Program-made: the position numbers and the translations under genes
The notes under the pieces: generated by a model
The model's input: only the letters and a program-made list of their open reading frames with translations
What the model was told of the DNA's origin: nothing
Databases searched by the model: none
Shown here: piece by piece, positions 1 to 64,000 of the stretch
How positions within the stretch are numbered: position 1 is the stretch's first letter
Layout of the letters: each line of letters opens with the position of its first letter
Virus record (IMG/VR): IMGVR_UViG_3300028384_001500
Span: 1 to 64,000 of that record
Length of the DNA stretch: 64,000 bases
Direction: 5' to 3' (one strand)

Positions 1-42
1 TCCCCTTATGTTTTTGTTATAACGTTTAATTGTTATGTTAAT

Positions 43-71
43 ATAATACCGCATGTTTTCCAGTATTACAT
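43..71 (-). promoter_or_regulatory. Class I promoter-like motif ATGTAA-N17-TATTAT
   Basis: Minus strand reads ATGTAA, exactly 17 nt, TATTAT, preceded by an A-tract; the same spacing recurs at six other intergenic sites. Confidence 0.55.
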
Positions 72-78
72 TTTTTAT

Positions 79-1254
79 TTAAAATTTATTAACCAGTTTA
101 AAAGTTCTTTTTGTATTGTAATTCATTACTTTACCGTATTGCATTCTCATAGTTGAGACGCAACTAATATAGTTGTTTGGGCTTTGTCCATCGTCTGAAT
201 AGTAATTAAACAGATCGATGATTGTTTTTAAACTTTCTATTCCTCCGCCCATGCCATAGTAACATTGGCTAGCCAACCACATTCTAATTCTATTTGGTGC
301 CCATTTTGACTCGATTAATCTTTTTAGTTCATTGTCAAGAATAGTGTTTCCTGTAGTCGCACTCAAAAACTGCTCTCTAGTAAACTTACCAGGAAAAGGA
401 GTAATTAAGTTATCATAAGACTTCTTGTCTAAAAGTCTTTCTGCCCATAACTCAACTGGATCTTTAAAAGACAAATCATTAATTCTTGTTTTTCTAATCG
501 ATATCTCTCTAAATGCCATTTGACGAAGAAACGGTACAATAGGGTGATCTTTCTGAATAAAACCAGGTAGCATATTAATTATTCCTGACAGTATTTCATT
601 GGCGTCAATTAGACCATGATGTAAGTATTTAGAAAATAGGGACGACCCTTCTTTATGATTTCGGAATTGATGATATTTTGGCAGTATCTGTTCAAATCGC
701 TTTTCTAATTTTGTTATTTCTTCTCTTAGGTTTTCTGCTTTTTCTTTATCTGGTTTAACTTTAGGTAGGTTTAATTTTATACCTTTTACGTTCTCGCAGT
801 TTAACTCTGTTGTACTTTTCTTGTTCTTTAACCAGTATACCCATCTACTTTTGGCAGTCATCTTAATACACTCTGGGTCATGACTGTCGGAGTCAATAGT
901 GGTCACATCCAACCCAGACATGTCAATCCATGACCCGGGACCGAAAAGAGGCATATCATAAAAAACTTCTTCGATATCGTTTTCTTTTAAAATATCGACT
1001 ATGATATCTTTGGGTCTGTCTGATTTAATTAGGAATAAATCTAATCCTAATTTGCTTTTTAAGTCAGAAGCAAATAAGTTTATTGCTTTTTTATGAAATT
1101 GACATGACCCTCTTTTCAATACTTCTCTTTCACTTGAAGAGAAATACCAGGGTGAAGGATATACTACAGCTAGTTTGTTATGCTTAGTTAGCGCTTTTTT
1201 AAAGAGTCTAGAATTAATTCTAAAACTATGACTGAGAACAATCAAACAACTCAT
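79..1254 (-). CDS. phrB: DNA photolyase/cryptochrome family protein (divergent)
   Basis: FAD-domain motifs SLFSKYLHHG, FLRQMAFRE, TGNTILD and NRIRMWLAS correspond to S.LSPYL.FG, RQL.WRE, TG.P.VD and NR.RM..AS. Confidence 0.75.
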   Translation of the reverse strand: MSCLIVLSHSFRINSRLFKKALTKHNKLAVVYPSPWYFSSSEREVLKRGSCQFHKKAINLFASDLKSKLGLDLFLIKSDRPKDIIVDILKENDIEEVFYDMPLFGPGSWIDMSGLDVTTIDSDSHDPECIKMTAKSRWVYWLKNKKSTTELNCENVKGIKLNLPKVKPDKEKAENLREEITKLEKRFEQILPKYHQFRNHKEGSSLFSKYLHHGLIDANEILSGIINMLPGFIQKDHPIVPFLRQMAFREISIRKTRINDLSFKDPVELWAERLLDKKSYDNLITPFPGKFTREQFLSATTGNTILDNELKRLIESKWAPNRIRMWLASQCYYGMGGGIESLKTIIDLFNYYSDDGQSPNNYISCVSTMRMQYGKVMNYNTKRTFKLVNKF

Positions 1255-1283
1255 TTGTTATCTCATAACTAGGGGTTTAAAAG

Positions 1284-1356
1284 TACATCCAGCAGGACTC
1301 GAACCTGCGACCACCTGATTAAAAGTCAGATGCTCTACCAACTGAGCTATGGATGC
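1284..1356 (-). tRNA. trnK: tRNA-Lys(UUU)
   Basis: Cloverleaf: acceptor GCATCCA/TGGATGT, anticodon loop CTTTTAA, T-loop TTCGAGT, A73; CCA not encoded. Confidence 0.95.
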
Positions 1357-1368
1357 TTAAATAAAAAA

Positions 1369-1440
1369 GATGTGATCGAGATCTTTCCTAACATCTCATA
1401 AAATAAAAGTGGGGACGAGGAGCGTATGCTCGATCACATC
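1369..1440. repeat. 12-bp perfect inverted repeat enclosing 48 nt
   Basis: gatgtgatcgag (1369-1380) and ctcgatcacatc (1429-1440), between tRNA genes. Confidence 0.7.
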
Positions 1441-1449
1441 AGAAAAAGC

Positions 1450-1552
1450 TGCGAGACTAGGGAGTCGAACCCTAAAAAGCCTAAGATAAATTGCAAACTC
1501 TATCTCAGCCCAGTTGATCCGATTTGTTTTACACCAAACTCAACTGTCTCGC
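1450..1552 (-). ncRNA. tRNA-like RNA with canonical acceptor/T-arm and two long non-canonical hairpins
   Basis: Acceptor GCGAGAC/GTCTCGC plus A discriminator; T-arm TAGGG-TTCGACT-CCCTA; D and anticodon arms replaced by AGTTGA..TCAACT and GGGCTGAGATAGA..TTTATCTTAGGCTT hairpins. Confidence 0.7.
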
Positions 1553-1557
1553 ATAAA

Positions 1558-1635
1558 TGGACGCGGGAGCCGGATTCGAACCGACGACCTCTGGGTTATG
1601 AGCCCAGCAAGCTGACCTGACTGCTCCATCCCGCA
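1558..1635 (-). tRNA. trnfM: Initiator tRNA-fMet(CAU)
   Basis: Loop CTCATAA, three G-C pairs in the anticodon stem (CTGGG/CCCAG), A11:U24, weak U1.G72 pair, encoded CCA; unusual U73 discriminator. Confidence 0.9.
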
Positions 1636-1645
1636 ATAAAAAGAA

Positions 1646-1930
1646 TGTATCATGAGGGACTCGAACCCCCGACCCGCTGCTTAGCGCACCACTACAATTT
1701 TCATTGCCAATTTTCATTGTTTGTAGTCCGGACTATCCCTCAACCATAGAATTAATTATTCCTTAGGCCACTCCCGTCTAGTCTCTACACCTTCATAATT
1801 TCTTATGCTTGGCTCGGGATTGCCATTTTAAAGGTTTCCCCGAATTTGAGAGTGTATGCAATGTGATGTTTCCACCACAAGGCTCCTTTATCTTAAAGGC
1901 AGCTGCTCTATCCATCTGAGCTAATGATAC
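1646..1930 (-). tRNA. trnR: tRNA-Arg(UCU), intron-containing (exons 1896-1930 and 1646-1684)
   Basis: Joined exons give acceptor GTATCAT/ATGATAC, stem GCTGC/GCAGC, loop CTT+CTAA = CUUCUAA, and A20 (Arg identity element). Confidence 0.88.
1685..1895 (-). mobile_element. Group I intron, IC3/trnL-like, 211 nt, no ORF
   Basis: GAGCCTT..GGAAAC start, CAAATTCGGGGAAACC, GGCAATCCCGAGCCAA, GGTGTAGAGACTA, GATAGTCC; P3 CACTCTC/GGGAGTG, P4 TCGGG/CCCGA, P7 GACTA/TAGTC; terminal G; P1 exon CUU paired with GAG. Confidence 0.88.
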
Positions 1931-1970
1931 ATATAATTTATAGCAATTTTAAAGATCTTGTTATAAGAAT

Positions 1971-1999
1971 ATTATAACTAACATTTTTTAGTATTACAT
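1971..1999 (-). promoter_or_regulatory. Class I promoter-like motif ATGTAA-N17-TATAAT upstream of tRNA-Arg
   Basis: Exact 17-nt spacer, A-tract upstream, about 40 nt before the tRNA 5' end. Confidence 0.65.
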
Positions 2000-2017
2000 T
2001 TTTTTATTTTATAATAA

Positions 2018-2108
2018 CAAGGGCGTGAGTCTCTAGCATATCATTAGATGATTACTAGCACACATGGGAACTCATCGTTTAAGATTGCCTGCCTGAGCAA
2101 TCCCCTCG
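2018..2108 (-). ncRNA. Candidate structured RNA downstream of tRNA-Leu
   Basis: Closing stem CGAGGG/CCCTTG, hairpin GATTGC/GCAATC, stem TGAGT/ACTCA enclosing CTAG/CTAG and ATCAT/ATGAT. Confidence 0.35.
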
Positions 2109-2120
2109 TATTCTATAAAG

Positions 2121-2204
2121 TGCCTCGGGCGGGACTTGAACCCGCACTCCCTATCGGAAACAAGATTTTAAGTCTTGCGTGTCTACCAATTCCACCACCA
2201 AGGC
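2121..2204 (-). tRNA. trnL: tRNA-Leu(UAA), intron-less
   Basis: Acceptor GCCTTGG/CCGAGGC, loop CTTAAAA, long variable arm, T-loop TTCAAGT, A73. Confidence 0.95.
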
Positions 2205-2255
2205 AAAGTGTATTTCAAAGAACTGTTAAATAACTGTTTAATTATTTATGTTTAT

Positions 2256-2284
2256 AATATAACCAGTGTTTACCAAGATTACAT
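2256..2284 (-). promoter_or_regulatory. Class I promoter-like motif ATGTAA-N17-TATATT upstream of tRNA-Leu
   Basis: Exact 17-nt spacer with upstream A-tract. Confidence 0.6.
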
Positions 2285-2287
2285 TTT

Positions 2288-2518
2288 TTATTTCATTTTT
2301 ATGCTTTCTTCTTTAATTTTGAATCTTTTTTTGTTTTCTTCTATCGTCCCTACATTAATAACGACTAACATTAATTGTTCATGAGGTAACTTTTCAATGA
2401 TAGTTGCCATTTCCCAGCCATTGCGATATGCTTCAAACGGTCCTTTTGCAAAGACTTCAATAAAGAACTTTTCATCGAGATTTTCTTTTTTGATATATCC
2501 GATTGTCCATGTATCCAT
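2288..2518 (-). CDS. Hypothetical protein
   Basis: 76-aa ORF filling the gap, GGGAGG-type RBS. Confidence 0.65.
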   Translation of the reverse strand: MDTWTIGYIKKENLDEKFFIEVFAKGPFEAYRNGWEMATIIEKLPHEQLMLVVINVGTIEENKKRFKIKEESIKMK

Positions 2519-2536
2519 TTCATTATGCCTCCCATT

Positions 2537-3292
2537 CTATACACCTGAACTACTCAGTCTAGCAACTTCATTAAATCCAGATCGATGAAGGCTTAGAAAG
2601 ACAATATGCCCACTGCCACCAAACCTGTTTTTCAATGCCAACAAAACACGACAGCCAACTAAGTCAGGATCTTTTTCTTCAACTGACAGATGAATGTGAC
2701 TGTCGACCATATGTTTAAGTTTATTTGATCCGGCCATCTTTCCGTCCTTGGTTACCTGACCAATGACAATGACATTCACAGCATGTTCTTTTGCATAATC
2801 AGTTAACATACCTAAAGCTCTTTCAGCAGTTTGTGTTGTTATTCTGCCGTTCTTAAAGCGTCCATCGTCCATGCATTGCAAAGAGTCGACAATTAAAAAG
2901 AAAGGCTTTTTTGGGTTTGCTTTTCTTATTTTGTCACAACCTTCAAGTAGCTTTGGGATATTATCTTCCCCGCCTACAGCAAACTTATGTCTAAGTTTGA
3001 GTCTATCAACTGTCATTTTAATTTGAAATAGACTCTCTTCAGCTGTGTTAAAAACTGCCATAGCTCCATTACCTTGTAAAGCATTCGCAAGTGTAAGCAT
3101 CATTGTTGTCTTTCCAGCACCAGGTGTCCCTGTAAATAGAGACACCATTGAAGGTGTAAAACCTTCTCCTCCTAAAATACAGTCAAAAAAGTCTAGACCA
3201 GTAGGAACCTTCTTTTTAAGAACATCAGGGACTTTAATGTCCTGAATATTTGTTCCAAAAGGAACATCTTCAATTTTAACTTTTAATTTCAT
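2537..3292 (-). CDS. radA: RadA/Sms-like RecA-fold ATPase (ATPase domain only)
   Basis: Walker A GTPGAGKTT, Walker B LIVDSLQ, KNRFG signature; no zinc finger or Lon-like domain. Confidence 0.75.
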   Translation of the reverse strand: MKLKVKIEDVPFGTNIQDIKVPDVLKKKVPTGLDFFDCILGGEGFTPSMVSLFTGTPGAGKTTMMLTLANALQGNGAMAVFNTAEESLFQIKMTVDRLKLRHKFAVGGEDNIPKLLEGCDKIRKANPKKPFFLIVDSLQCMDDGRFKNGRITTQTAERALGMLTDYAKEHAVNVIVIGQVTKDGKMAGSNKLKHMVDSHIHLSVEEKDPDLVGCRVLLALKNRFGGSGHIVFLSLHRSGFNEVARLSSSGV

Positions 3293-3320
3293 TTCTTTCT
3301 CCCCAACACTTTATAATTAT

Positions 3321-3923
3321 CTAGCCGCCAATAAAACCTTTCTTTTCGGCAAACCAAGAAGGAACACGAAATGTAATCGTTTCAGACACATCACCTTTTT
3401 TTGAAGGATCGGGAGCAAGCGAAGAGGACATAAATAATTTTATATCATGATCGTGAACCATTTCTTTGTTAACCCATATCTTCTCGTCGCCACCAACTTT
3501 TTTAAGTAGCACAGCACTATTGTCTTTTGACGTTAAGACTGGATGACCGGTATAGTCATAAAGATGCGATCCAAAAACTGGGACGTATGTTTTGTCCATC
3601 CACGCAAGCTTACCCTTCTCAAACTTGTCAATAAGCATTCTTTGAGAGTCTGATACACTATCATCATTTCTGTATTGGAAATCTTTATTTGACACGACTA
3701 ACTCTACACAGTTGTCTGTTGTGTAATACTGCTCACCTAATTGATCAACCATGAACAGCTTACATGTACCAAAGTTGTTGACAAAGACAGAAGTAACCAG
3801 GTACATTGAGTCAACTTCAGCTTTGTTAAGAAAGTGTTTTGATCTTGTCTTTTTTGTGCAAATGACAATATCATTTTTTTGAAAACTCTTGATATCGTTT
3901 TCATTAAAAAAGGATCCTAGCAT
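3321..3923 (-). CDS. Hypothetical protein
   Basis: 200-aa ORF with GAGG RBS, collinear with neighbours. Confidence 0.7.
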   Translation of the reverse strand: MLGSFFNENDIKSFQKNDIVICTKKTRSKHFLNKAEVDSMYLVTSVFVNNFGTCKLFMVDQLGEQYYTTDNCVELVVSNKDFQYRNDDSVSDSQRMLIDKFEKGKLAWMDKTYVPVFGSHLYDYTGHPVLTSKDNSAVLLKKVGGDEKIWVNKEMVHDHDIKLFMSSSLAPDPSKKGDVSETITFRVPSWFAEKKGFIGG

Positions 3924-3932
3924 TTATGTGCC

Positions 3933-4376
3933 TCACATTATCCAGGGTTTATAAGAGTCAGAGTTATCGCCCACTAATTTTTCAATCGGTATGTCATTAG
4001 CATTGTTTGCTAATTTACCTGTGGCGATAGCGTATGTTTTTGTAAATGTCACGATGCCATGGCATGCTTGTGCCAAGATTGTTCTACATTCTACAGCAGA
4101 AAATTCTGAAGAAAAGTATTCGTCGCCTTCATTAAAAGCAGTTAAAATAATAATCTTTCCGTCTTTATATTTAACTTGACACATTTCAGTTTTCATCCCA
4201 GCATGAATAAACACACCTTCCTCAGTTAAGTCAGCAACGAAGTCATTATCATCTGAATTTACGTAGAATGAAAATGCTGAATAGAATTCTTGTTTTTCTT
4301 GTTCAGAAAGTTCTAGCGGAAAGCCTTCCGTAATAAATTCAATGAATTCATTTTTTGAAATTGTAATGGTATCCAT
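3933..4376 (-). CDS. Hypothetical protein (start reassigned to MDTITI)
   Basis: ATG at 4376 follows AAAGGA RBS and a class I promoter motif. Confidence 0.7.
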   Translation of the reverse strand: MDTITISKNEFIEFITEGFPLELSEQEKQEFYSAFSFYVNSDDNDFVADLTEEGVFIHAGMKTEMCQVKYKDGKIIILTAFNEGDEYFSSEFSAVECRTILAQACHGIVTFTKTYAIATGKLANNANDIPIEKLVGDNSDSYKPWIM

Positions 4377-4406
4377 TTGTTTTCCTTTGTTTTGGGTTAT
4401 GTGTTT

Positions 4407-4435
4407 AGTATACCAGGATGAAAATAGAATTACAC
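4407..4435 (-). promoter_or_regulatory. Class I promoter-like motif GTGTAA-N17-TATACT
   Basis: Exact 17-nt spacer, about 30 nt upstream of the 4376 start. Confidence 0.65.
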
Positions 4436-4437
4436 TT

Positions 4438-5016
4438 TTAGCTTTTAATTGTATTACTAATAATGTGGTAGAAGACTTGCCTGCAATCTTCGACGTCTTT
4501 ACCTGCTGTATGTGCACCTTCTGAATCGATTTCTAAGTGTTCACGAAGTGTGTCTAAATTTTGTCGATCTGTTGGTAAGAATAGATATGAAAGAGCGCAT
4601 GTATCAATTTTTGGATATCCAAAACTGTATGTCTTATCAGACTCTTTTGCATCTCTCGTCCACTTCTTATAGCCGTATCTCTGGAATACTGCTGTTAAAT
4701 GATCTAGATCAAAGTCAATGTTATGTGCAATAATAGGACCAAAGCGAAGCTTCTTAGCAATAGTTTCAGCAACTTCTTCAAATGTAGGAGCATCTTCCCA
4801 ATCAGCTTCGTTGTAGCCGCAAATCTTAAGTGCTTCTTCGGATGCGAACTCTAGTTCTACCGGGCGAGGCTTAATCTTTGTAGTCCACTTATCTGTGTTG
4901 CCACTTTCCCAGTCAGTAATAATAGATATCTCTAAAATTGCAGACCTGGAAGAGTCTAAGTGTGTTGTTTCGATATCAAAAAATGTTGTTGCTTTTGCGT
5001 TTGTAAAGTTTCCCAT
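4438..5016 (-). CDS. DEDDh 3'-5' exonuclease (DnaQ/epsilon-like)
   Basis: ExoI FFDIETT, ExoII HNIDFD, ExoIII HTAGKDVED; start at MGNFT after AGGAG. Confidence 0.85.
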   Translation of the reverse strand: MGNFTNAKATTFFDIETTHLDSSRSAILEISIITDWESGNTDKWTTKIKPRPVELEFASEEALKICGYNEADWEDAPTFEEVAETIAKKLRFGPIIAHNIDFDLDHLTAVFQRYGYKKWTRDAKESDKTYSFGYPKIDTCALSYLFLPTDRQNLDTLREHLEIDSEGAHTAGKDVEDCRQVFYHIISNTIKS

Positions 5017-5024
5017 TATCTCTC

Positions 5025-5315
5025 CTAATCTGAGTAATCGCAATCGTCGTAATCATAAACAGTTGGTTCTTCTGAATCTCCATCATAAAAACCATCCCAT
5101 ACATTATTAAGGTCATCTTCTAAATCATTATTGACTTCTCGTTGGATTTTTCTAAAGATCTCATGTGCTGACATTCTTTCAAACTCAAACACATTATTTC
5201 CAAAGTCATTTTTGATTCTAAAGTTTCCTTGGTCATCTTTTTCTAAGATAACAGTCTCTACATCTCCGTCAGGAGTTGATGCATTATATCTTCCTATTTC
5301 TGCCCAATTCATCAC
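5025..5315 (-). CDS. Hypothetical acidic protein
   Basis: ORF with overlapping stop/start to the upstream gene. Confidence 0.6.
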   Translation of the reverse strand: MMNWAEIGRYNASTPDGDVETVILEKDDQGNFRIKNDFGNNVFEFERMSAHEIFRKIQREVNNDLEDDLNNVWDGFYDGDSEEPTVYDYDDCDYSD

Positions 5316-5494
5316 ATATCTCCAAAAAGTAGTTTAAGTTTAATAAACTCTTTAGGCGTACAAGATACGACGACGTTACCGTTTTTCTTCAAAGCAACAA
5401 ATTTATGACCACCAATTGATGTTTTCTCAATGGTAATTTCATGCTTTCTGTTACCGTAACCTTTTACATTCACAGACTTTCTATCTATGTTCAT
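5312..5494 (-). CDS. Hypothetical protein
   Basis: ATGA-coupled 60-aa ORF. Confidence 0.6.
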   Translation of the reverse strand: MNIDRKSVNVKGYGNRKHEITIEKTSIGGHKFVALKKNGNVVVSCTPKEFIKLKLLFGDM

Positions 5495-5721
5495 CGAATA
5501 GCCCCTTCCAATTGTTCAACAATATTGTCAAGTTGAACAATTTCATCTCCTAATTGTGTTCTAATTTTAGCAACCTGAATTGCTTTACGAATAACTTTAG
5601 GTGAAATACCATGTTGATCTTTAAGATCTTCAATTAAAATCTTTTTATCCTCTTGAAGTAGTTTAATTTCTTCTTCAATAGCTTTGTATTTGTCGATAAA
5701 TTGTTTTAGTTCATCTGTCAT
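5491..5721 (-). CDS. GapR/DUF2312-like dsDNA-binding protein
   Basis: ELKQFIDKYKAIEEEIKLLQEDKKILIEDLK..GISPKVIRKAI fits the GapR pattern; AAGGAG RBS. Confidence 0.6.
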   Translation of the reverse strand: MTDELKQFIDKYKAIEEEIKLLQEDKKILIEDLKDQHGISPKVIRKAIQVAKIRTQLGDEIVQLDNIVEQLEGAIR

Positions 5722-5750
5722 GTCTGACTCCTTTGTTATATTGTTTTTCT

Positions 5751-5779
5751 ATATTATTCTTATTTTGGTTTATTTACAA
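5751..5779 (-). promoter_or_regulatory. Class I promoter-like motif TTGTAA-N17-TAATAT
   Basis: Exact 17-nt spacer upstream of the GapR-like gene. Confidence 0.6.
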
Positions 5780-5792
5780 CAGTATTTATTAT

Positions 5793-5984
5793 TTATTCGT
5801 TTGGATATCTGCTAGCTAATTGAATTTGTGCGCCTCTTAGCCTGATTATTTTTCCACAATACAATATCGACCCTAGCTTCTGGGATTTGTCATATTTTAT
5901 TAGCAGGCCGATTTTCCACGGCTCTCGATCTTCAAATCTAACACCTACTAAATATTTAAATCTAACAAGGTCACCTGCTTTCAT
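5793..5984 (-). CDS. Small MKxGDLV-family (KOW/SH3-like) protein
   Basis: MKAGDLVRF..IGLLI; ATGA overlap with its paralog. Confidence 0.65.
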   Translation of the reverse strand: MKAGDLVRFKYLVGVRFEDREPWKIGLLIKYDKSQKLGSILYCGKIIRLRGAQIQLASRYPNE

Positions 5985-6166
5985 TCTACTAACTCTATTT
6001 CTGTTGGGCAGCTATGTATGATATTGCCACAAGACAAGAGTATGTGCCAACTGTTTTCTGGAATTGGCATTGGCTTTAGAAGTATTCCAATAGAGTACTC
6101 GTTGTTTATGTTGTGAACACTTGAAGTTTTTGCAAAAGTCCACTTAACTAAGTCACCTGCTTTCAT
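5981..6166 (-). CDS. Small MKxGDLV-family protein
   Basis: MKAGDLVKW..IGILL; start at 6166 after GGAGGAG. Confidence 0.65.
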   Translation of the reverse strand: MKAGDLVKWTFAKTSSVHNINNEYSIGILLKPMPIPENSWHILLSCGNIIHSCPTEIELVE

Positions 6167-6342
6167 TGCTCCTCCCATTCATTCTTGACAATTATAAATT
6201 CGTTTGGATAATGACTTGAAAGCTGACCGGTACTCCACATAATCATGTACAGACGATTAAGCGGGCGTATTACGTCGACAATTATTCCAACACAACCAGC
6301 TATCTTATCGGAATAACCTGATACTAAATTACCTACTTTCAT
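6163..6342 (-). CDS. Small MKxGNLV-family protein, 59 aa (absent from the ORF track)
   Basis: Translated by hand: MKVGNLVSGYSDKIAGCVGIIVDV...NEWEEQ*; AAGGAG RBS; ATGA overlap with the next gene. Confidence 0.65.
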   Translation of the reverse strand: MKVGNLVSGYSDKIAGCVGIIVDVIRPLNRLYMIMWSTGQLSSHYPNEFIIVKNEWEEQ

Positions 6343-6344
6343 AT

Positions 6345-7601
6345 TTACTCCTTGTCATTTCTAAAACATACGAACGTTGGAAATCGCAAAGATCCGTCGG
6401 GCGTTTCTTCTTGATATCGAACTTCAATAATGCGTCCAATGTGTTTGTCTTTATCTTGCCAAATTTGTTCTCTGAGTTCATCATTTAACCCAGAACCAAC
6501 ATTAACTTCAACACCTTTATAATCTACCAAGAAACTGCCTAGCTTACCCTGGTGTTTACCTGTACCTTCTTTAAGTCCTATAATTGAAACATCTGCGTCA
6601 AAGAAAGCTTTGTATTTCATGACTGACCAATCACGACCAAAACTATAAAGTGAGTCTGTGTCTTTAATCATAATCCCTTCATATCCTTGTGAAACCCATC
6701 TGTCGTGCGATTCTTTTAAAACTTTCTCAGAAGGCATTAGCTCAGGTTCAAATCTAACTTGTTTTAGATACCTTAAGCCTTCTTTTGCATATGCAGTTGT
6801 TATTCTTTGATTTAAAGAAGCTTTTCTTTTTTTCAAAGTATGTAAACCTTTCTTGCTTTCCCATTCTTCGAGTGTCAAATAATCAAAGATCGCAAAATAT
6901 ACATCACTTATATCTTTGTCTTCTTTGCGATAAACCTGTCTCATAAGATCAGTAAAATCATTGCTCATAATTTCGCCATCATAGCAACCATCAGAGCGTA
7001 ATTTTAGAAGTTCTTTTCCGACTGTGTCATCAAAGTTTGTGATAAGTTTCCCAGCACGTGTAAAGAGTTTTGCCTCACCATCTTTTACGATTGCCAAGCA
7101 TCTAATACCATCTAACTTAGGTTCAATGTAGACCCAATCACTCATCCTCTTTCTTTCAAATTTTTGTGCAAGAGCAACATTAAAAGTTGGAATAAGCCCA
7201 GGCATAACTTTATTAATAGTTTTTGTGGAAACGCCTATCGCTAGATTTTTCTTTAAGATCTTGCGCATCCATTTTTCTTGCTGTTCGCTACTGTGCATAA
7301 ATGTGTGGTGCATTAAATTAATTGCAGCGTTTCCTGTAACTTCTCGTCTTGAACAAGCATCTGCGTTTATCGCAAAGTTTTCCCAAGCTAAATGTGGGTC
7401 AATAGGTTTTCTATTTTCTTTTTTTACTTTCGGGACTTTTACAACATGAAAAGATCGATACGGGTCGAATGTATACTTAATCAATCTCTGAAATGGGTAG
7501 TGGTCTAGATATGATTTAAGCAATTCTTTTTTAGCATTCGTGCCTTTTGCAGCAGCTATATTTTCAAAACAATCTAAGACTTTATCAATTACTAAATTCA
7601 T
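6345..7601 (-). CDS. ATP-dependent DNA ligase
   Basis: Motif I EPKLDGIRC, YDGEI, EGIMIK, and OB-fold GSG..EVRYQ..SLRFPTF. Confidence 0.92.
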   Translation of the reverse strand: MNLVIDKVLDCFENIAAAKGTNAKKELLKSYLDHYPFQRLIKYTFDPYRSFHVVKVPKVKKENRKPIDPHLAWENFAINADACSRREVTGNAAINLMHHTFMHSSEQQEKWMRKILKKNLAIGVSTKTINKVMPGLIPTFNVALAQKFERKRMSDWVYIEPKLDGIRCLAIVKDGEAKLFTRAGKLITNFDDTVGKELLKLRSDGCYDGEIMSNDFTDLMRQVYRKEDKDISDVYFAIFDYLTLEEWESKKGLHTLKKRKASLNQRITTAYAKEGLRYLKQVRFEPELMPSEKVLKESHDRWVSQGYEGIMIKDTDSLYSFGRDWSVMKYKAFFDADVSIIGLKEGTGKHQGKLGSFLVDYKGVEVNVGSGLNDELREQIWQDKDKHIGRIIEVRYQEETPDGSLRFPTFVCFRNDKE

Positions 7602-7855
7602 CGTTTAACTCCTTTTAATTCTTTTTCAGTATCGGCGCAGTGATCGTGATGGACAGCAGCAAATTTAAAGTCTCTCTGATCTACAATCTGGTAGTAGAAA
7701 GATGATGTCTGCTCATGGGGGTGAGCTGATAGTACTTCAGCAAACTGCACTTTATTGTTAGCATCTAAATAATAACAAAAATCTCCCTTAACATACGGAT
7801 CAGTCTTGTTTTTTCTTTTTGTTGCCTGAGCTTTGCTTGTCTTTTTCTTTGCCAA
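7598..7855 (-). CDS. Hypothetical protein
   Basis: AGGAG RBS; ATGA overlap with the ligase. Confidence 0.6.
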   Translation of the reverse strand: MAKKKTSKAQATKRKNKTDPYVKGDFCYYLDANNKVQFAEVLSAHPHEQTSSFYYQIVDQRDFKFAAVHHDHCADTEKELKGVKR

Positions 7856-8102
7856 TGTTGTCTCCTTTTTTATTATTATACTGTAATACTTCGTAGATTA
7901 CATAAAGGGACATCCATTTAATTTCACCAATGGCATTTTGTATTTTCATTGTTTTGTCGTCAATGTAAAGGACAATTCCAATAAAATTTTGATTATCAAC
8001 GTTAACTTTAATTAGGTCACCTGGGCACACATTTGCCTTTTCCAAAGTGTCGCGCCTTCTTATATTAACCAAATCATCCAATGTTAACCTGTTAAACCCC
8101 AA
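7800..8102 (-). CDS. Hypothetical protein, GDLI (KOW-like) family
   Basis: PGDLIKV..FIGIVL motif; TTG start after GAGG. Confidence 0.55.
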   Translation of the reverse strand: MGFNRLTLDDLVNIRRRDTLEKANVCPGDLIKVNVDNQNFIGIVLYIDDKTMKIQNAIGEIKWMSLYVIYEVLQYNNKKGDNIGKEKDKQSSGNKKKKQD

Positions 8103-8109
8103 TTTTACC

Positions 8110-8697
8110 TCATGGTTTCAAAGCCTTCCTTATATCTTCAACTGAAAATCCTTTTCTTCCAGTGTTCATTTTTTGTTTTATAGTTTGTCTAATCATACCG
8201 ATAGTTTTGTCTTTTAATGTTGTATCTAATTTGACTATAGCTTCTCCAGCTTTTCTAACATCTGGATTATCACTTAAAGCAGCCAAACCGCCAATAGTTG
8301 CAAAATTTAATTTTGTTTTATTAGATCTAGGTTCACCATCAACTTTGTATTTAACTTTATCATCTGTGTCTAAGTAAAACTGGACTTCAGGTTTTTCGCC
8401 ATCCAGTTCAATTTCAAACTTTGCTTTTTCCCATTCAATGGAAGGTTCAGGTTCTTCAACCGGTTCTTCATCAGCAGGTTCTTCTTCGTTGTCACTACTT
8501 TCTGGGTTTGGATCAAAAGCTTCATCTCCAGAATCATCTGTTTCGGAAGAAGCACCTTCACCTTCTTCATCAAACATTTCATCGCCTGTACTGTCAGTTC
8601 CTTCTGCTGAGTCGTCTCCTTCTTCATCAAGCACTTCATCCTGTTCTAGTAGATAATTTTCAATAAGCTTTTTAAGTCGACTTTTAGAAATACGCAT
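8110..8697 (-). CDS. Acidic protein with basic N-terminal leader (putative virion internal protein)
   Basis: MRISKSRLKKLIENYLLEQ followed by a D/E-rich tract. Confidence 0.7.
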   Translation of the reverse strand: MRISKSRLKKLIENYLLEQDEVLDEEGDDSAEGTDSTGDEMFDEEGEGASSETDDSGDEAFDPNPESSDNEEEPADEEPVEEPEPSIEWEKAKFEIELDGEKPEVQFYLDTDDKVKYKVDGEPRSNKTKLNFATIGGLAALSDNPDVRKAGEAIVKLDTTLKDKTIGMIRQTIKQKMNTGRKGFSVEDIRKALKP

Positions 8698-8727
8698 TGC
8701 AATCCTCGCTATTAATAACTATTATTT

Positions 8728-8755
8728 AAAAAAGAAAAAAGCACCGAAGTGCCTT
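8728..8755 (-). terminator. Intrinsic terminator after rpsU
   Basis: AAGGCAC-TTCG-GTGCTTT hairpin followed by TTTCTTTTTT. Confidence 0.8.
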
Positions 8756-8758
8756 TAT

Positions 8759-8959
8759 TTAATTTCTTCTTCGCCTATTCTCCATTTTTCTTCGACGTTT
8801 CGCAGCTCTTTCTTTTTTCTTTTTCTTTTTAACCGAAGGCTTTTCATAATACATACACTCTTTTGCACGCCTTATTATACCTTCATTATCAACTAGTCTC
8901 TTAAATCTTCTAAGCGCTTTTTCAACCGTTTCGTTTTTTCTAATTCTAATTTTTGCCAT
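8759..8959 (-). CDS. rpsU: Ribosomal protein bS21
   Basis: IRKNETVEKALRRFKR..GII..YYEKPSVKK..AAKRR pattern, 66 aa. Confidence 0.9.
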   Translation of the reverse strand: MAKIRIRKNETVEKALRRFKRLVDNEGIIRRAKECMYYEKPSVKKKKKKERAAKRRRKMENRRRRN

Positions 8960-8966
8960 GTTTCCT

Positions 8967-9893
8967 CTATTGAATGTATCCTGTACCTATTACTTCCCAC
9001 CAACTGTAACTCTCGATTGTTCCTCCAAAATCTTCATACTCTTGCTTTTTTATTTTGTGCCGCATGAGATGAATTGATGTAAGGCTTCCGTTCTGATACT
9101 GTTGAAAATATGAACCCGGGATTGTCATGTATCCCACATCCTCTGATTTACAAATAACTGTTCCATAATAAGAACTACCATCATAACTATACACAGAAAT
9201 ATGAATTGTGAAAAAACTGTTAACGTCTCCACTAGGTCCCCACGTAAAAACATTATTTCCGTTTCGATTGATTGGGGCTTGAAAAGCATAGCTAGGGTCA
9301 ACATAAAGCATTTGGTATGGTTCTATATAGTCAAACCCACGCAATGTCTCCACAACCTGGTCTGCCGTCTTTCCGGCTGCATTTAAAGTATGTTGTGTAT
9401 TTCTTCTAAAATTAGCTTCTTGTATAAAGCTATTTTGATAAATAACACCGGTATTGTCTGATGTTTTATTTAGCTGGATATTGTCTCCAAAAGTATTTAA
9501 CAAAGAAACAGACTGTCCTAAATCTACATTTGGAGAACTTACTCCTGATTCATAATAATCTCGGCAGCCATCTATAGTCGGGATCCAAGAAGTATGCTCA
9601 CCAGTTGTAGGTTCATGAAAACGTGCTTCTGCTATTGTATTTATTTCTTGTGAAAGACCCATGCAATATGGGCAAGAAGCCTGCATGAGGCCGAGTTCAA
9701 CGTAAGCAATAGTTTTACTTAAGTCTTGTTGACTAGTATTTGTGTCTTCATTGTCAACTGCTGTTTCTATCTCTTTTGTTGTGTCAGTCGTCAAACTAGT
9801 ATCATTTGCAGATTCTGTCTCAAAAGTTTTTGAAATATAGACATCATTTCCACAGCCTGCAAATATAGAAAAAATAAATAATAATGATTTCAT
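8967..9893 (-). CDS. Putative lipoprotein
   Basis: Signal peptide ending in lipobox FAGC, T/D-rich linker, CPYC motif. Confidence 0.65.
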   Translation of the reverse strand: MKSLLFIFSIFAGCGNDVYISKTFETESANDTSLTTDTTKEIETAVDNEDTNTSQQDLSKTIAYVELGLMQASCPYCMGLSQEINTIAEARFHEPTTGEHTSWIPTIDGCRDYYESGVSSPNVDLGQSVSLLNTFGDNIQLNKTSDNTGVIYQNSFIQEANFRRNTQHTLNAAGKTADQVVETLRGFDYIEPYQMLYVDPSYAFQAPINRNGNNVFTWGPSGDVNSFFTIHISVYSYDGSSYYGTVICKSEDVGYMTIPGSYFQQYQNGSLTSIHLMRHKIKKQEYEDFGGTIESYSWWEVIGTGYIQ

Positions 9894-9992
9894 AGTCACC
9901 TTTTTTTGTAATTATATTAACTTCGACTATCTTTGTTAAAATTTATATTTATTAACAAAACTGTTTATAATCTTTTTGTTTAAGGAGAAACA

Positions 9993-10667
9993 ATGGAAAA
10001 AATATATTTATATAACGACAACATCGGAAGCGTTGAATATGTGCAGCATATGGGTGACGACTTAACAATTGTAAACTCTGCTCGCGTCAGCTTTGGCAAG
10101 GAGAAAAAGGAGATAGATAAAAGAGATAAAAAACTTATTAAGTATCTTATTGAACACCAGCACACTAGCACGCTCGAGCATAATGTTGTTACTTTTAGGT
10201 TTTGTGTTCCTCTCTTCATTCGTAGTCAGCATCATCGTCATAGAACATGGTCCTACAATGAGATATCTCGTAGATATACTGATGTAAATCTTCAATTCTA
10301 TGAACCTAAAGAATTTAGAACACAGCACAAATCTAATCGTCAAGCTTCTAATGATACTAACTTAATTAATCCCATTATGGCTTTCGATAAAACAACCGCG
10401 AGTCAAGAGGTTCAAAGTCATCATATGAAAAGTTTAGATCTTTTCAATCGATTAATTGAAGAAGGAGTTTGCAGAGAACAAGCACGTGGTGTTTTACCAC
10501 AAAATCTCTACACTGAATATTACGGCACTGCAAATCTAAATAACTTAATTAAGTTTATTAAGCTCAGAACTCACGATGGTGCACAGCAAGAAATACGAGT
10601 TGTTGCAGAAGCATGCAAAAAAATAGCAACCGACTTGTGGCCAGTTGCTATGAAGCATTTAGAATAG
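9993..10667 (+). CDS. thyX: FAD-dependent thymidylate synthase
   Basis: NSARVSF, HTSTLEH, RSQHHRHRTWSYNEISRRY, REQARGVLP, AQQEIR. Confidence 0.95.
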   Translation: MEKIYLYNDNIGSVEYVQHMGDDLTIVNSARVSFGKEKKEIDKRDKKLIKYLIEHQHTSTLEHNVVTFRFCVPLFIRSQHHRHRTWSYNEISRRYTDVNLQFYEPKEFRTQHKSNRQASNDTNLINPIMAFDKTTASQEVQSHHMKSLDLFNRLIEEGVCREQARGVLPQNLYTEYYGTANLNNLIKFIKLRTHDGAQQEIRVVAEACKKIATDLWPVAMKHLE

Positions 10668-10671
10668 ATAA

Positions 10672-12225
10672 TTATCTTCTAAATATTTCCATCATGGTGC
10701 GTCGTATTGAGCTTCGCACCATTTTTCTTATGCGTGCTTCATTTAGACTTATTTCACCCATACCAGAGTCAACTTCTCGTTCTGCTTGTTGTGTTAGTGC
10801 AGCTTTAACATCCCAACCTAAGTATCCTAAGATTTGATTGGCTGCGGCAAATCCACCTGTAAATTTATAATATTGACGTGACATAGGAGGATACTCAAAA
10901 ACCACACCTTCCATTGCTGTTGAAATATTATCGACAGACTGCAGTCTTTTCATTTGTTTTTTGTATTTTCTTTCAAGTGAAACCATCTTCGGATCACTCA
11001 TGTCAGCATTAGCCAGCGTTTTTTCTATGTGAGCAATTGCTAGTTCAACTGTTCTTCGAAATATTTTTGTCCCTCTATCACTATCGTCCATGAAAGCAGA
11101 AGGAACATCTTGCATAAGTCTCGCTGTTAAACCAGGTGTGATTTGTGCAAAAGGCTCAAGTATCGCAGACATAAGTGCAAAAGCTTTAGTCTTTGATAAA
11201 CAGTTAGAAAGTAAAGTGATATCAGATTTAGAAGCTCCAACATGATTGGCAATTATTTTTTTCCTTGCCGCTGCTTTACTCTTTTTCCTCCCATTGACAA
11301 TTTGATCTGGCGGAAGGGAAACGCCCCCAATCTGTCCTGGGTTCATGACAAATGCATCAGGATTAATAACAGCTCTTTGGAGTAGTTCAACTGTATCTTG
11401 AGGAATGTTTACAGAAAATCCTGCCTTATTTATATAATCTTCCACGCCTTTTGCAACGTAATCAGCAAAAGTATTATCTAGCGTCATATTGTATTTTTGT
11501 ATAATTCCTTGTATCTGCTCTCGGGCTTCGTTGACAAAGCTAACGTCTTGATTAGTTAATTGTCGCTCCTGAGGACCTACAACTCTCCAAGAATTATTTC
11601 CTACCATTTGCTCTTGCTTTTCAACTTCAGCAACTAAAGTGTTAAACTTTTCTCTTGTCGACGCGTCTATTCTATTTAACTCATCTTCTGGTAGGCCTTC
11701 CAGGTTTTCATTTAGAAGTTGGAAATTATGAAAGACAATAAAATCGCCGTCGTACATAATCATATTCCTATTTTTAGAATACATGATTTCACAGTTTGCA
11801 AAAACAGTAGGCACATCGTAAGGTGTGTCATCATTAACGTCAGCTTCTTTTGCTCTTTCAAATAATGTATATAAGACTTCTTGAGGCACGGCTTCAAGTG
11901 CTTGTTCAATTGCAGTCATCCCAAAATAAAAAGCATCGACAACATGTTGATATCCCTCAGGATCATTGCTGGCATCACGCTTTCTAACAAACTCAGCGTT
12001 GAGTACTTCTTTGGTGATGCCACCGTTTGCTGCCTCATCTGCACGACGAGCGAACTTTGCCTGGTTGTCTCTCAAGTCATATGTAAAAAATAAGTTTTGG
12101 CCATCAACTTTTTCTGTAGGTGTCAATTCTCCTGCAGCTGCTTTTGTAAAGATATCTAATAAACCACCAAATGACAAGTTTAAATTGTCATAAATGTGAT
12201 TCATGTGACCACCTAGTCCGCCCAT
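10672..12225 (-). CDS. ATP-dependent ligase-superfamily (RNA-ligase-like) protein
   Basis: TEKVDGQN (motif I), FANCEI (III), MEGVVF (IV), YYKFTG (V). Confidence 0.55.
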   Translation of the reverse strand: MGGLGGHMNHIYDNLNLSFGGLLDIFTKAAAGELTPTEKVDGQNLFFTYDLRDNQAKFARRADEAANGGITKEVLNAEFVRKRDASNDPEGYQHVVDAFYFGMTAIEQALEAVPQEVLYTLFERAKEADVNDDTPYDVPTVFANCEIMYSKNRNMIMYDGDFIVFHNFQLLNENLEGLPEDELNRIDASTREKFNTLVAEVEKQEQMVGNNSWRVVGPQERQLTNQDVSFVNEAREQIQGIIQKYNMTLDNTFADYVAKGVEDYINKAGFSVNIPQDTVELLQRAVINPDAFVMNPGQIGGVSLPPDQIVNGRKKSKAAARKKIIANHVGASKSDITLLSNCLSKTKAFALMSAILEPFAQITPGLTARLMQDVPSAFMDDSDRGTKIFRRTVELAIAHIEKTLANADMSDPKMVSLERKYKKQMKRLQSVDNISTAMEGVVFEYPPMSRQYYKFTGGFAAANQILGYLGWDVKAALTQQAEREVDSGMGEISLNEARIRKMVRSSIRRTMMEIFRR

Positions 12226-12237
12226 TATTTCTCCTAG

Positions 12238-12840
12238 TTAGATCCAGTCATCATCGTCATCGTCATCAGAAGAGTCGACATCACTTGATGATGTTGGGTT
12301 AAGTTTGATATCAGCACGATTAGGTTTGACATAAACTCCTTTAGCATAAATATCATCTTCGTCAGGAACGTTCTTGTCATTATCTACCTTATCTTCAGTT
12401 GTCTTCTTAATAATAGAGTCTAAGCGAGAAGAAATATTAGGCTTTGGTATTTTTAATCCGGCTTTTCTTCCAGGTGATTTTGGGGTTGAGTCACCTTGAA
12501 CTTCAGATCCAAAAGGAACACCGAGCAAAAATGCACGTGTCATTTCTAAAAGATGTGCACGAAAGTCATCGATCTCATCAAATTCTTGATAACCGTCGAC
12601 ATACTCATCTATAACTGACCACCCTTCGTTTTTCCATTGCTCGATTAATCCCTGTACAGGTGAAATACCTTTTGCTTCTCTAGTGTAGATAAAGGTTAAC
12701 CTTACGCGTGTTGTTGTGGGTGCAGCTGGGCCAAATGACCACATAATTGCATGCATATCTGATGTGACATTAACAGCTTCGTCTGCTAAGTAAGATTGAG
12801 TATAAAGTAATCGTGTTTCATAGTTTGTTTTATAAGCCAT
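12238..12840 (-). CDS. Hypothetical protein with acidic tail
   Basis: 200-aa ORF, AGGAG RBS. Confidence 0.7.
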   Translation of the reverse strand: MAYKTNYETRLLYTQSYLADEAVNVTSDMHAIMWSFGPAAPTTTRVRLTFIYTREAKGISPVQGLIEQWKNEGWSVIDEYVDGYQEFDEIDDFRAHLLEMTRAFLLGVPFGSEVQGDSTPKSPGRKAGLKIPKPNISSRLDSIIKKTTEDKVDNDKNVPDEDDIYAKGVYVKPNRADIKLNPTSSSDVDSSDDDDDDDWI

Positions 12841-13036
12841 TGCTTTCTCCTAATATGTCAAAATACCCCTCAGCAATTAAAACTGCAAAGTCTCCGTATT
12901 TAAGTTTGTTATTTCCTATTATAACCCATTTTTCTTTAGGGTTTATATGACCGATTACATTATCATCTTTGATTATTAAATTTTCTTTAATTTCGTAGTC
13001 ATAATAATTGCAGTAGTTCCTAAGATAAAAAAGCAC
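12830..13036 (-). CDS. Hypothetical protein
   Basis: Coupled small ORF. Confidence 0.55.
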   Translation of the reverse strand: MLFYLRNYCNYYDYEIKENLIIKDDNVIGHINPKEKWVIIGNNKLKYGDFAVLIAEGYFDILGESNGL

Positions 13037-13263
13037 TATTTTTTCCTTTGTTTGTTTTTAAACGCCTTACTTATTTTAACCGGTTCTTTTTCTTGTTGCA
13101 CATCTTCTTGCTTATTTTCAGGCCCTAGGTTCGGTGAAGGATAAGCTTTGAAGTAAACAGGGTGACCAACACCGTATCCGCGGCCACCTCTTACTTTAAG
13201 TACTTGATTTTCTTGTTCTAAGATCAGATCAATTATTTTCATTAACTGTCGTCTTTTGTCCAT
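13036..13263 (-). CDS. Small protein with leader-like N-terminus
   Basis: Start MDKRRQLMKIIDLILEQ at 13263 after AGGGG. Confidence 0.55.
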   Translation of the reverse strand: MDKRRQLMKIIDLILEQENQVLKVRGGRGYGVGHPVYFKAYPSPNLGPENKQEDVQQEKEPVKISKAFKNKQRKK

Positions 13264-13386
13264 TTTGCCACCCCTTTGCAATACTACTATACAAGAAATA
13301 AGTATATATTGCTCCGACAATTAGCATCATCTCGCCTATTTGTTTTCTATTTTTATTGATGTGTAACAGTTTTCTATAGACAGATC

Positions 13387-13584
13387 TCATAACAGTTCTC
13401 TTGTAATAAAAAGATAGACTGAAATTATACCTACAATTGTCATTGCGGTCCAACCGACTTTTATCACCCTGTCCATTAAGTCTAAAAATAATTGTAGATC
13501 TTTGTCGTCTTTCTTTGGATTGTCGCCTATAGGTTGTTTATATCGATCATACAACCGCTTTAATTCTTTTTTTCCTTTGGCCAA
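13387..13584 (-). CDS. Small membrane protein
   Basis: C-terminal hydrophobic helix VGWTAMTIVGIISVYLFI. Confidence 0.55.
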   Translation of the reverse strand: MAKGKKELKRLYDRYKQPIGDNPKKDDKDLQLFLDLMDRVIKVGWTAMTIVGIISVYLFITRELL

Positions 13585-13892
13585 AACAAAAACTCCAAGT
13601 GATTACCACAAAGATCTTTAATGTAGCAGGACTCACTACCGTCTCTGTGTTTTTTAAATTCATGTCCTTCATTTTCTAAAGTTGCACGGTGCATGTCGTC
13701 AATTCGAAATGCGACATGAGGTGGGTGTTGCTCTGGAAGCACAAAGGCAACCTTGACTCCACCCACAGAAAGAAGAGACCACGTATCATCTTGATACAGT
13801 ATCTTGGCGTCGTATTGATCGACATACCATTTGACGTTATTTTTCATCATTGATGGTGTTGGAACTGTTAGAGCTACATGGTCAAAATTCAT
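13560..13892 (-). CDS. VOC/glyoxalase-family protein
   Basis: FDHVAL..WY, PPHVAF, SCYIKDLCGNHLEFL metal-site pattern. Confidence 0.8.
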   Translation of the reverse strand: MNFDHVALTVPTPSMMKNNVKWYVDQYDAKILYQDDTWSLLSVGGVKVAFVLPEQHPPHVAFRIDDMHRATLENEGHEFKKHRDGSESCYIKDLCGNHLEFLFWPKEKKN

Positions 13893-14035
13893 CGCTTTCC
13901 TTTTATGTCATCGTATGTAATTAGCTTCTTAGATGATCTGCTAATCATTGTGCTACCGCCCGGTCCTTTCCATTGCCACTCAGTGACTTTATAGGAATGA
14001 ACACCAAACTGCACGTATCTTACTGTTTTCTTCAT
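13889..14035 (-). CDS. Small hypothetical protein, 48 aa (absent from the ORF track)
   Basis: MKKTVRYVQFGVHSYKVTEW...KGKR*; ATGA overlaps at both ends. Confidence 0.55.
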   Translation of the reverse strand: MKKTVRYVQFGVHSYKVTEWQWKGPGGSTMISRSSKKLITYDDIKGKR

Positions 14036-14829
14036 GCTGCGGCTGACTCCTTTTCACTATCGCTAAAGTCTTCAAAAACAACTGAATATTTAGGATTATT
14101 CTCCCAGTACTCAATGCGTGCATGCAATTTATTGATTGCCTTTTCATAGCGGATTGTCTCATTCTCCAAGATCTGCTCTGTCTTTTCACGGAGCTTAACA
14201 GCTTTATCAGAACAGTTATCAAGTCGTTCTTGCAGTTCAACTATTCTTGCGTCTCGTTCTGCAATTTTGCCGATCAATTCTGCTTGCACCTTGGCAACAT
14301 TGTCAATAGACATATTGACCACATCTCCTACTAACGGTACCAATTTCTTCATTGCACTGTCTTTGCGCATGCGTGATTTACCTCGACTTCCACTTGCAGG
14401 TGGGAAATAGTCTGATGTTGTCAGACCTTCAAAGAAAAGCACAGCAAATTTATTAAATGTTGCATCAGCAACAATAAAAACATAGTCAAGTGACCCTTTG
14501 GATTTAAGAGTGGCCCAGTCTGTCTGGAAGGAATATGATACTGTGCCTTTGCTTTTGCTGCCCGATGTTAATTTACATTCGAGCTCTTTGTCGATATCAC
14601 AGATGACAACGTCGGGTTTACCAGGGGTACCGTCGTCTAATACCTCATTAAACTTTTGGCGTAGAACTCGGGCTGTTTCTTTTTCTTGGACTGCACTGAG
14701 TAGCATGTTACGACGTCCGATGTTTTCGTGAAGGTCGTAATCGTAATCACCGAACAGGGTTTTAAGTTGACTCTCGAAGTCCTGCATGCGTGTAATTACT
14801 TGTAGTGCGTCTTGTCTTGTTAAATACAT
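14032..14829 (-). CDS. PD-(D/E)XK nuclease-like protein with C-terminal coiled coil
   Basis: KPDVVICDIDKELECKLT active-site pattern. Confidence 0.6.
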   Translation of the reverse strand: MYLTRQDALQVITRMQDFESQLKTLFGDYDYDLHENIGRRNMLLSAVQEKETARVLRQKFNEVLDDGTPGKPDVVICDIDKELECKLTSGSKSKGTVSYSFQTDWATLKSKGSLDYVFIVADATFNKFAVLFFEGLTTSDYFPPASGSRGKSRMRKDSAMKKLVPLVGDVVNMSIDNVAKVQAELIGKIAERDARIVELQERLDNCSDKAVKLREKTEQILENETIRYEKAINKLHARIEYWENNPKYSVVFEDFSDSEKESAAA

Positions 14830-14860
14830 AGAATAACCTCATTTGTTATGTTACTCTATT

Positions 14861-14889
14861 ATTATACACTATTTATTTTCTTTTTACAC
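14861..14889 (-). promoter_or_regulatory. Class I promoter-like motif GTGTAA-N17-TATAAT
   Basis: Exact 17-nt spacer; GAGG RBS and the 14829 start lie downstream. Confidence 0.7.
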
Positions 14890-17800
14890 TTTTGCGCTTT
14901 TTACTTAATTTTCTTTCTATTAGTTTTTCAGACATATAAATCTTTTTTGGTTTTCTTGTTATTTTCTGTTTTTTCTCTGTAGCTTCCATGATGTCTTGGA
15001 GGATATTTTTAAAAAGTCGTGACTCAGCTGCTATTTTTGATGAATATTTACTAAATTCTTGAATTAATTTATTTTTTATATCTAATATTAGTTTTGTAAG
15101 TTCTCTATAAACAGGCAACGATATAGAACTTAAACCGTCAACAAACTTTAGTGTTGCTATTACGACGTTAAATATTTCTAATGTTTCTGTTCTTAAAAGA
15201 CTTTCTGGTAAAATACCAGGAAGTTCTCCTGTATACCGATCACCTAGTAACTGATCTGCCCATTCCGGAGGCGGTGTGTGATCTTCAGGCTTATGATGAT
15301 TTAAAGAGCTAACAAGATATCTTCTAAATTGCGCTGTAGTTCTAATAGATAAACACCCTAGCAAAGCTGCTCTAAGAGATTCTTCTGATTCATCGCCTGA
15401 TTCAAACACTGATTTTGTTGTGGCGGCAATAAAATTAGTGCACTGCATCATTCCATATTGATATATTTCTTCTGGGTTATTAAGATCTGCCCTAAATGGT
15501 CTCGGTTCTATACTTTGATAGTTTTCAGGAAAATTATCAAGTACAACGGATGCAAAACCTCTTGCTAGTCTTTTGATTGATGGCTCGTCGATATGAGCAG
15601 TATTCATTACAGATCTTATTTGTTCGCTAACTGAAGAGATTACTTGCAATGCTTGCCCGAATGTCTGTTCTTGACCAAAAAGAGTAGTGCCCTCACTGTC
15701 TTCAACAAAAGTTTTTGAACTTCCAGGCTTTTTAACTAAGCTTATAGTTCCTGAATTAGGACTATTAATTCTAGTTCTACTTGGTAAAGTGACAGGTTTA
15801 TATGGTGATAATGCATTAAATACACTTGCAGTATATACTTTTGCTAATGCGTTTACAAAGTCTGCTTCTTTTTGGTTTGATGATCTGACAATTTGACTGA
15901 CGTTTCCTGCGTTAACTGCTGGAAAAAATGTAGCAACTGTGGTTAATGCTGGATTACCTAGAAGACTACTAGTGCCTGACCAGTTGGTTGATTTTTTTTC
16001 GAAAAAATCTATCTTATCTTCCATTACAATCGCTCCAGTAGCATCAGTTACAACTTCACCATTCTCCGATAATTTTTGAACTCTAAACTTTTTAATAGAA
16101 GCTAACTCTAAATCATCTTTATTTGTAATTTTCCAAGTTATAACTTGATTACCACTGGTATCTAGGCTAATGTCTCTGCTTAAGGTAATTAAAGCCTCCT
16201 TAGACAGATAACATGTAAGTCCGGGAACAGACTCTGCTGTAGGCCTTGCTGATAAATCTTCAGCATAATTCTCGTAATACTTAGGATCGGCCTGCGCATT
16301 AATAGTCATACCTAAAATACAGTTTGACTTTATAAACGCTAAAAATTCAGTGAATTCTTCACTAGTGCCATCTAGATAAGGCATTAACCAAATTTTTAAT
16401 TTTGTTTCTAAAGTTGTTTTATCTCTTCTGGTTGTCTTTATTAAGTCTTGTTTATTTCTTTTATTCCCTTTTATTTCTACATTATTGGCATCAAACATTC
16501 TTATTTCACGCCCTTTTGAGTCATACACAGGGTCGTCATTCCCTATAAACCCTCTAAAACCGGAGATGGCGATAGTCGCTTTGTTATCTGAATATATTTT
16601 GTCGTCACCCGCAAATGGTATAATGTCATTAATGGAACTAATCTTATTTTGGCTAATTTCTAAAGTAGTCTTTTCTTCAGTGCTTAGTGTTCTCTGTTTT
16701 GCTGAAGATGTTGCATAATTAATAATAAATTCTGATAACTGATTTTGGCTACCTAGTATGTATGAAGGTTGATTACCTGCAGTGGTTTTGTTGCTATCCT
16801 TAGTAAGTGAGATTAATGTGCCTGCTTCAAGTTCAGCTTTTAGCTGGTTTATTACATTAGATGCTATCTTGTTGCTAAGCTCATTTACATAATCTTTTAA
16901 TTCTTCTATTCCAAGTGTATGTTTAAGTTCCTGGGCTGTAACAGACGGGTTTGTTCCTTCAAATAACCAGCTAGCATTCCAATGAGTACTACTTGGAGTA
17001 CTATCCGAAATATCTACAGCATGTAATAATTTTGCTCCAACGTCACTATGCGCAGTTAAGTTTATGTTTAATCTAATTACGTTAAGCGGGTTTTCCGAAG
17101 TGGTTCCAGCTCCAGATACGTCGCCAAATTCTCCAAATTCTGCTGTTGTTTTTGCAGGTGATTTTAAACCTCCAGTAGAAAAAGAGTAATTCATTGCTAA
17201 CTTCTTATCACCTAAGACAGCGTTAAACAAATCTATTACTTGACTAGCATCACCATAACCAGAAGAGTTTGGTCTTAGTAGTTGTGCAAATACTTTTATT
17301 ATTTTTAATCCTTCAAGTTTTGAATATATTTGATTACCTGTTGAACATTTACCGCTTAAGCAGACACCAGGTATTATAATCGTGTCGCCTTGAGAAGCTG
17401 CTTGAATTAATGCAGTAAGATTTAACTGGTGGGGAGGTTGATCACCTAAATACAGATCAACAGATGGCATATTACTAGGAAACACTCTTGAAGAATTTAA
17501 ATTATATGCATTACTATAAGTAGTGTTAGTAACAGAATCACTAAATTCCGGCAATATTACTTGGGAAGAAAACTGTTCATAAAAGTTTCCTATTGCCCCG
17601 GCGTTGGCGCTGATAATTGCTTCTAATATATACTTTTGGGCTTGACTAGAAGCAACAACAGATGGGTCTAAATAAAAAACTGGGTGCTGTATTGTTGTCT
17701 CTCTAACACTAACATTAGTTCCTGCAATACTCCTAGAATTAGGATCATCTATAATATCTTGTCCGCGCTCTCTCTCTGTCTGGGCTGCAGTGGTTGTTCC

Positions 17801-18112
17801 AGTTTTACTAGCATTATACGCAAGCAATGCAAAGTTTTTACCTCTCAAACCTAATAGATATCTTTCTAAACTAGCTGGATTGCCTAGCTTACTTACAATC
17901 TCTGGATTAATAATATTATTAAAAAACGTAGCAAAAACAGTCGACGCTGATGCAAACTCCTTTTTATCAATGACGACATCTTGACGCTTAACCATTTCAT
18001 GAAACTTAACTGCAGCATTGTATGTTGAGTCACTTTCATCAGGCGCAGGAGACTCGAGTAACATCTGCTCGAGCATTAATCGCAATCTTTTCTCTGATAT
18101 AATTGTTTTCAT
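14873..18112 (-). CDS. Large leader-bearing protein, 1079 aa (putative internal virion protein)
   Basis: MKTIISEKRLRLMLEQMLLES leader; no confident domain call. Confidence 0.75.
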   Translation of the reverse strand: MKTIISEKRLRLMLEQMLLESPAPDESDSTYNAAVKFHEMVKRQDVVIDKKEFASASTVFATFFNNIINPEIVSKLGNPASLERYLLGLRGKNFALLAYNASKTGTTTAAQTERERGQDIIDDPNSRSIAGTNVSVRETTIQHPVFYLDPSVVASSQAQKYILEAIISANAGAIGNFYEQFSSQVILPEFSDSVTNTTYSNAYNLNSSRVFPSNMPSVDLYLGDQPPHQLNLTALIQAASQGDTIIIPGVCLSGKCSTGNQIYSKLEGLKIIKVFAQLLRPNSSGYGDASQVIDLFNAVLGDKKLAMNYSFSTGGLKSPAKTTAEFGEFGDVSGAGTTSENPLNVIRLNINLTAHSDVGAKLLHAVDISDSTPSSTHWNASWLFEGTNPSVTAQELKHTLGIEELKDYVNELSNKIASNVINQLKAELEAGTLISLTKDSNKTTAGNQPSYILGSQNQLSEFIINYATSSAKQRTLSTEEKTTLEISQNKISSINDIIPFAGDDKIYSDNKATIAISGFRGFIGNDDPVYDSKGREIRMFDANNVEIKGNKRNKQDLIKTTRRDKTTLETKLKIWLMPYLDGTSEEFTEFLAFIKSNCILGMTINAQADPKYYENYAEDLSARPTAESVPGLTCYLSKEALITLSRDISLDTSGNQVITWKITNKDDLELASIKKFRVQKLSENGEVVTDATGAIVMEDKIDFFEKKSTNWSGTSSLLGNPALTTVATFFPAVNAGNVSQIVRSSNQKEADFVNALAKVYTASVFNALSPYKPVTLPSRTRINSPNSGTISLVKKPGSSKTFVEDSEGTTLFGQEQTFGQALQVISSVSEQIRSVMNTAHIDEPSIKRLARGFASVVLDNFPENYQSIEPRPFRADLNNPEEIYQYGMMQCTNFIAATTKSVFESGDESEESLRAALLGCLSIRTTAQFRRYLVSSLNHHKPEDHTPPPEWADQLLGDRYTGELPGILPESLLRTETLEIFNVVIATLKFVDGLSSISLPVYRELTKLILDIKNKLIQEFSKYSSKIAAESRLFKNILQDIMEATEKKQKITRKPKKIYMSEKLIERKLSKKRKSVKRK

Positions 18113-18113
18113 C

Positions 18114-18437
18114 TTATATAAACCTCTGGGCGAATACTACTGCTGCCATCAGAAATTGTATAACAGCAAAAATGGTCACGGCTTTCGTCCGGAACATCTT
18201 TAACTCTTCTACTTCCTCTTTTAATTTCTCTAACTGTGTAGGTGATGCCACCTCATCAATTCGCTCTTTCCACTTGACTAACTCTTGCACCTTATCTTCA
18301 CGTGCTCGGATCTCTGTGATCTCACGCTTCATGTCATTCAGACTTTCGTTTAGATCTTTAATTCCCTGCGCCAACGTCTCTAATTCTTTCAGGACAAGAC
18401 GTGAGTATTCTCCCCATCCATTATTCTCGTTTGTCAT
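18114..18437 (-). CDS. Coiled-coil protein with C-terminal TM helix
   Basis: Heptad-like region, then AVTIFAVIQFLMAAVVFA. Confidence 0.7.
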   Translation of the reverse strand: MTNENNGWGEYSRLVLKELETLAQGIKDLNESLNDMKREITEIRAREDKVQELVKWKERIDEVASPTQLEKLKEEVEELKMFRTKAVTIFAVIQFLMAAVVFAQRFI

Positions 18438-18660
18438 CTTCATCCTCCTCAGGTTCTACGACGCAGATCAAGTCTTCAAGCATGTTGACCACGTCTTCCT
18501 TTGTTATAATATCAGACTCAGCTTGTCTTACTAAGTCTTTAAGATTTTGTATTAGCCAGTCACGCAAAGTAAATACCTCTGCCCAGTTATTATTCTTTTT
18601 GCAGAGTTCTTCACGTAGTTCACGGAGCTTGGTAAAACGATCAGATATGTTATTTATCAT
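18421..18660 (-). CDS. Hypothetical protein
   Basis: Coupled ORF. Confidence 0.6.
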   Translation of the reverse strand: MINNISDRFTKLRELREELCKKNNNWAEVFTLRDWLIQNLKDLVRQAESDIITKEDVVNMLEDLICVVEPEEDEDDKRE

Positions 18661-18890
18661 AGTCGTCTCCGAATGCTCTCTATAATCATCTGGCGTATCA
18701 TAGATTCAGCAAGAACTGCCCTAGGATTGTCGTCATCAACAAGTCCCATTGCTTTTAAATAATCTGCTATTTGTTTATAAACCGGTTTCTTATTATCCCT
18801 GTAACTTCCACTGTGACCACCAGGCCAACCACCATGTGATGTAGGACGATCTAAATACAGATCTTTAATAGCATTTCTTTTCTTAGACAC
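18657..18890 (-). CDS. Small protein with C-terminal leader-like segment
   Basis: Ends VLAESMIRQMIIESIRRRL; GTG start. Confidence 0.65.
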   Translation of the reverse strand: MSKKRNAIKDLYLDRPTSHGGWPGGHSGSYRDNKKPVYKQIADYLKAMGLVDDDNPRAVLAESMIRQMIIESIRRRL

Positions 18891-18895
18891 AAAAC

Positions 18896-18935
18896 AACCC
18901 CAACTATAACTTATTATAATTATATTGTTGAGGTT
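18896..18935 (-). promoter_or_regulatory. RBS-sequestering hairpin with ATAATTA in its loop
   Basis: AACCTCAAC/GTTGGGGTT arms with a 22-nt AT loop, ending 5 nt before the GTG. Confidence 0.5.
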
Positions 18936-18952
18936 TTATTTTCTGAAATAAA

Positions 18953-19162
18953 TTAGGTAATATCTTTCGTTAAGTCTTGTCTCTTAGCTGTTACTATCTC
19001 TCCAGTTAACTCACTCTGAAATCTAATCCACATTTGTTTTGATAATGTGCCCGGGCCAATATTTGCTGTAACAGGACGATAAAATACCTCTGTTACAATC
19101 CCTTTGTTACTCATATGATGAGTCATATATACTTTATCACCTGGTCGGATATTGTTTGACAT
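18953..19162 (-). CDS. Small GDKV (KOW/SH3-like) protein
   Basis: IRPGDKVYM..KGIVTEV; AAGGAG RBS. Confidence 0.65.
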   Translation of the reverse strand: MSNNIRPGDKVYMTHHMSNKGIVTEVFYRPVTANIGPGTLSKQMWIRFQSELTGEIVTAKRQDLTKDIT

Positions 19163-19187
19163 GTTTTCTCCTTTTATTTAATTCTAC

Positions 19188-20819
19188 TTAGACAATAAGC
19201 CTTTTAAAATCTTCACAGAATAATCTTTTATTTTTATTGTAGAACCTGTCCCAGTCACTATCAAGAATATAAGTTATTGCTGTATCTTCACTATTCCTTA
19301 CACTGCGCCCTACAGACTGCACAACTGTCATTGCAGTTTTAAGAGCATACCAGTCTGGAAATTTATTCATGCGCTTTTTAACAATAGGATCACCAAGCCA
19401 TGGATAAGGAACTTTACAGATAACTTGAAAACGACTTAAGTCACCTTTAAGATCAACTCCTTCTGTCATTGATGGTGATAACAGAACTGTGGGTTCTTTT
19501 GAACGCATATGCTGTTGGAGTACTTTATCTCTGTTTTCACTATTATGAATAAGAATTCTTTTTCCTAATTTTCCTTTGATATTGTTTTTAAGATAGTTTG
19601 CAATTCTATATGTATGACAATGAATTATTCCTTTTTCATTGCTGTGTTCTTGCATAATTGCTTTGACTGCTTTTTTAACATTAGGTAATGTTCCGTCAAT
19701 AGACTTAAAGCTCATGCTACCAACTGATGCGTTAATAATGGGACGATTTTCTACCGGGAAAGGTGAAGGAATACTAATTGAAGCGTATTGATCTTTTGGT
19801 ATACCTAACGATCTTGCAAAAGCGTCAGCGTTAAGAATGGTTGCTGACATAAGAATTACTTTATGGCCTAGTCTAAACAAGTATTCTTCAGCATAATTTG
19901 ATATATCAATTGCACGATATACAACCTTTACATACCCTCTCTTCTCTGTCTCTTGCTTTTCCATAACCCAATTGTCTTTATCATAATTGTCCATAAACTT
20001 TTTAAGTTTGTCAGCATGACCTTTCATCATATCGTATTTTAAAGATAATGATGACAATTCTTTAATTTTAGAAGCAATACCTAATTCATCAATTTGCTTT
20101 TCAAAATGCATGATTTGTGAAGTTAACTTTGGTTGATAAACGTTTTCAATCCATTTAACAAAGTTAACCGGTGTTACTTTGTCAGGCCATTTACACTTAA
20201 CAATTTTCTCAGCAAAATACTGACTTACACCTACCTCGACAAAACTACTAAGGACTTGTTCTGTGTTGTGAGCTTCATCAATAACTAACACGTTTCTTGG
20301 CCCAATACCGCCGCTAAATGTCGACTCAGTTAAAAAGTATGGAAAGTTAGTAACAGACTCTGGTGACTCGAGAAATTTCTTTTTTGCCTTTTTATATTTG
20401 CAATTAAACTTACATGCCTTAAAAAACCCAGATTTAGTATCAGCAGTTTTTAACATTTGTTGTGACGTACGACAATCATTTCCTTTATGAAAACCACATT
20501 TATAGTTTGTTGCAGAATATATAGACTTCATTTGTGTGTCTTTTGGACCTCCAAAGTCTTTTTCGTATTGTTCTTGTAGAATTTTTTGTGTCGTCAAGAA
20601 GTAAGCGCCAGGACTGAAACCTTCAACTTCTGAAGATTTATTATTAAAATATCTTGCCAGTGTTAATCCAATGGCAGACTTTCCCACACCTGTTCCTGCT
20701 TCGATAATACAAAATCTCTTTTTACTATTTTCAATTGCATTGATTGCAAATTCAATTGCATCACACTGTTCTTGACGAGGTTTTTTGTATGGAAAGTATT
20801 GTTTATATTCTTGCGTCAT
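19188..20819 (-). CDS. DinG/YoaA-like SF2 DNA helicase with probable Fe-S cluster
   Basis: EAGTGVGKS, four Cys (YKC..NDC..AC..NC), DEAH, MSAT, QSVGRSVR. Confidence 0.88.
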   Translation of the reverse strand: MTQEYKQYFPYKKPRQEQCDAIEFAINAIENSKKRFCIIEAGTGVGKSAIGLTLARYFNNKSSEVEGFSPGAYFLTTQKILQEQYEKDFGGPKDTQMKSIYSATNYKCGFHKGNDCRTSQQMLKTADTKSGFFKACKFNCKYKKAKKKFLESPESVTNFPYFLTESTFSGGIGPRNVLVIDEAHNTEQVLSSFVEVGVSQYFAEKIVKCKWPDKVTPVNFVKWIENVYQPKLTSQIMHFEKQIDELGIASKIKELSSLSLKYDMMKGHADKLKKFMDNYDKDNWVMEKQETEKRGYVKVVYRAIDISNYAEEYLFRLGHKVILMSATILNADAFARSLGIPKDQYASISIPSPFPVENRPIINASVGSMSFKSIDGTLPNVKKAVKAIMQEHSNEKGIIHCHTYRIANYLKNNIKGKLGKRILIHNSENRDKVLQQHMRSKEPTVLLSPSMTEGVDLKGDLSRFQVICKVPYPWLGDPIVKKRMNKFPDWYALKTAMTVVQSVGRSVRNSEDTAITYILDSDWDRFYNKNKRLFCEDFKRLIV

Positions 20820-20850
20820 TTATAATCCTTGGTAAAAGTTTATACTTTAG

Positions 20851-20879
20851 ATTATAACAAAACGTTTGAACAATTACAA
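20851..20879 (-). promoter_or_regulatory. Class I promoter-like motif TTGTAA-N17-TATAAT
   Basis: Exact 17-nt spacer upstream of the helicase. Confidence 0.7.
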
Positions 20880-21269
20880 CCTCATTTTCTCTAATATTTC
20901 TTTTGTGTTTGTAATTTTTTTAGATCCTAAGAGATGTAAAAACTCTTCGTATTCTTTTGAAGAAGCATTTGAAGCAAACATATCTTGTTTTGTAATCTTA
21001 ACAAACGGTCTTTTACTACCACATCTAATGTAAAGACAGTTTGGAATTTTTAATTTATTAGGGTTAAGCGTGTAAGAGAAAAAATACTCTAACTTTAAAA
21101 GTCTAAAAGGCGTAAGAAGTCTAAGTCTAAATTTTAATTCTTTTACAATTGCTGTTTTTGCATGTGAATTCATGTCAATATTGGCAATAAAGTCTTTGCT
21201 TGTCCATTCATTTGGTTTTGCCGTGTTAATTTTAATTGACTTATTATTCTTTTTCTTTATAAAAATCAA
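20874..21269 (-). CDS. Basic hypothetical protein
   Basis: Probable TTG start at 21269 overlapping the upstream TGA; start uncertain. Confidence 0.55.
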   Translation of the reverse strand: MIFIKKKNNKSIKINTAKPNEWTSKDFIANIDMNSHAKTAIVKELKFRLRLLTPFRLLKLEYFFSYTLNPNKLKIPNCLYIRCGSKRPFVKITKQDMFASNASSKEYEEFLHLLGSKKITNTKEILEKMRL

Positions 21270-21751
21270 CCCCTTCTCCTTTTTGTATGACTGTCTGCTA
21301 GACTTGATGCCCAACTATCTGGCTTGACCCTTAAATCAAATCCGGTACCGGATACCCAACCTTGTATTGTCTTAAAAAATCTAGCAGTTGCGTTTCTTTT
21401 TTTATTTGTCCCGATATCAATATGTAATTCAATGTCTGCATGAGGACACATTTCTAAAACAAATTGTGCTGTTTGAATTGCCAAAGATACTTCTTCTAAG
21501 ATCTTGGCTTGTAGTTCAACATATTGCTCAGATCCTTTCTTAATTTTTCTAAAATAGTATCTTGCAATGTTAAGATCTCGATTATGAAATGCAATCACAG
21601 TAGCAAAATTGCACTTATTAGGAAAAAGCATACTATCAGTTCCCACGTATATTTTACCGCCTTGGGCCACATAATCTTCAATTTCTTTCTTAATGAACTC
21701 AACATCTACGTCATTACCGTCAGCATCTTTCCAATAATATAATTCAGGCAT
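21266..21751 (-). CDS. YkuK/DUF458-like RNase H-fold protein
   Basis: IYVGTDS, EVSLAI, LHIDIG, KPDSWASSLAD; start MPELY after AAAGGGGG. Confidence 0.75.
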   Translation of the reverse strand: MPELYYWKDADGNDVDVEFIKKEIEDYVAQGGKIYVGTDSMLFPNKCNFATVIAFHNRDLNIARYYFRKIKKGSEQYVELQAKILEEVSLAIQTAQFVLEMCPHADIELHIDIGTNKKRNATARFFKTIQGWVSGTGFDLRVKPDSWASSLADSHTKRRRG

Positions 21752-21780
21752 GAAACCCCCCTTTATATTATTGTACTCCA

Positions 21781-22830
21781 TTACTTAATTCTTTTATAAT
21801 TTGATTTAAACCAATCTTTAAGAATATCTCGATCATCGATGCCTCTTCCTTCATTAAGAGTATTATCTTTTTCTATTTCATTTAGCCGATCGTTTTTTCT
21901 TTTTTGCCTTCTCAATTCAGATATTGTATTTTGAATTAGCGATGCTTCTTTCCTATATTGCTTTCCTTCTTTTTTTCTGGAGTTGTAAGAGCTTTTAATG
22001 TATTGTAACTCATCTATCATTTCTTGTAAGTAACGAGAATAGTCTGAGCTTCCTTTTTCTGCTCTTTTAATTTCATTTAAAGTAGGCATAGAAAGAATTT
22101 GAAAAACTGAGTGTTTTGTATTTTCGTCCATCCAACTAGGCAATCCTGACTTAAATGCCTCGACGTCACCCGTTTCTAAATACGCCCTCATTTTAGTACC
22201 GCTAATATCTATTGTTCCACCTTCTCCACCGCGAGTAAATCTATCTGGAAAATCGGCTCCCATAAAAGAAACTCCAGCTGGATTCATTGACCTAAGCGCA
22301 TCTGAGTATTTAGGTGGCGAAGATTTAAGTTCAACTGCCGGATCTTTCTTAGAAAACTTAGGCAACAAATAATACTGTTGTGTATCCTCAGGGTCTGAAT
22401 AGATGTAAAACATGTTGTTTGGTCGCGTACCAGTGTGCGCTAATTCGTTTGCTTCTTTTAGTAACGCAAGAACTTTACCAACAGGTCCTCCGCCGTATTC
22501 AATATGAATATTAGGAGAAACACTTTCGTAGTAGTCTTCAATATATGCAGTCCAGACTTGTTGCATTGATTCACCTTTAAGTGCACCTCTATCTCCAAGT
22601 CCTATAAAAAGAAGCACTCTACCATTCGGATCTTGTGCAGCATCGTTTATGGCGTGCATAATCATCTGGTCATGGCCGGCGTGGAAAGGTTTAGTACCAC
22701 CAGCAAAAATGTAATAGTTTTCACCAGGAACAACTTGAAAACCTTCATCTCGATAACCGACATACACTCCTCTCGCCATTTCATTAAGACTACCATACAT
22801 TATTTCGTATATGTTTGTTTTTCTTTTCAT
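21781..22830 (-). CDS. HxGH nucleotidylyltransferase (cytidylyltransferase-like)
   Basis: FAGGTKPFHAGH and ISGTKMR motifs; N-terminus ends in LNE. Confidence 0.75.
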   Translation of the reverse strand: MKRKTNIYEIMYGSLNEMARGVYVGYRDEGFQVVPGENYYIFAGGTKPFHAGHDQMIMHAINDAAQDPNGRVLLFIGLGDRGALKGESMQQVWTAYIEDYYESVSPNIHIEYGGGPVGKVLALLKEANELAHTGTRPNNMFYIYSDPEDTQQYYLLPKFSKKDPAVELKSSPPKYSDALRSMNPAGVSFMGADFPDRFTRGGEGGTIDISGTKMRAYLETGDVEAFKSGLPSWMDENTKHSVFQILSMPTLNEIKRAEKGSSDYSRYLQEMIDELQYIKSSYNSRKKEGKQYRKEASLIQNTISELRRQKRKNDRLNEIEKDNTLNEGRGIDDRDILKDWFKSNYKRIK

Positions 22831-23675
22831 AGGTATCTCTCCCCTCTGTCACATAGTATAGTTATAACTATTCCTTTCGGGTCGTGTTTTTCAACATATT
22901 TTTCTGCAGCCAGGATGTTTGCACCACTACTAATACCAACAAGTATTCCGTTTTCTTTCCAGAATTGTTTCATTCTTGCAATTGCATCTTCTGTTTTAAT
23001 AGAAATAATTTCGTCCATTAGAGTGCGATCTAATAAAAAATCAGCACCATCATTAATTCCTTGAATTCCATGAGTTGCATTGTCTTCAGCAGGTTGGGTT
23101 AATATACACTTAACACCTAATTTTTTGTCATCGATATATTGCTTTATTCCCATCATTGTTCCGCCCGTGCCTGCTCCGTGCACAAATGCTTCCCACTTAC
23201 CTACCCTATTAATAATGATATTTTTGTGGATCTCCAGAGCTGTTTCCTGTCTATGACACTCAACATTTAATGGATTGCTAAACTGCATGGGTGAAAACGC
23301 ACCAGACTCATTTACGAGACTGTCGCGTAATTCAATGGCAGCCTGGAATTCGTTTGGTCCAGTTTCAATAATTTCAGAACCAAATGCGCGCATCATTTGT
23401 TTTCTTTGTTCAGACATATTACAAGGCATAATAATTTTGCATGGGCAGTTAATTGAAGCTGCGTAACTAGACAATGCAATTCCTGTATTTCCGCTAGTAG
23501 CCTCTACCAAGGTAGTCTCACCTGAGATAATCTTGTCTTCAGAAAGTGCACGATCACAAATATATTCTATCATTCTATCTTTGACAGATCCTGTTCTATT
23601 GTGTGTTTCTAGTTTTGCCCAGATACGGCCGTCGTCGTCAATTGATATTAGTGGTGTTCTTCCTGTTATATTCAT
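22827..23675 (-). CDS. cysK: Cysteine synthase-family PLP enzyme
   Basis: KLETHNRTGSVKDR, EATSGNTG, GAGTGGT, GISSGAN. Confidence 0.85.
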   Translation of the reverse strand: MNITGRTPLISIDDDGRIWAKLETHNRTGSVKDRMIEYICDRALSEDKIISGETTLVEATSGNTGIALSSYAASINCPCKIIMPCNMSEQRKQMMRAFGSEIIETGPNEFQAAIELRDSLVNESGAFSPMQFSNPLNVECHRQETALEIHKNIIINRVGKWEAFVHGAGTGGTMMGIKQYIDDKKLGVKCILTQPAEDNATHGIQGINDGADFLLDRTLMDEIISIKTEDAIARMKQFWKENGILVGISSGANILAAEKYVEKHDPKGIVITILCDRGERYL

Positions 23676-24100
23676 ATTTTAAAATACTCCCATATCATTT
23701 TTTCTGCGACAACGACATGTGATTTAAGATATCCTAGACACTCTGACTTAAGCTTGTTTAATGATGTCCACTCATATCCTTCATGTTCTATTTCACCAGA
23801 AATTGGATTTTTACCTATTACTACCTCATCGTCTGTGTCTACGTACCCTACCCATAAAGCTAGTGGCCCAAAAACAATAGGCTCTTTAGATATTAATCTT
23901 GGATTAAGGCCTGACTCTTCAAAACACTCCCTTTTTGCTGCTTCAAAAGCGCTTTCTTCTGGATCGATTGAACCTTTAGGTACATCGTATCTACCTCCAG
24001 CACGCCTTCTATGCTTAGGTAGCGCTACTAATCCTAACACTTCTGGGTTATTAAAATTATTTCTAAACACTATAATCCCAGCTGCAGTTACCTTTGACAT
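23672..24100 (-). CDS. Nudix hydrolase
   Basis: Nudix box GSIDPEESAFEAAKRECFEESGL. Confidence 0.88.
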   Translation of the reverse strand: MSKVTAAGIIVFRNNFNNPEVLGLVALPKHRRRAGGRYDVPKGSIDPEESAFEAAKRECFEESGLNPRLISKEPIVFGPLALWVGYVDTDDEVVIGKNPISGEIEHEGYEWTSLNKLKSECLGYLKSHVVVAEKMIWEYFKI

Positions 24101-24109
24101 AATAACCCC

Positions 24110-24529
24110 TTAAATGTAATCGTCTGTGTCTTCGTCTTCAAAGTCAAATATTTCTACATCGTCTTCGAAGTCGCTATTGAAGTTCATAGCACTGTCTGGT
24201 TCAGGTATATAATCAGGATCTTTCATGACACTATCAGGTGAAAGGGGGTCACCTTTTGAAAATGAATTAAAGTCATCCAAAAAGGAAGCATACATATCCA
24301 TATATTGATCGATGGACATTGTCTCTCCTGATATAGCATCATCAACTGTCATGACACCTGCTTCTTTAAACCCTTCTAATACTTCTACTAAGTCTTCTTC
24401 ATTTTTAACAACAGTTTCAGCACCGTCTTCTGATGTAATCATATACCCTACATGCGGTGATTTTTGAATGATTATATTTGCACCTGTTACAGCTTCAGTT
24501 AATAATCTTCTTAATATTTTTCTACTCAT
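24110..24529 (-). CDS. Leader-bearing acidic protein
   Basis: MSRKILRRLLTEA. Confidence 0.7.
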   Translation of the reverse strand: MSRKILRRLLTEAVTGANIIIQKSPHVGYMITSEDGAETVVKNEEDLVEVLEGFKEAGVMTVDDAISGETMSIDQYMDMYASFLDDFNSFSKGDPLSPDSVMKDPDYIPEPDSAMNFNSDFEDDVEIFDFEDEDTDDYI

Positions 24530-24579
24530 ATCCTTCCTTAGTTCTTTTAATTTATATAGCTAAATATAATAATTTACAA

Positions 24580-25050
24580 TTAAAAATATCTAATTGCAGG
24601 TACTGGATTTCTATAAATTGATGTTAAGTCTTCTATCTTATATGCACATGCATAATCTGCAATTGCTGTCATTAATAATTCAAAAAATTCCATAAAGTGA
24701 TCAGATAGTTCATCCATTTCTACTCCTAAGCTGAGAATATGATCTAGGTACAGTTGAAAGTCTGAGTAATTATCTTCAACCCAGCTTCCAAATGTCCTAA
24801 ATACTTCATCATATATTCTATCATAATGTGGATGAAACGGTTCACATCTACCTGGATTAGGATCTCTTCTAGGATCCCATCCTCCTCCGTTTCCGTCGTC
24901 ACCTCCGCCTCCGCCGCCGCCTCGTCTAGGCGGAATTACAGGTGGTATCTGACCTCCTCCAGCGCCGGCACCAAGATCGAAGTCTTGACCAAAAGTATCT
25001 CTAAATTCTTTCAATATTAATCTTCTAAGTTTTTTTCTATTTAATTTCAC
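24580..25050 (-). CDS. Leader-bearing protein with Gly/Pro linker
   Basis: MKLNRKKLRRLILKEFRD; N-terminus paralogous to 25821-26399. Confidence 0.7.
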   Translation of the reverse strand: MKLNRKKLRRLILKEFRDTFGQDFDLGAGAGGGQIPPVIPPRRGGGGGGGDDGNGGGWDPRRDPNPGRCEPFHPHYDRIYDEVFRTFGSWVEDNYSDFQLYLDHILSLGVEMDELSDHFMEFFELLMTAIADYACAYKIEDLTSIYRNPVPAIRYF

Positions 25051-25068
25051 AATCTTTCCCTTTTATTT

Positions 25069-25824
25069 TTATAATATTACTAGTTTTCCTCTTTCGAACA
25101 AAAAATGATATGAATCTTCCCAAAATACAACAGGTGGAAAATTACCAGCTGGACTTTGACCGTGGGTTAAGTTTTGTTCACCAATCCCACAGTCTTCTAC
25201 GTCGTATCTACTAACATATGTTTTATTTGCAATATTCATTATAGCAGTAACTACTTTATGACGAGCATCAACTTCAGAATCCATACCCATGTGATCATCA
25301 ATATCAGACTGGGTTATTTCTTTCTTTTTTGCTGCAACTCTAATCACCATGTTGTTAAGATCTTCGGGTTCTATTGCATAAGGCTGTGATCTATTATCTT
25401 TTGCCAAATAAAAGACCGGCCCATCCCAACCAGCGAGCACATAATTCAATTCTTTCCCCACAATGCTATTTAAAATACTAAAATCGCTCGAGGTTAAATA
25501 GTTTCCAATTTCTCCTATTCTTCTTGAAAATGCTTTATTATTAAAATCATTGATATCATCTACATAGTCTGAACCCTTGTAAGGTAATTCTTCGTAAGGA
25601 GCGCTATTGTCGTTTGGAAATACTAATTCATCTTGCTGAAGAGACGACGCTAGCTGATAGCCAGCCCTGCGATCTTCTTCGCTATCTGACGTCGTCAATT
25701 GTGAGGTCTTTTTTCTTATTTGAGGGGTGACGTGCATACTAGGATCCCTAGGCCACTTGTAATAATTGCTTCCGTAAATCGCTTCATTGATTAACTCTCT
25801 AAGCTTTCTTCTATTTAATTTCAT
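25069..25824 (-). CDS. Leader-bearing protein
   Basis: MKLNRRKLRELINEA. Confidence 0.7.
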   Translation of the reverse strand: MKLNRRKLRELINEAIYGSNYYKWPRDPSMHVTPQIRKKTSQLTTSDSEEDRRAGYQLASSLQQDELVFPNDNSAPYEELPYKGSDYVDDINDFNNKAFSRRIGEIGNYLTSSDFSILNSIVGKELNYVLAGWDGPVFYLAKDNRSQPYAIEPEDLNNMVIRVAAKKKEITQSDIDDHMGMDSEVDARHKVVTAIMNIANKTYVSRYDVEDCGIGEQNLTHGQSPAGNFPPVVFWEDSYHFLFERGKLVIL

Positions 25825-26399
25825 TTTCTTCCTACCTTTGTATAATAATCAATTAAAAATGCCCTACTATTTAGAAAATCTTCCATAGTAAAAGGATCCG
25901 GATCGCTTGCGCCTGAAGCTTCTAAATTATCCAAGTCATCTTGTATGTCTTCACTACTTTTATTTTTTACAGCTTTGGCAATTGCAACAATAATACTCAT
26001 AGCCTTATTTACATCCATGCCATTTAACACACTTACAAATTTTTGTCCGGCAATATGTATTATTTTATGTTCGCCCTTTCCATAATTAACAGCAATAGCA
26101 ACGCCTTCTTGCAGTGCATCGATAGTTAAACTCACATCAGGATCGATCATGTTTTTAACTACTTGCCGTTTAAAAGGAACTATTCCGTCGCTTCTAACAA
26201 AATGATGATATCCTATTCTTTTCAAACGACTGATAACTTCCATAGGCCAATCTTTTGGTCCTCCACCCTCATCATCGTCATCCAGAGGTGGTAAATCAGG
26301 AGGACCGCCACTGGTTAAATCTAGGTCACCAAAGTCTCCAGTAATATCTCTAAATTCTTTAAGAATTAATTTTTTAAGTTGTCTTCTTGTAATTTTCAC
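25821..26399 (-). CDS. Leader-bearing protein with Gly/Pro/Asp linker
   Basis: MKITRRQLKKLILKEFRD. Confidence 0.7.
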   Translation of the reverse strand: MKITRRQLKKLILKEFRDITGDFGDLDLTSGGPPDLPPLDDDDEGGGPKDWPMEVISRLKRIGYHHFVRSDGIVPFKRQVVKNMIDPDVSLTIDALQEGVAIAVNYGKGEHKIIHIAGQKFVSVLNGMDVNKAMSIIVAIAKAVKNKSSEDIQDDLDNLEASGASDPDPFTMEDFLNSRAFLIDYYTKVGRK

Positions 26400-26414
26400 T
26401 TTTATTTCCTTAAT

Positions 26415-28709
26415 TTAAATATTATGCAATACATCGTTATCTAAAGACCAAATACCTTCGCTAATTCTTGCCTTAATTTCATCAGCAATTTTTGTCTTAA
26501 TATCGTCAGGTACCGGTCGTGTAATTGTTTCTACAGATCCGTCAGCTCGATATCTTTTTATTTCTTGGGTTTTAAGTTCCATACTATTATACTTATCTAG
26601 TAAAAATTGATCATCACATTTTACTTTATTATATATGAATATATCGTGATATTCAAGAAAATGTTTCTTGAAATGCTGTATGGCTCTTTCAGAAATGTAG
26701 TTACTAGCTGCGATATAAGAGAGTAAACGTGCAAGAGGATTATCACCAGCAGAATTCGCATCATATTGTGCAAACTCCCCTGTTAGTAGAGGTTCAATAT
26801 AAATATCGATATCAGCTTGATGAGCATACTTAGATATCTTTTCTCTACCTTTAAGTCCTCCTTCGGGTTCGATAAATCTATAAAACTCTGATAAACTCAT
26901 TTGAAAAAACTCAGGAAAGTGTTCATCAATTGCATTTTCTAATTCTTGAATCATGACTGGCGTCTCTTGCCTTGTCATTCTATAGTAAACATTATGAGAA
27001 GGCAGCATTGATAATACTCTGATCATAAGTCCGGTAGCCAACCCATCTTCGTCAGTCATGCGAGGTAATGTTCTTCTCTTACCATCTGGCCCTCTAACAG
27101 GCAAAAAACCAAAGTCTACTAATCGACGCATAATTTTTAAAAAATAATTAAATCTATGTTCTATAACTTCTGTAAAAAATTTGCTTTTAAGTTCTTCATT
27201 TTGAGAACTGGTATATACACTTTCTACAGTTCTTAATCCTCTATAGTCACTATCATATTTTGATGATTTAGAGTTATCTATAATATTCTGCACTCCTTTT
27301 TCACTTAAGACGTCTGATTCGTATTTGTTAATCTCACTCGCAAAGTTAGGGTGTGGCGGAAAAATTAGATGCTGAACTTCCATAACTTCATCAACTAGTT
27401 CTTCAAAATAGTAATCAATATCATCCTCAGAAACGTTAGTTTTGCCTAATGTAAGTTGTGTATGAAGTACTAAATACTTTTGAAAAAAATCACCTGCTAA
27501 AAGGTGGCTTTGACGAATTAAAATAAAATTAACGATATCTTTTATTGCCCTTTTTGAGTTACTTTTAAAAGCATAGCTTTTATTTTCCTTAAATGCGTCA
27601 ATGGGGTTTGAAGAACTCGTAATTAGCCTATAAACTCTTTCAACAGTATCAAGAGTTATACCTGAATTCTCACCTTTAGGTTTTTTAATGCTATGCAGTA
27701 AAAAGATCGGATCATAAAAAAATATGAATTCAAAAACTTCTTGAGACTTTTCATAGCTTGATGCAGAAATCTGTTCAATGTAATCTCTTTTTTCGTCTTC
27801 ACCGTAATCCTTGATTACACTTTTTAAGTATAGTATATCTTGGCATGCTCTTTTAAATGACTCTTTTGCTGGGTGGTTACTACCTATTACTTGAGCTTCG
27901 GCTTTAAGTATCCCCATTATCTTGTCGTAATATTGGCCCAGGCCTGCCTCAGATCTTAAGTGGTGATCTTTTATTCCTTTGTTCGCCGCATCTACTGATA
28001 AACTACCATCTTGACCGGTAAGAGTAGGCGAACCATGAACAAATCCAATTGAAATACGTGAGTCGTTATTATCCATAAATGGTTCTTTTTGCACTTTAAA
28101 AGGATCGTCAGGAGTACGACTATAGTCCATAACATAAAAAAGAATAATGTCTTCTTTTTCTCTACCCACATAAGAAAGAAAAAGATTTTGACCTTTTGTT
28201 TTAGTTGTACACCAAGACGTGTCTTTACCACTAATATCGCATGCTGTAGATCCTTTGACAGTCTTTGGTAATAAAATAGTCCATGGGCCTACTTGATCGA
28301 TCTTTTCTACCTGATTCGGATCATCAATCGTTTTAACTGTTGGTTCTGGTTTGCTTTTCCTGCTATCAATTAAAGCGTCAACTTGCGATAACACCCTACG
28401 CAAATCATTAACCGTTTTATAATTTTTTTTAGATAAGTTAGTAGGATATCCGTTTTCTCTCACAATTGCTTGTACTTGAGGCTCAAAAAATCTAATGACG
28501 TCGGGGACAACGTCTTGGATAGGCTCTGTACCACGTGTTTTCTGAATCCAAGATAGTTTGTCAATCACAGTTAGCCCTTTATTATATGCATCGAGAAGAG
28601 GCGTTTGATCAGGTTTCGGCTGAGTTTTGATCCATTCTCTTGTTTTTCTACTCTCAAGCAGCAGGCTTTCTAATAAAATTTTTCTTAGTCTTCTTTTTGT
28701 TATTTTCAT
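26415..28709 (-). CDS. Leader-bearing WCT-domain protein, paralog 1
   Basis: MKITKRRLRKILLESLLLE; GPWTILLP..CDISGKDTSWCTTK..NLFLSYVG. Confidence 0.78.
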   Translation of the reverse strand: MKITKRRLRKILLESLLLESRKTREWIKTQPKPDQTPLLDAYNKGLTVIDKLSWIQKTRGTEPIQDVVPDVIRFFEPQVQAIVRENGYPTNLSKKNYKTVNDLRRVLSQVDALIDSRKSKPEPTVKTIDDPNQVEKIDQVGPWTILLPKTVKGSTACDISGKDTSWCTTKTKGQNLFLSYVGREKEDIILFYVMDYSRTPDDPFKVQKEPFMDNNDSRISIGFVHGSPTLTGQDGSLSVDAANKGIKDHHLRSEAGLGQYYDKIMGILKAEAQVIGSNHPAKESFKRACQDILYLKSVIKDYGEDEKRDYIEQISASSYEKSQEVFEFIFFYDPIFLLHSIKKPKGENSGITLDTVERVYRLITSSSNPIDAFKENKSYAFKSNSKRAIKDIVNFILIRQSHLLAGDFFQKYLVLHTQLTLGKTNVSEDDIDYYFEELVDEVMEVQHLIFPPHPNFASEINKYESDVLSEKGVQNIIDNSKSSKYDSDYRGLRTVESVYTSSQNEELKSKFFTEVIEHRFNYFLKIMRRLVDFGFLPVRGPDGKRRTLPRMTDEDGLATGLMIRVLSMLPSHNVYYRMTRQETPVMIQELENAIDEHFPEFFQMSLSEFYRFIEPEGGLKGREKISKYAHQADIDIYIEPLLTGEFAQYDANSAGDNPLARLLSYIAASNYISERAIQHFKKHFLEYHDIFIYNKVKCDDQFLLDKYNSMELKTQEIKRYRADGSVETITRPVPDDIKTKIADEIKARISEGIWSLDNDVLHNI

Positions 28710-31000
28710 TAGTATCCGTCCATTTCAATATTAAGCTCTTCCAATATTTCTGTTCCTAGTGTCCAAGTGCTAGGATAAGCATAGAATGCTCTGTCTTCTA
28801 TCTCTGCATACACAAGATCTCCAAAATAGGTTTTGTCTTCGATTGTTCTTGTATACTGTGTGTCTGGTAGTTGTGGACCTTCTGACGCTGAATAGTACCT
28901 TAATACTCTATAAAGGTCAACTAGATATTGATCGCTTGAATACTTAGGATTTCTTAAAAAACCGTCAAAGTCAACACACATATTGTTTTTTATATAGTTT
29001 GCCATTTTTTCTGAAATAAAAGGACTGCCTATTAAAAATCTTATTAATTCATCAAAAAATGTTATTTCTCTAGAGGGAGTCCAACGATTTTGGCCAAACC
29101 CAGTAAGCCAACCCAAGTCTGAATCTTTAACATATGTGCTAATCATTAAACTGTTTATTCCTCTATTTCCTCCCTTAATAAAACTTTTAAATTGACTAGG
29201 CTTCATTTGATAAAATTCAGGAAATATCGATACAAAATAGTTTTCAACATCCTGGATTAACTTTTGCTGCATTCCTCTAGCATTTTCAATAAAGGCTCCT
29301 CTTCCACCAACCAATTCTTGCCGCACGATAGTTATCGCAATTCCGTCTTTTTGGTCTAACAAAGGAATATCCAACCCTTCAAATCCACCATATTCGGTAA
29401 ATTTACTGCGACCTTTATCTATTAGATATCGAAAAGATTTTAAGACATGTTCATATCTGGTAGAGACTCCTGACTCATAAAATTTTTCTTTTATATTATC
29501 TGAAGCTATATTGTAAATCCCTCTAATTTGATTTTGCTTACCTTGATCGATAAAATCTTGTATACCTTCATCTGATAATTGGTAAGTATGTCTTTCATGT
29601 ATTTTTTGAGCAATCTTAGGGTGGTATTGAAAACCTCTATGGTGTCCGTAAGATAATATATTTTCAACTAGATCATTCATTCTAACTGATGGGTCAATAA
29701 CTGTTCCTCGACTCATTTGACCTGTGCTAATTAATTTCTCATCAAGTAACTCGTTGTATAGATCAAAGAACTTATCAAACATGACGTCACTCATAAGGTA
29801 GCTTTTAAAAGTCAACACGTCAAAAATAAGCATGTCACTAGAATATCTTGAGCCACCTTGATATTGTGCAAATATTTTGCCCAAAGCAAGTCTTTTTGTT
29901 GAGAATTCATTATATATTTTTTCTAAGGTATCTTTCGAAAAATTCACAGTTTGGTAGCCTTCGCCTCTAGCTCTAATTACATCATAAAAAGTATCTGGTG
30001 TAGAAAACAAAATAAATTCCACAACTTCTGGGGATGCCTCATTTAAATTTGCTGCCACCTGATTAAGGTAGTCATTCTTTGCATCCTTATCATAGTCTTT
30101 GATTATATTTTTTAAATACAGTAAGTCTTTTCTAGCTCGTTTAATAGACTCTTTAGCAGGGTGATTTGAGCCAATAGTCGTAGCTTCAGCTGTTAAAATT
30201 GACATAATTTGATCGTAATACTGTCCTAGGCCATTATTTGAGCTAAGTATTCTTTTGTTTAGACCCATGTTTGCTGCATCAACTGACAAACCCCCACTTT
30301 GACCGTCAAGTACAGGGCTGCCATTCATAAACCCAATGCACATTCGACTGTCATTGTTTGCCATGCAAGCTTCTTTTCTGACTTTGTGAGGATCATCTGG
30401 GGTGCGACTGTAATCCATGATATAGAAAAGAATAATATCAGCATTTTCTCTGCCTACATAAGAGAGAAATAGATTTTGCCCACGAGATTTTGTTGTGCAC
30501 CAAGTTGTATCTTTTCCACTAATATCACAAGACACAGAACCAGTTACAGTTCTGGGCATTAAGATTGTCCATGGGCCTACTTCGGCTATCTTGTCAACAT
30601 GGCTAGGATCATCAATAGGATTTGTTTGTTGCGTTGATGTAGCTGCTTTTCTGCTATCAATAAGCGTATCTACTTGTCTAATTACTCTACGCAATTCTCC
30701 CACAGTTGGGTAAGTTCTTCTATTTAAGTTAGTCTGATATCCGTTTTCTTTTACAATTGCCTGTACTTGCGGCTCAAAAAATCTAACGACGTCTGGTACT
30801 ACATCTTGGATAGGCTCTGTGCCTCTGACCTTTTGAATCCAAGATAATTTATCAACAACTGTTAGCCCTTTATTGTAACCGTCAAGTAGTGCTTCTTGAT
30901 CGGGTTTAGGCTGAGTCTTGATCCATTCTCTTGTTTTTCTACTCTCAAGCAATAAACTTTCCCATAAAATTTTTCTAAGTCTTTTCTTTGTAATCTTCAT
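28709..31000 (-). CDS. Leader-bearing WCT-domain protein, paralog 2
   Basis: First ~300 aa clearly similar to paralog 1; C-terminal half divergent. Confidence 0.78.
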   Translation of the reverse strand: MKITKKRLRKILWESLLLESRKTREWIKTQPKPDQEALLDGYNKGLTVVDKLSWIQKVRGTEPIQDVVPDVVRFFEPQVQAIVKENGYQTNLNRRTYPTVGELRRVIRQVDTLIDSRKAATSTQQTNPIDDPSHVDKIAEVGPWTILMPRTVTGSVSCDISGKDTTWCTTKSRGQNLFLSYVGRENADIILFYIMDYSRTPDDPHKVRKEACMANNDSRMCIGFMNGSPVLDGQSGGLSVDAANMGLNKRILSSNNGLGQYYDQIMSILTAEATTIGSNHPAKESIKRARKDLLYLKNIIKDYDKDAKNDYLNQVAANLNEASPEVVEFILFSTPDTFYDVIRARGEGYQTVNFSKDTLEKIYNEFSTKRLALGKIFAQYQGGSRYSSDMLIFDVLTFKSYLMSDVMFDKFFDLYNELLDEKLISTGQMSRGTVIDPSVRMNDLVENILSYGHHRGFQYHPKIAQKIHERHTYQLSDEGIQDFIDQGKQNQIRGIYNIASDNIKEKFYESGVSTRYEHVLKSFRYLIDKGRSKFTEYGGFEGLDIPLLDQKDGIAITIVRQELVGGRGAFIENARGMQQKLIQDVENYFVSIFPEFYQMKPSQFKSFIKGGNRGINSLMISTYVKDSDLGWLTGFGQNRWTPSREITFFDELIRFLIGSPFISEKMANYIKNNMCVDFDGFLRNPKYSSDQYLVDLYRVLRYYSASEGPQLPDTQYTRTIEDKTYFGDLVYAEIEDRAFYAYPSTWTLGTEILEELNIEMDGY

Positions 31001-31003
31001 AAT

Positions 31004-33493
31004 TTAATACTCAACATCAAAATCAAGAAAGTCTTCTTGACTGTTAGCTATTTCCATTTCTTTTTGTTTCCGCTCCACAATACTTTTTATCTCAATTGAT
31101 TTTTCCGGAAAAGTTGATATTAACCATCTTTCGTATGTGCCTACAACGTACTTAAAACCAGTTGAGCATTTGACATTTTTAAAAAAGTGCATTATTATTT
31201 TTTCAGTTCTGTATTTATCTATGTTGGTCATTCTTTGATACAAATAACCTCCAGGCGCGTCTTCTGTTAATATTTTTTCCACGGCGCCTACAGACAAAGC
31301 TCCAGATCCAATCATGCCGGCGATTGCATTTGCTGCATGGTATATACCCATTAGATCTGAATCTTTAAATTCGTTAGCTATTTGGTAAGATTGAACTAGG
31401 GGGAAGTTTTTAATAGAGGGGAACATTACTAAAAGTTTATAGACTAACTCTCCTACTGGTGCATAAAAATGCTGATATAAGCCAGGCGGCAGCTTAAGAT
31501 CTTCTTTCAGGTAGTCAGCATTTAGTCCTATAACTCTGTCATAAGCAGCTCTACAAAATATTACTTCGAGTGGAAATTCTCTATCAGCTAATTTTACCCC
31601 TTTGCTGTCGTATTCTTTTGACATTTCAAAATATTTAAGGTAATTTTCTTTTATTTTTAGACTATTAAACTCTTGCTCGTTTAAAAATCTTCCACCCTCT
31701 TCAGGCTTTAGGAAGGGTGATGCTATTAACGATATCACATTAGAAAAAACATCATTAACAATATCAAAATCGTATACTTTTGAAAGATCACCACCTCTAT
31801 CAGATTTAAAATCTTCCATGCTGTTTTTTGCTCTTTCAAAAACTGTATCGATTAAATCTTGAGTGGGAATAGCGTTGTACTCTTTCATAAATAATAAAAT
31901 ATCATCAGGTAACCGATCACCTTCAATGCCAACATAACCATACTGGTTTTTTGTAAAGTCTAATATGACATACATTGCAAAAGTTTTATCATCTACATTT
32001 TTCGGCCTAATTACATTTGTCTGCGCCCCTAATCTTTCAATTATATTTTCATCTGTTTTGTGTGCTTTGTAAAAATAATCAACAATCTTGTTGTGAATCA
32101 TGTTGAAAACATTTTTATTAATACTACTGCTAACACCCGGTGCACCAACTAATACTAATAACATTCTTGCTTTTTGATCTGATACCTTGTCCCACGTACT
32201 ATTTTCGCTCAAGTCCATCAAGTCTTTTGAAAACATCCACTTATCAGACTTTGTAGCTGCGTCAACTTTTCTAACATACTCTTTAATTTTTTTAGTACTT
32301 GCATTTTTAAAAACGTAAGGTAGCGCATTGTTATGAAAATTATAATTTCTCCAAAACAAAAATTCAATAACAGGAGGAGAGAATACTTCAGCCGGATCTT
32401 CACCGTTATCTTCCATCTTCGCCCAATAATTACTTAACTCACTATAAAAAGACTGTTTAGATTCAGGCTTAAAATCTTTAATGTGATCTTTTAAAAAGAA
32501 TATATCACGTGCAGCATTTTCTAAAAGTCCTTGTGCTGGGTGTTTTCCGTCTAAAGAATCAGATTTATCTTTAAGTAGTTTCATTATTTGAGTGTAATGT
32601 GGACCTAAAGCCTGTTTGACATCTTCTTCATTCAATCCCATATTTGCGGCATCGACAGACATACCTCCATGACCTTGACCAAAAATAGGTTGACCACCTC
32701 GAAAACCTATTGATAATCTACTGTCGTTATTTGCGATACACGACTTTTGTCTAGGCGTCTTAGGATCGTCAGGTTTTCTGCTATAATCCATCACATAAAA
32801 AAGAATAACCTCGGCACTACCGCCTACATAATTATGAAACAAGTTTTCACCGTCTCTTTTTGTAGTGCACCAAGTCGTATCACGTGCTGTGCTGATATCA
32901 CAAGATATTGAACCACCAACAGTAATTGGCATCAATACTGACCATGGGCCAACTTGTCCAAGAATATCTACATCATCAGTGTTAAAACCTTGAGGATTGT
33001 TAGCAGTTGCAACTATTTTTGAAGGCTCTTTTTTGCGCAATTTTTCTTCTTCTCTTCTTTTATTAGTTGCATCGATTAAATCAGTTACTTTTGTCAGTGC
33101 CATGATATTAGGATAGTAGCTAGTTGTTAAGTTTGTATGAATACCTGCCCCTCTCATCATGTTTTGATTCTGAGGTTCGAGAAACTTTTTTACCGCATCG
33201 ACGATATAAAGAATGTCAATGCTATCTCCATATTCAATGTCAGTTTGCGTTACTTCTCCCGGTGATAATGGGATTCCTAACTCTTGATAGTTTATTGGAA
33301 TATTCTTTCTAATTTTTTTAATCCAAGCAAGAGCATCTAATTTAGTAATACCGTCATTATAGGCAATTAAAAGATCAGCGCCTTCGCTAGGATCATCAGG
33401 GTCGACATTAGACTTAATCCACTCTCTTGCAGCACGTGTTTCTAAAATAATATATTCTATTAATAGACTTAAATTTTCTTTTTTAATTTTCAC
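31004..33493 (-). CDS. Leader-bearing WCT-domain protein, paralog 3 (start reassigned to GTG 33493)
   Basis: MKIKKENLSLLIEYIILETRAAREWIK; GPWSVLMP..CDIS..TTWCTTK..NLFHNYVG. Confidence 0.75.
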   Translation of the reverse strand: MKIKKENLSLLIEYIILETRAAREWIKSNVDPDDPSEGADLLIAYNDGITKLDALAWIKKIRKNIPINYQELGIPLSPGEVTQTDIEYGDSIDILYIVDAVKKFLEPQNQNMMRGAGIHTNLTTSYYPNIMALTKVTDLIDATNKRREEEKLRKKEPSKIVATANNPQGFNTDDVDILGQVGPWSVLMPITVGGSISCDISTARDTTWCTTKRDGENLFHNYVGGSAEVILFYVMDYSRKPDDPKTPRQKSCIANNDSRLSIGFRGGQPIFGQGHGGMSVDAANMGLNEEDVKQALGPHYTQIMKLLKDKSDSLDGKHPAQGLLENAARDIFFLKDHIKDFKPESKQSFYSELSNYWAKMEDNGEDPAEVFSPPVIEFLFWRNYNFHNNALPYVFKNASTKKIKEYVRKVDAATKSDKWMFSKDLMDLSENSTWDKVSDQKARMLLVLVGAPGVSSSINKNVFNMIHNKIVDYFYKAHKTDENIIERLGAQTNVIRPKNVDDKTFAMYVILDFTKNQYGYVGIEGDRLPDDILLFMKEYNAIPTQDLIDTVFERAKNSMEDFKSDRGGDLSKVYDFDIVNDVFSNVISLIASPFLKPEEGGRFLNEQEFNSLKIKENYLKYFEMSKEYDSKGVKLADREFPLEVIFCRAAYDRVIGLNADYLKEDLKLPPGLYQHFYAPVGELVYKLLVMFPSIKNFPLVQSYQIANEFKDSDLMGIYHAANAIAGMIGSGALSVGAVEKILTEDAPGGYLYQRMTNIDKYRTEKIIMHFFKNVKCSTGFKYVVGTYERWLISTFPEKSIEIKSIVERKQKEMEIANSQEDFLDFDVEY

Positions 33494-33494
33494 T

Positions 33495-34061
33495 TTACCA
33501 CCATGTATATTTGCTTTTACCGCCAAATAAGTGTGGGTATCGACCAATTCTACAAGCCCAGTAACCAGCTTTTGTTTTGTCTTTTTTATCTTTGCATTTA
33601 TGACGAGCAGCAAAAGATTTTCTACGGGCAGGATCTTTAAGACCGACAGACATTCCTTTTGCACCAAAAGAAACTTTTTTTACTTTGCCTGTTTTAGGGT
33701 TCTTGACATAGACATAAAACTTTTTGCTTCCGCCGCGCTTTGGCTTATTTAGTTGAACTTTTTTACCCTGATACTCGGCTTCATCCAGGGTTTCTAGATT
33801 GTCAATAGATTCATCTAATTCAGCAGGGATAGGGTAATCAAGGGGAACGTACCCACCATTAAATTCTCCGTATTCTCCTATGTCTGATGTTAATAAATCA
33901 TGATCATACTCATCAGCTTCTATAATTCCTGCGCGGTATGCTTTTTTGGCTTCTACAATAAAAGCAAAAAATGATTTTGAACCCGGCCTGTAAATACTTT
34001 CTCTAATCGGTAAATTATTATTAATATGATAATTCATACCTTCAGACAATAAAAAAGACAT
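33495..34061 (-). CDS. Conserved large-phage protein with basic C-terminal domain
   Basis: LDEAEYQGKKVQLNKP..KKFYVYVKNP..KKVSFG..RRKSFAARHKC..AGYWAC, a segment I recognise from T4-like marine phages. Confidence 0.65.
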   Translation of the reverse strand: MSFLLSEGMNYHINNNLPIRESIYRPGSKSFFAFIVEAKKAYRAGIIEADEYDHDLLTSDIGEYGEFNGGYVPLDYPIPAELDESIDNLETLDEAEYQGKKVQLNKPKRGGSKKFYVYVKNPKTGKVKKVSFGAKGMSVGLKDPARRKSFAARHKCKDKKDKTKAGYWACRIGRYPHLFGGKSKYTWW

Positions 34062-34121
34062 ACGCTACTCCATATGTCTTAATTATCTTCTGTGTATTAT
34101 AAAATTAAAATATTTTAATAG

Positions 34122-34493
34122 TCAATGTTTACCATCAAAAGGATTGTCTCTTTTAAAATAATTTCTTCTTCTTCTAGCAGCATCCGGATCTTCTAAATCT
34201 AGTTCAGGTATTCCGTAATTACCAGACTTAAGTCCTTTTTCTTGTAATATTTTTCTTGCTTCTTCAGCCGGGTTTTCTGATGATCTAATTTTTTCCAAGT
34301 CTCTTCTGGTAAAAGCTTTTTTCATTCTTTCATCTAACATTTTGTGTGCATAAAGTATTGCTGCTGGAGTCCCAACAGCTAAAACAGCCATTGCAGCTTT
34401 AGCTAGTAAAGTTACCATACTAACCATATCACCTTCACTAATTACACCTTCGTTTAATAAAATTTTTTTAATTTGTCTTTTTGTAATTTTCAC
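34122..34493 (-). CDS. Leader-bearing protein with hydrophobic helix
   Basis: MKITKRQIKKILLNEG; AAMAVLAVGTPAAILYA. Confidence 0.7.
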   Translation of the reverse strand: MKITKRQIKKILLNEGVISEGDMVSMVTLLAKAAMAVLAVGTPAAILYAHKMLDERMKKAFTRRDLEKIRSSENPAEEARKILQEKGLKSGNYGIPELDLEDPDAARRRRNYFKRDNPFDGKH

Positions 34494-34858
34494 TTTAGCT
34501 TTCTCCTGCTAAATTTTTTAATTTCCTCAAGTGATTCAAGGATTACTATTTTTACATCATTAACTTCAGATACACTTTGCATTTTGTGGCGTGCAGCATC
34601 AGTCCAGTAACCTTTTACTTCAATATATGTATCATGCTCAGGCAAGTAAAAATCAGGAATGTAGTTTCTTTTTCGACCGGTTTTTGAGAAGTACTTAAGC
34701 TTCATGTCTTCTCTACGATCCCACAATATCTTAAGATGATCTAGCCTCTCTGCCATGGCAACTTCCCATGTACTGTCCATAAGTACTTTACTTCCGTCTT
34801 TTCTTTCGTATAGTGACTGTTTACTCCACAACTTTTTCTTTTTCTTTTTTCTAGGCAT
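34490..34858 (-). CDS. TnsA-N/head-completion-like PD-(D/E)XK endonuclease
   Basis: MDSTWE..KRNYIPDFYL..YIEVKGY; start MPRKK at 34858 via ATGA overlap. Confidence 0.7.
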   Translation of the reverse strand: MPRKKKKKKLWSKQSLYERKDGSKVLMDSTWEVAMAERLDHLKILWDRREDMKLKYFSKTGRKRNYIPDFYLPEHDTYIEVKGYWTDAARHKMQSVSEVNDVKIVILESLEEIKKFSRRKLK

Positions 34859-35292
34859 CAGGTTGAAAAATACCAATTATCCCCTTCGGGTGTAGTTAAG
34901 ACCATGTCATCAACATTGACGACTATATAACCTAAATCAAATAAGTCTTGCAACATTAACTCAACGTGTTCCGATGTAAATTCACCAAAGTCACTGCCGC
35001 CTAGGAGACTATAGTCATTAGAAGAAAGACGTTCTAAGAATCTTGTACCTTCATCTACAACATTGTCGATATGAATACCATAACTACTATCCCAGTTATA
35101 GTCGTCACTACGCATTTCAATAAAACTAAATAGATCTTTTTTGCCTTCTTCATAGTGAGGGTGATTTCTTTCCAGCTGATCTGGGTGTATGCCTAACGTA
35201 ACTCGCATTGCATCTCGATCTAAAGGTCGCTTAGGTGTAAACTTGGTTTCTGCGATTAAACGTCTTAATTGTCTTCTTGTAATTTTTATCAA
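34858..35292 (-). CDS. Leader-bearing protein
   Basis: MIKITRRQLRRLIAE. Confidence 0.7.
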   Translation of the reverse strand: MIKITRRQLRRLIAETKFTPKRPLDRDAMRVTLGIHPDQLERNHPHYEEGKKDLFSFIEMRSDDYNWDSSYGIHIDNVVDEGTRFLERLSSNDYSLLGGSDFGEFTSEHVELMLQDLFDLGYIVVNVDDMVLTTPEGDNWYFST

Positions 35293-35837
35293 AGATACTC
35301 CCCCACTTTTTCCATCGCCTTTTCATATTTATCAGCGAGGTATCCATCAGCTGGCTTAGGGCCATAGCTATATATATCATAACTATTGTAACCATGTTTG
35401 TCAGCTAAGTGATCGTGGATATGTTGATATATATCCATTCCTATTTCTCTAAAATCAAAAGCAGCGCTTCCTTGATCGAATATACTAATTCCTTGAGACT
35501 CTAATTCAACTATTTTTTGATAGCGCCTAATCAATTCATCTGTTAACTCATATGGGATCGGAATGGTTATTGTTTCGTTTGGTGACTGCCCATTTTTCAC
35601 AGCAACTGTATCTAAGGTGACACGGTTTGCAGCTTCGTATGTTCTTAAATCATCTACATAACTACGGTCTTCTGGGTAACCAAAAGAGTGGGCAAAAGAA
35701 TCAGCGTCTACCTCCAGATCTGACGAACTGGCAAAATCATCAATCTTGCCTAGTAGATCTTCACTAGGTACATTAGGAATACTAGGCTTGATTGTTGTTT
35801 CTATTAATCGTCTTAAGATGTTTCTTGTAATTTTCAT
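35289..35837 (-). CDS. Leader-bearing protein
   Basis: MKITRNILRRLIE. Confidence 0.7.
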   Translation of the reverse strand: MKITRNILRRLIETTIKPSIPNVPSEDLLGKIDDFASSSDLEVDADSFAHSFGYPEDRSYVDDLRTYEAANRVTLDTVAVKNGQSPNETITIPIPYELTDELIRRYQKIVELESQGISIFDQGSAAFDFREIGMDIYQHIHDHLADKHGYNSYDIYSYGPKPADGYLADKYEKAMEKVGEYL

Positions 35838-35889
35838 TGTAACCTCTGATGACTATAATTATACAGATCACTATGAAAAATTAAAAAAA

Positions 35890-35908
35890 TGGTGGACCGC
35901 GTGGGAGT
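35890..35908 (-). repeat. Displaced tmRNA 3' fragment ACTCCCACGCGGTCCACCA
   Basis: Shares GCGGTCCAC with the tmRNA 3' end (36680-36688), carries an encoded CCA, and is followed by a T-run. Confidence 0.75.
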
Positions 35909-35910
35909 AG

Positions 35911-36624
35911 TCACTCTTTAACATCGTAATACTTCACTATTCTTGGTGTTCTATTTGCTAACTCTTTTTTGACAATATTGAATGTTTGCTGAAGATTGTA
36001 TTTTGTATTGTCAATTCTTATTAGTACTTTGCTGTTTTCTTTGGCGTATTCTTCTTTAAGTGTGTCAGTCTTTTTTGTATTTTCAAAGTCATGTTTTTCA
36101 AATACTTTTTCAAAATGCCAAATGCCGTCACATTCAATTAAAAATAAATTATCTTTTGATGCGATATCAAAATCAATCCTTCTGTTATTAAACTTAATAT
36201 TGTGATGGCGCTTGAATTCGTCGCCTAACATTTTAGCCAGTGATCTTTCAAGTTTTGATGAAAATCTTTTGCAACTGGCAGGTTTGCCCATCTGTTCTTT
36301 CCAACTTTTATTATTTAAAGCTGCTTTACTTAGTTTTTCTTTTGTTTCTTTTAAATACGATCCTGCCCTTGATCGATTACCACAACTTCTTGAACATGTT
36401 TTCTTGTAGCCCTTTTCACCTGGCTGCTTTCCTTTTCTTCTTCTAAATACTGTTTCGCATATTGGACAGTTAACATCTTCAAATCTTTCCGGTCTAGAGC
36501 TTTTCTCTTTTAGAGACTGATACCCTTCTTTGCTAAATTTTTCTTCTTTGTGTTGCCATCTGACATGATTTGCTTTAGCCTGAAAAGTTTTAAATTCCTT
36601 ATTGCATTCTTGACATTTATACAT
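35911..36624 (-). CDS. Free-standing homing-endonuclease-like protein (zinc fingers, NUMOD3-like, Vsr/DUF559-like nuclease)
   Basis: CQEC..HVRWQH, CPIC..CSRSC, KETKEKLSKAA, FDI..LIECDGIWH; ATG 36624 after GGAGG. Confidence 0.75.
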   Translation of the reverse strand: MYKCQECNKEFKTFQAKANHVRWQHKEEKFSKEGYQSLKEKSSRPERFEDVNCPICETVFRRRKGKQPGEKGYKKTCSRSCGNRSRAGSYLKETKEKLSKAALNNKSWKEQMGKPASCKRFSSKLERSLAKMLGDEFKRHHNIKFNNRRIDFDIASKDNLFLIECDGIWHFEKVFEKHDFENTKKTDTLKEEYAKENSKVLIRIDNTKYNLQQTFNIVKKELANRTPRIVKYYDVKE

Positions 36625-36630
36625 AAAAAA

Positions 36631-36660
36631 GTCCTCCAATATTATTATATATCAGAGGAC
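36631..36660 (-). promoter_or_regulatory. Hairpin sequestering the endonuclease RBS
   Basis: GTCCTCT-GATAT..ATATT-GGAGGAC, then TTTTTT and ATG; TATAAT in the loop. Confidence 0.6.
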
Positions 36661-36680
36661 CCACTAAGTTTCCAAAAAAG

Positions 36681-37040
36681 TGGACCGCAGCAGAATCGAA
36701 CTGCTGTCCGCAATAGTCTTGGTTCTAGTCATTCACAAGCTTAGTTATCTTTTTTCTCCTGATAACAGGGATAGTCACCTCTTTCCACCAACTCTAGGTA
36801 ACATTGAGTTCCCACCTCATACTACGAGGATAACCATTTTAGTCATGATATATCGCCTCGACTAACTGGCTAACCTCTTGTTTTTCACCGGAAGAGATAC
36901 CGGCGTTGATTAAGCAGCTAAAGCTACTGACTCAAAGTGTGCGTTATTGTTTGCAACTAAATTGTTTGAACTGTTAAGGTCGAGTCTCACCTGCTTGCAC
37001 TGTCTCCTTGATTCTATTCCGTCGAAGCCATTAGCGGCCC
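36681..37040 (-). ncRNA. ssrA: tmRNA, 360 nt; tag (A)ANNNAHFESVALAA encoded at 36910-36954
   Basis: 5' GGGCCGC..GGCTTCGAC; 3' AGCAG-TTCGATT-CTGCT-GCGGTCC-A; G3.U70 alanine determinant; tag ORF ends ALAA-stop. Confidence 0.93.
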
Positions 37041-37156
37041 ATATATTTTTATTATACTATATCTATGTTGATATTACATTAAATAAATTACTAATATGTA
37101 GAAGACTTATGAATATAACCATCATATTCCTTATTTGCCTTTAATATCTATACTAC

Positions 37157-38428
37157 TTACTTATCAAATGAAGTGTAAGATGGGTCAAGTGAATCTACGC
37201 TGACGTCGCTAAGTACTTCACTTATTCTAATATTGCTAATGTTTGTTTCAAATTGATGTGCTGCCAAGCCCACATCTAAATTCATGTCTTTACCGCCAAT
37301 ATCAAGTGCAACTAATTCACCGTCAGCTCTTCTTCCAAATTGTTCCTCATGAATATCACGCCATGTTAATGGGTCAATATTTTTTTCAGGATCGCCTGAC
37401 TTAAGTATGATTTCATCAATTAAGTTTAAGATATCTAAGTAGTCCTCGTATAAAAGACTGTTTTTGTTCATTGGCAGTTTCTTTCTTTGTCTTATTCTTT
37501 GGTTTTTTAAATGATCAATAAAAATTTGATTAAACTGATGAACTTCAGGAAAATTATTAACTATACCTAATACATTTAAAAATAACATTTTTAGTGTAAG
37601 AGGACTTCCGTTGGTTGTTTTAACTAAAGCCTCACCTGTTTCTTTACCGTGTGTAGAAAATAAATTATTGACTTCACTAGCAATTCTTCTTACATGTTTA
37701 GGAGGTGTGTTAGGATTGCTAATGTAATTTATAAGTTGTTGAAACGTACTAAGATTATATTTTTTTAAAAATCTTAAACCACTGTAACCCGCTTTAAGTA
37801 TATCTTGATAAACAGCTTCAATCTGATTTGCAATTGTATTTCCTAAACTATATAACGCAATTATATCATTAAATTTAGTAAACCTTATTTGTATAAATTT
37901 TGCTAATTCAATGTCTATATTTTTAAAAACAAATCGATCAGGAATAATTCTTTCCATTATTATGTAGTAAAGTCTATTTATTTGATAGTTTTTATTGCTT
38001 TTGTTGTGAGTCGACCCACGCTTCCAATATACAACCGGTTGATCCAAGTTAATAACACCTTTTGAATAAACTTTTGCAGTTTTTTCATGACTATTGGAAA
38101 CAAAACCTAGGTTTTTAGCAGAGTTGTCAATTGAATGAAATAACTTAATAACTTTAAAATCGTCTAGTGAAACAACAATACCTTCTGCACCGCTAGCAAC
38201 AATCCTAGGCATGTGCATCCGATTCTCAAAGCGAGGAAGTCTTTCTATGTCAGCTAGGTAATCAACAATTTTTTCTGCTAAAGGCGCATTAAGTGACCAA
38301 CCTTTATCGTGTGAAGGATCACTAGCAGCACTAGCGTCGTATAAATAAAAATTCTCACTAAGCAAATTTAACCTTTTACTTATTGATTCGCGTATTAATC
38401 CCCTTATTATGTTTTTTAAATTAGCCAA
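37157..38428 (-). CDS. Leader-bearing protein-kinase-like protein
   Basis: ASGAEGIV Gly-loop, VIK, YIIMERI hinge, WRDIHEEQ catalytic-loop-like, ALDIG; long insertion between the lobes. Confidence 0.6.
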   Translation of the reverse strand: MANLKNIIRGLIRESISKRLNLLSENFYLYDASAASDPSHDKGWSLNAPLAEKIVDYLADIERLPRFENRMHMPRIVASGAEGIVVSLDDFKVIKLFHSIDNSAKNLGFVSNSHEKTAKVYSKGVINLDQPVVYWKRGSTHNKSNKNYQINRLYYIIMERIIPDRFVFKNIDIELAKFIQIRFTKFNDIIALYSLGNTIANQIEAVYQDILKAGYSGLRFLKKYNLSTFQQLINYISNPNTPPKHVRRIASEVNNLFSTHGKETGEALVKTTNGSPLTLKMLFLNVLGIVNNFPEVHQFNQIFIDHLKNQRIRQRKKLPMNKNSLLYEDYLDILNLIDEIILKSGDPEKNIDPLTWRDIHEEQFGRRADGELVALDIGGKDMNLDVGLAAHQFETNISNIRISEVLSDVSVDSLDPSYTSFDK

Positions 38429-38492
38429 AATCTCTCCACGAATATATTATAAATATTTTTTATTATAGTAAGTATCCATATAAAATGTTAAT

Positions 38493-38792
38493 ATGAATAA
38501 ACACCTTTATGTAATACAATCAGATGTAACAGGCGCAATAAAAATAGGTATGAGTAAAAACCCTCAAAGCAGATTACGACAGTTACAAACCGGTTCACCG
38601 TACAAACTTAAACTACTAACCATAGTAAAAGGCAAAGGGAGCTTAGAAAAGTCTCTGCATGAATCTCTAAAACCTTATAAACAGTCTTGCAAGGGAGAAT
38701 GGTTTGATTTTGAATGTACGGGCTCTTTTCCAATTTGGTTAAGCGAAATGGTCGACTGGGACATTGCAAATGTTTGGTGGGATAAAAGTTAA
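38493..38792 (+). CDS. GIY-YIG nuclease (T5orf172/MUG113-like)
   Basis: LYVIQ..IKIGMSKNPQSRLRQLQTGSP..EKSLH..GEWF. Confidence 0.85.
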   Translation: MNKHLYVIQSDVTGAIKIGMSKNPQSRLRQLQTGSPYKLKLLTIVKGKGSLEKSLHESLKPYKQSCKGEWFDFECTGSFPIWLSEMVDWDIANVWWDKS

Positions 38793-39460
38793 CTAGATAA
38801 TATTGCTTGAAGTTGTTGGATTGTTTGTTGACTGTTGCCAGTCACATGAAGTATTCCCAATCCACCTCTGGAATTCCACTGTAAAATTGTTTCTTCCTTG
38901 TCATCGATTAAAATGTTAGGAGTTCCTGTTTGTGATACGGCGTAGTTTTGTTTTTCATCTGCTGGGACAATGACTATTTCAGTTGGTTGCGGTGTAAGAT
39001 TTTCTTGTACCCACATTATTTTACCTTGCTCGGCTGGCATGCCTTTTGTACTTCTAATTGGTGCGCTAAGAATATTAACAGTTAGGCCTAAAGATGTAAT
39101 AAAAGGCCACAACATATCAGTACCGTCAGTTAGCTTCGGTAAGTTGTAAAAGAATTGACCCGGATCCTGAACAACAACAGAATATTTAAGGCGTTTTATT
39201 AGTTTAACAGCATCAATATCTGATCCTACAGGAACTCTAAAGTCTGGGCCGAAAGCTGTCATAACTTTACTTATTCCTTTTCTTAAAGATTTTGATGCGA
39301 TATGCCCGCCGCTAGAAGCAAAATTCAAGTACTCATTCATCTTCAACACAACACCGGTGTTAAAATCAGCAATGACCCCATCCATATCACAGTATATTTG
39401 ATGTTGAGCACCTAATGATTCTGTTATCAAAGCCTTAAGTTGATTTCGTGTTATTTTCAA
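38789..39460 (-). CDS. Leader-bearing HAD-family 5'(3')-nucleotidase-like protein
   Basis: MKITRNQLKALITESL, then IYCDMDGVIADF, ILSAP, K, ILIDD. Confidence 0.82.
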   Translation of the reverse strand: MKITRNQLKALITESLGAQHQIYCDMDGVIADFNTGVVLKMNEYLNFASSGGHIASKSLRKGISKVMTAFGPDFRVPVGSDIDAVKLIKRLKYSVVVQDPGQFFYNLPKLTDGTDMLWPFITSLGLTVNILSAPIRSTKGMPAEQGKIMWVQENLTPQPTEIVIVPADEKQNYAVSQTGTPNILIDDKEETILQWNSRGGLGILHVTGNSQQTIQQLQAILSS

Positions 39461-39472
39461 AACTACCTCGCT

Positions 39473-40168
39473 TTATGGCATATGGTAACTAATGTTGTAC
39501 TCATATAATATTTCTTGCATTTCTATTAACCAATCTGTTATATAAGTCATTGGATCACCTTTGCGTGTCATTGAATAATTCCCATAAGTATATTGTCCGT
39601 CTACTAGATCTCTAGCAGCAGAAAGAAGTTTTATTCTATGACGAGCTAATTTTGACAAACCCTCAATTATTTTTTCTTCTGCATCACGAAATGCCTGACC
39701 TTTTATTCCTTGTGACCTTAAACCTTCGTAAAAACTTGGATATATGTCTCCTGTTCGTAATCTACGAAGTACTCCCTGCTTATTCATATACTTGCTAACG
39801 TCCCTTATTCTACTATTAAGCATTTTAAAAACAGTGTCGCCAAAGGGAGGCAAAATGTGTCTACTATATACATTTGCGTACGCATTTCCGGAGTTATAAT
39901 GATAATTGTCTTGATAATATCTTAGAATCTCTTGATTAGTTTGGGCATTAATAAGTTCCCGATCGATTGGCTGCCCAAACTGCTGATGTAACTTAATTGC
40001 TGCTTTTACTAGTGCCATGTCACCATTGTTTCCTGGGTTTGGCTCGAGTTTGTGAGGAATACCTAGCTGCTTAAGTTTAAGCTTTCTTGGGCCTCGTTTT
40101 CTTTCGCCTGTTTCCTTAATGATACTTTTCTTTATCATTCTTTTAATTTTATTTTTTGAAATTTTCAT
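39473..40168 (-). CDS. Leader-bearing protein
   Basis: Start MKISKNKIKRMIKKSIIKE at 40168 after AAGGAG. Confidence 0.7.
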   Translation of the reverse strand: MKISKNKIKRMIKKSIIKETGERKRGPRKLKLKQLGIPHKLEPNPGNNGDMALVKAAIKLHQQFGQPIDRELINAQTNQEILRYYQDNYHYNSGNAYANVYSRHILPPFGDTVFKMLNSRIRDVSKYMNKQGVLRRLRTGDIYPSFYEGLRSQGIKGQAFRDAEEKIIEGLSKLARHRIKLLSAARDLVDGQYTYGNYSMTRKGDPMTYITDWLIEMQEILYEYNISYHMP

Positions 40169-40181
40169 CGTTAAATCTCCT

Positions 40182-41129
40182 TTATTTGACAATGTCTGCA
40201 CTAGCTAAATGACCGTTAACAACAATTAATTTACCTTTTATGTAGTTATCAAACCATTTTGCAACTTCTGATACTTTTTGCTTTAAATTCTTAAGATACT
40301 CAACTTCATAGTCAGTTAACCCAGCAATATTAAGTCTTAATCCATTTTTTGTTAAAAGTTCTTGACAAACCATTTCTGCTAGATCATCATTTAAAAAATA
40401 ATTTCTATATTGCTCTTGTTGATGAGGTACTGGACCTTTTCTTTGGGTTATTGCGCTTTTCATCGTAAGAATGTCGATTACTCGCTTACTAAAACCCGGG
40501 CTAGTATTTTGTAAATTTCCTATATCATGACCTAGCTTTGTAAGCTTATTTCTCATTAATTCACTATCAAAAATAGCATGCATTATCATCCAAGGCGTCA
40601 TTTGAAACTTGTGATTTCCAATATTAATAAAGTCTGTTTGATAATAAATAATGCAATCGTTGTCCTCTATTGTCGATAAATCAATATCAGGTTTGACTTT
40701 TTTAAGAAAGTTTTTTGCACTTTGATTTAAAGGCGATATTTTTAATCGACTGTCAAAGTTACCTCTTTGCCTACCAACAAACTTATTAAACTGACTTTTT
40801 GAGATTGTCCCGTTTTTAAAACAAAATGATCCAATCTGAGCAAGAACGCATACTTTTGCGTTCATGTACCCGAATCTTTTTTCTGCTTCTTTGTTAAATG
40901 AACTGCCTTTCGCGTAAACTGACGCTGCTTTTTTTTGTTTGTTCATTCTTTTAATTGCACCTGGATCAAATACCGGCCTTTCGTAGTCACCTAGAAATTC
41001 ATAATTGTCTGTTGCAGCTATCTTATTAAAAGAAGAAAATTGATCATCAGCAGAATCGACAGTCCCTAGATTTTTTTTAAACGCCATTTCTCTTATTATT
41101 TGTCGTAGCTGTCTTCTAGTTATTTTCAT
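40182..41129 (-). CDS. Leader-bearing protein
   Basis: MKITRRQLRQIIREM. Confidence 0.72.
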   Translation of the reverse strand: MKITRRQLRQIIREMAFKKNLGTVDSADDQFSSFNKIAATDNYEFLGDYERPVFDPGAIKRMNKQKKAASVYAKGSSFNKEAEKRFGYMNAKVCVLAQIGSFCFKNGTISKSQFNKFVGRQRGNFDSRLKISPLNQSAKNFLKKVKPDIDLSTIEDNDCIIYYQTDFINIGNHKFQMTPWMIMHAIFDSELMRNKLTKLGHDIGNLQNTSPGFSKRVIDILTMKSAITQRKGPVPHQQEQYRNYFLNDDLAEMVCQELLTKNGLRLNIAGLTDYEVEYLKNLKQKVSEVAKWFDNYIKGKLIVVNGHLASADIVK

Positions 41130-41692
41130 TTGTCTTCTTTACCTCCACTTTCGCTAGCATATTTAACGCCCATGATAGTACCAATAATACTGAATGAGTT
41201 CGTTAGAAGTATACCAAGTAAATTTGACCAGGTATTACCAATTAATGTCGTATCAGCACCTGCACCTTTAGTGTATAAAGCGACAATATACAGTATTGAC
41301 GTCATTATACCTACACCTACGATTATCCAAAGGGCAACATTGACAATATTTCCGATTAGTTCAAATTGTGTTTTCTTTTGCATAAGGTCTAAATCGTTTA
41401 ATGCAGCATCTTTTGCGCCTTCAGCCTGTGCAAGTGCTTCTTTCAATTCAACCATTAATGCATCGTTTTCTTTTGCTTTGGCTGCTAATTGCTTATTTTG
41501 ATCCTGAACTTGTCTAGTGATCTCTAATCGCTTCTTTCTGGTTTCATTGTCCTTTTCTTTCGCCTCAACAAGATATTTTTTAAAGTCTTCGTCTTCTGTT
41601 TTAATGACTTTAATAATGTTACCTTCAAGGTACACACGTCTTTCTTTAGCCAGATCTAAAAGCTGTTTTATGTCTTCTTTACAAAAATTCAT
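41126..41692 (-). CDS. Coiled-coil protein with two C-terminal TM helices
   Basis: Heptad region, then IVNVALWIIVGVGIMTSILYIVAL and LLGILLTNSFSIIGTIMG. Confidence 0.72.
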   Translation of the reverse strand: MNFCKEDIKQLLDLAKERRVYLEGNIIKVIKTEDEDFKKYLVEAKEKDNETRKKRLEITRQVQDQNKQLAAKAKENDALMVELKEALAQAEGAKDAALNDLDLMQKKTQFELIGNIVNVALWIIVGVGIMTSILYIVALYTKGAGADTTLIGNTWSNLLGILLTNSFSIIGTIMGVKYASESGGKEDK

Positions 41693-41704
41693 TTTTTATT
41701 CTTT

Positions 41705-42472
41705 TTATCTTGCACAAAAATAAAATGTTGCAAATCCTTCGTAGTAATCATAAATAAACAGTCTACCATCAACGTTGATAGAGACAAATTTATTATCTAG
41801 CTCTTTCGGGTAATGATCAGATGTAGGAAAAGAAACATTTTTATTACTAAAAAAGTAGTCATGAAGTGCTGTAAAGAGTGGATTAAAATCATCATCCCAC
41901 ACTTCTGTTAGTGAGTCTATCACACCCATATCTTCTATTTCACACCCTAAAAATTCTGAGTATACACGAAATTCGTCACCCATACCATCATAATCATTAT
42001 TTTCTAGTGTCATTTCTGGCATCTCGCCTACAATAGAAAATACATCACCATATGTGTTTCTTAAAAAGTTACAATACGTCTTATTTTTTGACAGCTTAAC
42101 AAACTGTTCTGGATCGATATCATTAAATTCTGGTACCAAACTATCTTGGGCTTTTGATCTTATGCCTAGTGAGTCAACAGCAGTCTCCTCAGCAGGTGTC
42201 AAAGGGTTATCGTAATCAAGGTCTGGGTGCCTAACGGCTAACTCACGCCCCATCTTTCTATACGAAGCATTATTAGGTCCGTATGTGTCTACTCCACTTG
42301 AGCCTTTCATTAAAGATGATAATTTTGGGTCCAATCCTGCAATTTGATCGTCTTTTTTGCGACCTAATTCATATGCGACATCAGAAGGAGTAGCTACTCC
42401 TTCTGGGTCAACTATGTAAGTGCGTGCTGCTTCTATTATTAGTTGCCTTAATTGTCTTCTTGTTATTTTCAT
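41705..42472 (-). CDS. Leader-bearing protein inserted in the signalling cluster
   Basis: MKITRRQLRQLIIEA. Confidence 0.72.
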   Translation of the reverse strand: MKITRRQLRQLIIEAARTYIVDPEGVATPSDVAYELGRKKDDQIAGLDPKLSSLMKGSSGVDTYGPNNASYRKMGRELAVRHPDLDYDNPLTPAEETAVDSLGIRSKAQDSLVPEFNDIDPEQFVKLSKNKTYCNFLRNTYGDVFSIVGEMPEMTLENNDYDGMGDEFRVYSEFLGCEIEDMGVIDSLTEVWDDDFNPLFTALHDYFFSNKNVSFPTSDHYPKELDNKFVSINVDGRLFIYDYYEGFATFYFCAR

Positions 42473-42900
42473 TTATACACCTTAAACGGGTTTGTTCTAT
42501 TAACGTATCCGTCATAGTCTTTTTTAAACTCTTCTAAGCGAGGTTCAATATCATCAGACTTAACTATCCAAAATTGAGCCCCGGCTGAGATAGCTTTTCC
42601 CATTTCTTCTTTGTCAGCTGAGGAAGATATGATACCAATGACCACGCCGTTACCATATTCAAAGTTAATTTTACGAATTAACTCAATTCCGTTAAATGAC
42701 GATCCAATAATGTTAAGATCAACAAACACACAGTCTGGTTTTTGATCTTTTTTACCTTGCCATGCATCAAAAAGTTTAGCGGCCTCATCAGCAGAGTCTA
42801 TAGACTCTAAGTTGAGTGTTATATCTAATAAACTACATGCATCTTCAAAAACGAGATGAAATAAGTTTTCATCATCTACCAATAATATTGAATTAATCAT
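42469..42900 (-). CDS. Single-domain response regulator (CheY-like receiver)
   Basis: ILLVDDE, phospho-acceptor VFVDLN, IISSS, FWIVKS; no output domain. Confidence 0.88.
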   Translation of the reverse strand: MINSILLVDDENLFHLVFEDACSLLDITLNLESIDSADEAAKLFDAWQGKKDQKPDCVFVDLNIIGSSFNGIELIRKINFEYGNGVVIGIISSSADKEEMGKAISAGAQFWIVKSDDIEPRLEEFKKDYDGYVNRTNPFKVYK

Positions 42901-43787
42901 TCGAACTCCACCTTAATCATTGTACCTGTCTCTAATTGTTCAGAAGATACTTTAAACCCATGTTCATTAAGTATGGCGACACAAATGTTTAATCCTAATC
43001 CTGACCCACTTTCTGACTGATTTTTTCTTCTTGTGTAGGGTTGACGTAACCTATCAAAATCTTTTTGGCTCATACCGCGACCATTATCAATCACAGCAAG
43101 CGTTTTACTATTTATCATTTCTATCTTTACCCATTTTGTATCACTATCATTGTACTTTAATCCATTTCTTATCAAGTTGTCAATCGCAGTACAAAACAAA
43201 GACTCGTTAACACGCATAGTCGGTAAGTCTTCTGAGACCAAAACCTGGTCTGCATAATTTGTTCTTTTTAAATATTTTTCTAATGCTTCGCCAATATCAA
43301 TCATGTCTAAGCAAAGTGTGCTGTCTTCTCTAACAAGATTGGTAAATTCATACACACCTCTATAAACATGTTGAGAGTGTGCTAAACCTTCCTTTAAAAG
43401 CCGAAGCGGTGATTCAAGCTTAAGGTCTTTGATAATTTCAGGCTTAAGCCTTCGTTCTAATGATCTTACACCTCTAGGAATGTAAGTATTTAAACCGCTG
43501 TGCATATCATGTCTAAGTATTTTAGCTGCATGCTCAAGATATGTATTTTTTTCCAAGACAGAATCTAACAACTCACGTTCTGTGCTTTTTACCATAGTTA
43601 AGAATTCAAGAACAAATGTGCTAAAAGGTAAAGCAAAGACAATTACACATGCATAACCAAAAAGTGCTGTGTAATAAGTTGACTTAATTAATTTAAAAAC
43701 AATTAAACTTTGAACAACAAAAAATGACAACATAATTGTTAAAGCTAGAGAAAGACAAATCTTTGATCGCTTGCTTATTTTATCCAT
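42897..43787 (-). CDS. Membrane-anchored sensor histidine kinase
   Basis: Two TM helices; H-box KILRHDMHSG; DNLIRNGLKY, IDNGRG, GSGLGL; start MDKISK at 43787. Confidence 0.88.
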   Translation of the reverse strand: MDKISKRSKICLSLALTIMLSFFVVQSLIVFKLIKSTYYTALFGYACVIVFALPFSTFVLEFLTMVKSTERELLDSVLEKNTYLEHAAKILRHDMHSGLNTYIPRGVRSLERRLKPEIIKDLKLESPLRLLKEGLAHSQHVYRGVYEFTNLVREDSTLCLDMIDIGEALEKYLKRTNYADQVLVSEDLPTMRVNESLFCTAIDNLIRNGLKYNDSDTKWVKIEMINSKTLAVIDNGRGMSQKDFDRLRQPYTRRKNQSESGSGLGLNICVAILNEHGFKVSSEQLETGTMIKVEFE

Positions 43788-44007
43788 CGGTATGTAAAGC
43801 AATATGGATTTTTCTATCGATTTCTTTAATTTTTTCATTATTTTCTTCCGTAGGGTTTAAGGCATATTTTAATTTTAATTCTTCTCTCTTTTTGTAGAGC
43901 CCGGTTATGTATTTGTCAGCGAACAAATTCTTCTTATTGCAAATAAATACAAACATTGCTGAGCTCAAAGCTAGCGAAATTAAAAATACAGCTGTCATAT
44001 CAATCAT
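43780..44007 (-). CDS. Small membrane protein
   Basis: N-terminal hydrophobic helix; overlaps both kinase genes. Confidence 0.6.
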   Translation of the reverse strand: MIDMTAVFLISLALSSAMFVFICNKKNLFADKYITGLYKKREELKLKYALNPTEENNEKIKEIDRKIHIALHTDG

Positions 44008-45002
44008 AGCAATTTTACTCCTATAACTGTTCCTGTGTCTACTTTCTCGACGTTAACAGTAAACCCATGTTCTTTTAAAATAGCGTTTGCAATATTAAGA
44101 CCTAACCCAGATATGTCATCGTTTTTAACTTCTCGCATATAAGGCATGCAATATAGATCATACTCATACTGTGTCATTCCAACGCCGTTATCTTCTATTA
44201 CTAGCTCATTATTATATCTCATATAAATTTTTACTTTTTTATCTTTGCTGTCGTTGTAAGTTATTCCGTTTCTTATAAAATTGTCCAATGCAATACAAAA
44301 CAGCGTAGGGTTGATTTCTGAGACGACTAGATCACTTAATTCTACTTTATTAGAGTACGATGTACCTTCTAAAAAACCCATCAATATCTTTTTTAAATTA
44401 TGCTTTTCTACTTTAAACTCAGGTTTTCTTTTAACAAGATTAGTAAATTCATACACGCCTCTATAAACGTTCTGTGTGTGTTTTAAACCCTCCTTTAATA
44501 GTTTTATACTTAAACCTAAACGATGTTCCTTGATTGCTTCCTCAGGCAGCTTATCTAATAAAAGCTTAAGGCCTCTTGGAATATAAGTGTTAATGCCGCT
44601 ATGCATATCATGTCTAATAATTTTTGCTGTATGCTCAAGATATATGCTTTTTTGTTGTAGCAAATGTTTGTCTTTTATTTGATCTGTTAACTCTGTTCTT
44701 AAGTTAAAATATTCTTTAAGCCAATCGTCATAAGTTTTATTGTCACCTGGCATAAACATTCCTGTCTGATAATGGGTCGGTACTTTAACGCCGTCCTCAA
44801 GAGTAATAAAAATAGATGTAAGTTTAATATCAACAATTCTAATTTTGCTAAACTTATTTTCTAATTCAGACTCGATACATAGTGTGTCTTCACTAGCACA
44901 GACAAAAACTGGGCATGTTTTAAGTTGTGCATATGATTCTTGATCGTAATAGTTTCTAGGTTCCCATTTGAGTGAAAACCACTCTCCTTTTTGTGCGCGC
45001 AT
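44004..45002 (-). CDS. Soluble sensor histidine kinase
   Basis: H-box KIIRHDMHSG; DNFIRNGITY, EDNGVG, SGLGL; no TM segment. Confidence 0.88.
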   Translation of the reverse strand: MRAQKGEWFSLKWEPRNYYDQESYAQLKTCPVFVCASEDTLCIESELENKFSKIRIVDIKLTSIFITLEDGVKVPTHYQTGMFMPGDNKTYDDWLKEYFNLRTELTDQIKDKHLLQQKSIYLEHTAKIIRHDMHSGINTYIPRGLKLLLDKLPEEAIKEHRLGLSIKLLKEGLKHTQNVYRGVYEFTNLVKRKPEFKVEKHNLKKILMGFLEGTSYSNKVELSDLVVSEINPTLFCIALDNFIRNGITYNDSKDKKVKIYMRYNNELVIEDNGVGMTQYEYDLYCMPYMREVKNDDISGLGLNIANAILKEHGFTVNVEKVDTGTVIGVKLL

Positions 45003-45021
45003 AAAACCCCTTGGTTATATA

Positions 45022-45396
45022 CTAATTATAATAAACCTGCACAAAAAGAATTGATATTGCTAAAAATACGCATATCATTGTTTTAGGAGTGAACATTGAT
45101 TCACCTAAGAAATGCCAAGTCATTATCGGAAAAACTGTGTAGGAAAAAACTGCAGCAATAAAACGAACTGACCATAACTCTTCTCCTGTTGCGATAAAAC
45201 AAAATTTAGTACCATACCAGAACGCCAACCCCGCAGGTGTTCCAAAAAGAAGAGTTGCCAAAATGGGTTTATCTTTCCAGTAGTCCCAAACAAATTGTGA
45301 ATTACCGGCAAACCAACCCATAATATGACCTAAGACCAGAAACCCAATCCCAATTAACATTTCTCTACTAAAAAATTCAATTATTTTTTCAATCAT
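45022..45396 (-). CDS. Small four-TM membrane protein (DMT/SMR-like)
   Basis: Four hydrophobic segments; HFLGESMF..K..ICV pattern. Confidence 0.55.
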   Translation of the reverse strand: MIEKIIEFFSREMLIGIGFLVLGHIMGWFAGNSQFVWDYWKDKPILATLLFGTPAGLAFWYGTKFCFIATGEELWSVRFIAAVFSYTVFPIMTWHFLGESMFTPKTMICVFLAISILFVQVYYN

Positions 45397-45446
45397 TACA
45401 ATACCTATTTTTGTATTATAATTATAACACGTATTTGGAGAATTAT

Positions 45447-47198
45447 ATGGGAAGAATTAAAAATATGGGTTCCTCAACAATGAGGTTTAAAGAAGGTATA
45501 ATATTGACAGGAAGTGCTGGCGACACAACAGACAGCTTAATCGTTTCAGGAACAACTATTTTCAAAGATAATGTTCAAATGGACGTTAATAAAAGACTAT
45601 ACTTTGACGGCAATTCAATATCTAACGGGCCTTACATATATGGAAACACAGTTGCACTTTTTATTGACGGTGACGACAGAGTTACGCTTTCTATGGACAA
45701 GGACTTAAGAGTTTTAGACAACAGCAATAATCCTGTTATTCACATTACAGACAAAGACGCAACTGACAATGATAACTATAAAGAATTTGATGACGTTAAC
45801 ATATTCTTTTCCGGATCAGTTGGTTCAATGGGTGGTAGTACATTTGGTGCTGCAGCATTTGGAGGTGATTTAGTTGCATCAGGAAACATGAGAGTTGCAG
45901 ATGCTGTTGTGTTTTCTAAATCAGGTTCACAAGATTTTAGCATCGATGCAGATAATGAATTGTTTGTTAGCGCGGGAGGAGGAACGTTATCATACAAAAT
46001 TAAAACAGACGGCAACGTTGAATTTGTCAATGCTGTTACTTCTTCTCATTTTAAAGTTGAAGGGTCAGGCGGACAGTTTGTAGCACACAACGAAGACACG
46101 GTCAAGCTAAAACATGTTAACTGGTATTCTTCGAATGATAGACAGTACGGACAAGGGCAACTTTGGTATCAGCAATGGTTTGGTGCTATCGAACCTTCAG
46201 ACTCAGGTGCTCAAGGTGGTAGAAGAATAGGCTTTTTCTTTTACGAGCCAAATGCAGGTGCCTCTGATGCTAACGGTGGCACAAGCGCTCATCCAACAAA
46301 TACTCATATGTATTTAGACAGAACAGGTATGTATCTTCAAACAGGTAGCTTTGATGTAACGCAAGGTGACGTAATAGTATCAGGTAGCTTAAAAGCCACC
46401 AACATGGGTCCGCAAAATGAAATTGTTATTGTAGGAACAGATAATGCTCTCACTTCGTCAAACTTATTGACAATCGATTCGGCAAATGAAAGAATCGGTA
46501 TTGGTACAACTAGCCCGACTGTTAAATTGGATATGGTTGCTGAGTCTGAAAATGAAGCACAAATCCGAGTAGCACAACACTCAAATGGATCAGACGGTCC
46601 AGATATTAGATTTTTTACTTCTAGGGGTACAGCTGCAGCACCAACTGCTGTGGCAGACAATGATAATGTTGGAAGAGTTAATGCATTTGCGCACGACGGT
46701 ACCAACTATCAACAAGCTGGTACTTTTGGATGGAATGCTGATGGCACAGATGGTGACTCAACCTTCGACATTAGAACAAGAGTTGGAGGAAACACAGCTG
46801 ATAGAATAACAATTGATGCAGCCGGCAATGTTAGTATTCCTGGTGATCTTTATTTTGAAGACTTTGTGATTGCAGACCTATCAATTCCTGGCCTCGATTT
46901 ACAAACAGACACAAATGCATTTAGGTTTAATTGTCCATACAATTTAACTGTTGAAGGCTTGCAATTGTACCTAGATCAGCATACTACTACAGGTAATGTT
47001 ACTGTAACAGTAACAAACACAACAGACACAAATCAAATGACATCTTTGTCGATCACCGGAACAAATACATCAGCAAGTACTACGACAGTGTCAAATCAGA
47101 ATTGTGATACCGGTGATGTTATAACCTTTGCTATTACTGCAACACCGGCAAACGCGCAAGGTTTACGAGCTAATTTGCAATTTAGGAGAAGAGGATAA
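45447..47198 (+). CDS. Tail-fibre/virion structural protein
   Basis: G/S/T/D-rich beta repeats, RIGIGTTSP motif; ATG 45447 after GGAG. Confidence 0.65.
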   Translation: MGRIKNMGSSTMRFKEGIILTGSAGDTTDSLIVSGTTIFKDNVQMDVNKRLYFDGNSISNGPYIYGNTVALFIDGDDRVTLSMDKDLRVLDNSNNPVIHITDKDATDNDNYKEFDDVNIFFSGSVGSMGGSTFGAAAFGGDLVASGNMRVADAVVFSKSGSQDFSIDADNELFVSAGGGTLSYKIKTDGNVEFVNAVTSSHFKVEGSGGQFVAHNEDTVKLKHVNWYSSNDRQYGQGQLWYQQWFGAIEPSDSGAQGGRRIGFFFYEPNAGASDANGGTSAHPTNTHMYLDRTGMYLQTGSFDVTQGDVIVSGSLKATNMGPQNEIVIVGTDNALTSSNLLTIDSANERIGIGTTSPTVKLDMVAESENEAQIRVAQHSNGSDGPDIRFFTSRGTAAAPTAVADNDNVGRVNAFAHDGTNYQQAGTFGWNADGTDGDSTFDIRTRVGGNTADRITIDAAGNVSIPGDLYFEDFVIADLSIPGLDLQTDTNAFRFNCPYNLTVEGLQLYLDQHTTTGNVTVTVTNTTDTNQMTSLSITGTNTSASTTTVSNQNCDTGDVITFAITATPANAQGLRANLQFRRRG

Positions 47199-47782
47199 TG
47201 CCGATTATTCATCAAAAACAATTAGCGTCAGGTCTATATATACGTAAATTCGACGTGTACCTTAACGCTGATTCTGGAGGCTCACACACTGGAGACAACG
47301 ACGACCCGGGAAGATTAGAAGGAAACTTAGATGCAGGCTGGAATGGTGAAGGTGCACTTACAACTGTTAATCGAACAGGTGTTATTGACACTCTAGACAC
47401 ACACGTCATTAGTGGTGTTGTTCGGCCAGACGTTAGTGGCACTTGGCAGTTTAGAATTAGAGCTGATGACGCAGGATATCTTTGGGTTGGTTTTAACGCT
47501 GAACCTCTTGAGTGGGATTTAGATAAAGATAATGCTACGGGTGATGCTGGTGGTGCTCACGCTCCGACAAACGGTGATGGTTCTGTTACTTTAACTGCGG
47601 GTCAACTTTACGCAATAAAGGCAATGGTTGGAGATCGAGGTGGTGGTGATACTTTTATTATTGACTTTTCCGGGCCAACTGGTTCTCAATGGGACGATGC
47701 TTTAAGTAACACAGGAAGAGACGGTACAGGATTTTTCTTTCATAACCCGGATGCCCCTAATGGCTACAACCTAGACAGTTAA
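47198..47782 (+). CDS. PA14/GLEYA-like carbohydrate-binding domain protein
   Basis: SGVVRPDVSGTWQFRIRADDAGYLWVG..VTLTAGQLYAI. Confidence 0.75.
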   Translation: MPIIHQKQLASGLYIRKFDVYLNADSGGSHTGDNDDPGRLEGNLDAGWNGEGALTTVNRTGVIDTLDTHVISGVVRPDVSGTWQFRIRADDAGYLWVGFNAEPLEWDLDKDNATGDAGGAHAPTNGDGSVTLTAGQLYAIKAMVGDRGGGDTFIIDFSGPTGSQWDDALSNTGRDGTGFFFHNPDAPNGYNLDS

Positions 47783-48286
47783 TTACCAAAACTTATCACC
47801 CATTAAGTCGTAATAAGGGTGCATAATATGTCCCGGTATTTTTCTATGTGAATACCCAAACGCATGCCCTAGTTCGTGTTCTAAGAGTAAAATAAAATTG
47901 TGCGTCCCAGGCTTAAAAACAATTGTTGCAGACTGAATAATTCCTAGTTTTGACGATCTTTTAGTTGATGCCAGCACTCCTTGTTCAAGTTTTTCTGTCT
48001 CTTGTGTCTTTAAAACAATAAACCCGGATAATAAGTCAACGTCTTTACAAATCGAATTTAGTCTATTGTACTCATAAAAATATACTTTTTCACCTTTACT
48101 GTCCCAATATTCAATTGCCCTCTTAATAGTTTCTTCTTTTATTTCGTTTCCTGAACAGTTTAAAACAATAGGTGGGTATTTCCAATGACAAGGTTGACGT
48201 GCAGTTAAATTATAAGTTTCTTTAATAGTAATACCTAGAAAGAAACCAAAAATTAACGCAGTGAACAGTCTCTTTGCCGAATTCAT
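47783..48286 (-). CDS. Matrixin-like zinc metalloprotease, membrane-anchored
   Basis: HELGHAFGYSH (HExxHxxGxxH), Met-turn HIMHP, N-terminal hydrophobic helix. Confidence 0.85.
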   Translation of the reverse strand: MNSAKRLFTALIFGFFLGITIKETYNLTARQPCHWKYPPIVLNCSGNEIKEETIKRAIEYWDSKGEKVYFYEYNRLNSICKDVDLLSGFIVLKTQETEKLEQGVLASTKRSSKLGIIQSATIVFKPGTHNFILLLEHELGHAFGYSHRKIPGHIMHPYYDLMGDKFW

Positions 48287-49860
48287 TCACCGCAACCTAG
48301 AATAGCATAATCAATCTCAACTGTATTACCACCTTCAGGTATTGAATTAGAATTAAAGACAATTGAATTTGTTGCTTCGTCGTATATCCAGTCATGTGAA
48401 AGCTGCCCATTTACTCTAACTTCAATCGTATCTTCCATAACATTGCTTTCGCTCATTTCAAAAGAAGCTCTAACAGAAACTTCTGTTGCTAAGTTTTGCA
48501 TTTGAACCCCCCAATCAGGTGCGCATATCGAATAAGTTTGACCGTTATATCTTTGCGTCATTTCATAATAGCCTCCACCAAACGGAACGTTATACGATGT
48601 ATTATTTGATGGGTTAACCAATAAACATCCTGTGGGGTAATCTCCAATAACAGCAAATTGCCTTACTAGACTAGGCGATGATTTAATATTGTCAAAAAAA
48701 GCAAAATAACTTGCATAACTATTTGGACTATAGTCAGGCTCGTCAGATATATAAACGATTACGAAATTAGAATTAGGCCTCCAGTAATCGTTAGAAAGTG
48801 ATGCTAGACTAGAAAAAGCCTGTGCATAGTATATTCCTTGCTCAAAAGGAGAACCTCCTGTACCGATAGAGTTGATTACACTAGCTGCCCACATAACAGG
48901 ATCAGGGTGTCGATTGTCAATCCAGTCATGACCGTCGTATTGACGTAGCATAGAACTATCTGTGGTGATAAACCCTAAGTGGTAGTCGACATTCATACCT
49001 TGCAGTATCGCTACGAAATCATTCATTTGATAGGCTAGTTCTTGTTGCTGATCATTCATGGATCCAGAATTGTCAACGACAAATACAATATCAACTATTT
49101 TTGATTCGTCTTGAACGTATCTATCGTGAAACCAATGAACAATATCTCCGTAACCTTCCTGAACAATAATAACTTCACTGTTGACTGGGTCGTTGCTCTT
49201 AACTGTTATTTGACTTTCATCCATGTTAACGTCAGTTGGACTATACAGTATACTAAAGTCCAACTCTTGACCAGGTATGAGTTCCCAAGGAAGAACAGGA
49301 AGAGTCCCAAAATCAGCAACGATATCTGTAGGTAGTGTGGCCATCTGAGTGACGTCAGTAATTGTGAGATTTAAATTACCGTTATTTCTTAAAGTAATAG
49401 TTTCTTCAATATCACATCCAATACTGATATCACCAAAATACAAGCTAGGAGGCTCAACTGACAAGAGTGGTGCATCTCCATTTCCAGCAATAGGTAATTC
49501 TAGATATTCTTCATCTTCATCATTAGATAAAATAGTAATCGATGTATTGTTAGATTCGTATGTTTCTGGATTATAATAGACGTTAAACTCAACTGAATCG
49601 CCGGGTTGAATAATATATTCTTCACTTAAATTATCGTTCATAGAAAATCGTGAGCTATTATTAACAACAGGTTTGTTGATAATTAAGTCTTCATCACCTG
49701 CGTTTATAACAGCAAAACTTTCTTGACCACTCTCATGTCCTGATAATAGACTTCCAAAATCGATTGATTCAGGATGCAATACAATTTCTGGTCCGGTTTT
49801 TATTTCGTTTTTTAAGGCATAGTCATTGCATGCCATTACTAGTGTCAATATTAAATACAT
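48283..49860 (-). CDS. Lipoprotein with two Ig-like (ASH/choice-of-anchor D) domains and a vWA domain
   Basis: Lipobox VMAC; IDFG..INAGDEDL and LYFG..NNGNLNL repeats; MIDAS DIVFVVDNSGSM. Confidence 0.8.
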   Translation of the reverse strand: MYLILTLVMACNDYALKNEIKTGPEIVLHPESIDFGSLLSGHESGQESFAVINAGDEDLIINKPVVNNSSRFSMNDNLSEEYIIQPGDSVEFNVYYNPETYESNNTSITILSNDEDEEYLELPIAGNGDAPLLSVEPPSLYFGDISIGCDIEETITLRNNGNLNLTITDVTQMATLPTDIVADFGTLPVLPWELIPGQELDFSILYSPTDVNMDESQITVKSNDPVNSEVIIVQEGYGDIVHWFHDRYVQDESKIVDIVFVVDNSGSMNDQQQELAYQMNDFVAILQGMNVDYHLGFITTDSSMLRQYDGHDWIDNRHPDPVMWAASVINSIGTGGSPFEQGIYYAQAFSSLASLSNDYWRPNSNFVIVYISDEPDYSPNSYASYFAFFDNIKSSPSLVRQFAVIGDYPTGCLLVNPSNNTSYNVPFGGGYYEMTQRYNGQTYSICAPDWGVQMQNLATEVSVRASFEMSESNVMEDTIEVRVNGQLSHDWIYDEATNSIVFNSNSIPEGGNTVEIDYAILGCGE

Positions 49861-49864
49861 AAAA

Positions 49865-49903
49865 AAACCTCTATCATATAAATTAACTATACAACAGAGG
49901 TTT
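49865..49903 (-). promoter_or_regulatory. Hairpin covering the RBS, with ATAGTTA in the loop and a U-tract
   Basis: AAACCTCT/AGAGGTTT arms, then TTTT and ATG. Confidence 0.55.
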
Positions 49904-49930
49904 ACTTGTTATTAAACTTTAACAATTTAG

Positions 49931-50122
49931 TTAACTAAACTGGACATATTTTGCCAAAAAACTATCCAAGTCTTTAATCGCTTGGCCCACTACTTGAATG
50001 TGATCGATTTCTTTCATTAACGCATTTTTATTATTTTTGTAGTCTCTACATCGCTCAAATTGCAAAACCAGAGTTTTTCTTAAAGCTAATAACTTTTCTA
50101 GATCTTCTTTACTAAATTCCAT
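49931..50122 (-). CDS. Hypothetical protein
   Basis: AGGAG RBS, 63 aa. Confidence 0.6.
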   Translation of the reverse strand: MEFSKEDLEKLLALRKTLVLQFERCRDYKNNKNALMKEIDHIQVVGQAIKDLDSFLAKYVQFS

Positions 50123-50245
50123 TTTGTACTCCTAATTTAAACCAGTTAGGAGTGTTAGCACGTGACTTCTATTTGGCAAACCTAACCTTGCCTTTAATAT
50201 AATAATTTTTATAAGATTGTATAGGATCGCCTTTGACTTTTATAT

Positions 50246-50461
50246 TCATGCTATTTTTTCCTGTATGAAAGTTTCTGTTAACTTTATTATTTTACCGTAC
50301 AATAGCACATTATACAATACGTCTTCATTAATAATTACTGTATTCCAAAGGTCATCAATTATATTTTTTTCTTTTACAATGCGGCCGCCAGTTATAATAC
50401 CTAAGACTTTTTCTTTTCCTAAGTATCTAACATAGACTAGATCCCCTGTATTAAACTTCAT
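50246..50461 (-). CDS. Small GDLV-family protein
   Basis: MKFNTGDLVYV..LGII. Confidence 0.65.
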   Translation of the reverse strand: MKFNTGDLVYVRYLGKEKVLGIITGGRIVKEKNIIDDLWNTVIINEDVLYNVLLYGKIIKLTETFIQEKIA

Positions 50462-50802
50462 CAGTTATGTTTTAGTTGTGACCCTGAAGGAGGAAGATAA
50501 GATCCAGAAGGAATATTGGTTATAGAAACTAATGCATCAACACCCGAATCTAATGCTAGTGTTAAAAACTTTCCTTTAAAGTGAGCAACAGCGCCCGTCT
50601 TTAAAGTAAAAGCCTCGCCATAATGTGCTGAATCATATATAGTAACATTAGCAGAGCCTCCTGAACCATTACTAAATACTGCTTCTGAGGCAACGTATTT
50701 TAAGCGAACAGTTGTTCCGGACCCTGTCAAAACTAGCGTATGACCTGATGCTTGAAATTCGCCTACGTGTGTTATTCCTGGTTTTGGCCAACTTTGTGAC
50801 AT
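50461..50802 (-). CDS. Probable virion structural protein
   Basis: PGITHVGEFQASG N-terminus, beta-rich, ATAATTA motif upstream. Confidence 0.5.
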   Translation of the reverse strand: MSQSWPKPGITHVGEFQASGHTLVLTGSGTTVRLKYVASEAVFSNGSGGSANVTIYDSAHYGEAFTLKTGAVAHFKGKFLTLALDSGVDALVSITNIPSGSYLPPSGSQLKHN

Positions 50803-50824
50803 ATTAAACTCCTTTTAGTTATAA

Positions 50825-50983
50825 TTATCTTTCTTTAATTGAATTGGCATGCCATTCTTCAATTTTTCCCATCGTCATCACTGCCCAAAACCCTTTGTGG
50901 ATTTTGTTTTGTTTTATTACTATTCCTAGGCTTCCGCTTTTTTTGTGTGTTACTATTTTTCCTATTAGGTTTTTTAACTTCAT
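50825..50983 (-). CDS. Small SH3-like protein overlapping the upstream gene
   Basis: MKLKNLIGKIVTHKKSGSLGIVI..WAV..IEEWH; 125-nt overlap. Confidence 0.45.
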   Translation of the reverse strand: MKLKNLIGKIVTHKKSGSLGIVIKQNKIHKGFWAVMTMGKIEEWHANSIKER

Positions 50984-51155
50984 TTTTCTTTTCTTTTGGC
51001 AATACTGCTTTATATTCACTTTCTTCGCAAGGAATAAAACCTCGCATCTTACAATATTCTACCAGACTGTCGTAACTAGTTAATTTATTTTTAGAGATAA
51101 AAGTTAAAAGATTAGACTTATTTCTTTTAAGTATATTTTTTAAACTGACTGACAT
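50859..51155 (-). CDS. Basic hypothetical protein
   Basis: GGAGG RBS; K/N-rich tail. Confidence 0.6.
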   Translation of the reverse strand: MSVSLKNILKRNKSNLLTFISKNKLTSYDSLVEYCKMRGFIPCEESEYKAVLPKEKKNEVKKPNRKNSNTQKKRKPRNSNKTKQNPQRVLGSDDDGKN

Positions 51156-51415
51156 TAATGTCCTCCTTCTTCTTTATTTAAATATTCATCAACAAATAAA
51201 GCTTCTTCTTTAAATAAATTAACGACAATTTTGTATGGGGCTTCACCAAAACAATCTTTGATTTCAGTTAACATTTCTTGTAAGTTTGAATTACTCTTAA
51301 GCTTATCATCAAAATACAACAAAAAAGTCTGAAGCAGGTCTTCATCCCACTCCAGACTTTCTAACAAAGACGTTCTAAACCGAATGTCTTCTACAATAGA
51401 AAAGATATCTATCAT
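51155..51415 (-). CDS. Acidic hypothetical protein
   Basis: GGAGG RBS; ATGA overlap with the HTH gene. Confidence 0.65.
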   Translation of the reverse strand: MIDIFSIVEDIRFRTSLLESLEWDEDLLQTFLLYFDDKLKSNSNLQEMLTEIKDCFGEAPYKIVVNLFKEEALFVDEYLNKEEGGH

Positions 51416-51705
51416 CCTCCAATACCGTTGTCTAGTTCATCCATAAAATCTCGAATTGTTTCTTGGAATTCTGGATTAATAGCTATTTTCTTTAGTTTTT
51501 TATCATCCATAGCCACATCATAAAGTTCAGTAACTTCAGAAGCAATCTTCATTAAAGCTTTTACGTATACGTTTCTAGCTGTTGAATGATTCATTTTAAA
51601 GCCTTGCTCATTAAGCTCATCAGCAATCTGATGATATGTTTTTCCGTCAAACTTTTTAGATGTACCGTAACCATTTTCTGATTTAAATCCTTTAGGCATT
51701 GCCAT
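51412..51705 (-). CDS. Sigma region-4.2-like HTH protein
   Basis: GKTYHQIADEL..MNHSTARNVYVKALMKI aligns to [29 protein letters not shown]; own AAGGAG RBS. Confidence 0.7.
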   Translation of the reverse strand: MAMPKGFKSENGYGTSKKFDGKTYHQIADELNEQGFKMNHSTARNVYVKALMKIASEVTELYDVAMDDKKLKKIAINPEFQETIRDFMDELDNGIGG

Positions 51706-52462
51706 TGTTTACTCCTTCATTGTTTTCGTTGATATTATATATATTTTTGTCGTCTTGTAATACTTCGTCTAAACCAAATCTTAGCCTTAAGACTAGTTCT
51801 TCTCTCTTTGATAGTGAGCCTAGTGCTTTGATTATCTTTGCTCTAATAATTTTGTTGTCAAGAATTTGTTCTATATTTGTCGATCCATTATCAGGAATAA
51901 TGTCTCCTAAAGTTCTTGCACCTTCTTCACCTACTTGCTGATCAATACTGGCAATATTTTTACTTCTAATTGAAGCCATGGCTAGACGTACATGTTTTTC
52001 AGTAATATCTAATGCATCACAGATTTCTTCAATAGTAGGTTCTGCACCAAACTCTTCTATATAATCTTGCTTAAGCTGCCAAATTTTTCTAGCATTTGCA
52101 AGAGTGTGAGAAGGAACTTTTAGTAGTGTGCTATTTGAAGTAAGGCTACGTGTCACAGCTTGTTTAATCCACCATGATGCATATGTAGAAAACTTAAACC
52201 CTTTACGCCAATCAAATTTTTCAACAGCTTTAATTAAGCCAATATTTGACTCTTGAATAAGATCTTCCAGCGTGTGACCGTACCTAGCATACTTTTTAGC
52301 AATTGATATTGCTAGTCTAAGATTAGACTCGATCATTTTGTCTCTTGCTCTACGATCGCCTCTTTCGATTCTTTTGGCCAACTCAACTTCTTCCTCACGC
52401 GTTAGAAGTCTTGTTTTGTTTTTAATATCTCGAAAGTATGTTTCGAGGACTGTGCTTTCCAT
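51692..52462 (-). CDS. Sigma70-family factor (RpoD-like regions 1.2 to 4.1, lacking 4.2)
   Basis: YFRDI..LLTREEE, NLRLAISIAKKY, DLIQESNIGLIKAVEKFD..GFKFSTYASWWIKQAV, EPTIEEI, LSKREELVLRLRFGL, then an acidic tail and stop. Confidence 0.92.
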   Translation of the reverse strand: MESTVLETYFRDIKNKTRLLTREEEVELAKRIERGDRRARDKMIESNLRLAISIAKKYARYGHTLEDLIQESNIGLIKAVEKFDWRKGFKFSTYASWWIKQAVTRSLTSNSTLLKVPSHTLANARKIWQLKQDYIEEFGAEPTIEEICDALDITEKHVRLAMASIRSKNIASIDQQVGEEGARTLGDIIPDNGSTNIEQILDNKIIRAKIIKALGSLSKREELVLRLRFGLDEVLQDDKNIYNINENNEGVNNGNA

Positions 52463-52507
52463 TTAATCTCCAATTTTTAATTTTTAATGTTTAGTAGTTA
52501 TGTGTTT

Positions 52508-52536
52508 ATTATACAACAAAAATGTGTGCGTTACAC
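52508..52536 (-). promoter_or_regulatory. Class I promoter-like motif GTGTAA-N17-TATAAT upstream of the sigma gene
   Basis: Exact 17-nt spacer. Confidence 0.7.
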
Positions 52537-52557
52537 TTTTTATGTAAAACGCACACA
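52518..52557 (-). terminator. Intrinsic terminator after hsp20, overlapping the sigma promoter -35
   Basis: TGTGTGCG..TTACAT-AAAAA-GTGTAA-CGCACACA followed by TTTTT. Confidence 0.7.
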
Positions 52558-52577
52558 AAATAATTTAGCTATTAAAA

Positions 52578-52991
52578 TTAGTTAATAGTAATTTTTTTAG
52601 CTGCCGGTTTTTTACTTTCATATGTAGGTACAAGAATAGAAAGCACGCCTGATGTATAATCAGCATCGACGTTATCAATATCGACATTTTTAGGCAAAGA
52701 AAAAGATCGTTTAAATTTTGTTGTCTGAATATGCTCTTGATGAATATATTCTTTTCCTTCAAAATCTAACGTACCTTTAACTGTTAAAATATTATTTTCG
52801 ATGTTAATATCGAAGTTGTCACGTGAAAAGCCGGGTAAAAATAAATCAAAGACGTAAGAATTGTCTTGTTTGTAAATATTACATTTTGTATTGAAACTGT
52901 TAGCATGCGACTGCTTACCGCGGCTTTTTCCAATTCCAAAGTAATCATCATTAAAAAAATCATTTAAATAAGAATTATAAATTAGACTCAT
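52578..52991 (-). CDS. Hsp20/alpha-crystallin small heat-shock protein
   Basis: LPGF..DINIENNILTVKG, FKRSFSLP, ADYTSGVLSI. Confidence 0.9.
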   Translation of the reverse strand: MSLIYNSYLNDFFNDDYFGIGKSRGKQSHANSFNTKCNIYKQDNSYVFDLFLPGFSRDNFDINIENNILTVKGTLDFEGKEYIHQEHIQTTKFKRSFSLPKNVDIDNVDADYTSGVLSILVPTYESKKPAAKKITIN

Positions 52992-53077
52992 TAGCGCTCC
53001 TTTGTTAAATTGCTATTAATCACCTTGTAGTGATTATTAATAATATAAACACCAATTCTTAGATGTACATAATTTTT

Positions 53078-53407
53078 TTAAAAAATTAATTTTTTTCCTT
53101 TCATTAGAATTTTTCTCTTATTGAATGTAACAACCGCGACTGTTTTAACACCTGGTAATCGCTTAACCAAATTAGACATGTCCTTAAGACTTTTATATAT
53201 TTCATCAGACTCTGGTAAATACTTAATGCTTAATAGTAGAGAACCATCACCGTCAGAAAATCGTGCAACTTTATCTTTTTGTCCAACAACTGCAATTCCT
53301 GGAAGTATTCGTATTCTTGTCATTAAGTCTGGAACGTGCGTTTCATTTTCAATTTTAAGATTAACAACGGCAGTTACTAATTTTCTTTGTAATTTATACT
53401 CTTGCAT
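53078..53407 (-). CDS. Hypothetical protein
   Basis: AGGAG RBS, ATAATTA upstream. Confidence 0.65.
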   Translation of the reverse strand: MQEYKLQRKLVTAVVNLKIENETHVPDLMTRIRILPGIAVVGQKDKVARFSDGDGSLLLSIKYLPESDEIYKSLKDMSNLVKRLPGVKTVAVVTFNKRKILMKGKKLIF

Positions 53408-53443
53408 ATATTCTCCTGTGGAATTTGCATTTTTATATAATTA

Positions 53444-55054
53444 TTACTCAGAATCGCTTTTAACTTCAATAAGAGAACAATCAGCAGATAAAAGCATAGT
53501 TGCAGCAGACACAGCATTTTCTAATGCACAACGGGATACTTTGGCGGGATCGATTACACCTAACTCAAACATGTCTCCAAAAACCTTGTTGCGAACGTCA
53601 TACCCAACGTTAGAGACACCTTTTGACTCTTTCTGTATGTTTGTTAAGATATTGTGATGGGATAATCCAGCGTTGCTTAGAATTTGTCTAAATGGCTCTT
53701 TGCATGCACTTATAAGCAAGTCTTTTCCAGCTGCAATATTTTTATCAATATCGCCGTGATCTAATTTACTTCCAAAAGATGATGCTGCCTGATACAAAGC
53801 CATCCCACCACCGGGTAGAACACCTTCTTCTAGGGCAGCGCGAGTTGCATGCAAAGCATCATCAACACGATCATAACGCTCAATAAGTTCAGATTCAGTT
53901 GCAGCACCAACTCTAAGGATCGCTATGCCTCCCGATAATTGCTGGAGCCTATACTTTAAAAGCAATTTTTCTTCATTGCTAAGACCCGGATACTTGAGAC
54001 TGTCTTTAATTGCTAGCATTCTTTCTTTTGAATTATCTAGTTTTGCATTTTCATCTTTGATGACAAGTGTTTTTGACTTTTGAATAATTATCTTTTTGCA
54101 AGTACCGAACATTTCCATTTCAAACGAAGTCATGTCAAATCCACCGTCGACAACACGCCCACCTACTATTGATTGTAGATCTAATAATAGATCATGTCTA
54201 GCACCGCCAAATCCAGGCGATTTAATAGCTGCGATTTGCAAAGATCCTTTAACTCTATTTAAAACCATTCCTTGCATTGCATCACCTTCAATTTCATTTG
54301 CAATAACAACAATTGGGCGACCGGTATCTAAGGCTAATTCTAAAGGCTTCATTAACTCTCTAATTGAATTAAACGTTCTATCTGCCATTAACAGTAACGG
54401 ATTTTTAAATTCTGCAACCATTTTATTTTTATCTGTAACAAAATACGGTGATAAAAACCCTCGTTCCATTTGAAATCCGTCGACAACAGTTAAAGAGCTA
54501 TTAAATCCTTTTGCTTCTTCAACTAGAACATGGCCATCAGGCCCAGCAGCTTCAATTGCCTTTACAATTAATTTAGCAATTTCTGTTTCGCCATTTGCTG
54601 ATATTGTTGCAACTTTTAAAAGATCATCAGTACCAGCGACCTCAACTGCACAGCTTTTGATATTGTCTGTTATTTCTTTTTTTATAAGATCAATTCCTAG
54701 CTTAAGCTGGTCAATATCAAATCCCGCAGTTTTATATCTTAAGCCTTCATTATAAATAAACTGAGCTAAAACTGTCGCTGTGGTCGTACCATCACCTGCT
54801 TCTTCAGCTGTTCTACTTGCAGACTCTTTAAGAATTTGCACACCTAGGTTTTCAACTTCATCAACTAGATTAATTGATTGTGCAACTGTTACACCGTCTT
54901 TTGTTACGAGCGGATGTTGCCCGGGTCTATGTATAAGAACTAATTTACCTTTCGGGCCCATAGTTACCTTAACTGTATTAGCTAGTTTATCGATACCTCT
55001 TTTAATTTTTATATCTAAATCTTGACCAGAATAAATCTCTCTTTTAATTTCCAT
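53444..55054 (-). CDS. groL: Chaperonin GroEL
   Basis: TMGPKG, TKDGVTVA, GDGTTTATV, ISANG, KSPGFG, RVDDALHATRAALEEGVLPGGG, GVIDPAKV; no GGM tail. Confidence 0.95.
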   Translation of the reverse strand: MEIKREIYSGQDLDIKIKRGIDKLANTVKVTMGPKGKLVLIHRPGQHPLVTKDGVTVAQSINLVDEVENLGVQILKESASRTAEEAGDGTTTATVLAQFIYNEGLRYKTAGFDIDQLKLGIDLIKKEITDNIKSCAVEVAGTDDLLKVATISANGETEIAKLIVKAIEAAGPDGHVLVEEAKGFNSSLTVVDGFQMERGFLSPYFVTDKNKMVAEFKNPLLLMADRTFNSIRELMKPLELALDTGRPIVVIANEIEGDAMQGMVLNRVKGSLQIAAIKSPGFGGARHDLLLDLQSIVGGRVVDGGFDMTSFEMEMFGTCKKIIIQKSKTLVIKDENAKLDNSKERMLAIKDSLKYPGLSNEEKLLLKYRLQQLSGGIAILRVGAATESELIERYDRVDDALHATRAALEEGVLPGGGMALYQAASSFGSKLDHGDIDKNIAAGKDLLISACKEPFRQILSNAGLSHHNILTNIQKESKGVSNVGYDVRNKVFGDMFELGVIDPAKVSRCALENAVSAATMLLSADCSLIEVKSDSE

Positions 55055-55055
55055 G

Positions 55056-55268
55056 TTACCCCTTTAACAAACCCCCGCTATTTTTCCTAGGGGCAATAGA
55101 TGAATTCATCAGCGATTCAATTAACTGCTGATCTACATTGATAATTCTACGCTGCTGATCAACAACGTTAACAGCTACATAAAGGTCACCTTCTTTTTTT
55201 GCAACTTCATTAACTGAAATAATATTGTTTCCACGCAAGTGGTTTTGAACGTTATCGGGTAAATACAT
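55056..55268 (-). CDS. Small hypothetical protein
   Basis: Start MYLPD at 55268 after GGAGG; ends GGLLKG. Confidence 0.6.
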   Translation of the reverse strand: MYLPDNVQNHLRGNNIISVNEVAKKEGDLYVAVNVVDQQRRIINVDQQLIESLMNSSIAPRKNSGGLLKG

Positions 55269-56065
55269 TATAATCCTCCAAAAGTTTGTACGTATTTGTT
55301 CCAAGTTTTTTCTTTAAGCATAGACTGAAAATCCATGTCATCAAATATATCATAAAGCTCTTCAAAGTCTGCAGCACCTTCATACTTTTCCATCTCATCC
55401 ATGTTATCAGAGAAGTCGACAAGGCGGATTAGATGAACGTTTCTTTCAAATATCTGTTGCCTAATAGGGTCTTTCTTAAAGTACTCTGAAAGTAATTCTG
55501 GGTCCCTTACAAGTTTATCTGCAGTTTTATCACCACACCCAGGAATTCCTGCGATATTGTCAGTTGCATCCCCTCTAAGCGCTTTCCATGTCACGTAGTC
55601 ATAGTCAGGTGTTTCGATCATTTTTTTCTTGACAGGATTGTAAATACTGCAATTATTGAAAACATTTAGTAATTGATAGAAGTCAGAGTCTGACGAAATA
55701 ATTGTGCATTCATCTCCTTGATCGCAATGAACTTTTACTAGTGTTGCAATAGTATCATCACACTCAAGCTTAGGGTGTCTTACAGTCGTAATAGGAAAAC
55801 ACTCTTTAACTATTGATATTATTTGTGCTTTTTGTTCATGAAAATGTCTATCATTGTTAGTTCGATTTGCCTTGTAAGCGTCGTTTAATACTTTTCTAAA
55901 TTCAGGATTTCCTTCCAAGACAAAATATACTTTATCTGGTGAAAATTTTTCAATAAGCGGCCTAAGGCTTCTAAAAAAATTATAAACAACTGGGAAATCA
56001 CCTTTTAGGTAACCACTCCGTGCTCTGTATATTAAGTTATATGCGTCTAATAAAAGTACTTTCAC
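55268..56065 (-). CDS. 5'-3' exonuclease (PIN/FEN, T4 RNase H-like)
   Basis: LLDAYNLIYR, YKANR, ECDDTIA, SSDSDFYQL, GDATDNIAGIPGCGDKTA. Confidence 0.92.
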   Translation of the reverse strand: MKVLLLDAYNLIYRARSGYLKGDFPVVYNFFRSLRPLIEKFSPDKVYFVLEGNPEFRKVLNDAYKANRTNNDRHFHEQKAQIISIVKECFPITTVRHPKLECDDTIATLVKVHCDQGDECTIISSDSDFYQLLNVFNNCSIYNPVKKKMIETPDYDYVTWKALRGDATDNIAGIPGCGDKTADKLVRDPELLSEYFKKDPIRQQIFERNVHLIRLVDFSDNMDEMEKYEGAADFEELYDIFDDMDFQSMLKEKTWNKYVQTFGGL

Positions 56066-56526
56066 TGTGCTGCTCCTGCTTTATTAAGGTCGCCTACGGA
56101 CATTTTTCCAAATTTACCATTCCCTAGATCTACTTTTATTATATCATTTTCCTTTTCTTGTTGCATTTTTTCTTCAATTATATCTGGAGCAATAATGTCA
56201 GGTTCTTTAATGACTTCTAATTGAGGCTGCTTAGTATGCCCAAAAAGGCTGCTGGCGACCGCTTCTGCTTCTTCAATCATTTGTGTAATTGCATCGTTTG
56301 CATTTTTCATCATAAACGCTTTTGCGTCTTTATTTGTTGCAAATAAATGGCCGGTTAACTTTTTAATATCGACTGTTGTTTGCTTCTTATCAGGTAGTTT
56401 TGCAATGTATGTTTTGTCTTTACCTTGAAGCGTTGTGCGAATTACTTCTTCAATTATTTGAATAGGAATAACTTTGCTGCTGTCTGCTATAAAAAATAAA
56501 ATTTGCCCAACTTGATATTCTTGCAT
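56062..56526 (-). CDS. Hypothetical protein
   Basis: AAGGAGG RBS. Confidence 0.7.
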   Translation of the reverse strand: MQEYQVGQILFFIADSSKVIPIQIIEEVIRTTLQGKDKTYIAKLPDKKQTTVDIKKLTGHLFATNKDAKAFMMKNANDAITQMIEEAEAVASSLFGHTKQPQLEVIKEPDIIAPDIIEEKMQQEKENDIIKVDLGNGKFGKMSVGDLNKAGAAQ

Positions 56527-56600
56527 ATATCCTCCTTACTGTATGGATATAATATACCAAATTAGACAAATTTATAATTAATTGTGGATTGTGCTGCTAA

Positions 56601-57104
56601 TTAGCGTCTAAATCCGAATCCCGGGATATAGCTACCCTGGTGTGTATAGCCGTTACGGCTTCTTCTAGGTTTGTTTCTTCCGTAAACCCAGCCGCTTGAA
56701 TAATTCATTTCGTCAAAAACGTTTTGAACTTCTTCGTCAATAACTTGGCGCAATTGTGCTTCAAACATTCTTTGTTTTCTTTGCCGTTTTCTAGACTCTG
56801 ACAATTGCTTGCGTCGCTTATTTTCTTGCATAATTCTTTTAGCACGACGAAGTTCTTGGACTAGCATTGTTTCATCCACTTCAATCATAGCTTCATCAGT
56901 ATCTTCTTCATACATTTCGTCCATGGGATCCATTCCTTCTTCATACATTTCGTCCATAGGATCCATTCCTTCTTCGTAAGAACCTTCATAAGCATGCATA
57001 CCTTCGTCTTTTTCTAAGTCAGCATTCTCATTTAAAGATCTTCTAGATGATGCTCCACCTGGTAAACCAGCAAGCTTGCTAAGTCTGTCAAAATTAATTC
57101 GCAT
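56601..57104 (-). CDS. Probable prohead core/scaffold-like protein
   Basis: RLSKLAGL..SLNE, acidic repeats, coiled coil, MFEAQLRQVIDEEV. Confidence 0.55.
   Translation of the reverse strand: MRINFDRLSKLAGLPGGASSRRSLNENADLEKDEGMHAYEGSYEEGMDPMDEMYEEGMDPMDEMYEEDTDEAMIEVDETMLVQELRRAKRIMQENKRRKQLSESRKRQRKQRMFEAQLRQVIDEEVQNVFDEMNYSSGWVYGRNKPRRSRNGYTHQGSYIPGFGFRR
56905..56975. repeat. 33-bp in-frame tandem repeat x2 (EEGMDPMDEMY)
   Basis: Two copies differing at one synonymous base. Confidence 0.85.
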
Positions 57105-57163
57105 AATAATACCCTCCACAATATTGTAGTATCTGTTATAAGTATTAAGTAAATATTTAATTG

Positions 57164-57517
57164 TTATTTACTTTGTAAATTTTTTCTAATGTTTTCAGTA
57201 ATTTTTTTGCCTTTAGTCACAGCCTGTCTTAAAGGTTCTAACCCAAGCACTTTACGTACTTTGTCATAAGTCTCTTCGTCAAGTCCTTCTTTTAATATAA
57301 GCATATCTGCATATTGATGCAAATCCATTTCCATAATAGGTACAGGATCACCTTCGTCGTTTGGCTCGTATTCACCTGTTTCGCGACTTTCAAAAATAAA
57401 AACTATTTTTGGCATAACCTCTTTTTGAGGTACCATAATAAAAGGAATGTTTGACGTCATTCCGTCATCACTTTCTTCATACATGATTTCTGGGATCCAG
57501 TTGTTGCTATTTTGCAT
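57164..57517 (-). CDS. Hypothetical protein
   Basis: AGGAG RBS. Confidence 0.7.
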   Translation of the reverse strand: MQNSNNWIPEIMYEESDDGMTSNIPFIMVPQKEVMPKIVFIFESRETGEYEPNDEGDPVPIMEMDLHQYADMLILKEGLDEETYDKVRKVLGLEPLRQAVTKGKKITENIRKNLQSK

Positions 57518-57575
57518 AGTGTTCTCCTAAATAATAGCAATCGTATCTTGAATTGATCAAGTTGTAAATTACAGT

Positions 57576-58430
57576 TTAAATAGAAACAATATTTTCAGCT
57601 TTTAGCTTCTCAAATATTTTTAAATATATTTTTTTAACAGACTCTACACCTTCGCCTTCCGGGTCAGAGCGCCACAATTGAATTGCTGATGTTAACATGT
57701 TTTTAATTATAGTTTCGTCCCAGCCAGGTATATCTTTTCCTTTTTCAGCTGCCCTATACAAACTATTAAAGTTGTTAATTCTATCATAATTAAACGCTTC
57801 AATCACACTGTTCACGTATCTTTGATTTGAAACTGCAGCATCTTCTAAATTACCCAAAAGAAATTGTGCTAGTCTGATTTCATTTTTACTAAGTGAACCA
57901 TAGCCGGATGATGCTGACATGTAACTTCCTGCTGCTCGAGGCCTGGTCAAGGAAATTCCATTATCTCTCAACGATCGGTTAATCTCACGCACATATTTTG
58001 TATATTCTCGATCAAATTTTTGATCGTTTTCTTTGTTTTCTCTATCATCAATCGGTTCAGCTCTTTGCAAACCTTTTCTATAATCCCTATATAGATTATT
58101 AAAAAGTCTATTTAGTTCTTGCATTGCATTGCAAAATGTTTCGATCCCAAATTGAGGTGCCACTAACATGTTCATAAAAGGTAGCGCTGCATCTGTAAAT
58201 GCTGATATAAACACAGGATTCATCCAGTCAGGTTTGCTGTCATCATTACCGCCACCATACGCCGGTATTTTCCCACCGGACTTAACAATTTCTATAATTT
58301 GCAAAAATTCATCATCAAAATTAAAATTGCAACGCGCGATTTTAACTTCGTAATTGCCTCTATTTTTATATCTTTCTTGCAAAAGATAATTTTCAATGAT
58401 TAAATTTAACTCTTTTTTTGTAACTTTCAT
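57576..58430 (-). CDS. Leader-bearing protein
   Basis: MKVTKKELNLIIENYLLQE. Confidence 0.72.
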   Translation of the reverse strand: MKVTKKELNLIIENYLLQERYKNRGNYEVKIARCNFNFDDEFLQIIEIVKSGGKIPAYGGGNDDSKPDWMNPVFISAFTDAALPFMNMLVAPQFGIETFCNAMQELNRLFNNLYRDYRKGLQRAEPIDDRENKENDQKFDREYTKYVREINRSLRDNGISLTRPRAAGSYMSASSGYGSLSKNEIRLAQFLLGNLEDAAVSNQRYVNSVIEAFNYDRINNFNSLYRAAEKGKDIPGWDETIIKNMLTSAIQLWRSDPEGEGVESVKKIYLKIFEKLKAENIVSI

Positions 58431-59128
58431 TATATTCTCTTCATCAACCTTTGGACTTTTCTTCTTATCTCTTGCAGGTTTTGTTGCTCATTAACTTTAA
58501 TTGGAGGGCTGCTATCTTCAGCTGAACCTTTTGGCTTAGACTGAGGCAAGTTAGATTCTTCCTCTTCTTCAGGCAGTTCTTCGTCCTCTTCATTCTCAGC
58601 TCCTTTCATAATAATATCAGCGTACAAAGGTGCATCACTAGGGTCAAGAGCATTTTCGCCTTCCAAGGCTCCTTGGAGTATGCTGGACAATTCTCTTAAA
58701 AATAAGTGCAAAATTTTTCTTTCATCTTCATCTAGGCGATCATAATATGTTAATAATTCATCTTTAATCTCTTTGTCTTTTGTAGATCTTCCAGCTCTAA
58801 GATTGTTAATGTCTTTAAGTACACTATCAAAAGACACTCCAAATTGTTCTGCATCAACTTCTTCTTCTACTTCGTCGTCAACAGGCGCTTCTTCGGTATC
58901 ACTAGTTGTTTCTTCGGTATCTACTTCGCCATCATCAGCAGGTTCAGCTTCTTCTTGCTCAGAAAGGCTTACGCCATAAAAGCTTTCGCTGGCTTTTAAG
59001 TTTGACGCATATGCGCTATGAGCAGGATCTGCAGATTCAAATAAACTTTTTTTTGTTTTTATAACTGCTTCTTCTGAAATAATCTTTAATAAGCTCATAA
59101 GCTCTTTTTCTGAATTTACTTTAATCAT
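58430..59128 (-). CDS. Leader-bearing acidic protein
   Basis: MIKVNSEKELMSLLKIISEE; LFE, LSE and VNE segments. Confidence 0.7.
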   Translation of the reverse strand: MIKVNSEKELMSLLKIISEEAVIKTKKSLFESADPAHSAYASNLKASESFYGVSLSEQEEAEPADDGEVDTEETTSDTEEAPVDDEVEEEVDAEQFGVSFDSVLKDINNLRAGRSTKDKEIKDELLTYYDRLDEDERKILHLFLRELSSILQGALEGENALDPSDAPLYADIIMKGAENEEDEELPEEEEESNLPQSKPKGSAEDSSPPIKVNEQQNLQEIRRKVQRLMKRI

Positions 59129-59475
59129 TATGCACCTCTTTGTTTTATAACTATCTTACAAGATATTAAGTTTTCTTCTGGGTTTTGACTGAATTCCTTA
59201 ATTTCTAATACACCTTCACCTTTTAAAAAATAATTATTATCAACAACGATTGCGTGTTTTATATTTAAATTGTTAGCATTAAATAACATACTGATATTAC
59301 TGCTTATTTCAATAACAAAAGTATGTAAATTATTTTCTTTTTTATAACTTCTGACAAAATATTCTTCTTTGTTAGTCTTGTATTCTAAAAGCAAAAATAT
59401 ATCTTTTCCAGAACTCTCTATTAAGTCTTCTTCTGATATTACACTTTTTAAATTGTCGCTTACAAAAAATGACAT
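59128..59475 (-). CDS. Hypothetical protein
   Basis: Coupled ORF. Confidence 0.6.
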   Translation of the reverse strand: MSFFVSDNLKSVISEEDLIESSGKDIFLLLEYKTNKEEYFVRSYKKENNLHTFVIEISSNISMLFNANNLNIKHAIVVDNNYFLKGEGVLEIKEFSQNPEENLISCKIVIKQRGA

Positions 59476-59855
59476 TAATATCTACCTAATCGAATTACTT
59501 GTATATCTTCAATAATTTCATCAATTTTTTTAGACATTTTTATATCTACGTCAGAAACATCATTCATGTTCATTGTAAATAACTTAATGCTTACTTCTGT
59601 GTTAAAAATATTAATATTAGGGTGGTGATTTAGCTTATTTGCCAAAAATAGCACTTCGTCTAAAAAATAACTTAATAATTTAATATCGTCAAACTTATAC
59701 GATCTAAATAAAAAATTTTTTTCATTATCAGACTTAATTTCCCATCCTGGATCGCTTACGTTAACCGGCATTTCGTCAACAAAATTTTGATTAATTTGCT
59801 CGAATATTTGCCCTTTGTACCTATTATTGATTGCATTCATTAACAACCTGTTCAT
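59475..59855 (-). CDS. phhB: Pterin-4-alpha-carbinolamine dehydratase-like protein
   Basis: GWEI..LFRSYKF..ANKLNHHP..EVSIKLFT..VSDVDI. Confidence 0.75.
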   Translation of the reverse strand: MNRLLMNAINNRYKGQIFEQINQNFVDEMPVNVSDPGWEIKSDNEKNFLFRSYKFDDIKLLSYFLDEVLFLANKLNHHPNINIFNTEVSIKLFTMNMNDVSDVDIKMSKKIDEIIEDIQVIRLGRY

Positions 59856-62527
59856 TAAATACCTACCTGTCTCATTCTTCTACTGTCAGCAGCAAATTGC
59901 ATAAAGTCTTTATATCCCTTCATAAACATTTTTGCCATCTCTTTTTCATTTTCAATAATTTTGTCAACCTCATCAACAAAGTACTCGCTTAAATCAGCAC
60001 CCTCCATTGTTTCATCCATTTGTGATTCTAAGTCAAGCCATATATTGCGCGCTTCAATTGCAATCTCTGCATAAGCTTCTGGTGTAATGTCAGCTTTTAT
60101 TAGTGCTTTAGCAGCTTTGTTTTTATTATTAAAGTCAGGATCACCTTTAAGCCCAGTAAAGTACTCAACAACGCTATTTAATTCTTTTTCTGAAAGGTCA
60201 GATTTAACTTCTGGATTATTCTTCTTTCTTATTTGATTAATTATACCTTTGATCTCTTCTGACCACTGAAGTGAAAATTCAGCAACTAATTTATCTAACG
60301 GGTAGCTCCCAACATTTCTAATAATAGCGCCTCCTGTTGTTTGCAAAAACTCTGTTTCTTCAGCAAGTACTTGATAATCAATATCATATTCATCCATAAA
60401 TTGTACAATCGCTTCAATCTCAGGCAGAATCTCATTTTTAATACGGTGTAAAAGTTTTGCCTCATCAACTTGCTTAAGCTTGTTCTTTTTATCATCGTAG
60501 TTTCTTGTTTTTAATCTTCCTTTTTGCGCTTTCTTTTCTAAGTCAGGTACAACAACGTTTTTAATTGCTATAGCTAGCTGCTTAATTATTAGCTCCATAT
60601 TTTGATTAAAGAGATCGTTAATCGATCCTCGCATAACCTCACCGGTGTCAGGATCTTCATATTTGTAAGTAAATAAATCTACTTTTGGCTGTATCTTTTT
60701 CAAGTACCACTGTCTTATACCTGCTTCGCCAGAAAATCCAAAGTAAGGAAACAAATCACGCCAGTCAAAAGGTTGACCTTCAGCAATTAGTTTTGCGTAC
60801 CTTTCAAGCTTTTTGACGTATTTTTCTTCTTCTGTCATGTTTTTGCTAGGCACTTCCTCTACTTTAGTACTATCTTGGCTTTCTTCAGGTGGGCTAGTTT
60901 TTTGTTGTTCTCTTGCTAAATCAAAGGCTCCTGCTACGTGACCGTCAGAAAAACCTTTTGCTTCTTCTGCAGTTACTAGAACGGTTGTGTCCGCATCTCT
61001 AAATTCAAATTCATCGGCAGATTTTTTAAATTTAGACTCGACAAATTCAAAAAACATTGCTTTGAAATCTTCTTCAGCGTCGACATTAACGTTACCAATG
61101 AAGTGTGTTTGGTTTAAAAACTTTTTGTCTTCGTCTTCAGACATAGGAATGGTTTTTACCCAGCTAGAAAATGCCTTCGTTAAAACATTATCTATAATAG
61201 CTTCTGCACTGTCAAATCTTGTGGAAACACCGTAGTTTGCATAGTCAGCAGCAATTGCTTCAGAAACTTTTTGAATAAATATATTTAGCGGATCGCCGAC
61301 TTGATTTGCAAAGCCGGTTAACATCCTTCCAATATGTTTTTTCGTTGCAGCGAGTTTGTTTAAAATTCCAAATATTCTCTGATACACAATCATTAAAAGA
61401 TCTTGAATCTTTTGGTCTCGTTTTACCGGATCTTTAATGTTGTTGACAGCAGCAAACATGGATTTAACTTTAATTGGATTTAAAACAGTGTTTGGTGTAA
61501 TTCCAAACTCGTGTGTAAGTGGTTTAAGTAGTGCACCAAATTCTTTTTTAAGATCCGGATTCATTAACTCGTTTGTAAATTCAGCGTCAATTTGCTTAAA
61601 GAAAAGCTGCAATTCATCATGCGAATCATAAACGGCCTTTTCAAAAGGAGACAAGTCTTCGTAATTTTTTCCCATTGTTTCTTCGATTCCGGTTCTAGTC
61701 AAATATTGTTGATAAGATCGGTACCTTGGCATGCCTTCGCCTCTCATTGCAGGGTCTTCATCAACTCCGGCTTCTTTTGGGAAAAGTGGTCTAAGGCTTT
61801 CGCGATCAATTTCCTGAACGCCTGTTGATACATCTGTACCGGCTGTGTATCCTGCAACAAAATCAGCTGATTGTGATTCGACATATTTATCATGTTCTTC
61901 TAATTCATCCTCTGATTTTCCTTCGACTTCAAAATCTGCAGCAAAATCATAGCCTCGCATATATTCATCTTTATTCGACGCAGATTCGTAACCTGGCAAG
62001 TCTTCTGGACCTAGGTCAGAAGGTAGTGCCTCAATTGTTTTTTCTGTGCCTCTTTTCTTTTTTCTAACGCGAATTCCTGATTGATTAGAAATAGATTCTG
62101 CTATAAGATCAAAATCAGATATTTTTGTTTTCTTAGAGATGCTAAATCCTTCAAAGAGTGTATTAGTGTCTTCCTCTCTATCGATTGCTTCATCTAAGAT
62201 TACGTGAAGTTTTCTGTAAAAAAATTCTACTTGTGATATAGGCACTTCTTTACATATGACAGATGCTGCAGCGCATAATTCATTGATTGTACCGGGCACA
62301 TATTCTTCATCCTCGACAGGAGGTGTTTCAATAGACAACTGGGTTGCCATATGTGATGATGGTTTAATTGGATTATCTTCCTCGTAAAAACCAAAGGGGT
62401 CAGAGTTTGGAGACTGGACGTTAAAAGGGTGAATCATTCTACCACCTGTCCCATCATTACCTCTATTTTCATTTAGGCGCTTTTTTAATATATTAAAAAG
62501 AACACTTTTTTTAACAGCAACTTTCAT
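59855..62527 (-). CDS. Large leader-bearing protein, 890 aa
   Basis: MKVAVKKSVLFNILKKRLNE; acidic and helical. Confidence 0.75.
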   Translation of the reverse strand: MKVAVKKSVLFNILKKRLNENRGNDGTGGRMIHPFNVQSPNSDPFGFYEEDNPIKPSSHMATQLSIETPPVEDEEYVPGTINELCAAASVICKEVPISQVEFFYRKLHVILDEAIDREEDTNTLFEGFSISKKTKISDFDLIAESISNQSGIRVRKKKRGTEKTIEALPSDLGPEDLPGYESASNKDEYMRGYDFAADFEVEGKSEDELEEHDKYVESQSADFVAGYTAGTDVSTGVQEIDRESLRPLFPKEAGVDEDPAMRGEGMPRYRSYQQYLTRTGIEETMGKNYEDLSPFEKAVYDSHDELQLFFKQIDAEFTNELMNPDLKKEFGALLKPLTHEFGITPNTVLNPIKVKSMFAAVNNIKDPVKRDQKIQDLLMIVYQRIFGILNKLAATKKHIGRMLTGFANQVGDPLNIFIQKVSEAIAADYANYGVSTRFDSAEAIIDNVLTKAFSSWVKTIPMSEDEDKKFLNQTHFIGNVNVDAEEDFKAMFFEFVESKFKKSADEFEFRDADTTVLVTAEEAKGFSDGHVAGAFDLAREQQKTSPPEESQDSTKVEEVPSKNMTEEEKYVKKLERYAKLIAEGQPFDWRDLFPYFGFSGEAGIRQWYLKKIQPKVDLFTYKYEDPDTGEVMRGSINDLFNQNMELIIKQLAIAIKNVVVPDLEKKAQKGRLKTRNYDDKKNKLKQVDEAKLLHRIKNEILPEIEAIVQFMDEYDIDYQVLAEETEFLQTTGGAIIRNVGSYPLDKLVAEFSLQWSEEIKGIINQIRKKNNPEVKSDLSEKELNSVVEYFTGLKGDPDFNNKNKAAKALIKADITPEAYAEIAIEARNIWLDLESQMDETMEGADLSEYFVDEVDKIIENEKEMAKMFMKGYKDFMQFAADSRRMRQVGI

Positions 62528-62571
62528 GTAAACCTCACTTAAAACTATCTTTATTAATTATCAAAGAAAAA

Positions 62572-62967
62572 TTAATTTTGATTTACAGAATATGTAATTC
62601 CTATTGTAACGGCACTGCCAAGTGCAAAACCGCCTATAAAGGCAGCACGCTGGATCCAATCTTTTCTTGCCTGAATTTTTAACTCTTCGTCTCTATTTTC
62701 TAACATTTTTTTATACATGTCTTCATTTGCTTGACATGTTATTGCATAAAGATCATATTTTAAATTTAATTCATCAGCAAGTTTTTGAACTTGATATTCT
62801 CTTTCTAGATCAGCATTAAGTAACTCGCTTTCATGTGTAGCAATAATTCCTGCCAGTGCATCATGTGTAATTAGTTTTCCGGAAAAAGGTGCTGACTCAC
62901 CTTTTTCTAATGTAATAAAATCAACACTTGCTGCCCAAAGTGTCCCAATCAAAGCATATAAAAACAT
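62572..62967 (-). CDS. Exported coiled-coil protein with C-terminal TM (possible spanin partner)
   Basis: Signal peptide, GESAPFSGKL, C-terminal hydrophobic helix. Confidence 0.55.
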   Translation of the reverse strand: MFLYALIGTLWAASVDFITLEKGESAPFSGKLITHDALAGIIATHESELLNADLEREYQVQKLADELNLKYDLYAITCQANEDMYKKMLENRDEELKIQARKDWIQRAAFIGGFALGSAVTIGITYSVNQN

Positions 62968-63305
62968 TATTCCCCCTTTAAACTGTATTTCTCCTTTAAG
63001 ATTTTATCAAGTTCTTCAGGATTGTTTTCTAATTCTTTTTGACGTTCTTCTTTATTTTCAGCGATTTTTTCAATATCTTCACGAAATTTCTCTTCCGCTT
63101 CTGATCGCTTAGATATAAATTCTTTGTAAGACTTTTTCTGCTCTTCATTAACTTTCTGATCGCGTTCTGCTTTAGCCTTACTGTCACCTTTTTCTACCTT
63201 TTCTATACTATCTCTTTTTTTGGAAGCAGCAATTGCAATAATTGCAAGTATGCCGCCGATAATCCACTGCCATTGATCTTTTAGCCAATTCATTAGCCTT
63301 TCCAT
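62967..63305 (-). CDS. i-spanin-like protein (N-terminal TM plus coiled coil)
   Basis: WQWIIGGILAIIAIAA followed by a charged coiled coil. Confidence 0.5.
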   Translation of the reverse strand: MERLMNWLKDQWQWIIGGILAIIAIAASKKRDSIEKVEKGDSKAKAERDQKVNEEQKKSYKEFISKRSEAEEKFREDIEKIAENKEERQKELENNPEELDKILKEKYSLKGE

Positions 63306-63562
63306 ATTTTTGCAAAATCAATTGCAGATTGGCCACCAATATACATCATAGCAATCATTCCCCAGGTATCAGCATCTAGCCCTGAGTAAACTAAAAGTGC
63401 TGTTGCTGTGGCAAATACTAATAATTTTCTAGATATTACTTTTTCTTGTAGCCCATCTAACAAGCCTTTTGACTTACTTTCAAGATAAAAGTCTTTTTTG
63501 AATTTTTCTACCTTATCTTCAGGTAACTTATTAACTGCTTCTTTAATTTCTTCTAAGCTCAT
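63293..63562 (-). CDS. Holin-like protein
   Basis: ISRKLLVF..two short TM helices..YIGGQSAID. Confidence 0.6.
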   Translation of the reverse strand: MSLEEIKEAVNKLPEDKVEKFKKDFYLESKSKGLLDGLQEKVISRKLLVFATATALLVYSGLDADTWGMIAMMYIGGQSAIDFAKIWKG

Positions 63563-63563
63563 G

Positions 63564-63833
63564 CTAATCCTCGTCTTCTATCATATTAAATATACTTTCA
63601 ACATCTGATTTACTAAAACTTTTATTTGATTTTTGCTTCTTTTCTTCGACAACATCATCTAAAAACTTTAACATTTTATTGTCTTCAATTTCAATTCTCT
63701 TTGCAAAAGCTTCAACAACTTCTTGCATTGATAGGCTTCTTGCTGCACAAGCCATTTTTAGAGCTGTGTGGCTGTCTTTTGTCAGGCTAAAATGAACTGA
63801 CTTTTTAACAAGAACATTATATTTTGAAGACAT
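63564..63833 (-). CDS. Ribbon-helix-helix DNA-binding protein
   Basis: KKSVHFSL strand, KDSHTALKMACAA helix, SMQEVVEAF helix. Confidence 0.7.
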   Translation of the reverse strand: MSSKYNVLVKKSVHFSLTKDSHTALKMACAARSLSMQEVVEAFAKRIEIEDNKMLKFLDDVVEEKKQKSNKSFSKSDVESIFNMIEDED

Positions 63834-63834
63834 A

Positions 63835-64000
63835 TTAACCCCCTACAGATCCTGCGCCGGCAGGATTTGCACCCACAGCTAATGGTACATCTTCTGCATA
63901 ATCTACGTCAAACTCTTCAACAGTAATACCAAATTGTTCTTCAAGGATATCTAGATAGGCTGATACAAATCTATCACCATAGTTTTCATCAAGAAAGTTT
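63835..64000 (-). CDS. Partial CDS (C-terminus; starts beyond the window)
   Basis: Open frame NFLDENYGDRF...GAGSVGG* running off the right edge. Confidence 0.6.
   Translation of the reverse strand, partial: NFLDENYGDRFVSAYLDILEEQFGITVEEFDVDYAEDVPLAVGANPAGAGSVGG

Follow-up and report, generated by a model that had tools for sequence, protein, structure and literature searches.

A phage-encoded two-component module predicted to act on a membrane protein found in phage lysis cassettes

A jumbo phage encodes its own sensor kinases and a small phospho-receiver that appears to dock onto a previously undescribed membrane protein, termed ccTM here, which is found in the lysis cassettes of related phages. 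The data suggest that these viruses use sensed signals to decide when to burst the host, and our preferred reading, held with moderate confidence, is signal-gated control of lysis at the protein level. No expression or biochemical data exist for this system and no sequencing run was listed, and in the genome studied the endolysin candidate lies 57 kb from the module, so that the lysis link is borrowed from relatives.

The module lies on the minus strand at 41126-45002 of the window, which is the whole 64,000-nucleotide stretch analysed (positions 1 to 64,000 of IMG/VR record IMGVR_UViG_3300028384_001500). The record is that of a 236-kb T4-like jumbo myophage and is 77% complete. An initial annotation, made from sequence alone, had described two paralogous kinases with a near-identical H-box and different input regions, an output-less receiver with all catalytic residues and two membrane proteins, and this observation is confirmed by our analysis. 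Its interpretation, that two signals are integrated onto a membrane effector, for example for lysis timing or superinfection sensing, is supported only in part.

Composition of the module

The region and its immediate surroundings contain the following features.

45397..45446 (-): short divergent intergenic region with tandem TATAAT-like boxes about 20 nt before the ATG of the 124-aa membrane protein gene; likely promoter of the co-directional gene string.
45022..45396 (-): 124-aa small membrane protein of unknown function, with at least 2 and probably 4 hydrophobic segments.
44004..45002 (-): HK1, soluble histidine kinase of 332 aa; input domain, residues 1-120 (44643-45002); H-box, residues 121-144 (44571-44642), with putative phospho-acceptor H131; then the HATPase_c domain.
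43780..44007 (-): 75-aa ORF with one N-terminal TM segment, lineage-specific and of uncertain status as a gene.
42897..43838 (-): HK2, membrane histidine kinase of 313 aa; TM hairpin, residues 29-77 (43608-43754), with an 11-aa loop between TM segments 29-47 and 59-77; H-box, residues 100-123 (43470-43541), with putative phospho-acceptor H110; then the HATPase_c domain.
42469..42900 (-): stand-alone receiver of 143 aa; phospho-acceptor D61 is encoded at 42718-42720.
41705..42472 (-): 255-aa gene inserted between the receiver and ccTM, carrying the genome-wide MKITRRQLRxLIxE leader.
41126..41692 (-): ccTM, 188 aa; conserved N-domain, residues 1-70 (41483-41692); variable coiled coil, residues 71-112 (41357-41482); juxtamembrane helix plus TM hairpin, residues 113-178 (41159-41356); the proposed output.

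Both kinases exceed the Pfam cut-off for HATPase_c (40.7 bits for HK1 and 56.7 bits for HK2, against 26.4). They are 50% identical over 217 aa (E 2e-69), and only in the DHp+CA core. The H-boxes read YLEHTAKIIRHDMHSGINTYIPRG and YLEHAAKILRHDMHSGLNTYIPRG, and this block is nearly invariant in 76 non-redundant relatives, in which the RHDMHSG block and the N, G1 and G2 boxes (N138/N142, DNGxG and GxGLG) are invariant. Pfam HisKA itself does not reach threshold on either protein, and the HisKA-type assignment therefore rests on the position of the H-box and on the match of the core profile, whose best solved relative is the HK853 type (2c2a/3dge, E 2e-11). HK1 has no hydrophobic segment. Its input domain occurs in only 17 protein clusters, and a structural model of it is confident for residues 1-70 only and matches no known fold. 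In the kinase tree, HK1 forms a deep separate clade with the distal kinases of L002 and L003 (support 100/100; L and P numbers denote loci and proteins of this survey), whereas HK2 belongs to the main clade shared with single-kinase loci. HK2 probably starts at M18 (43787), because relatives align from residue 15-21 onward.

The receiver exceeds the cut-off for Response_reg (44.3 bits against 30.2) and is the most conserved protein of the module. It is 69-92% identical across 35 non-redundant relatives, and D9, D10, E11, D61, S92-94 and K114 are invariant in 36 relatives. The family-specific helix alpha1 (LFHLVFEDACSLLDI) and the C-terminal QFWIxKSDxIEPRL block are also conserved. ccTM has two TM segments and one long predicted helix from residue 35 to 141, and TM2 is nearly invariant (WSNxxGILLTNSFSIIGTIMGVKYA). 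It has no Pfam family, no PDB fold match and no convincing PHROG, the only match there being to a family of unknown function at E 0.005; membership of a described holin family is thus not found.

Several elements of the initial annotation required correction. The 75-aa TM ORF, which had been proposed as a partner, is not conserved: tblastn finds it only in the window's own record. The 255-aa gene is absent from the receiver-ccTM junction in nearly all relatives, L003 has a different leader-bearing gene at the same junction, and the gene is not part of the signalling module. A relative of the 124-aa protein, which has no Pfam or PHROG family, lies beside the module in only 5-6 of 80 loci, making it at most an optional accessory. 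Late expression had been inferred from an ATAATTA box, and this is not supported, since the heptamer at 45029-45023 is the last sense codons plus the TAG stop of the upstream gene and occurs 132 times in the genome. TATAATA is the most enriched intergenic 7-mer of the genome (25 seen, 2.3 expected). Promoter function of the TATAAT-like region is inferred, and no gap of 30 nt or more between called genes separates 45396 from 38492.

Conservation and viral distribution

The conserved unit is kinase(s), receiver and ccTM, in that order. A survey of synteny, which had been put forward at the outset as a means of confirming viral context, showed that 55 loci read HK>RR>ccTM and 12 read HK>HK>RR>ccTM, and that the remaining loci are cut by contig ends. 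ccTM follows the receiver in all loci not so cut, and flanking genes are otherwise unrelated across loci. One 177-kb record, 74% complete, has a full ccTM but no detectable receiver. There are 486 relatives of HK2 in IMG/VR, on contigs of up to about 300 kb, and about 5,100 ccTM clusters at 90% identity in metagenomes, with only 264 representatives at 50% identity. The claim that complete phosphorelays are rare in phages is thus not supported, at least for this clade.

It had been stated in advance that the proposal would fail if homologous clusters were mainly chromosomal and recently acquired. The clusters are instead overwhelmingly viral: against the 486 IMG/VR hits, only 6 loci were found in 185,579 species genomes, and at least one of those is a mis-binned phage contig, one carrying other genes of this phage at 50-66% identity. 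ESM Atlas clusters of ccTM are 100% viruses, and only 1 of 401 sampled genomes of the one phylum with a cellular copy has the N-domain. The record itself holds a large terminase, portal, major head protein, sheath and T4-type prohead protease, and G+C content is uniform across the window. Rare cellular versions do exist in Bacteroidota MAGs, with L088 lying among genes with type IX secretion sorting domains and L089 in a 967-kb contig, but they lack the TM hairpin. The possibility that the cluster is a recently captured host two-component system, or cellular contamination of the viral bin, with no phage-specific role, is therefore close to refuted and very unlikely.

Predicted docking, domain exchange and lysis-gene context

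Co-folding of the receiver with the 41126-41692 protein had also been named beforehand as a test of their coupling. A co-fold of two ccTM(1-112) with two receivers places helix alpha1 on the N-domain and scores 0.79 against a best control of 0.45; that mark was reached by 58 of 80 solved complexes and 2 of 110 mismatched pairs. The interface, at ccTM residues 18-29 and 48-66, falls on the family-invariant residues of both proteins. This score is a model's confidence, the 0.45 was reached by an unrelated control, and binding was not measured. The absence of an output domain in the receiver is shown, whereas adjacency and the co-fold support, but do not settle, ccTM as its partner. Within these limits, the coupling of receiver to ccTM is supported by invariant adjacency, the co-fold and domain swaps, and the inference from the missing output domain that control is exerted at the protein level is supported as well.

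The predicted contact uses alpha1 plus the beta5-alpha5 loop, the face that receivers normally give to kinases, phosphotransferases and some phosphatases, and not the usual alpha4-beta5-alpha5 output face. This raises the possibility that ccTM is not the output but a membrane-anchored auxiliary of the receiver, such as a phosphatase, sink or scaffold that docks like a DHp domain, with the phosphorylated receiver acting on another target, possibly a host protein. Invariant polar residues of ccTM (D48, R52, T59, Q63 and N66) lie in the interface, and the receiver is more conserved than any partner, as might be expected if it also meets a conserved host target. However, no histidine is invariant in ccTM, and there is no detectable homology to the kinase core (hhalign probability 0.3%). 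The domain swaps described below also argue against this reading, because the hairpin persists with sensors in loci that have no receiver at all, and so has a function of its own downstream of a sensor, and because the N-domain also drives kinase cores, which marks it as an input domain. We consider this alternative unlikely.

Domain swaps separate input from output. The N-domain plus coiled coil is fused to HisKA+HATPase_c cores in P0367, P0370, P0375 and P0389, and where context was examined (P0370 in L093-L095, and the like gene in L088) it is encoded directly after the receiver. Conversely, the coiled coil plus hairpin is fused to GAF, PAS or PAS-PAS, with no kinase or receiver in the flanks. 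The PAS domain of those fusions is 60-72% identical to stretches of loci that carry PAS-type kinases of this clade.

The initial suggestion of a link to lysis timing is backed by lysis-cassette context in relatives. All 8 PAS-hairpin loci read holin-like > PAS-hairpin > endolysin, or PAS-hairpin > endolysin > holin-like, and L092 and L096 add genes resembling an i-spanin and a lipoprotein o-spanin. In two-component loci an endolysin lies within three genes in 42 of 79 (12 of 35 after de-replication at 90% receiver identity) and in 38 of 64. Six lysin types are involved (PG_binding_1+GH19, Amidase_2, Phage_lysozyme, Peptidase_M15_3, a PHROG endolysin family and glucosaminidase), in many orders and orientations. 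In 37 of 79 loci no lysin was found among the nearest neighbours, and in the window's own genome the only endolysin candidate found (PG_binding_1+Amidase_2, 101747-102691) is not in a cassette. The TM hairpin and the cassette position in relatives fit a holin or antiholin and the position in this genome does not, which leaves that assignment undecided; permeabilisation of the membrane, or its inhibition, was not assayed.

Many cassettes already hold a separate small holin-like gene, and ccTM may be a regulator rather than the hole-former, or may do something else at the membrane. The pathway could end on ccTM with the hairpin serving a purpose other than lysis, such as a viroporin-like channel that tunes membrane potential or ion balance during infection, or a superinfection-exclusion switch, its place near lysis genes then reflecting only the clustering of membrane-acting genes. 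Consistent with this, TM2 is polar and nearly invariant (T164, N165, S168, T172 and the GxxxG-like GTIMG), as expected of a channel-lining or oligomerising helix, and the separate holin-like genes and the lack of a nearby lysin in the window's genome and in 37 of 79 loci also speak for it. Against it stand the 8 of 8 one-component loci, the full cassettes of L092 and L096, and an adjacency to six unrelated lysin families in many arrangements that is hard to explain without a shared function. We regard this reading as possible but unlikely.

Proposed pathway and comparison with known systems

We propose a phage-encoded two-component pathway whose output is a membrane protein, not DNA. In this view, one ancestral membrane kinase (HK2) and a lineage-specific soluble paralogue (HK1) autophosphorylate on the H-box histidine and transfer phosphate to D61 of a single receiver, which docks through helix alpha1 onto the conserved cytoplasmic N-domain of ccTM, probably a coiled-coil dimer. 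The signal would then pass down the coiled coil to the TM hairpin, which would act like a holin or antiholin and advance or delay host lysis according to what the kinases sense. Related phages reach the same hairpin without a phosphorelay, by fusing PAS or GAF sensors directly to it. Gene content, motifs, conservation, viral distribution, domain swaps and lysis-gene neighbourhoods are established by the analysis, and docking is a prediction. Autophosphorylation and phosphotransfer to the receiver, which rest on intact motifs and were not assayed although phosphotransfer too had been named as a point on which the proposal could fail, are inferred, as are the phospho-dependence of docking, the direction of the effect on lysis and the signals sensed; whether two signals are really integrated was not examined.

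A broader reading is compatible with the data, but we hold it only tentatively, as somewhat less likely than not. A large, cosmopolitan clade of aquatic T4-like and jumbo phages would carry a dedicated, modular lysis-decision device, whose constant part is a membrane hairpin in the lysis cassette and whose exchangeable sensors gate it either by direct fusion (PAS, GAF) or through a private phosphorelay with a stand-alone receiver that binds a new receiver-recognition domain. The same domain would be reused in rare Bacteroidota cells to chain one kinase to another. Lytic phages would then sense host or environmental state, such as membrane, redox or small ligands, and time the burst accordingly.

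The pathway as proposed resembles chemotaxis-type pathways with a stand-alone receiver (CheA-CheY-FliM) and other single-domain response regulators, in that a kinase would phosphorylate an output-less receiver that would act by binding another protein, and all receiver catalytic residues are present. It differs in that the kinase is HisKA-like and not CheA-like, the proposed target is a coiled-coil/TM-hairpin protein of an undescribed family, the predicted docking face is alpha1, and the genes are viral. In the lysis inhibition of phage T4, where antiholins RI/RIII act on holin T, a T4-like phage adjusts the time of lysis in response to a signal, as is proposed here, through regulatory domains attached to or bound to a membrane lysis protein. 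No homology was found, and here the signal would travel through a phosphorelay or a fused PAS/GAF sensor on the cytoplasmic side; a search of the incomplete record for Phage_holin_T found nothing, but the control genomes gave no hit either, so the presence of a holin T homologue is left undecided. In LytSR control of the holin-like CidAB/LrgAB proteins in Firmicutes, a two-component system is functionally tied to holin/antiholin-like membrane proteins, as is proposed here, but LytR is a DNA-binding regulator and the control is transcriptional and cellular, whereas the present receiver has no second domain, and hence no LytTR DNA-binding domain, and the proposed link is protein to protein.

Class II holins and pinholins (two TM segments, N-in/C-in) share with ccTM two TM segments with a short loop, a short charged C-terminus and small-residue packing motifs, in a lysis-cassette position in relatives; ccTM adds a cytoplasmic N-terminal domain of 110-150 aa and a coiled coil, and matches no holin family in Pfam or PHROGs. 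Finally, the sensor-fused membrane effectors of defence systems (cytosolic ligand sensor plus TM helices) have an architecture comparable to the one proposed here, in which a soluble and exchangeable input domain gates a small TM module. Here, however, the inputs are a putative receiver-binding domain, PAS or GAF rather than nucleotide sensors, and the context is phage lysis genes, not host defence islands.

Genome context and composition of the module

The window is the first 64 kb of the IMG/VR virus record that carries the module, which is 236,652 bp long and is rated 77% complete by CheckV. It encodes a large terminase, a portal, a major head protein, two adjacent tail-sheath paralogues of 988 and 1,049 aa (126232-132370 of the record, outside the window), a DnaE-type polymerase, a T4-type prohead protease (Peptidase_S77, 152966-153385), GroEL, and a phage-type helicase. 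Of 249 called genes, 232 lie on the - strand, and only 3.7% of the record is non-coding. A DNA similarity search against GenBank phages returned no match, and the nearest cultured relatives by large terminase are distant, namely Microcystis phage Mel-JY01 at 43% and Flavobacterium phages at 39%. The record is therefore a T4-like jumbo myophage from an uncultured aquatic clade. Other genes in the window include those for the GroEL (53444-55054, -; phrog_5725, E 2e-135), an ATP-dependent DNA ligase (6345-7601, -), and a 525-aa protein with ASH/DUF1573 Ig-like domains plus a VWA domain (48283-49860, -). Several very large ORFs of 763-1,079 aa (14873-18112, 26415-33667, and 59855-62527) have no Pfam or PHROG match. 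Seven genes lie on the - strand between 45396 and 41126, and their starts and stops overlap or nearly touch throughout. In order, these are:

a 124-aa multi-TM protein
HK1, a soluble histidine kinase of 332 aa
a 75-aa single-TM ORF
HK2, a histidine kinase of 313 aa with 2 TM segments
a 143-aa receiver
a 255-aa protein, 41705-42472
ccTM, 188 aa, a coiled coil followed by 2 TM segments

Both kinases carry HATPase_c above the Pfam cut-off, and the receiver carries Response_reg. HK1 and HK2 are 50% identical over 217 residues, and only in the catalytic core. Their H-boxes differ at 3 of 24 positions, and this block is nearly invariant in 76 non-redundant relatives, as are the N, G1, and G2 boxes. 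Among solved structures, the core profile best matches HK853-type kinases. The receiver keeps D9, D10, E11, D61, S92-94, and K114 in all 36 aligned sequences. The initial annotation had described a phage-encoded two-component module at this position, and that observation is confirmed.

To ask which of these genes belong together, IMG/VR was scanned with HK2, which gave 486 relatives. In the 80 best loci, the only genes shared beyond close kin are the kinase, the receiver, and ccTM. The order is kinase > receiver > ccTM in 55 loci and kinase > kinase > receiver > ccTM in 12 loci, and the rest are truncated by contig ends. The 75-aa ORF and the 255-aa gene are absent elsewhere. A search of GenBank phages with the receiver by tblastn gave no hit, and the same search with HK2 gave only weak generic kinase hits. 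The kinases range from 294 to 743 aa, with variable N-termini that include TM hairpins and one to several PAS domains, whereas the receiver is the most conserved protein, at 69-92% identity. In the kinase tree, HK2 falls in the main clade, and HK1 forms a deep separate clade with the distal kinases of the two closest loci (support 100/100). A second, independent duplicate clade exists in another sub-lineage. The addition of a second kinase that feeds the same receiver has therefore happened at least twice.

Some neighboring genes are kept in parts of the clade. YceI-like genes of about 174 aa without a signal peptide sit next to the kinase in many relatives (loci L015, 4889-5413; L019, 5477-5998; L027, 4290-4814; L094, 601-1134; and others) and in the cellular-type loci. 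These may be a ligand-binding accessory of the sensor, and none is present in the window. A 167-aa protein with a hydrophobic N-terminus and a matrixin-type zinc-peptidase motif (47783-48286, -; Peptidase_M10, 28.4 bits against a cut-off of 24) is kept a few genes upstream of the module in the window's sub-lineage (loci L002, L003, L015, and L017), although whether it acts on the cell wall is not known. A 99-aa ORF on the opposite strand inside the - strand gene string (38493-38792, +) is conserved in L015 and L017 at 83-88% identity. By eye it looks like a small T5orf172/GIY-YIG-type nuclease gene, for which no family search was run.

The 255-aa gene is one of a large family. About 45 of the roughly 249 ORFs in the record, of 64-834 aa and otherwise unrelated, begin with the leader MK(I/L)(T/S)RxQLRxLIxE, and in total 48 N-termini score above the best internal-position control. 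In the window these lie at 8110-8697, 24580-31000, 34122-35837, 37157-38428, 38789-41129, 41705-42472, and 57576-58430, with about 30 more ORFs elsewhere in the record. Two of the very large ORFs (26415-28709 and 28709-31000) carry the leader and share the same first 28 residues apart from three substitutions. The leader ends in (I/L)-x-E, which resembles T4 gp21 cleavage sites and capsid-targeting sequences. Together with the T4-type prohead protease, this suggests an unusually large set of capsid-targeted, protease-processed proteins, and the leader may mark a very large set of packaged or ejected proteins. In L003, a close relative of the window, a different leader-bearing gene (7366-7926) is inserted at the same junction between the receiver and ccTM. 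The junction seems to tolerate or attract such insertions.

Distribution and domain architecture of ccTM

The initial annotation had stated that its reading would fail if homologous clusters proved to be mainly chromosomal, and we found that they are not. A pattern scan of one genome from each of 185,579 species found six loci, all in MAGs of five different phyla. One of the six carries other genes of this phage at 50-66% identity and so is a mis-binned phage contig. Two are genuinely cellular Bacteroidota contexts: locus L089 lies in a 967-kb contig among sulfur and cytochrome genes, and locus L088 lies among proteins with type IX secretion sorting domains. Both lack the TM hairpin. Only 1 of 401 sampled genomes of that phylum has the ccTM N-domain, and that one is the query genome itself. 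ESM Atlas clusters of ccTM are 100% viral.

ccTM has only 264 representatives at 50% identity and about 5,100 clusters at 90% identity. Searches of ccTM against PDB sequences, Pfam, and PHROGs, and of its model against PDB and BFVD, found only its own family, with no Pfam family and no fold match in the PDB. The alignment shows four parts: an invariant N-domain (LEGNIxK ... F..Y ... D..R.KRLEITKQ.Q.QN); a coiled coil of variable length; a juxtamembrane DLDxxQKKxQxELI helix followed by TM1; and a short loop and an almost invariant, polar TM2. The model has a short helix at residues 5-18 and a continuous helix from 35 to 141, which hairpins into TM2.

Natural domain swaps were found among the profile hits. 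Four proteins carry the N-domain and coiled coil fused to a HisKA+HATPase_c core in place of the hairpin. Where context was examined, that gene directly follows the receiver, in YceI > kinase > receiver > [N-domain-kinase] > AraC-type loci and in the Bacteroidota locus L088. The rare cellular version (L088, 4100-7481; L093, 179-2523; L094; L095) reads PAS-kinase > 143-aa receiver, 72% identical to the phage one, > N-domain-coiled coil-HisKA-HATPase_c. This is a kinase-to-kinase cascade bridged by the stand-alone receiver, and it also hints at Bacteroidota as the host range of the phage clade. Flavobacteria-type hosts are a lead only. Conversely, the coiled coil plus hairpin is found behind GAF, PAS-PAS, or single PAS domains, in loci with no kinase or receiver in the flanks. 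Fusions of ccTM with a FecCD permease, a glycosyltransferase fragment, and a TsaD-like fragment (proteins P0295, P0278, and P0297) are probably chimeric assemblies and were not used as evidence. The N-domain therefore behaves as an input domain that travels with the receiver, and the hairpin behaves as an output that accepts other inputs. The PAS domain of the fused forms is 60-72% identical to stretches of loci that carry PAS-type kinases of the clade; thus, the same kind of sensor appears to reach the hairpin by either route.

Predicted receiver docking and association with lysis genes

Co-folding of the receiver with ccTM had been put forward in advance as a check on their coupling. A co-fold of two ccTM(1-112) with two receivers scored ipSAE 0.79 in three runs, against 0.01, 0.45, and 0.00 for the controls. 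The calibration mark was reached by 58 of 80 solved complexes and 2 of 110 mismatched pairs, counts that hold only roughly here because our own alignments were used and the job held two copies of each chain. The contacts are ccTM residues 18-29 and 48-66, and receiver residues 12-30 (helix alpha1) plus 116, which are the family-specific invariant residues of both proteins. The result supports binding but does not show it. The use of alpha1, the face normally offered to kinases, leaves room for a scaffold or phosphatase role of ccTM. However, ccTM has no invariant histidine, and the possibility that it is a degenerate DHp domain was rejected, since an hhalign comparison with the kinase core gave a probability of 0.3%. 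Two records, of 74.5 and 177.5 kb and 14% and 74% complete, hold a full ccTM with an intact N-domain (L121, 3150-3806, and L152) but no kinase or receiver upstream, and no receiver is detectable anywhere in either record.

The recurrent neighbors of the module are endolysins of unrelated families (PG_binding_1+GH19, Amidase_2, Phage_lysozyme, Peptidase_M15_3, and a PHROG endolysin family), small holin-like proteins with 2-4 TM segments, and a protein with an N-terminal hydrophobic leader and a coiled coil, placed between paired kinases. A lysin lies within three genes of the module in 42 of 79 loci of the first sample, in 12 of 35 after de-replication at 90% receiver identity, and in 38 of 64 loci of a second sample. 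For a genome of about 250 genes, chance would be expected to give a few per cent, although this estimate is our own inference and no matched control was run. Full Pfam/PHROG annotation of all contigs that carry ccTM, a phylogenetic count of independent junctions, and an analysis of co-variation between receiver alpha1 and ccTM residues 18-29 and 48-66 were not made. In 37 of 79 loci the nearest neighbors include no recognizable lysin, and a Pfam tally of these neighbors shows no further lysin family, finding one YkuD-type and one matrixin-type protein. The arrangements differ widely, and include lysin-kinase-receiver-ccTM-lysin, holin-lysin-kinase-receiver-ccTM, and kinase-receiver-ccTM-holin-lysin.

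All eight PAS-hairpin loci read holin-like > PAS-hairpin > endolysin, or PAS-hairpin > endolysin > holin-like. The GAF and PAS-PAS loci also hold a gene with an N-terminal TM segment and coiled coil, resembling an i-spanin, together with a lipoprotein gene resembling an o-spanin, a small TM protein, and the lysin. This places the hairpin family in the lysis cassette in these relatives, although these data do not indicate whether ccTM forms holes, blocks a holin, or does something else. In the window's own genome, the only endolysin candidate found (101747-102691) lies among unrelated genes, 57 kb from the module. Lysis genes are scattered in T4 as well, so this does not refute the link.

Inputs, expression, and relation to known systems

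HK2 has a TM hairpin with an 11-residue loop, which is the layout of intramembrane-sensing kinases. The 120-residue input domain of HK1 is confined to 17 protein clusters. A language-model search suggested a PAS domain (0.84-0.85), but the AlphaFold model is confident only for residues 1-70 and has no fold match with E below 0.1 in PDB or AFDB clusters; the signals sensed by either kinase were not identified, and the HK1 input is left as an unknown small alpha/beta domain.

The initial annotation took an ATAATTA box at 45023 as a sign of late expression. This heptamer (45029-45023) is the end of the upstream ORF, Tyr-Tyr-Asn-stop, and occurs 132 times in the genome. The T4-type late promoter motif TATAAATA has 17 copies in the genome, of which only 4 lie within 60 nt upstream of a start, all on the + strand, and it is not enriched before genes. 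These motifs assign no temporal class to the module, and a search for public sequencing runs holding the region, made to look for RNA evidence, listed none. The enriched intergenic motif is instead TATAATA, seen 25 times against 2.3 expected. Such boxes lie in the 50-nt divergent region at 45397-45446, ahead of the whole gene string, and a perfect TATAAT also sits at 45030-45025.

The interpretation offered in the initial annotation is thus supported in large part, though not throughout, and can now be stated more precisely: this is a widespread viral kinase-receiver-hairpin module, the proposed output of which is a new family of sensor-gated membrane protein associated with lysis cassettes. 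No paper describing it was found in the literature library searched. It also defines two new building blocks, a predicted receiver-binding input domain and a proposed sensor-gated TM hairpin, both of which come with natural domain swaps that make the wiring directly testable. Lysis timing sets burst size and phage fitness, and a phage-owned phosphorelay ending on a lysis-cassette membrane protein would be a new regulatory layer, present in thousands of environmental phage genomes. Apart from T4 lysis inhibition, and the communication systems of temperate phages that govern lysogeny, little is known about lytic phages sensing signals in order to time lysis. Two-component signaling and regulated holin systems are both already known; the module described here is a variation on each, in which the kinase and receiver are encoded by the phage and the proposed output is the ccTM hairpin.
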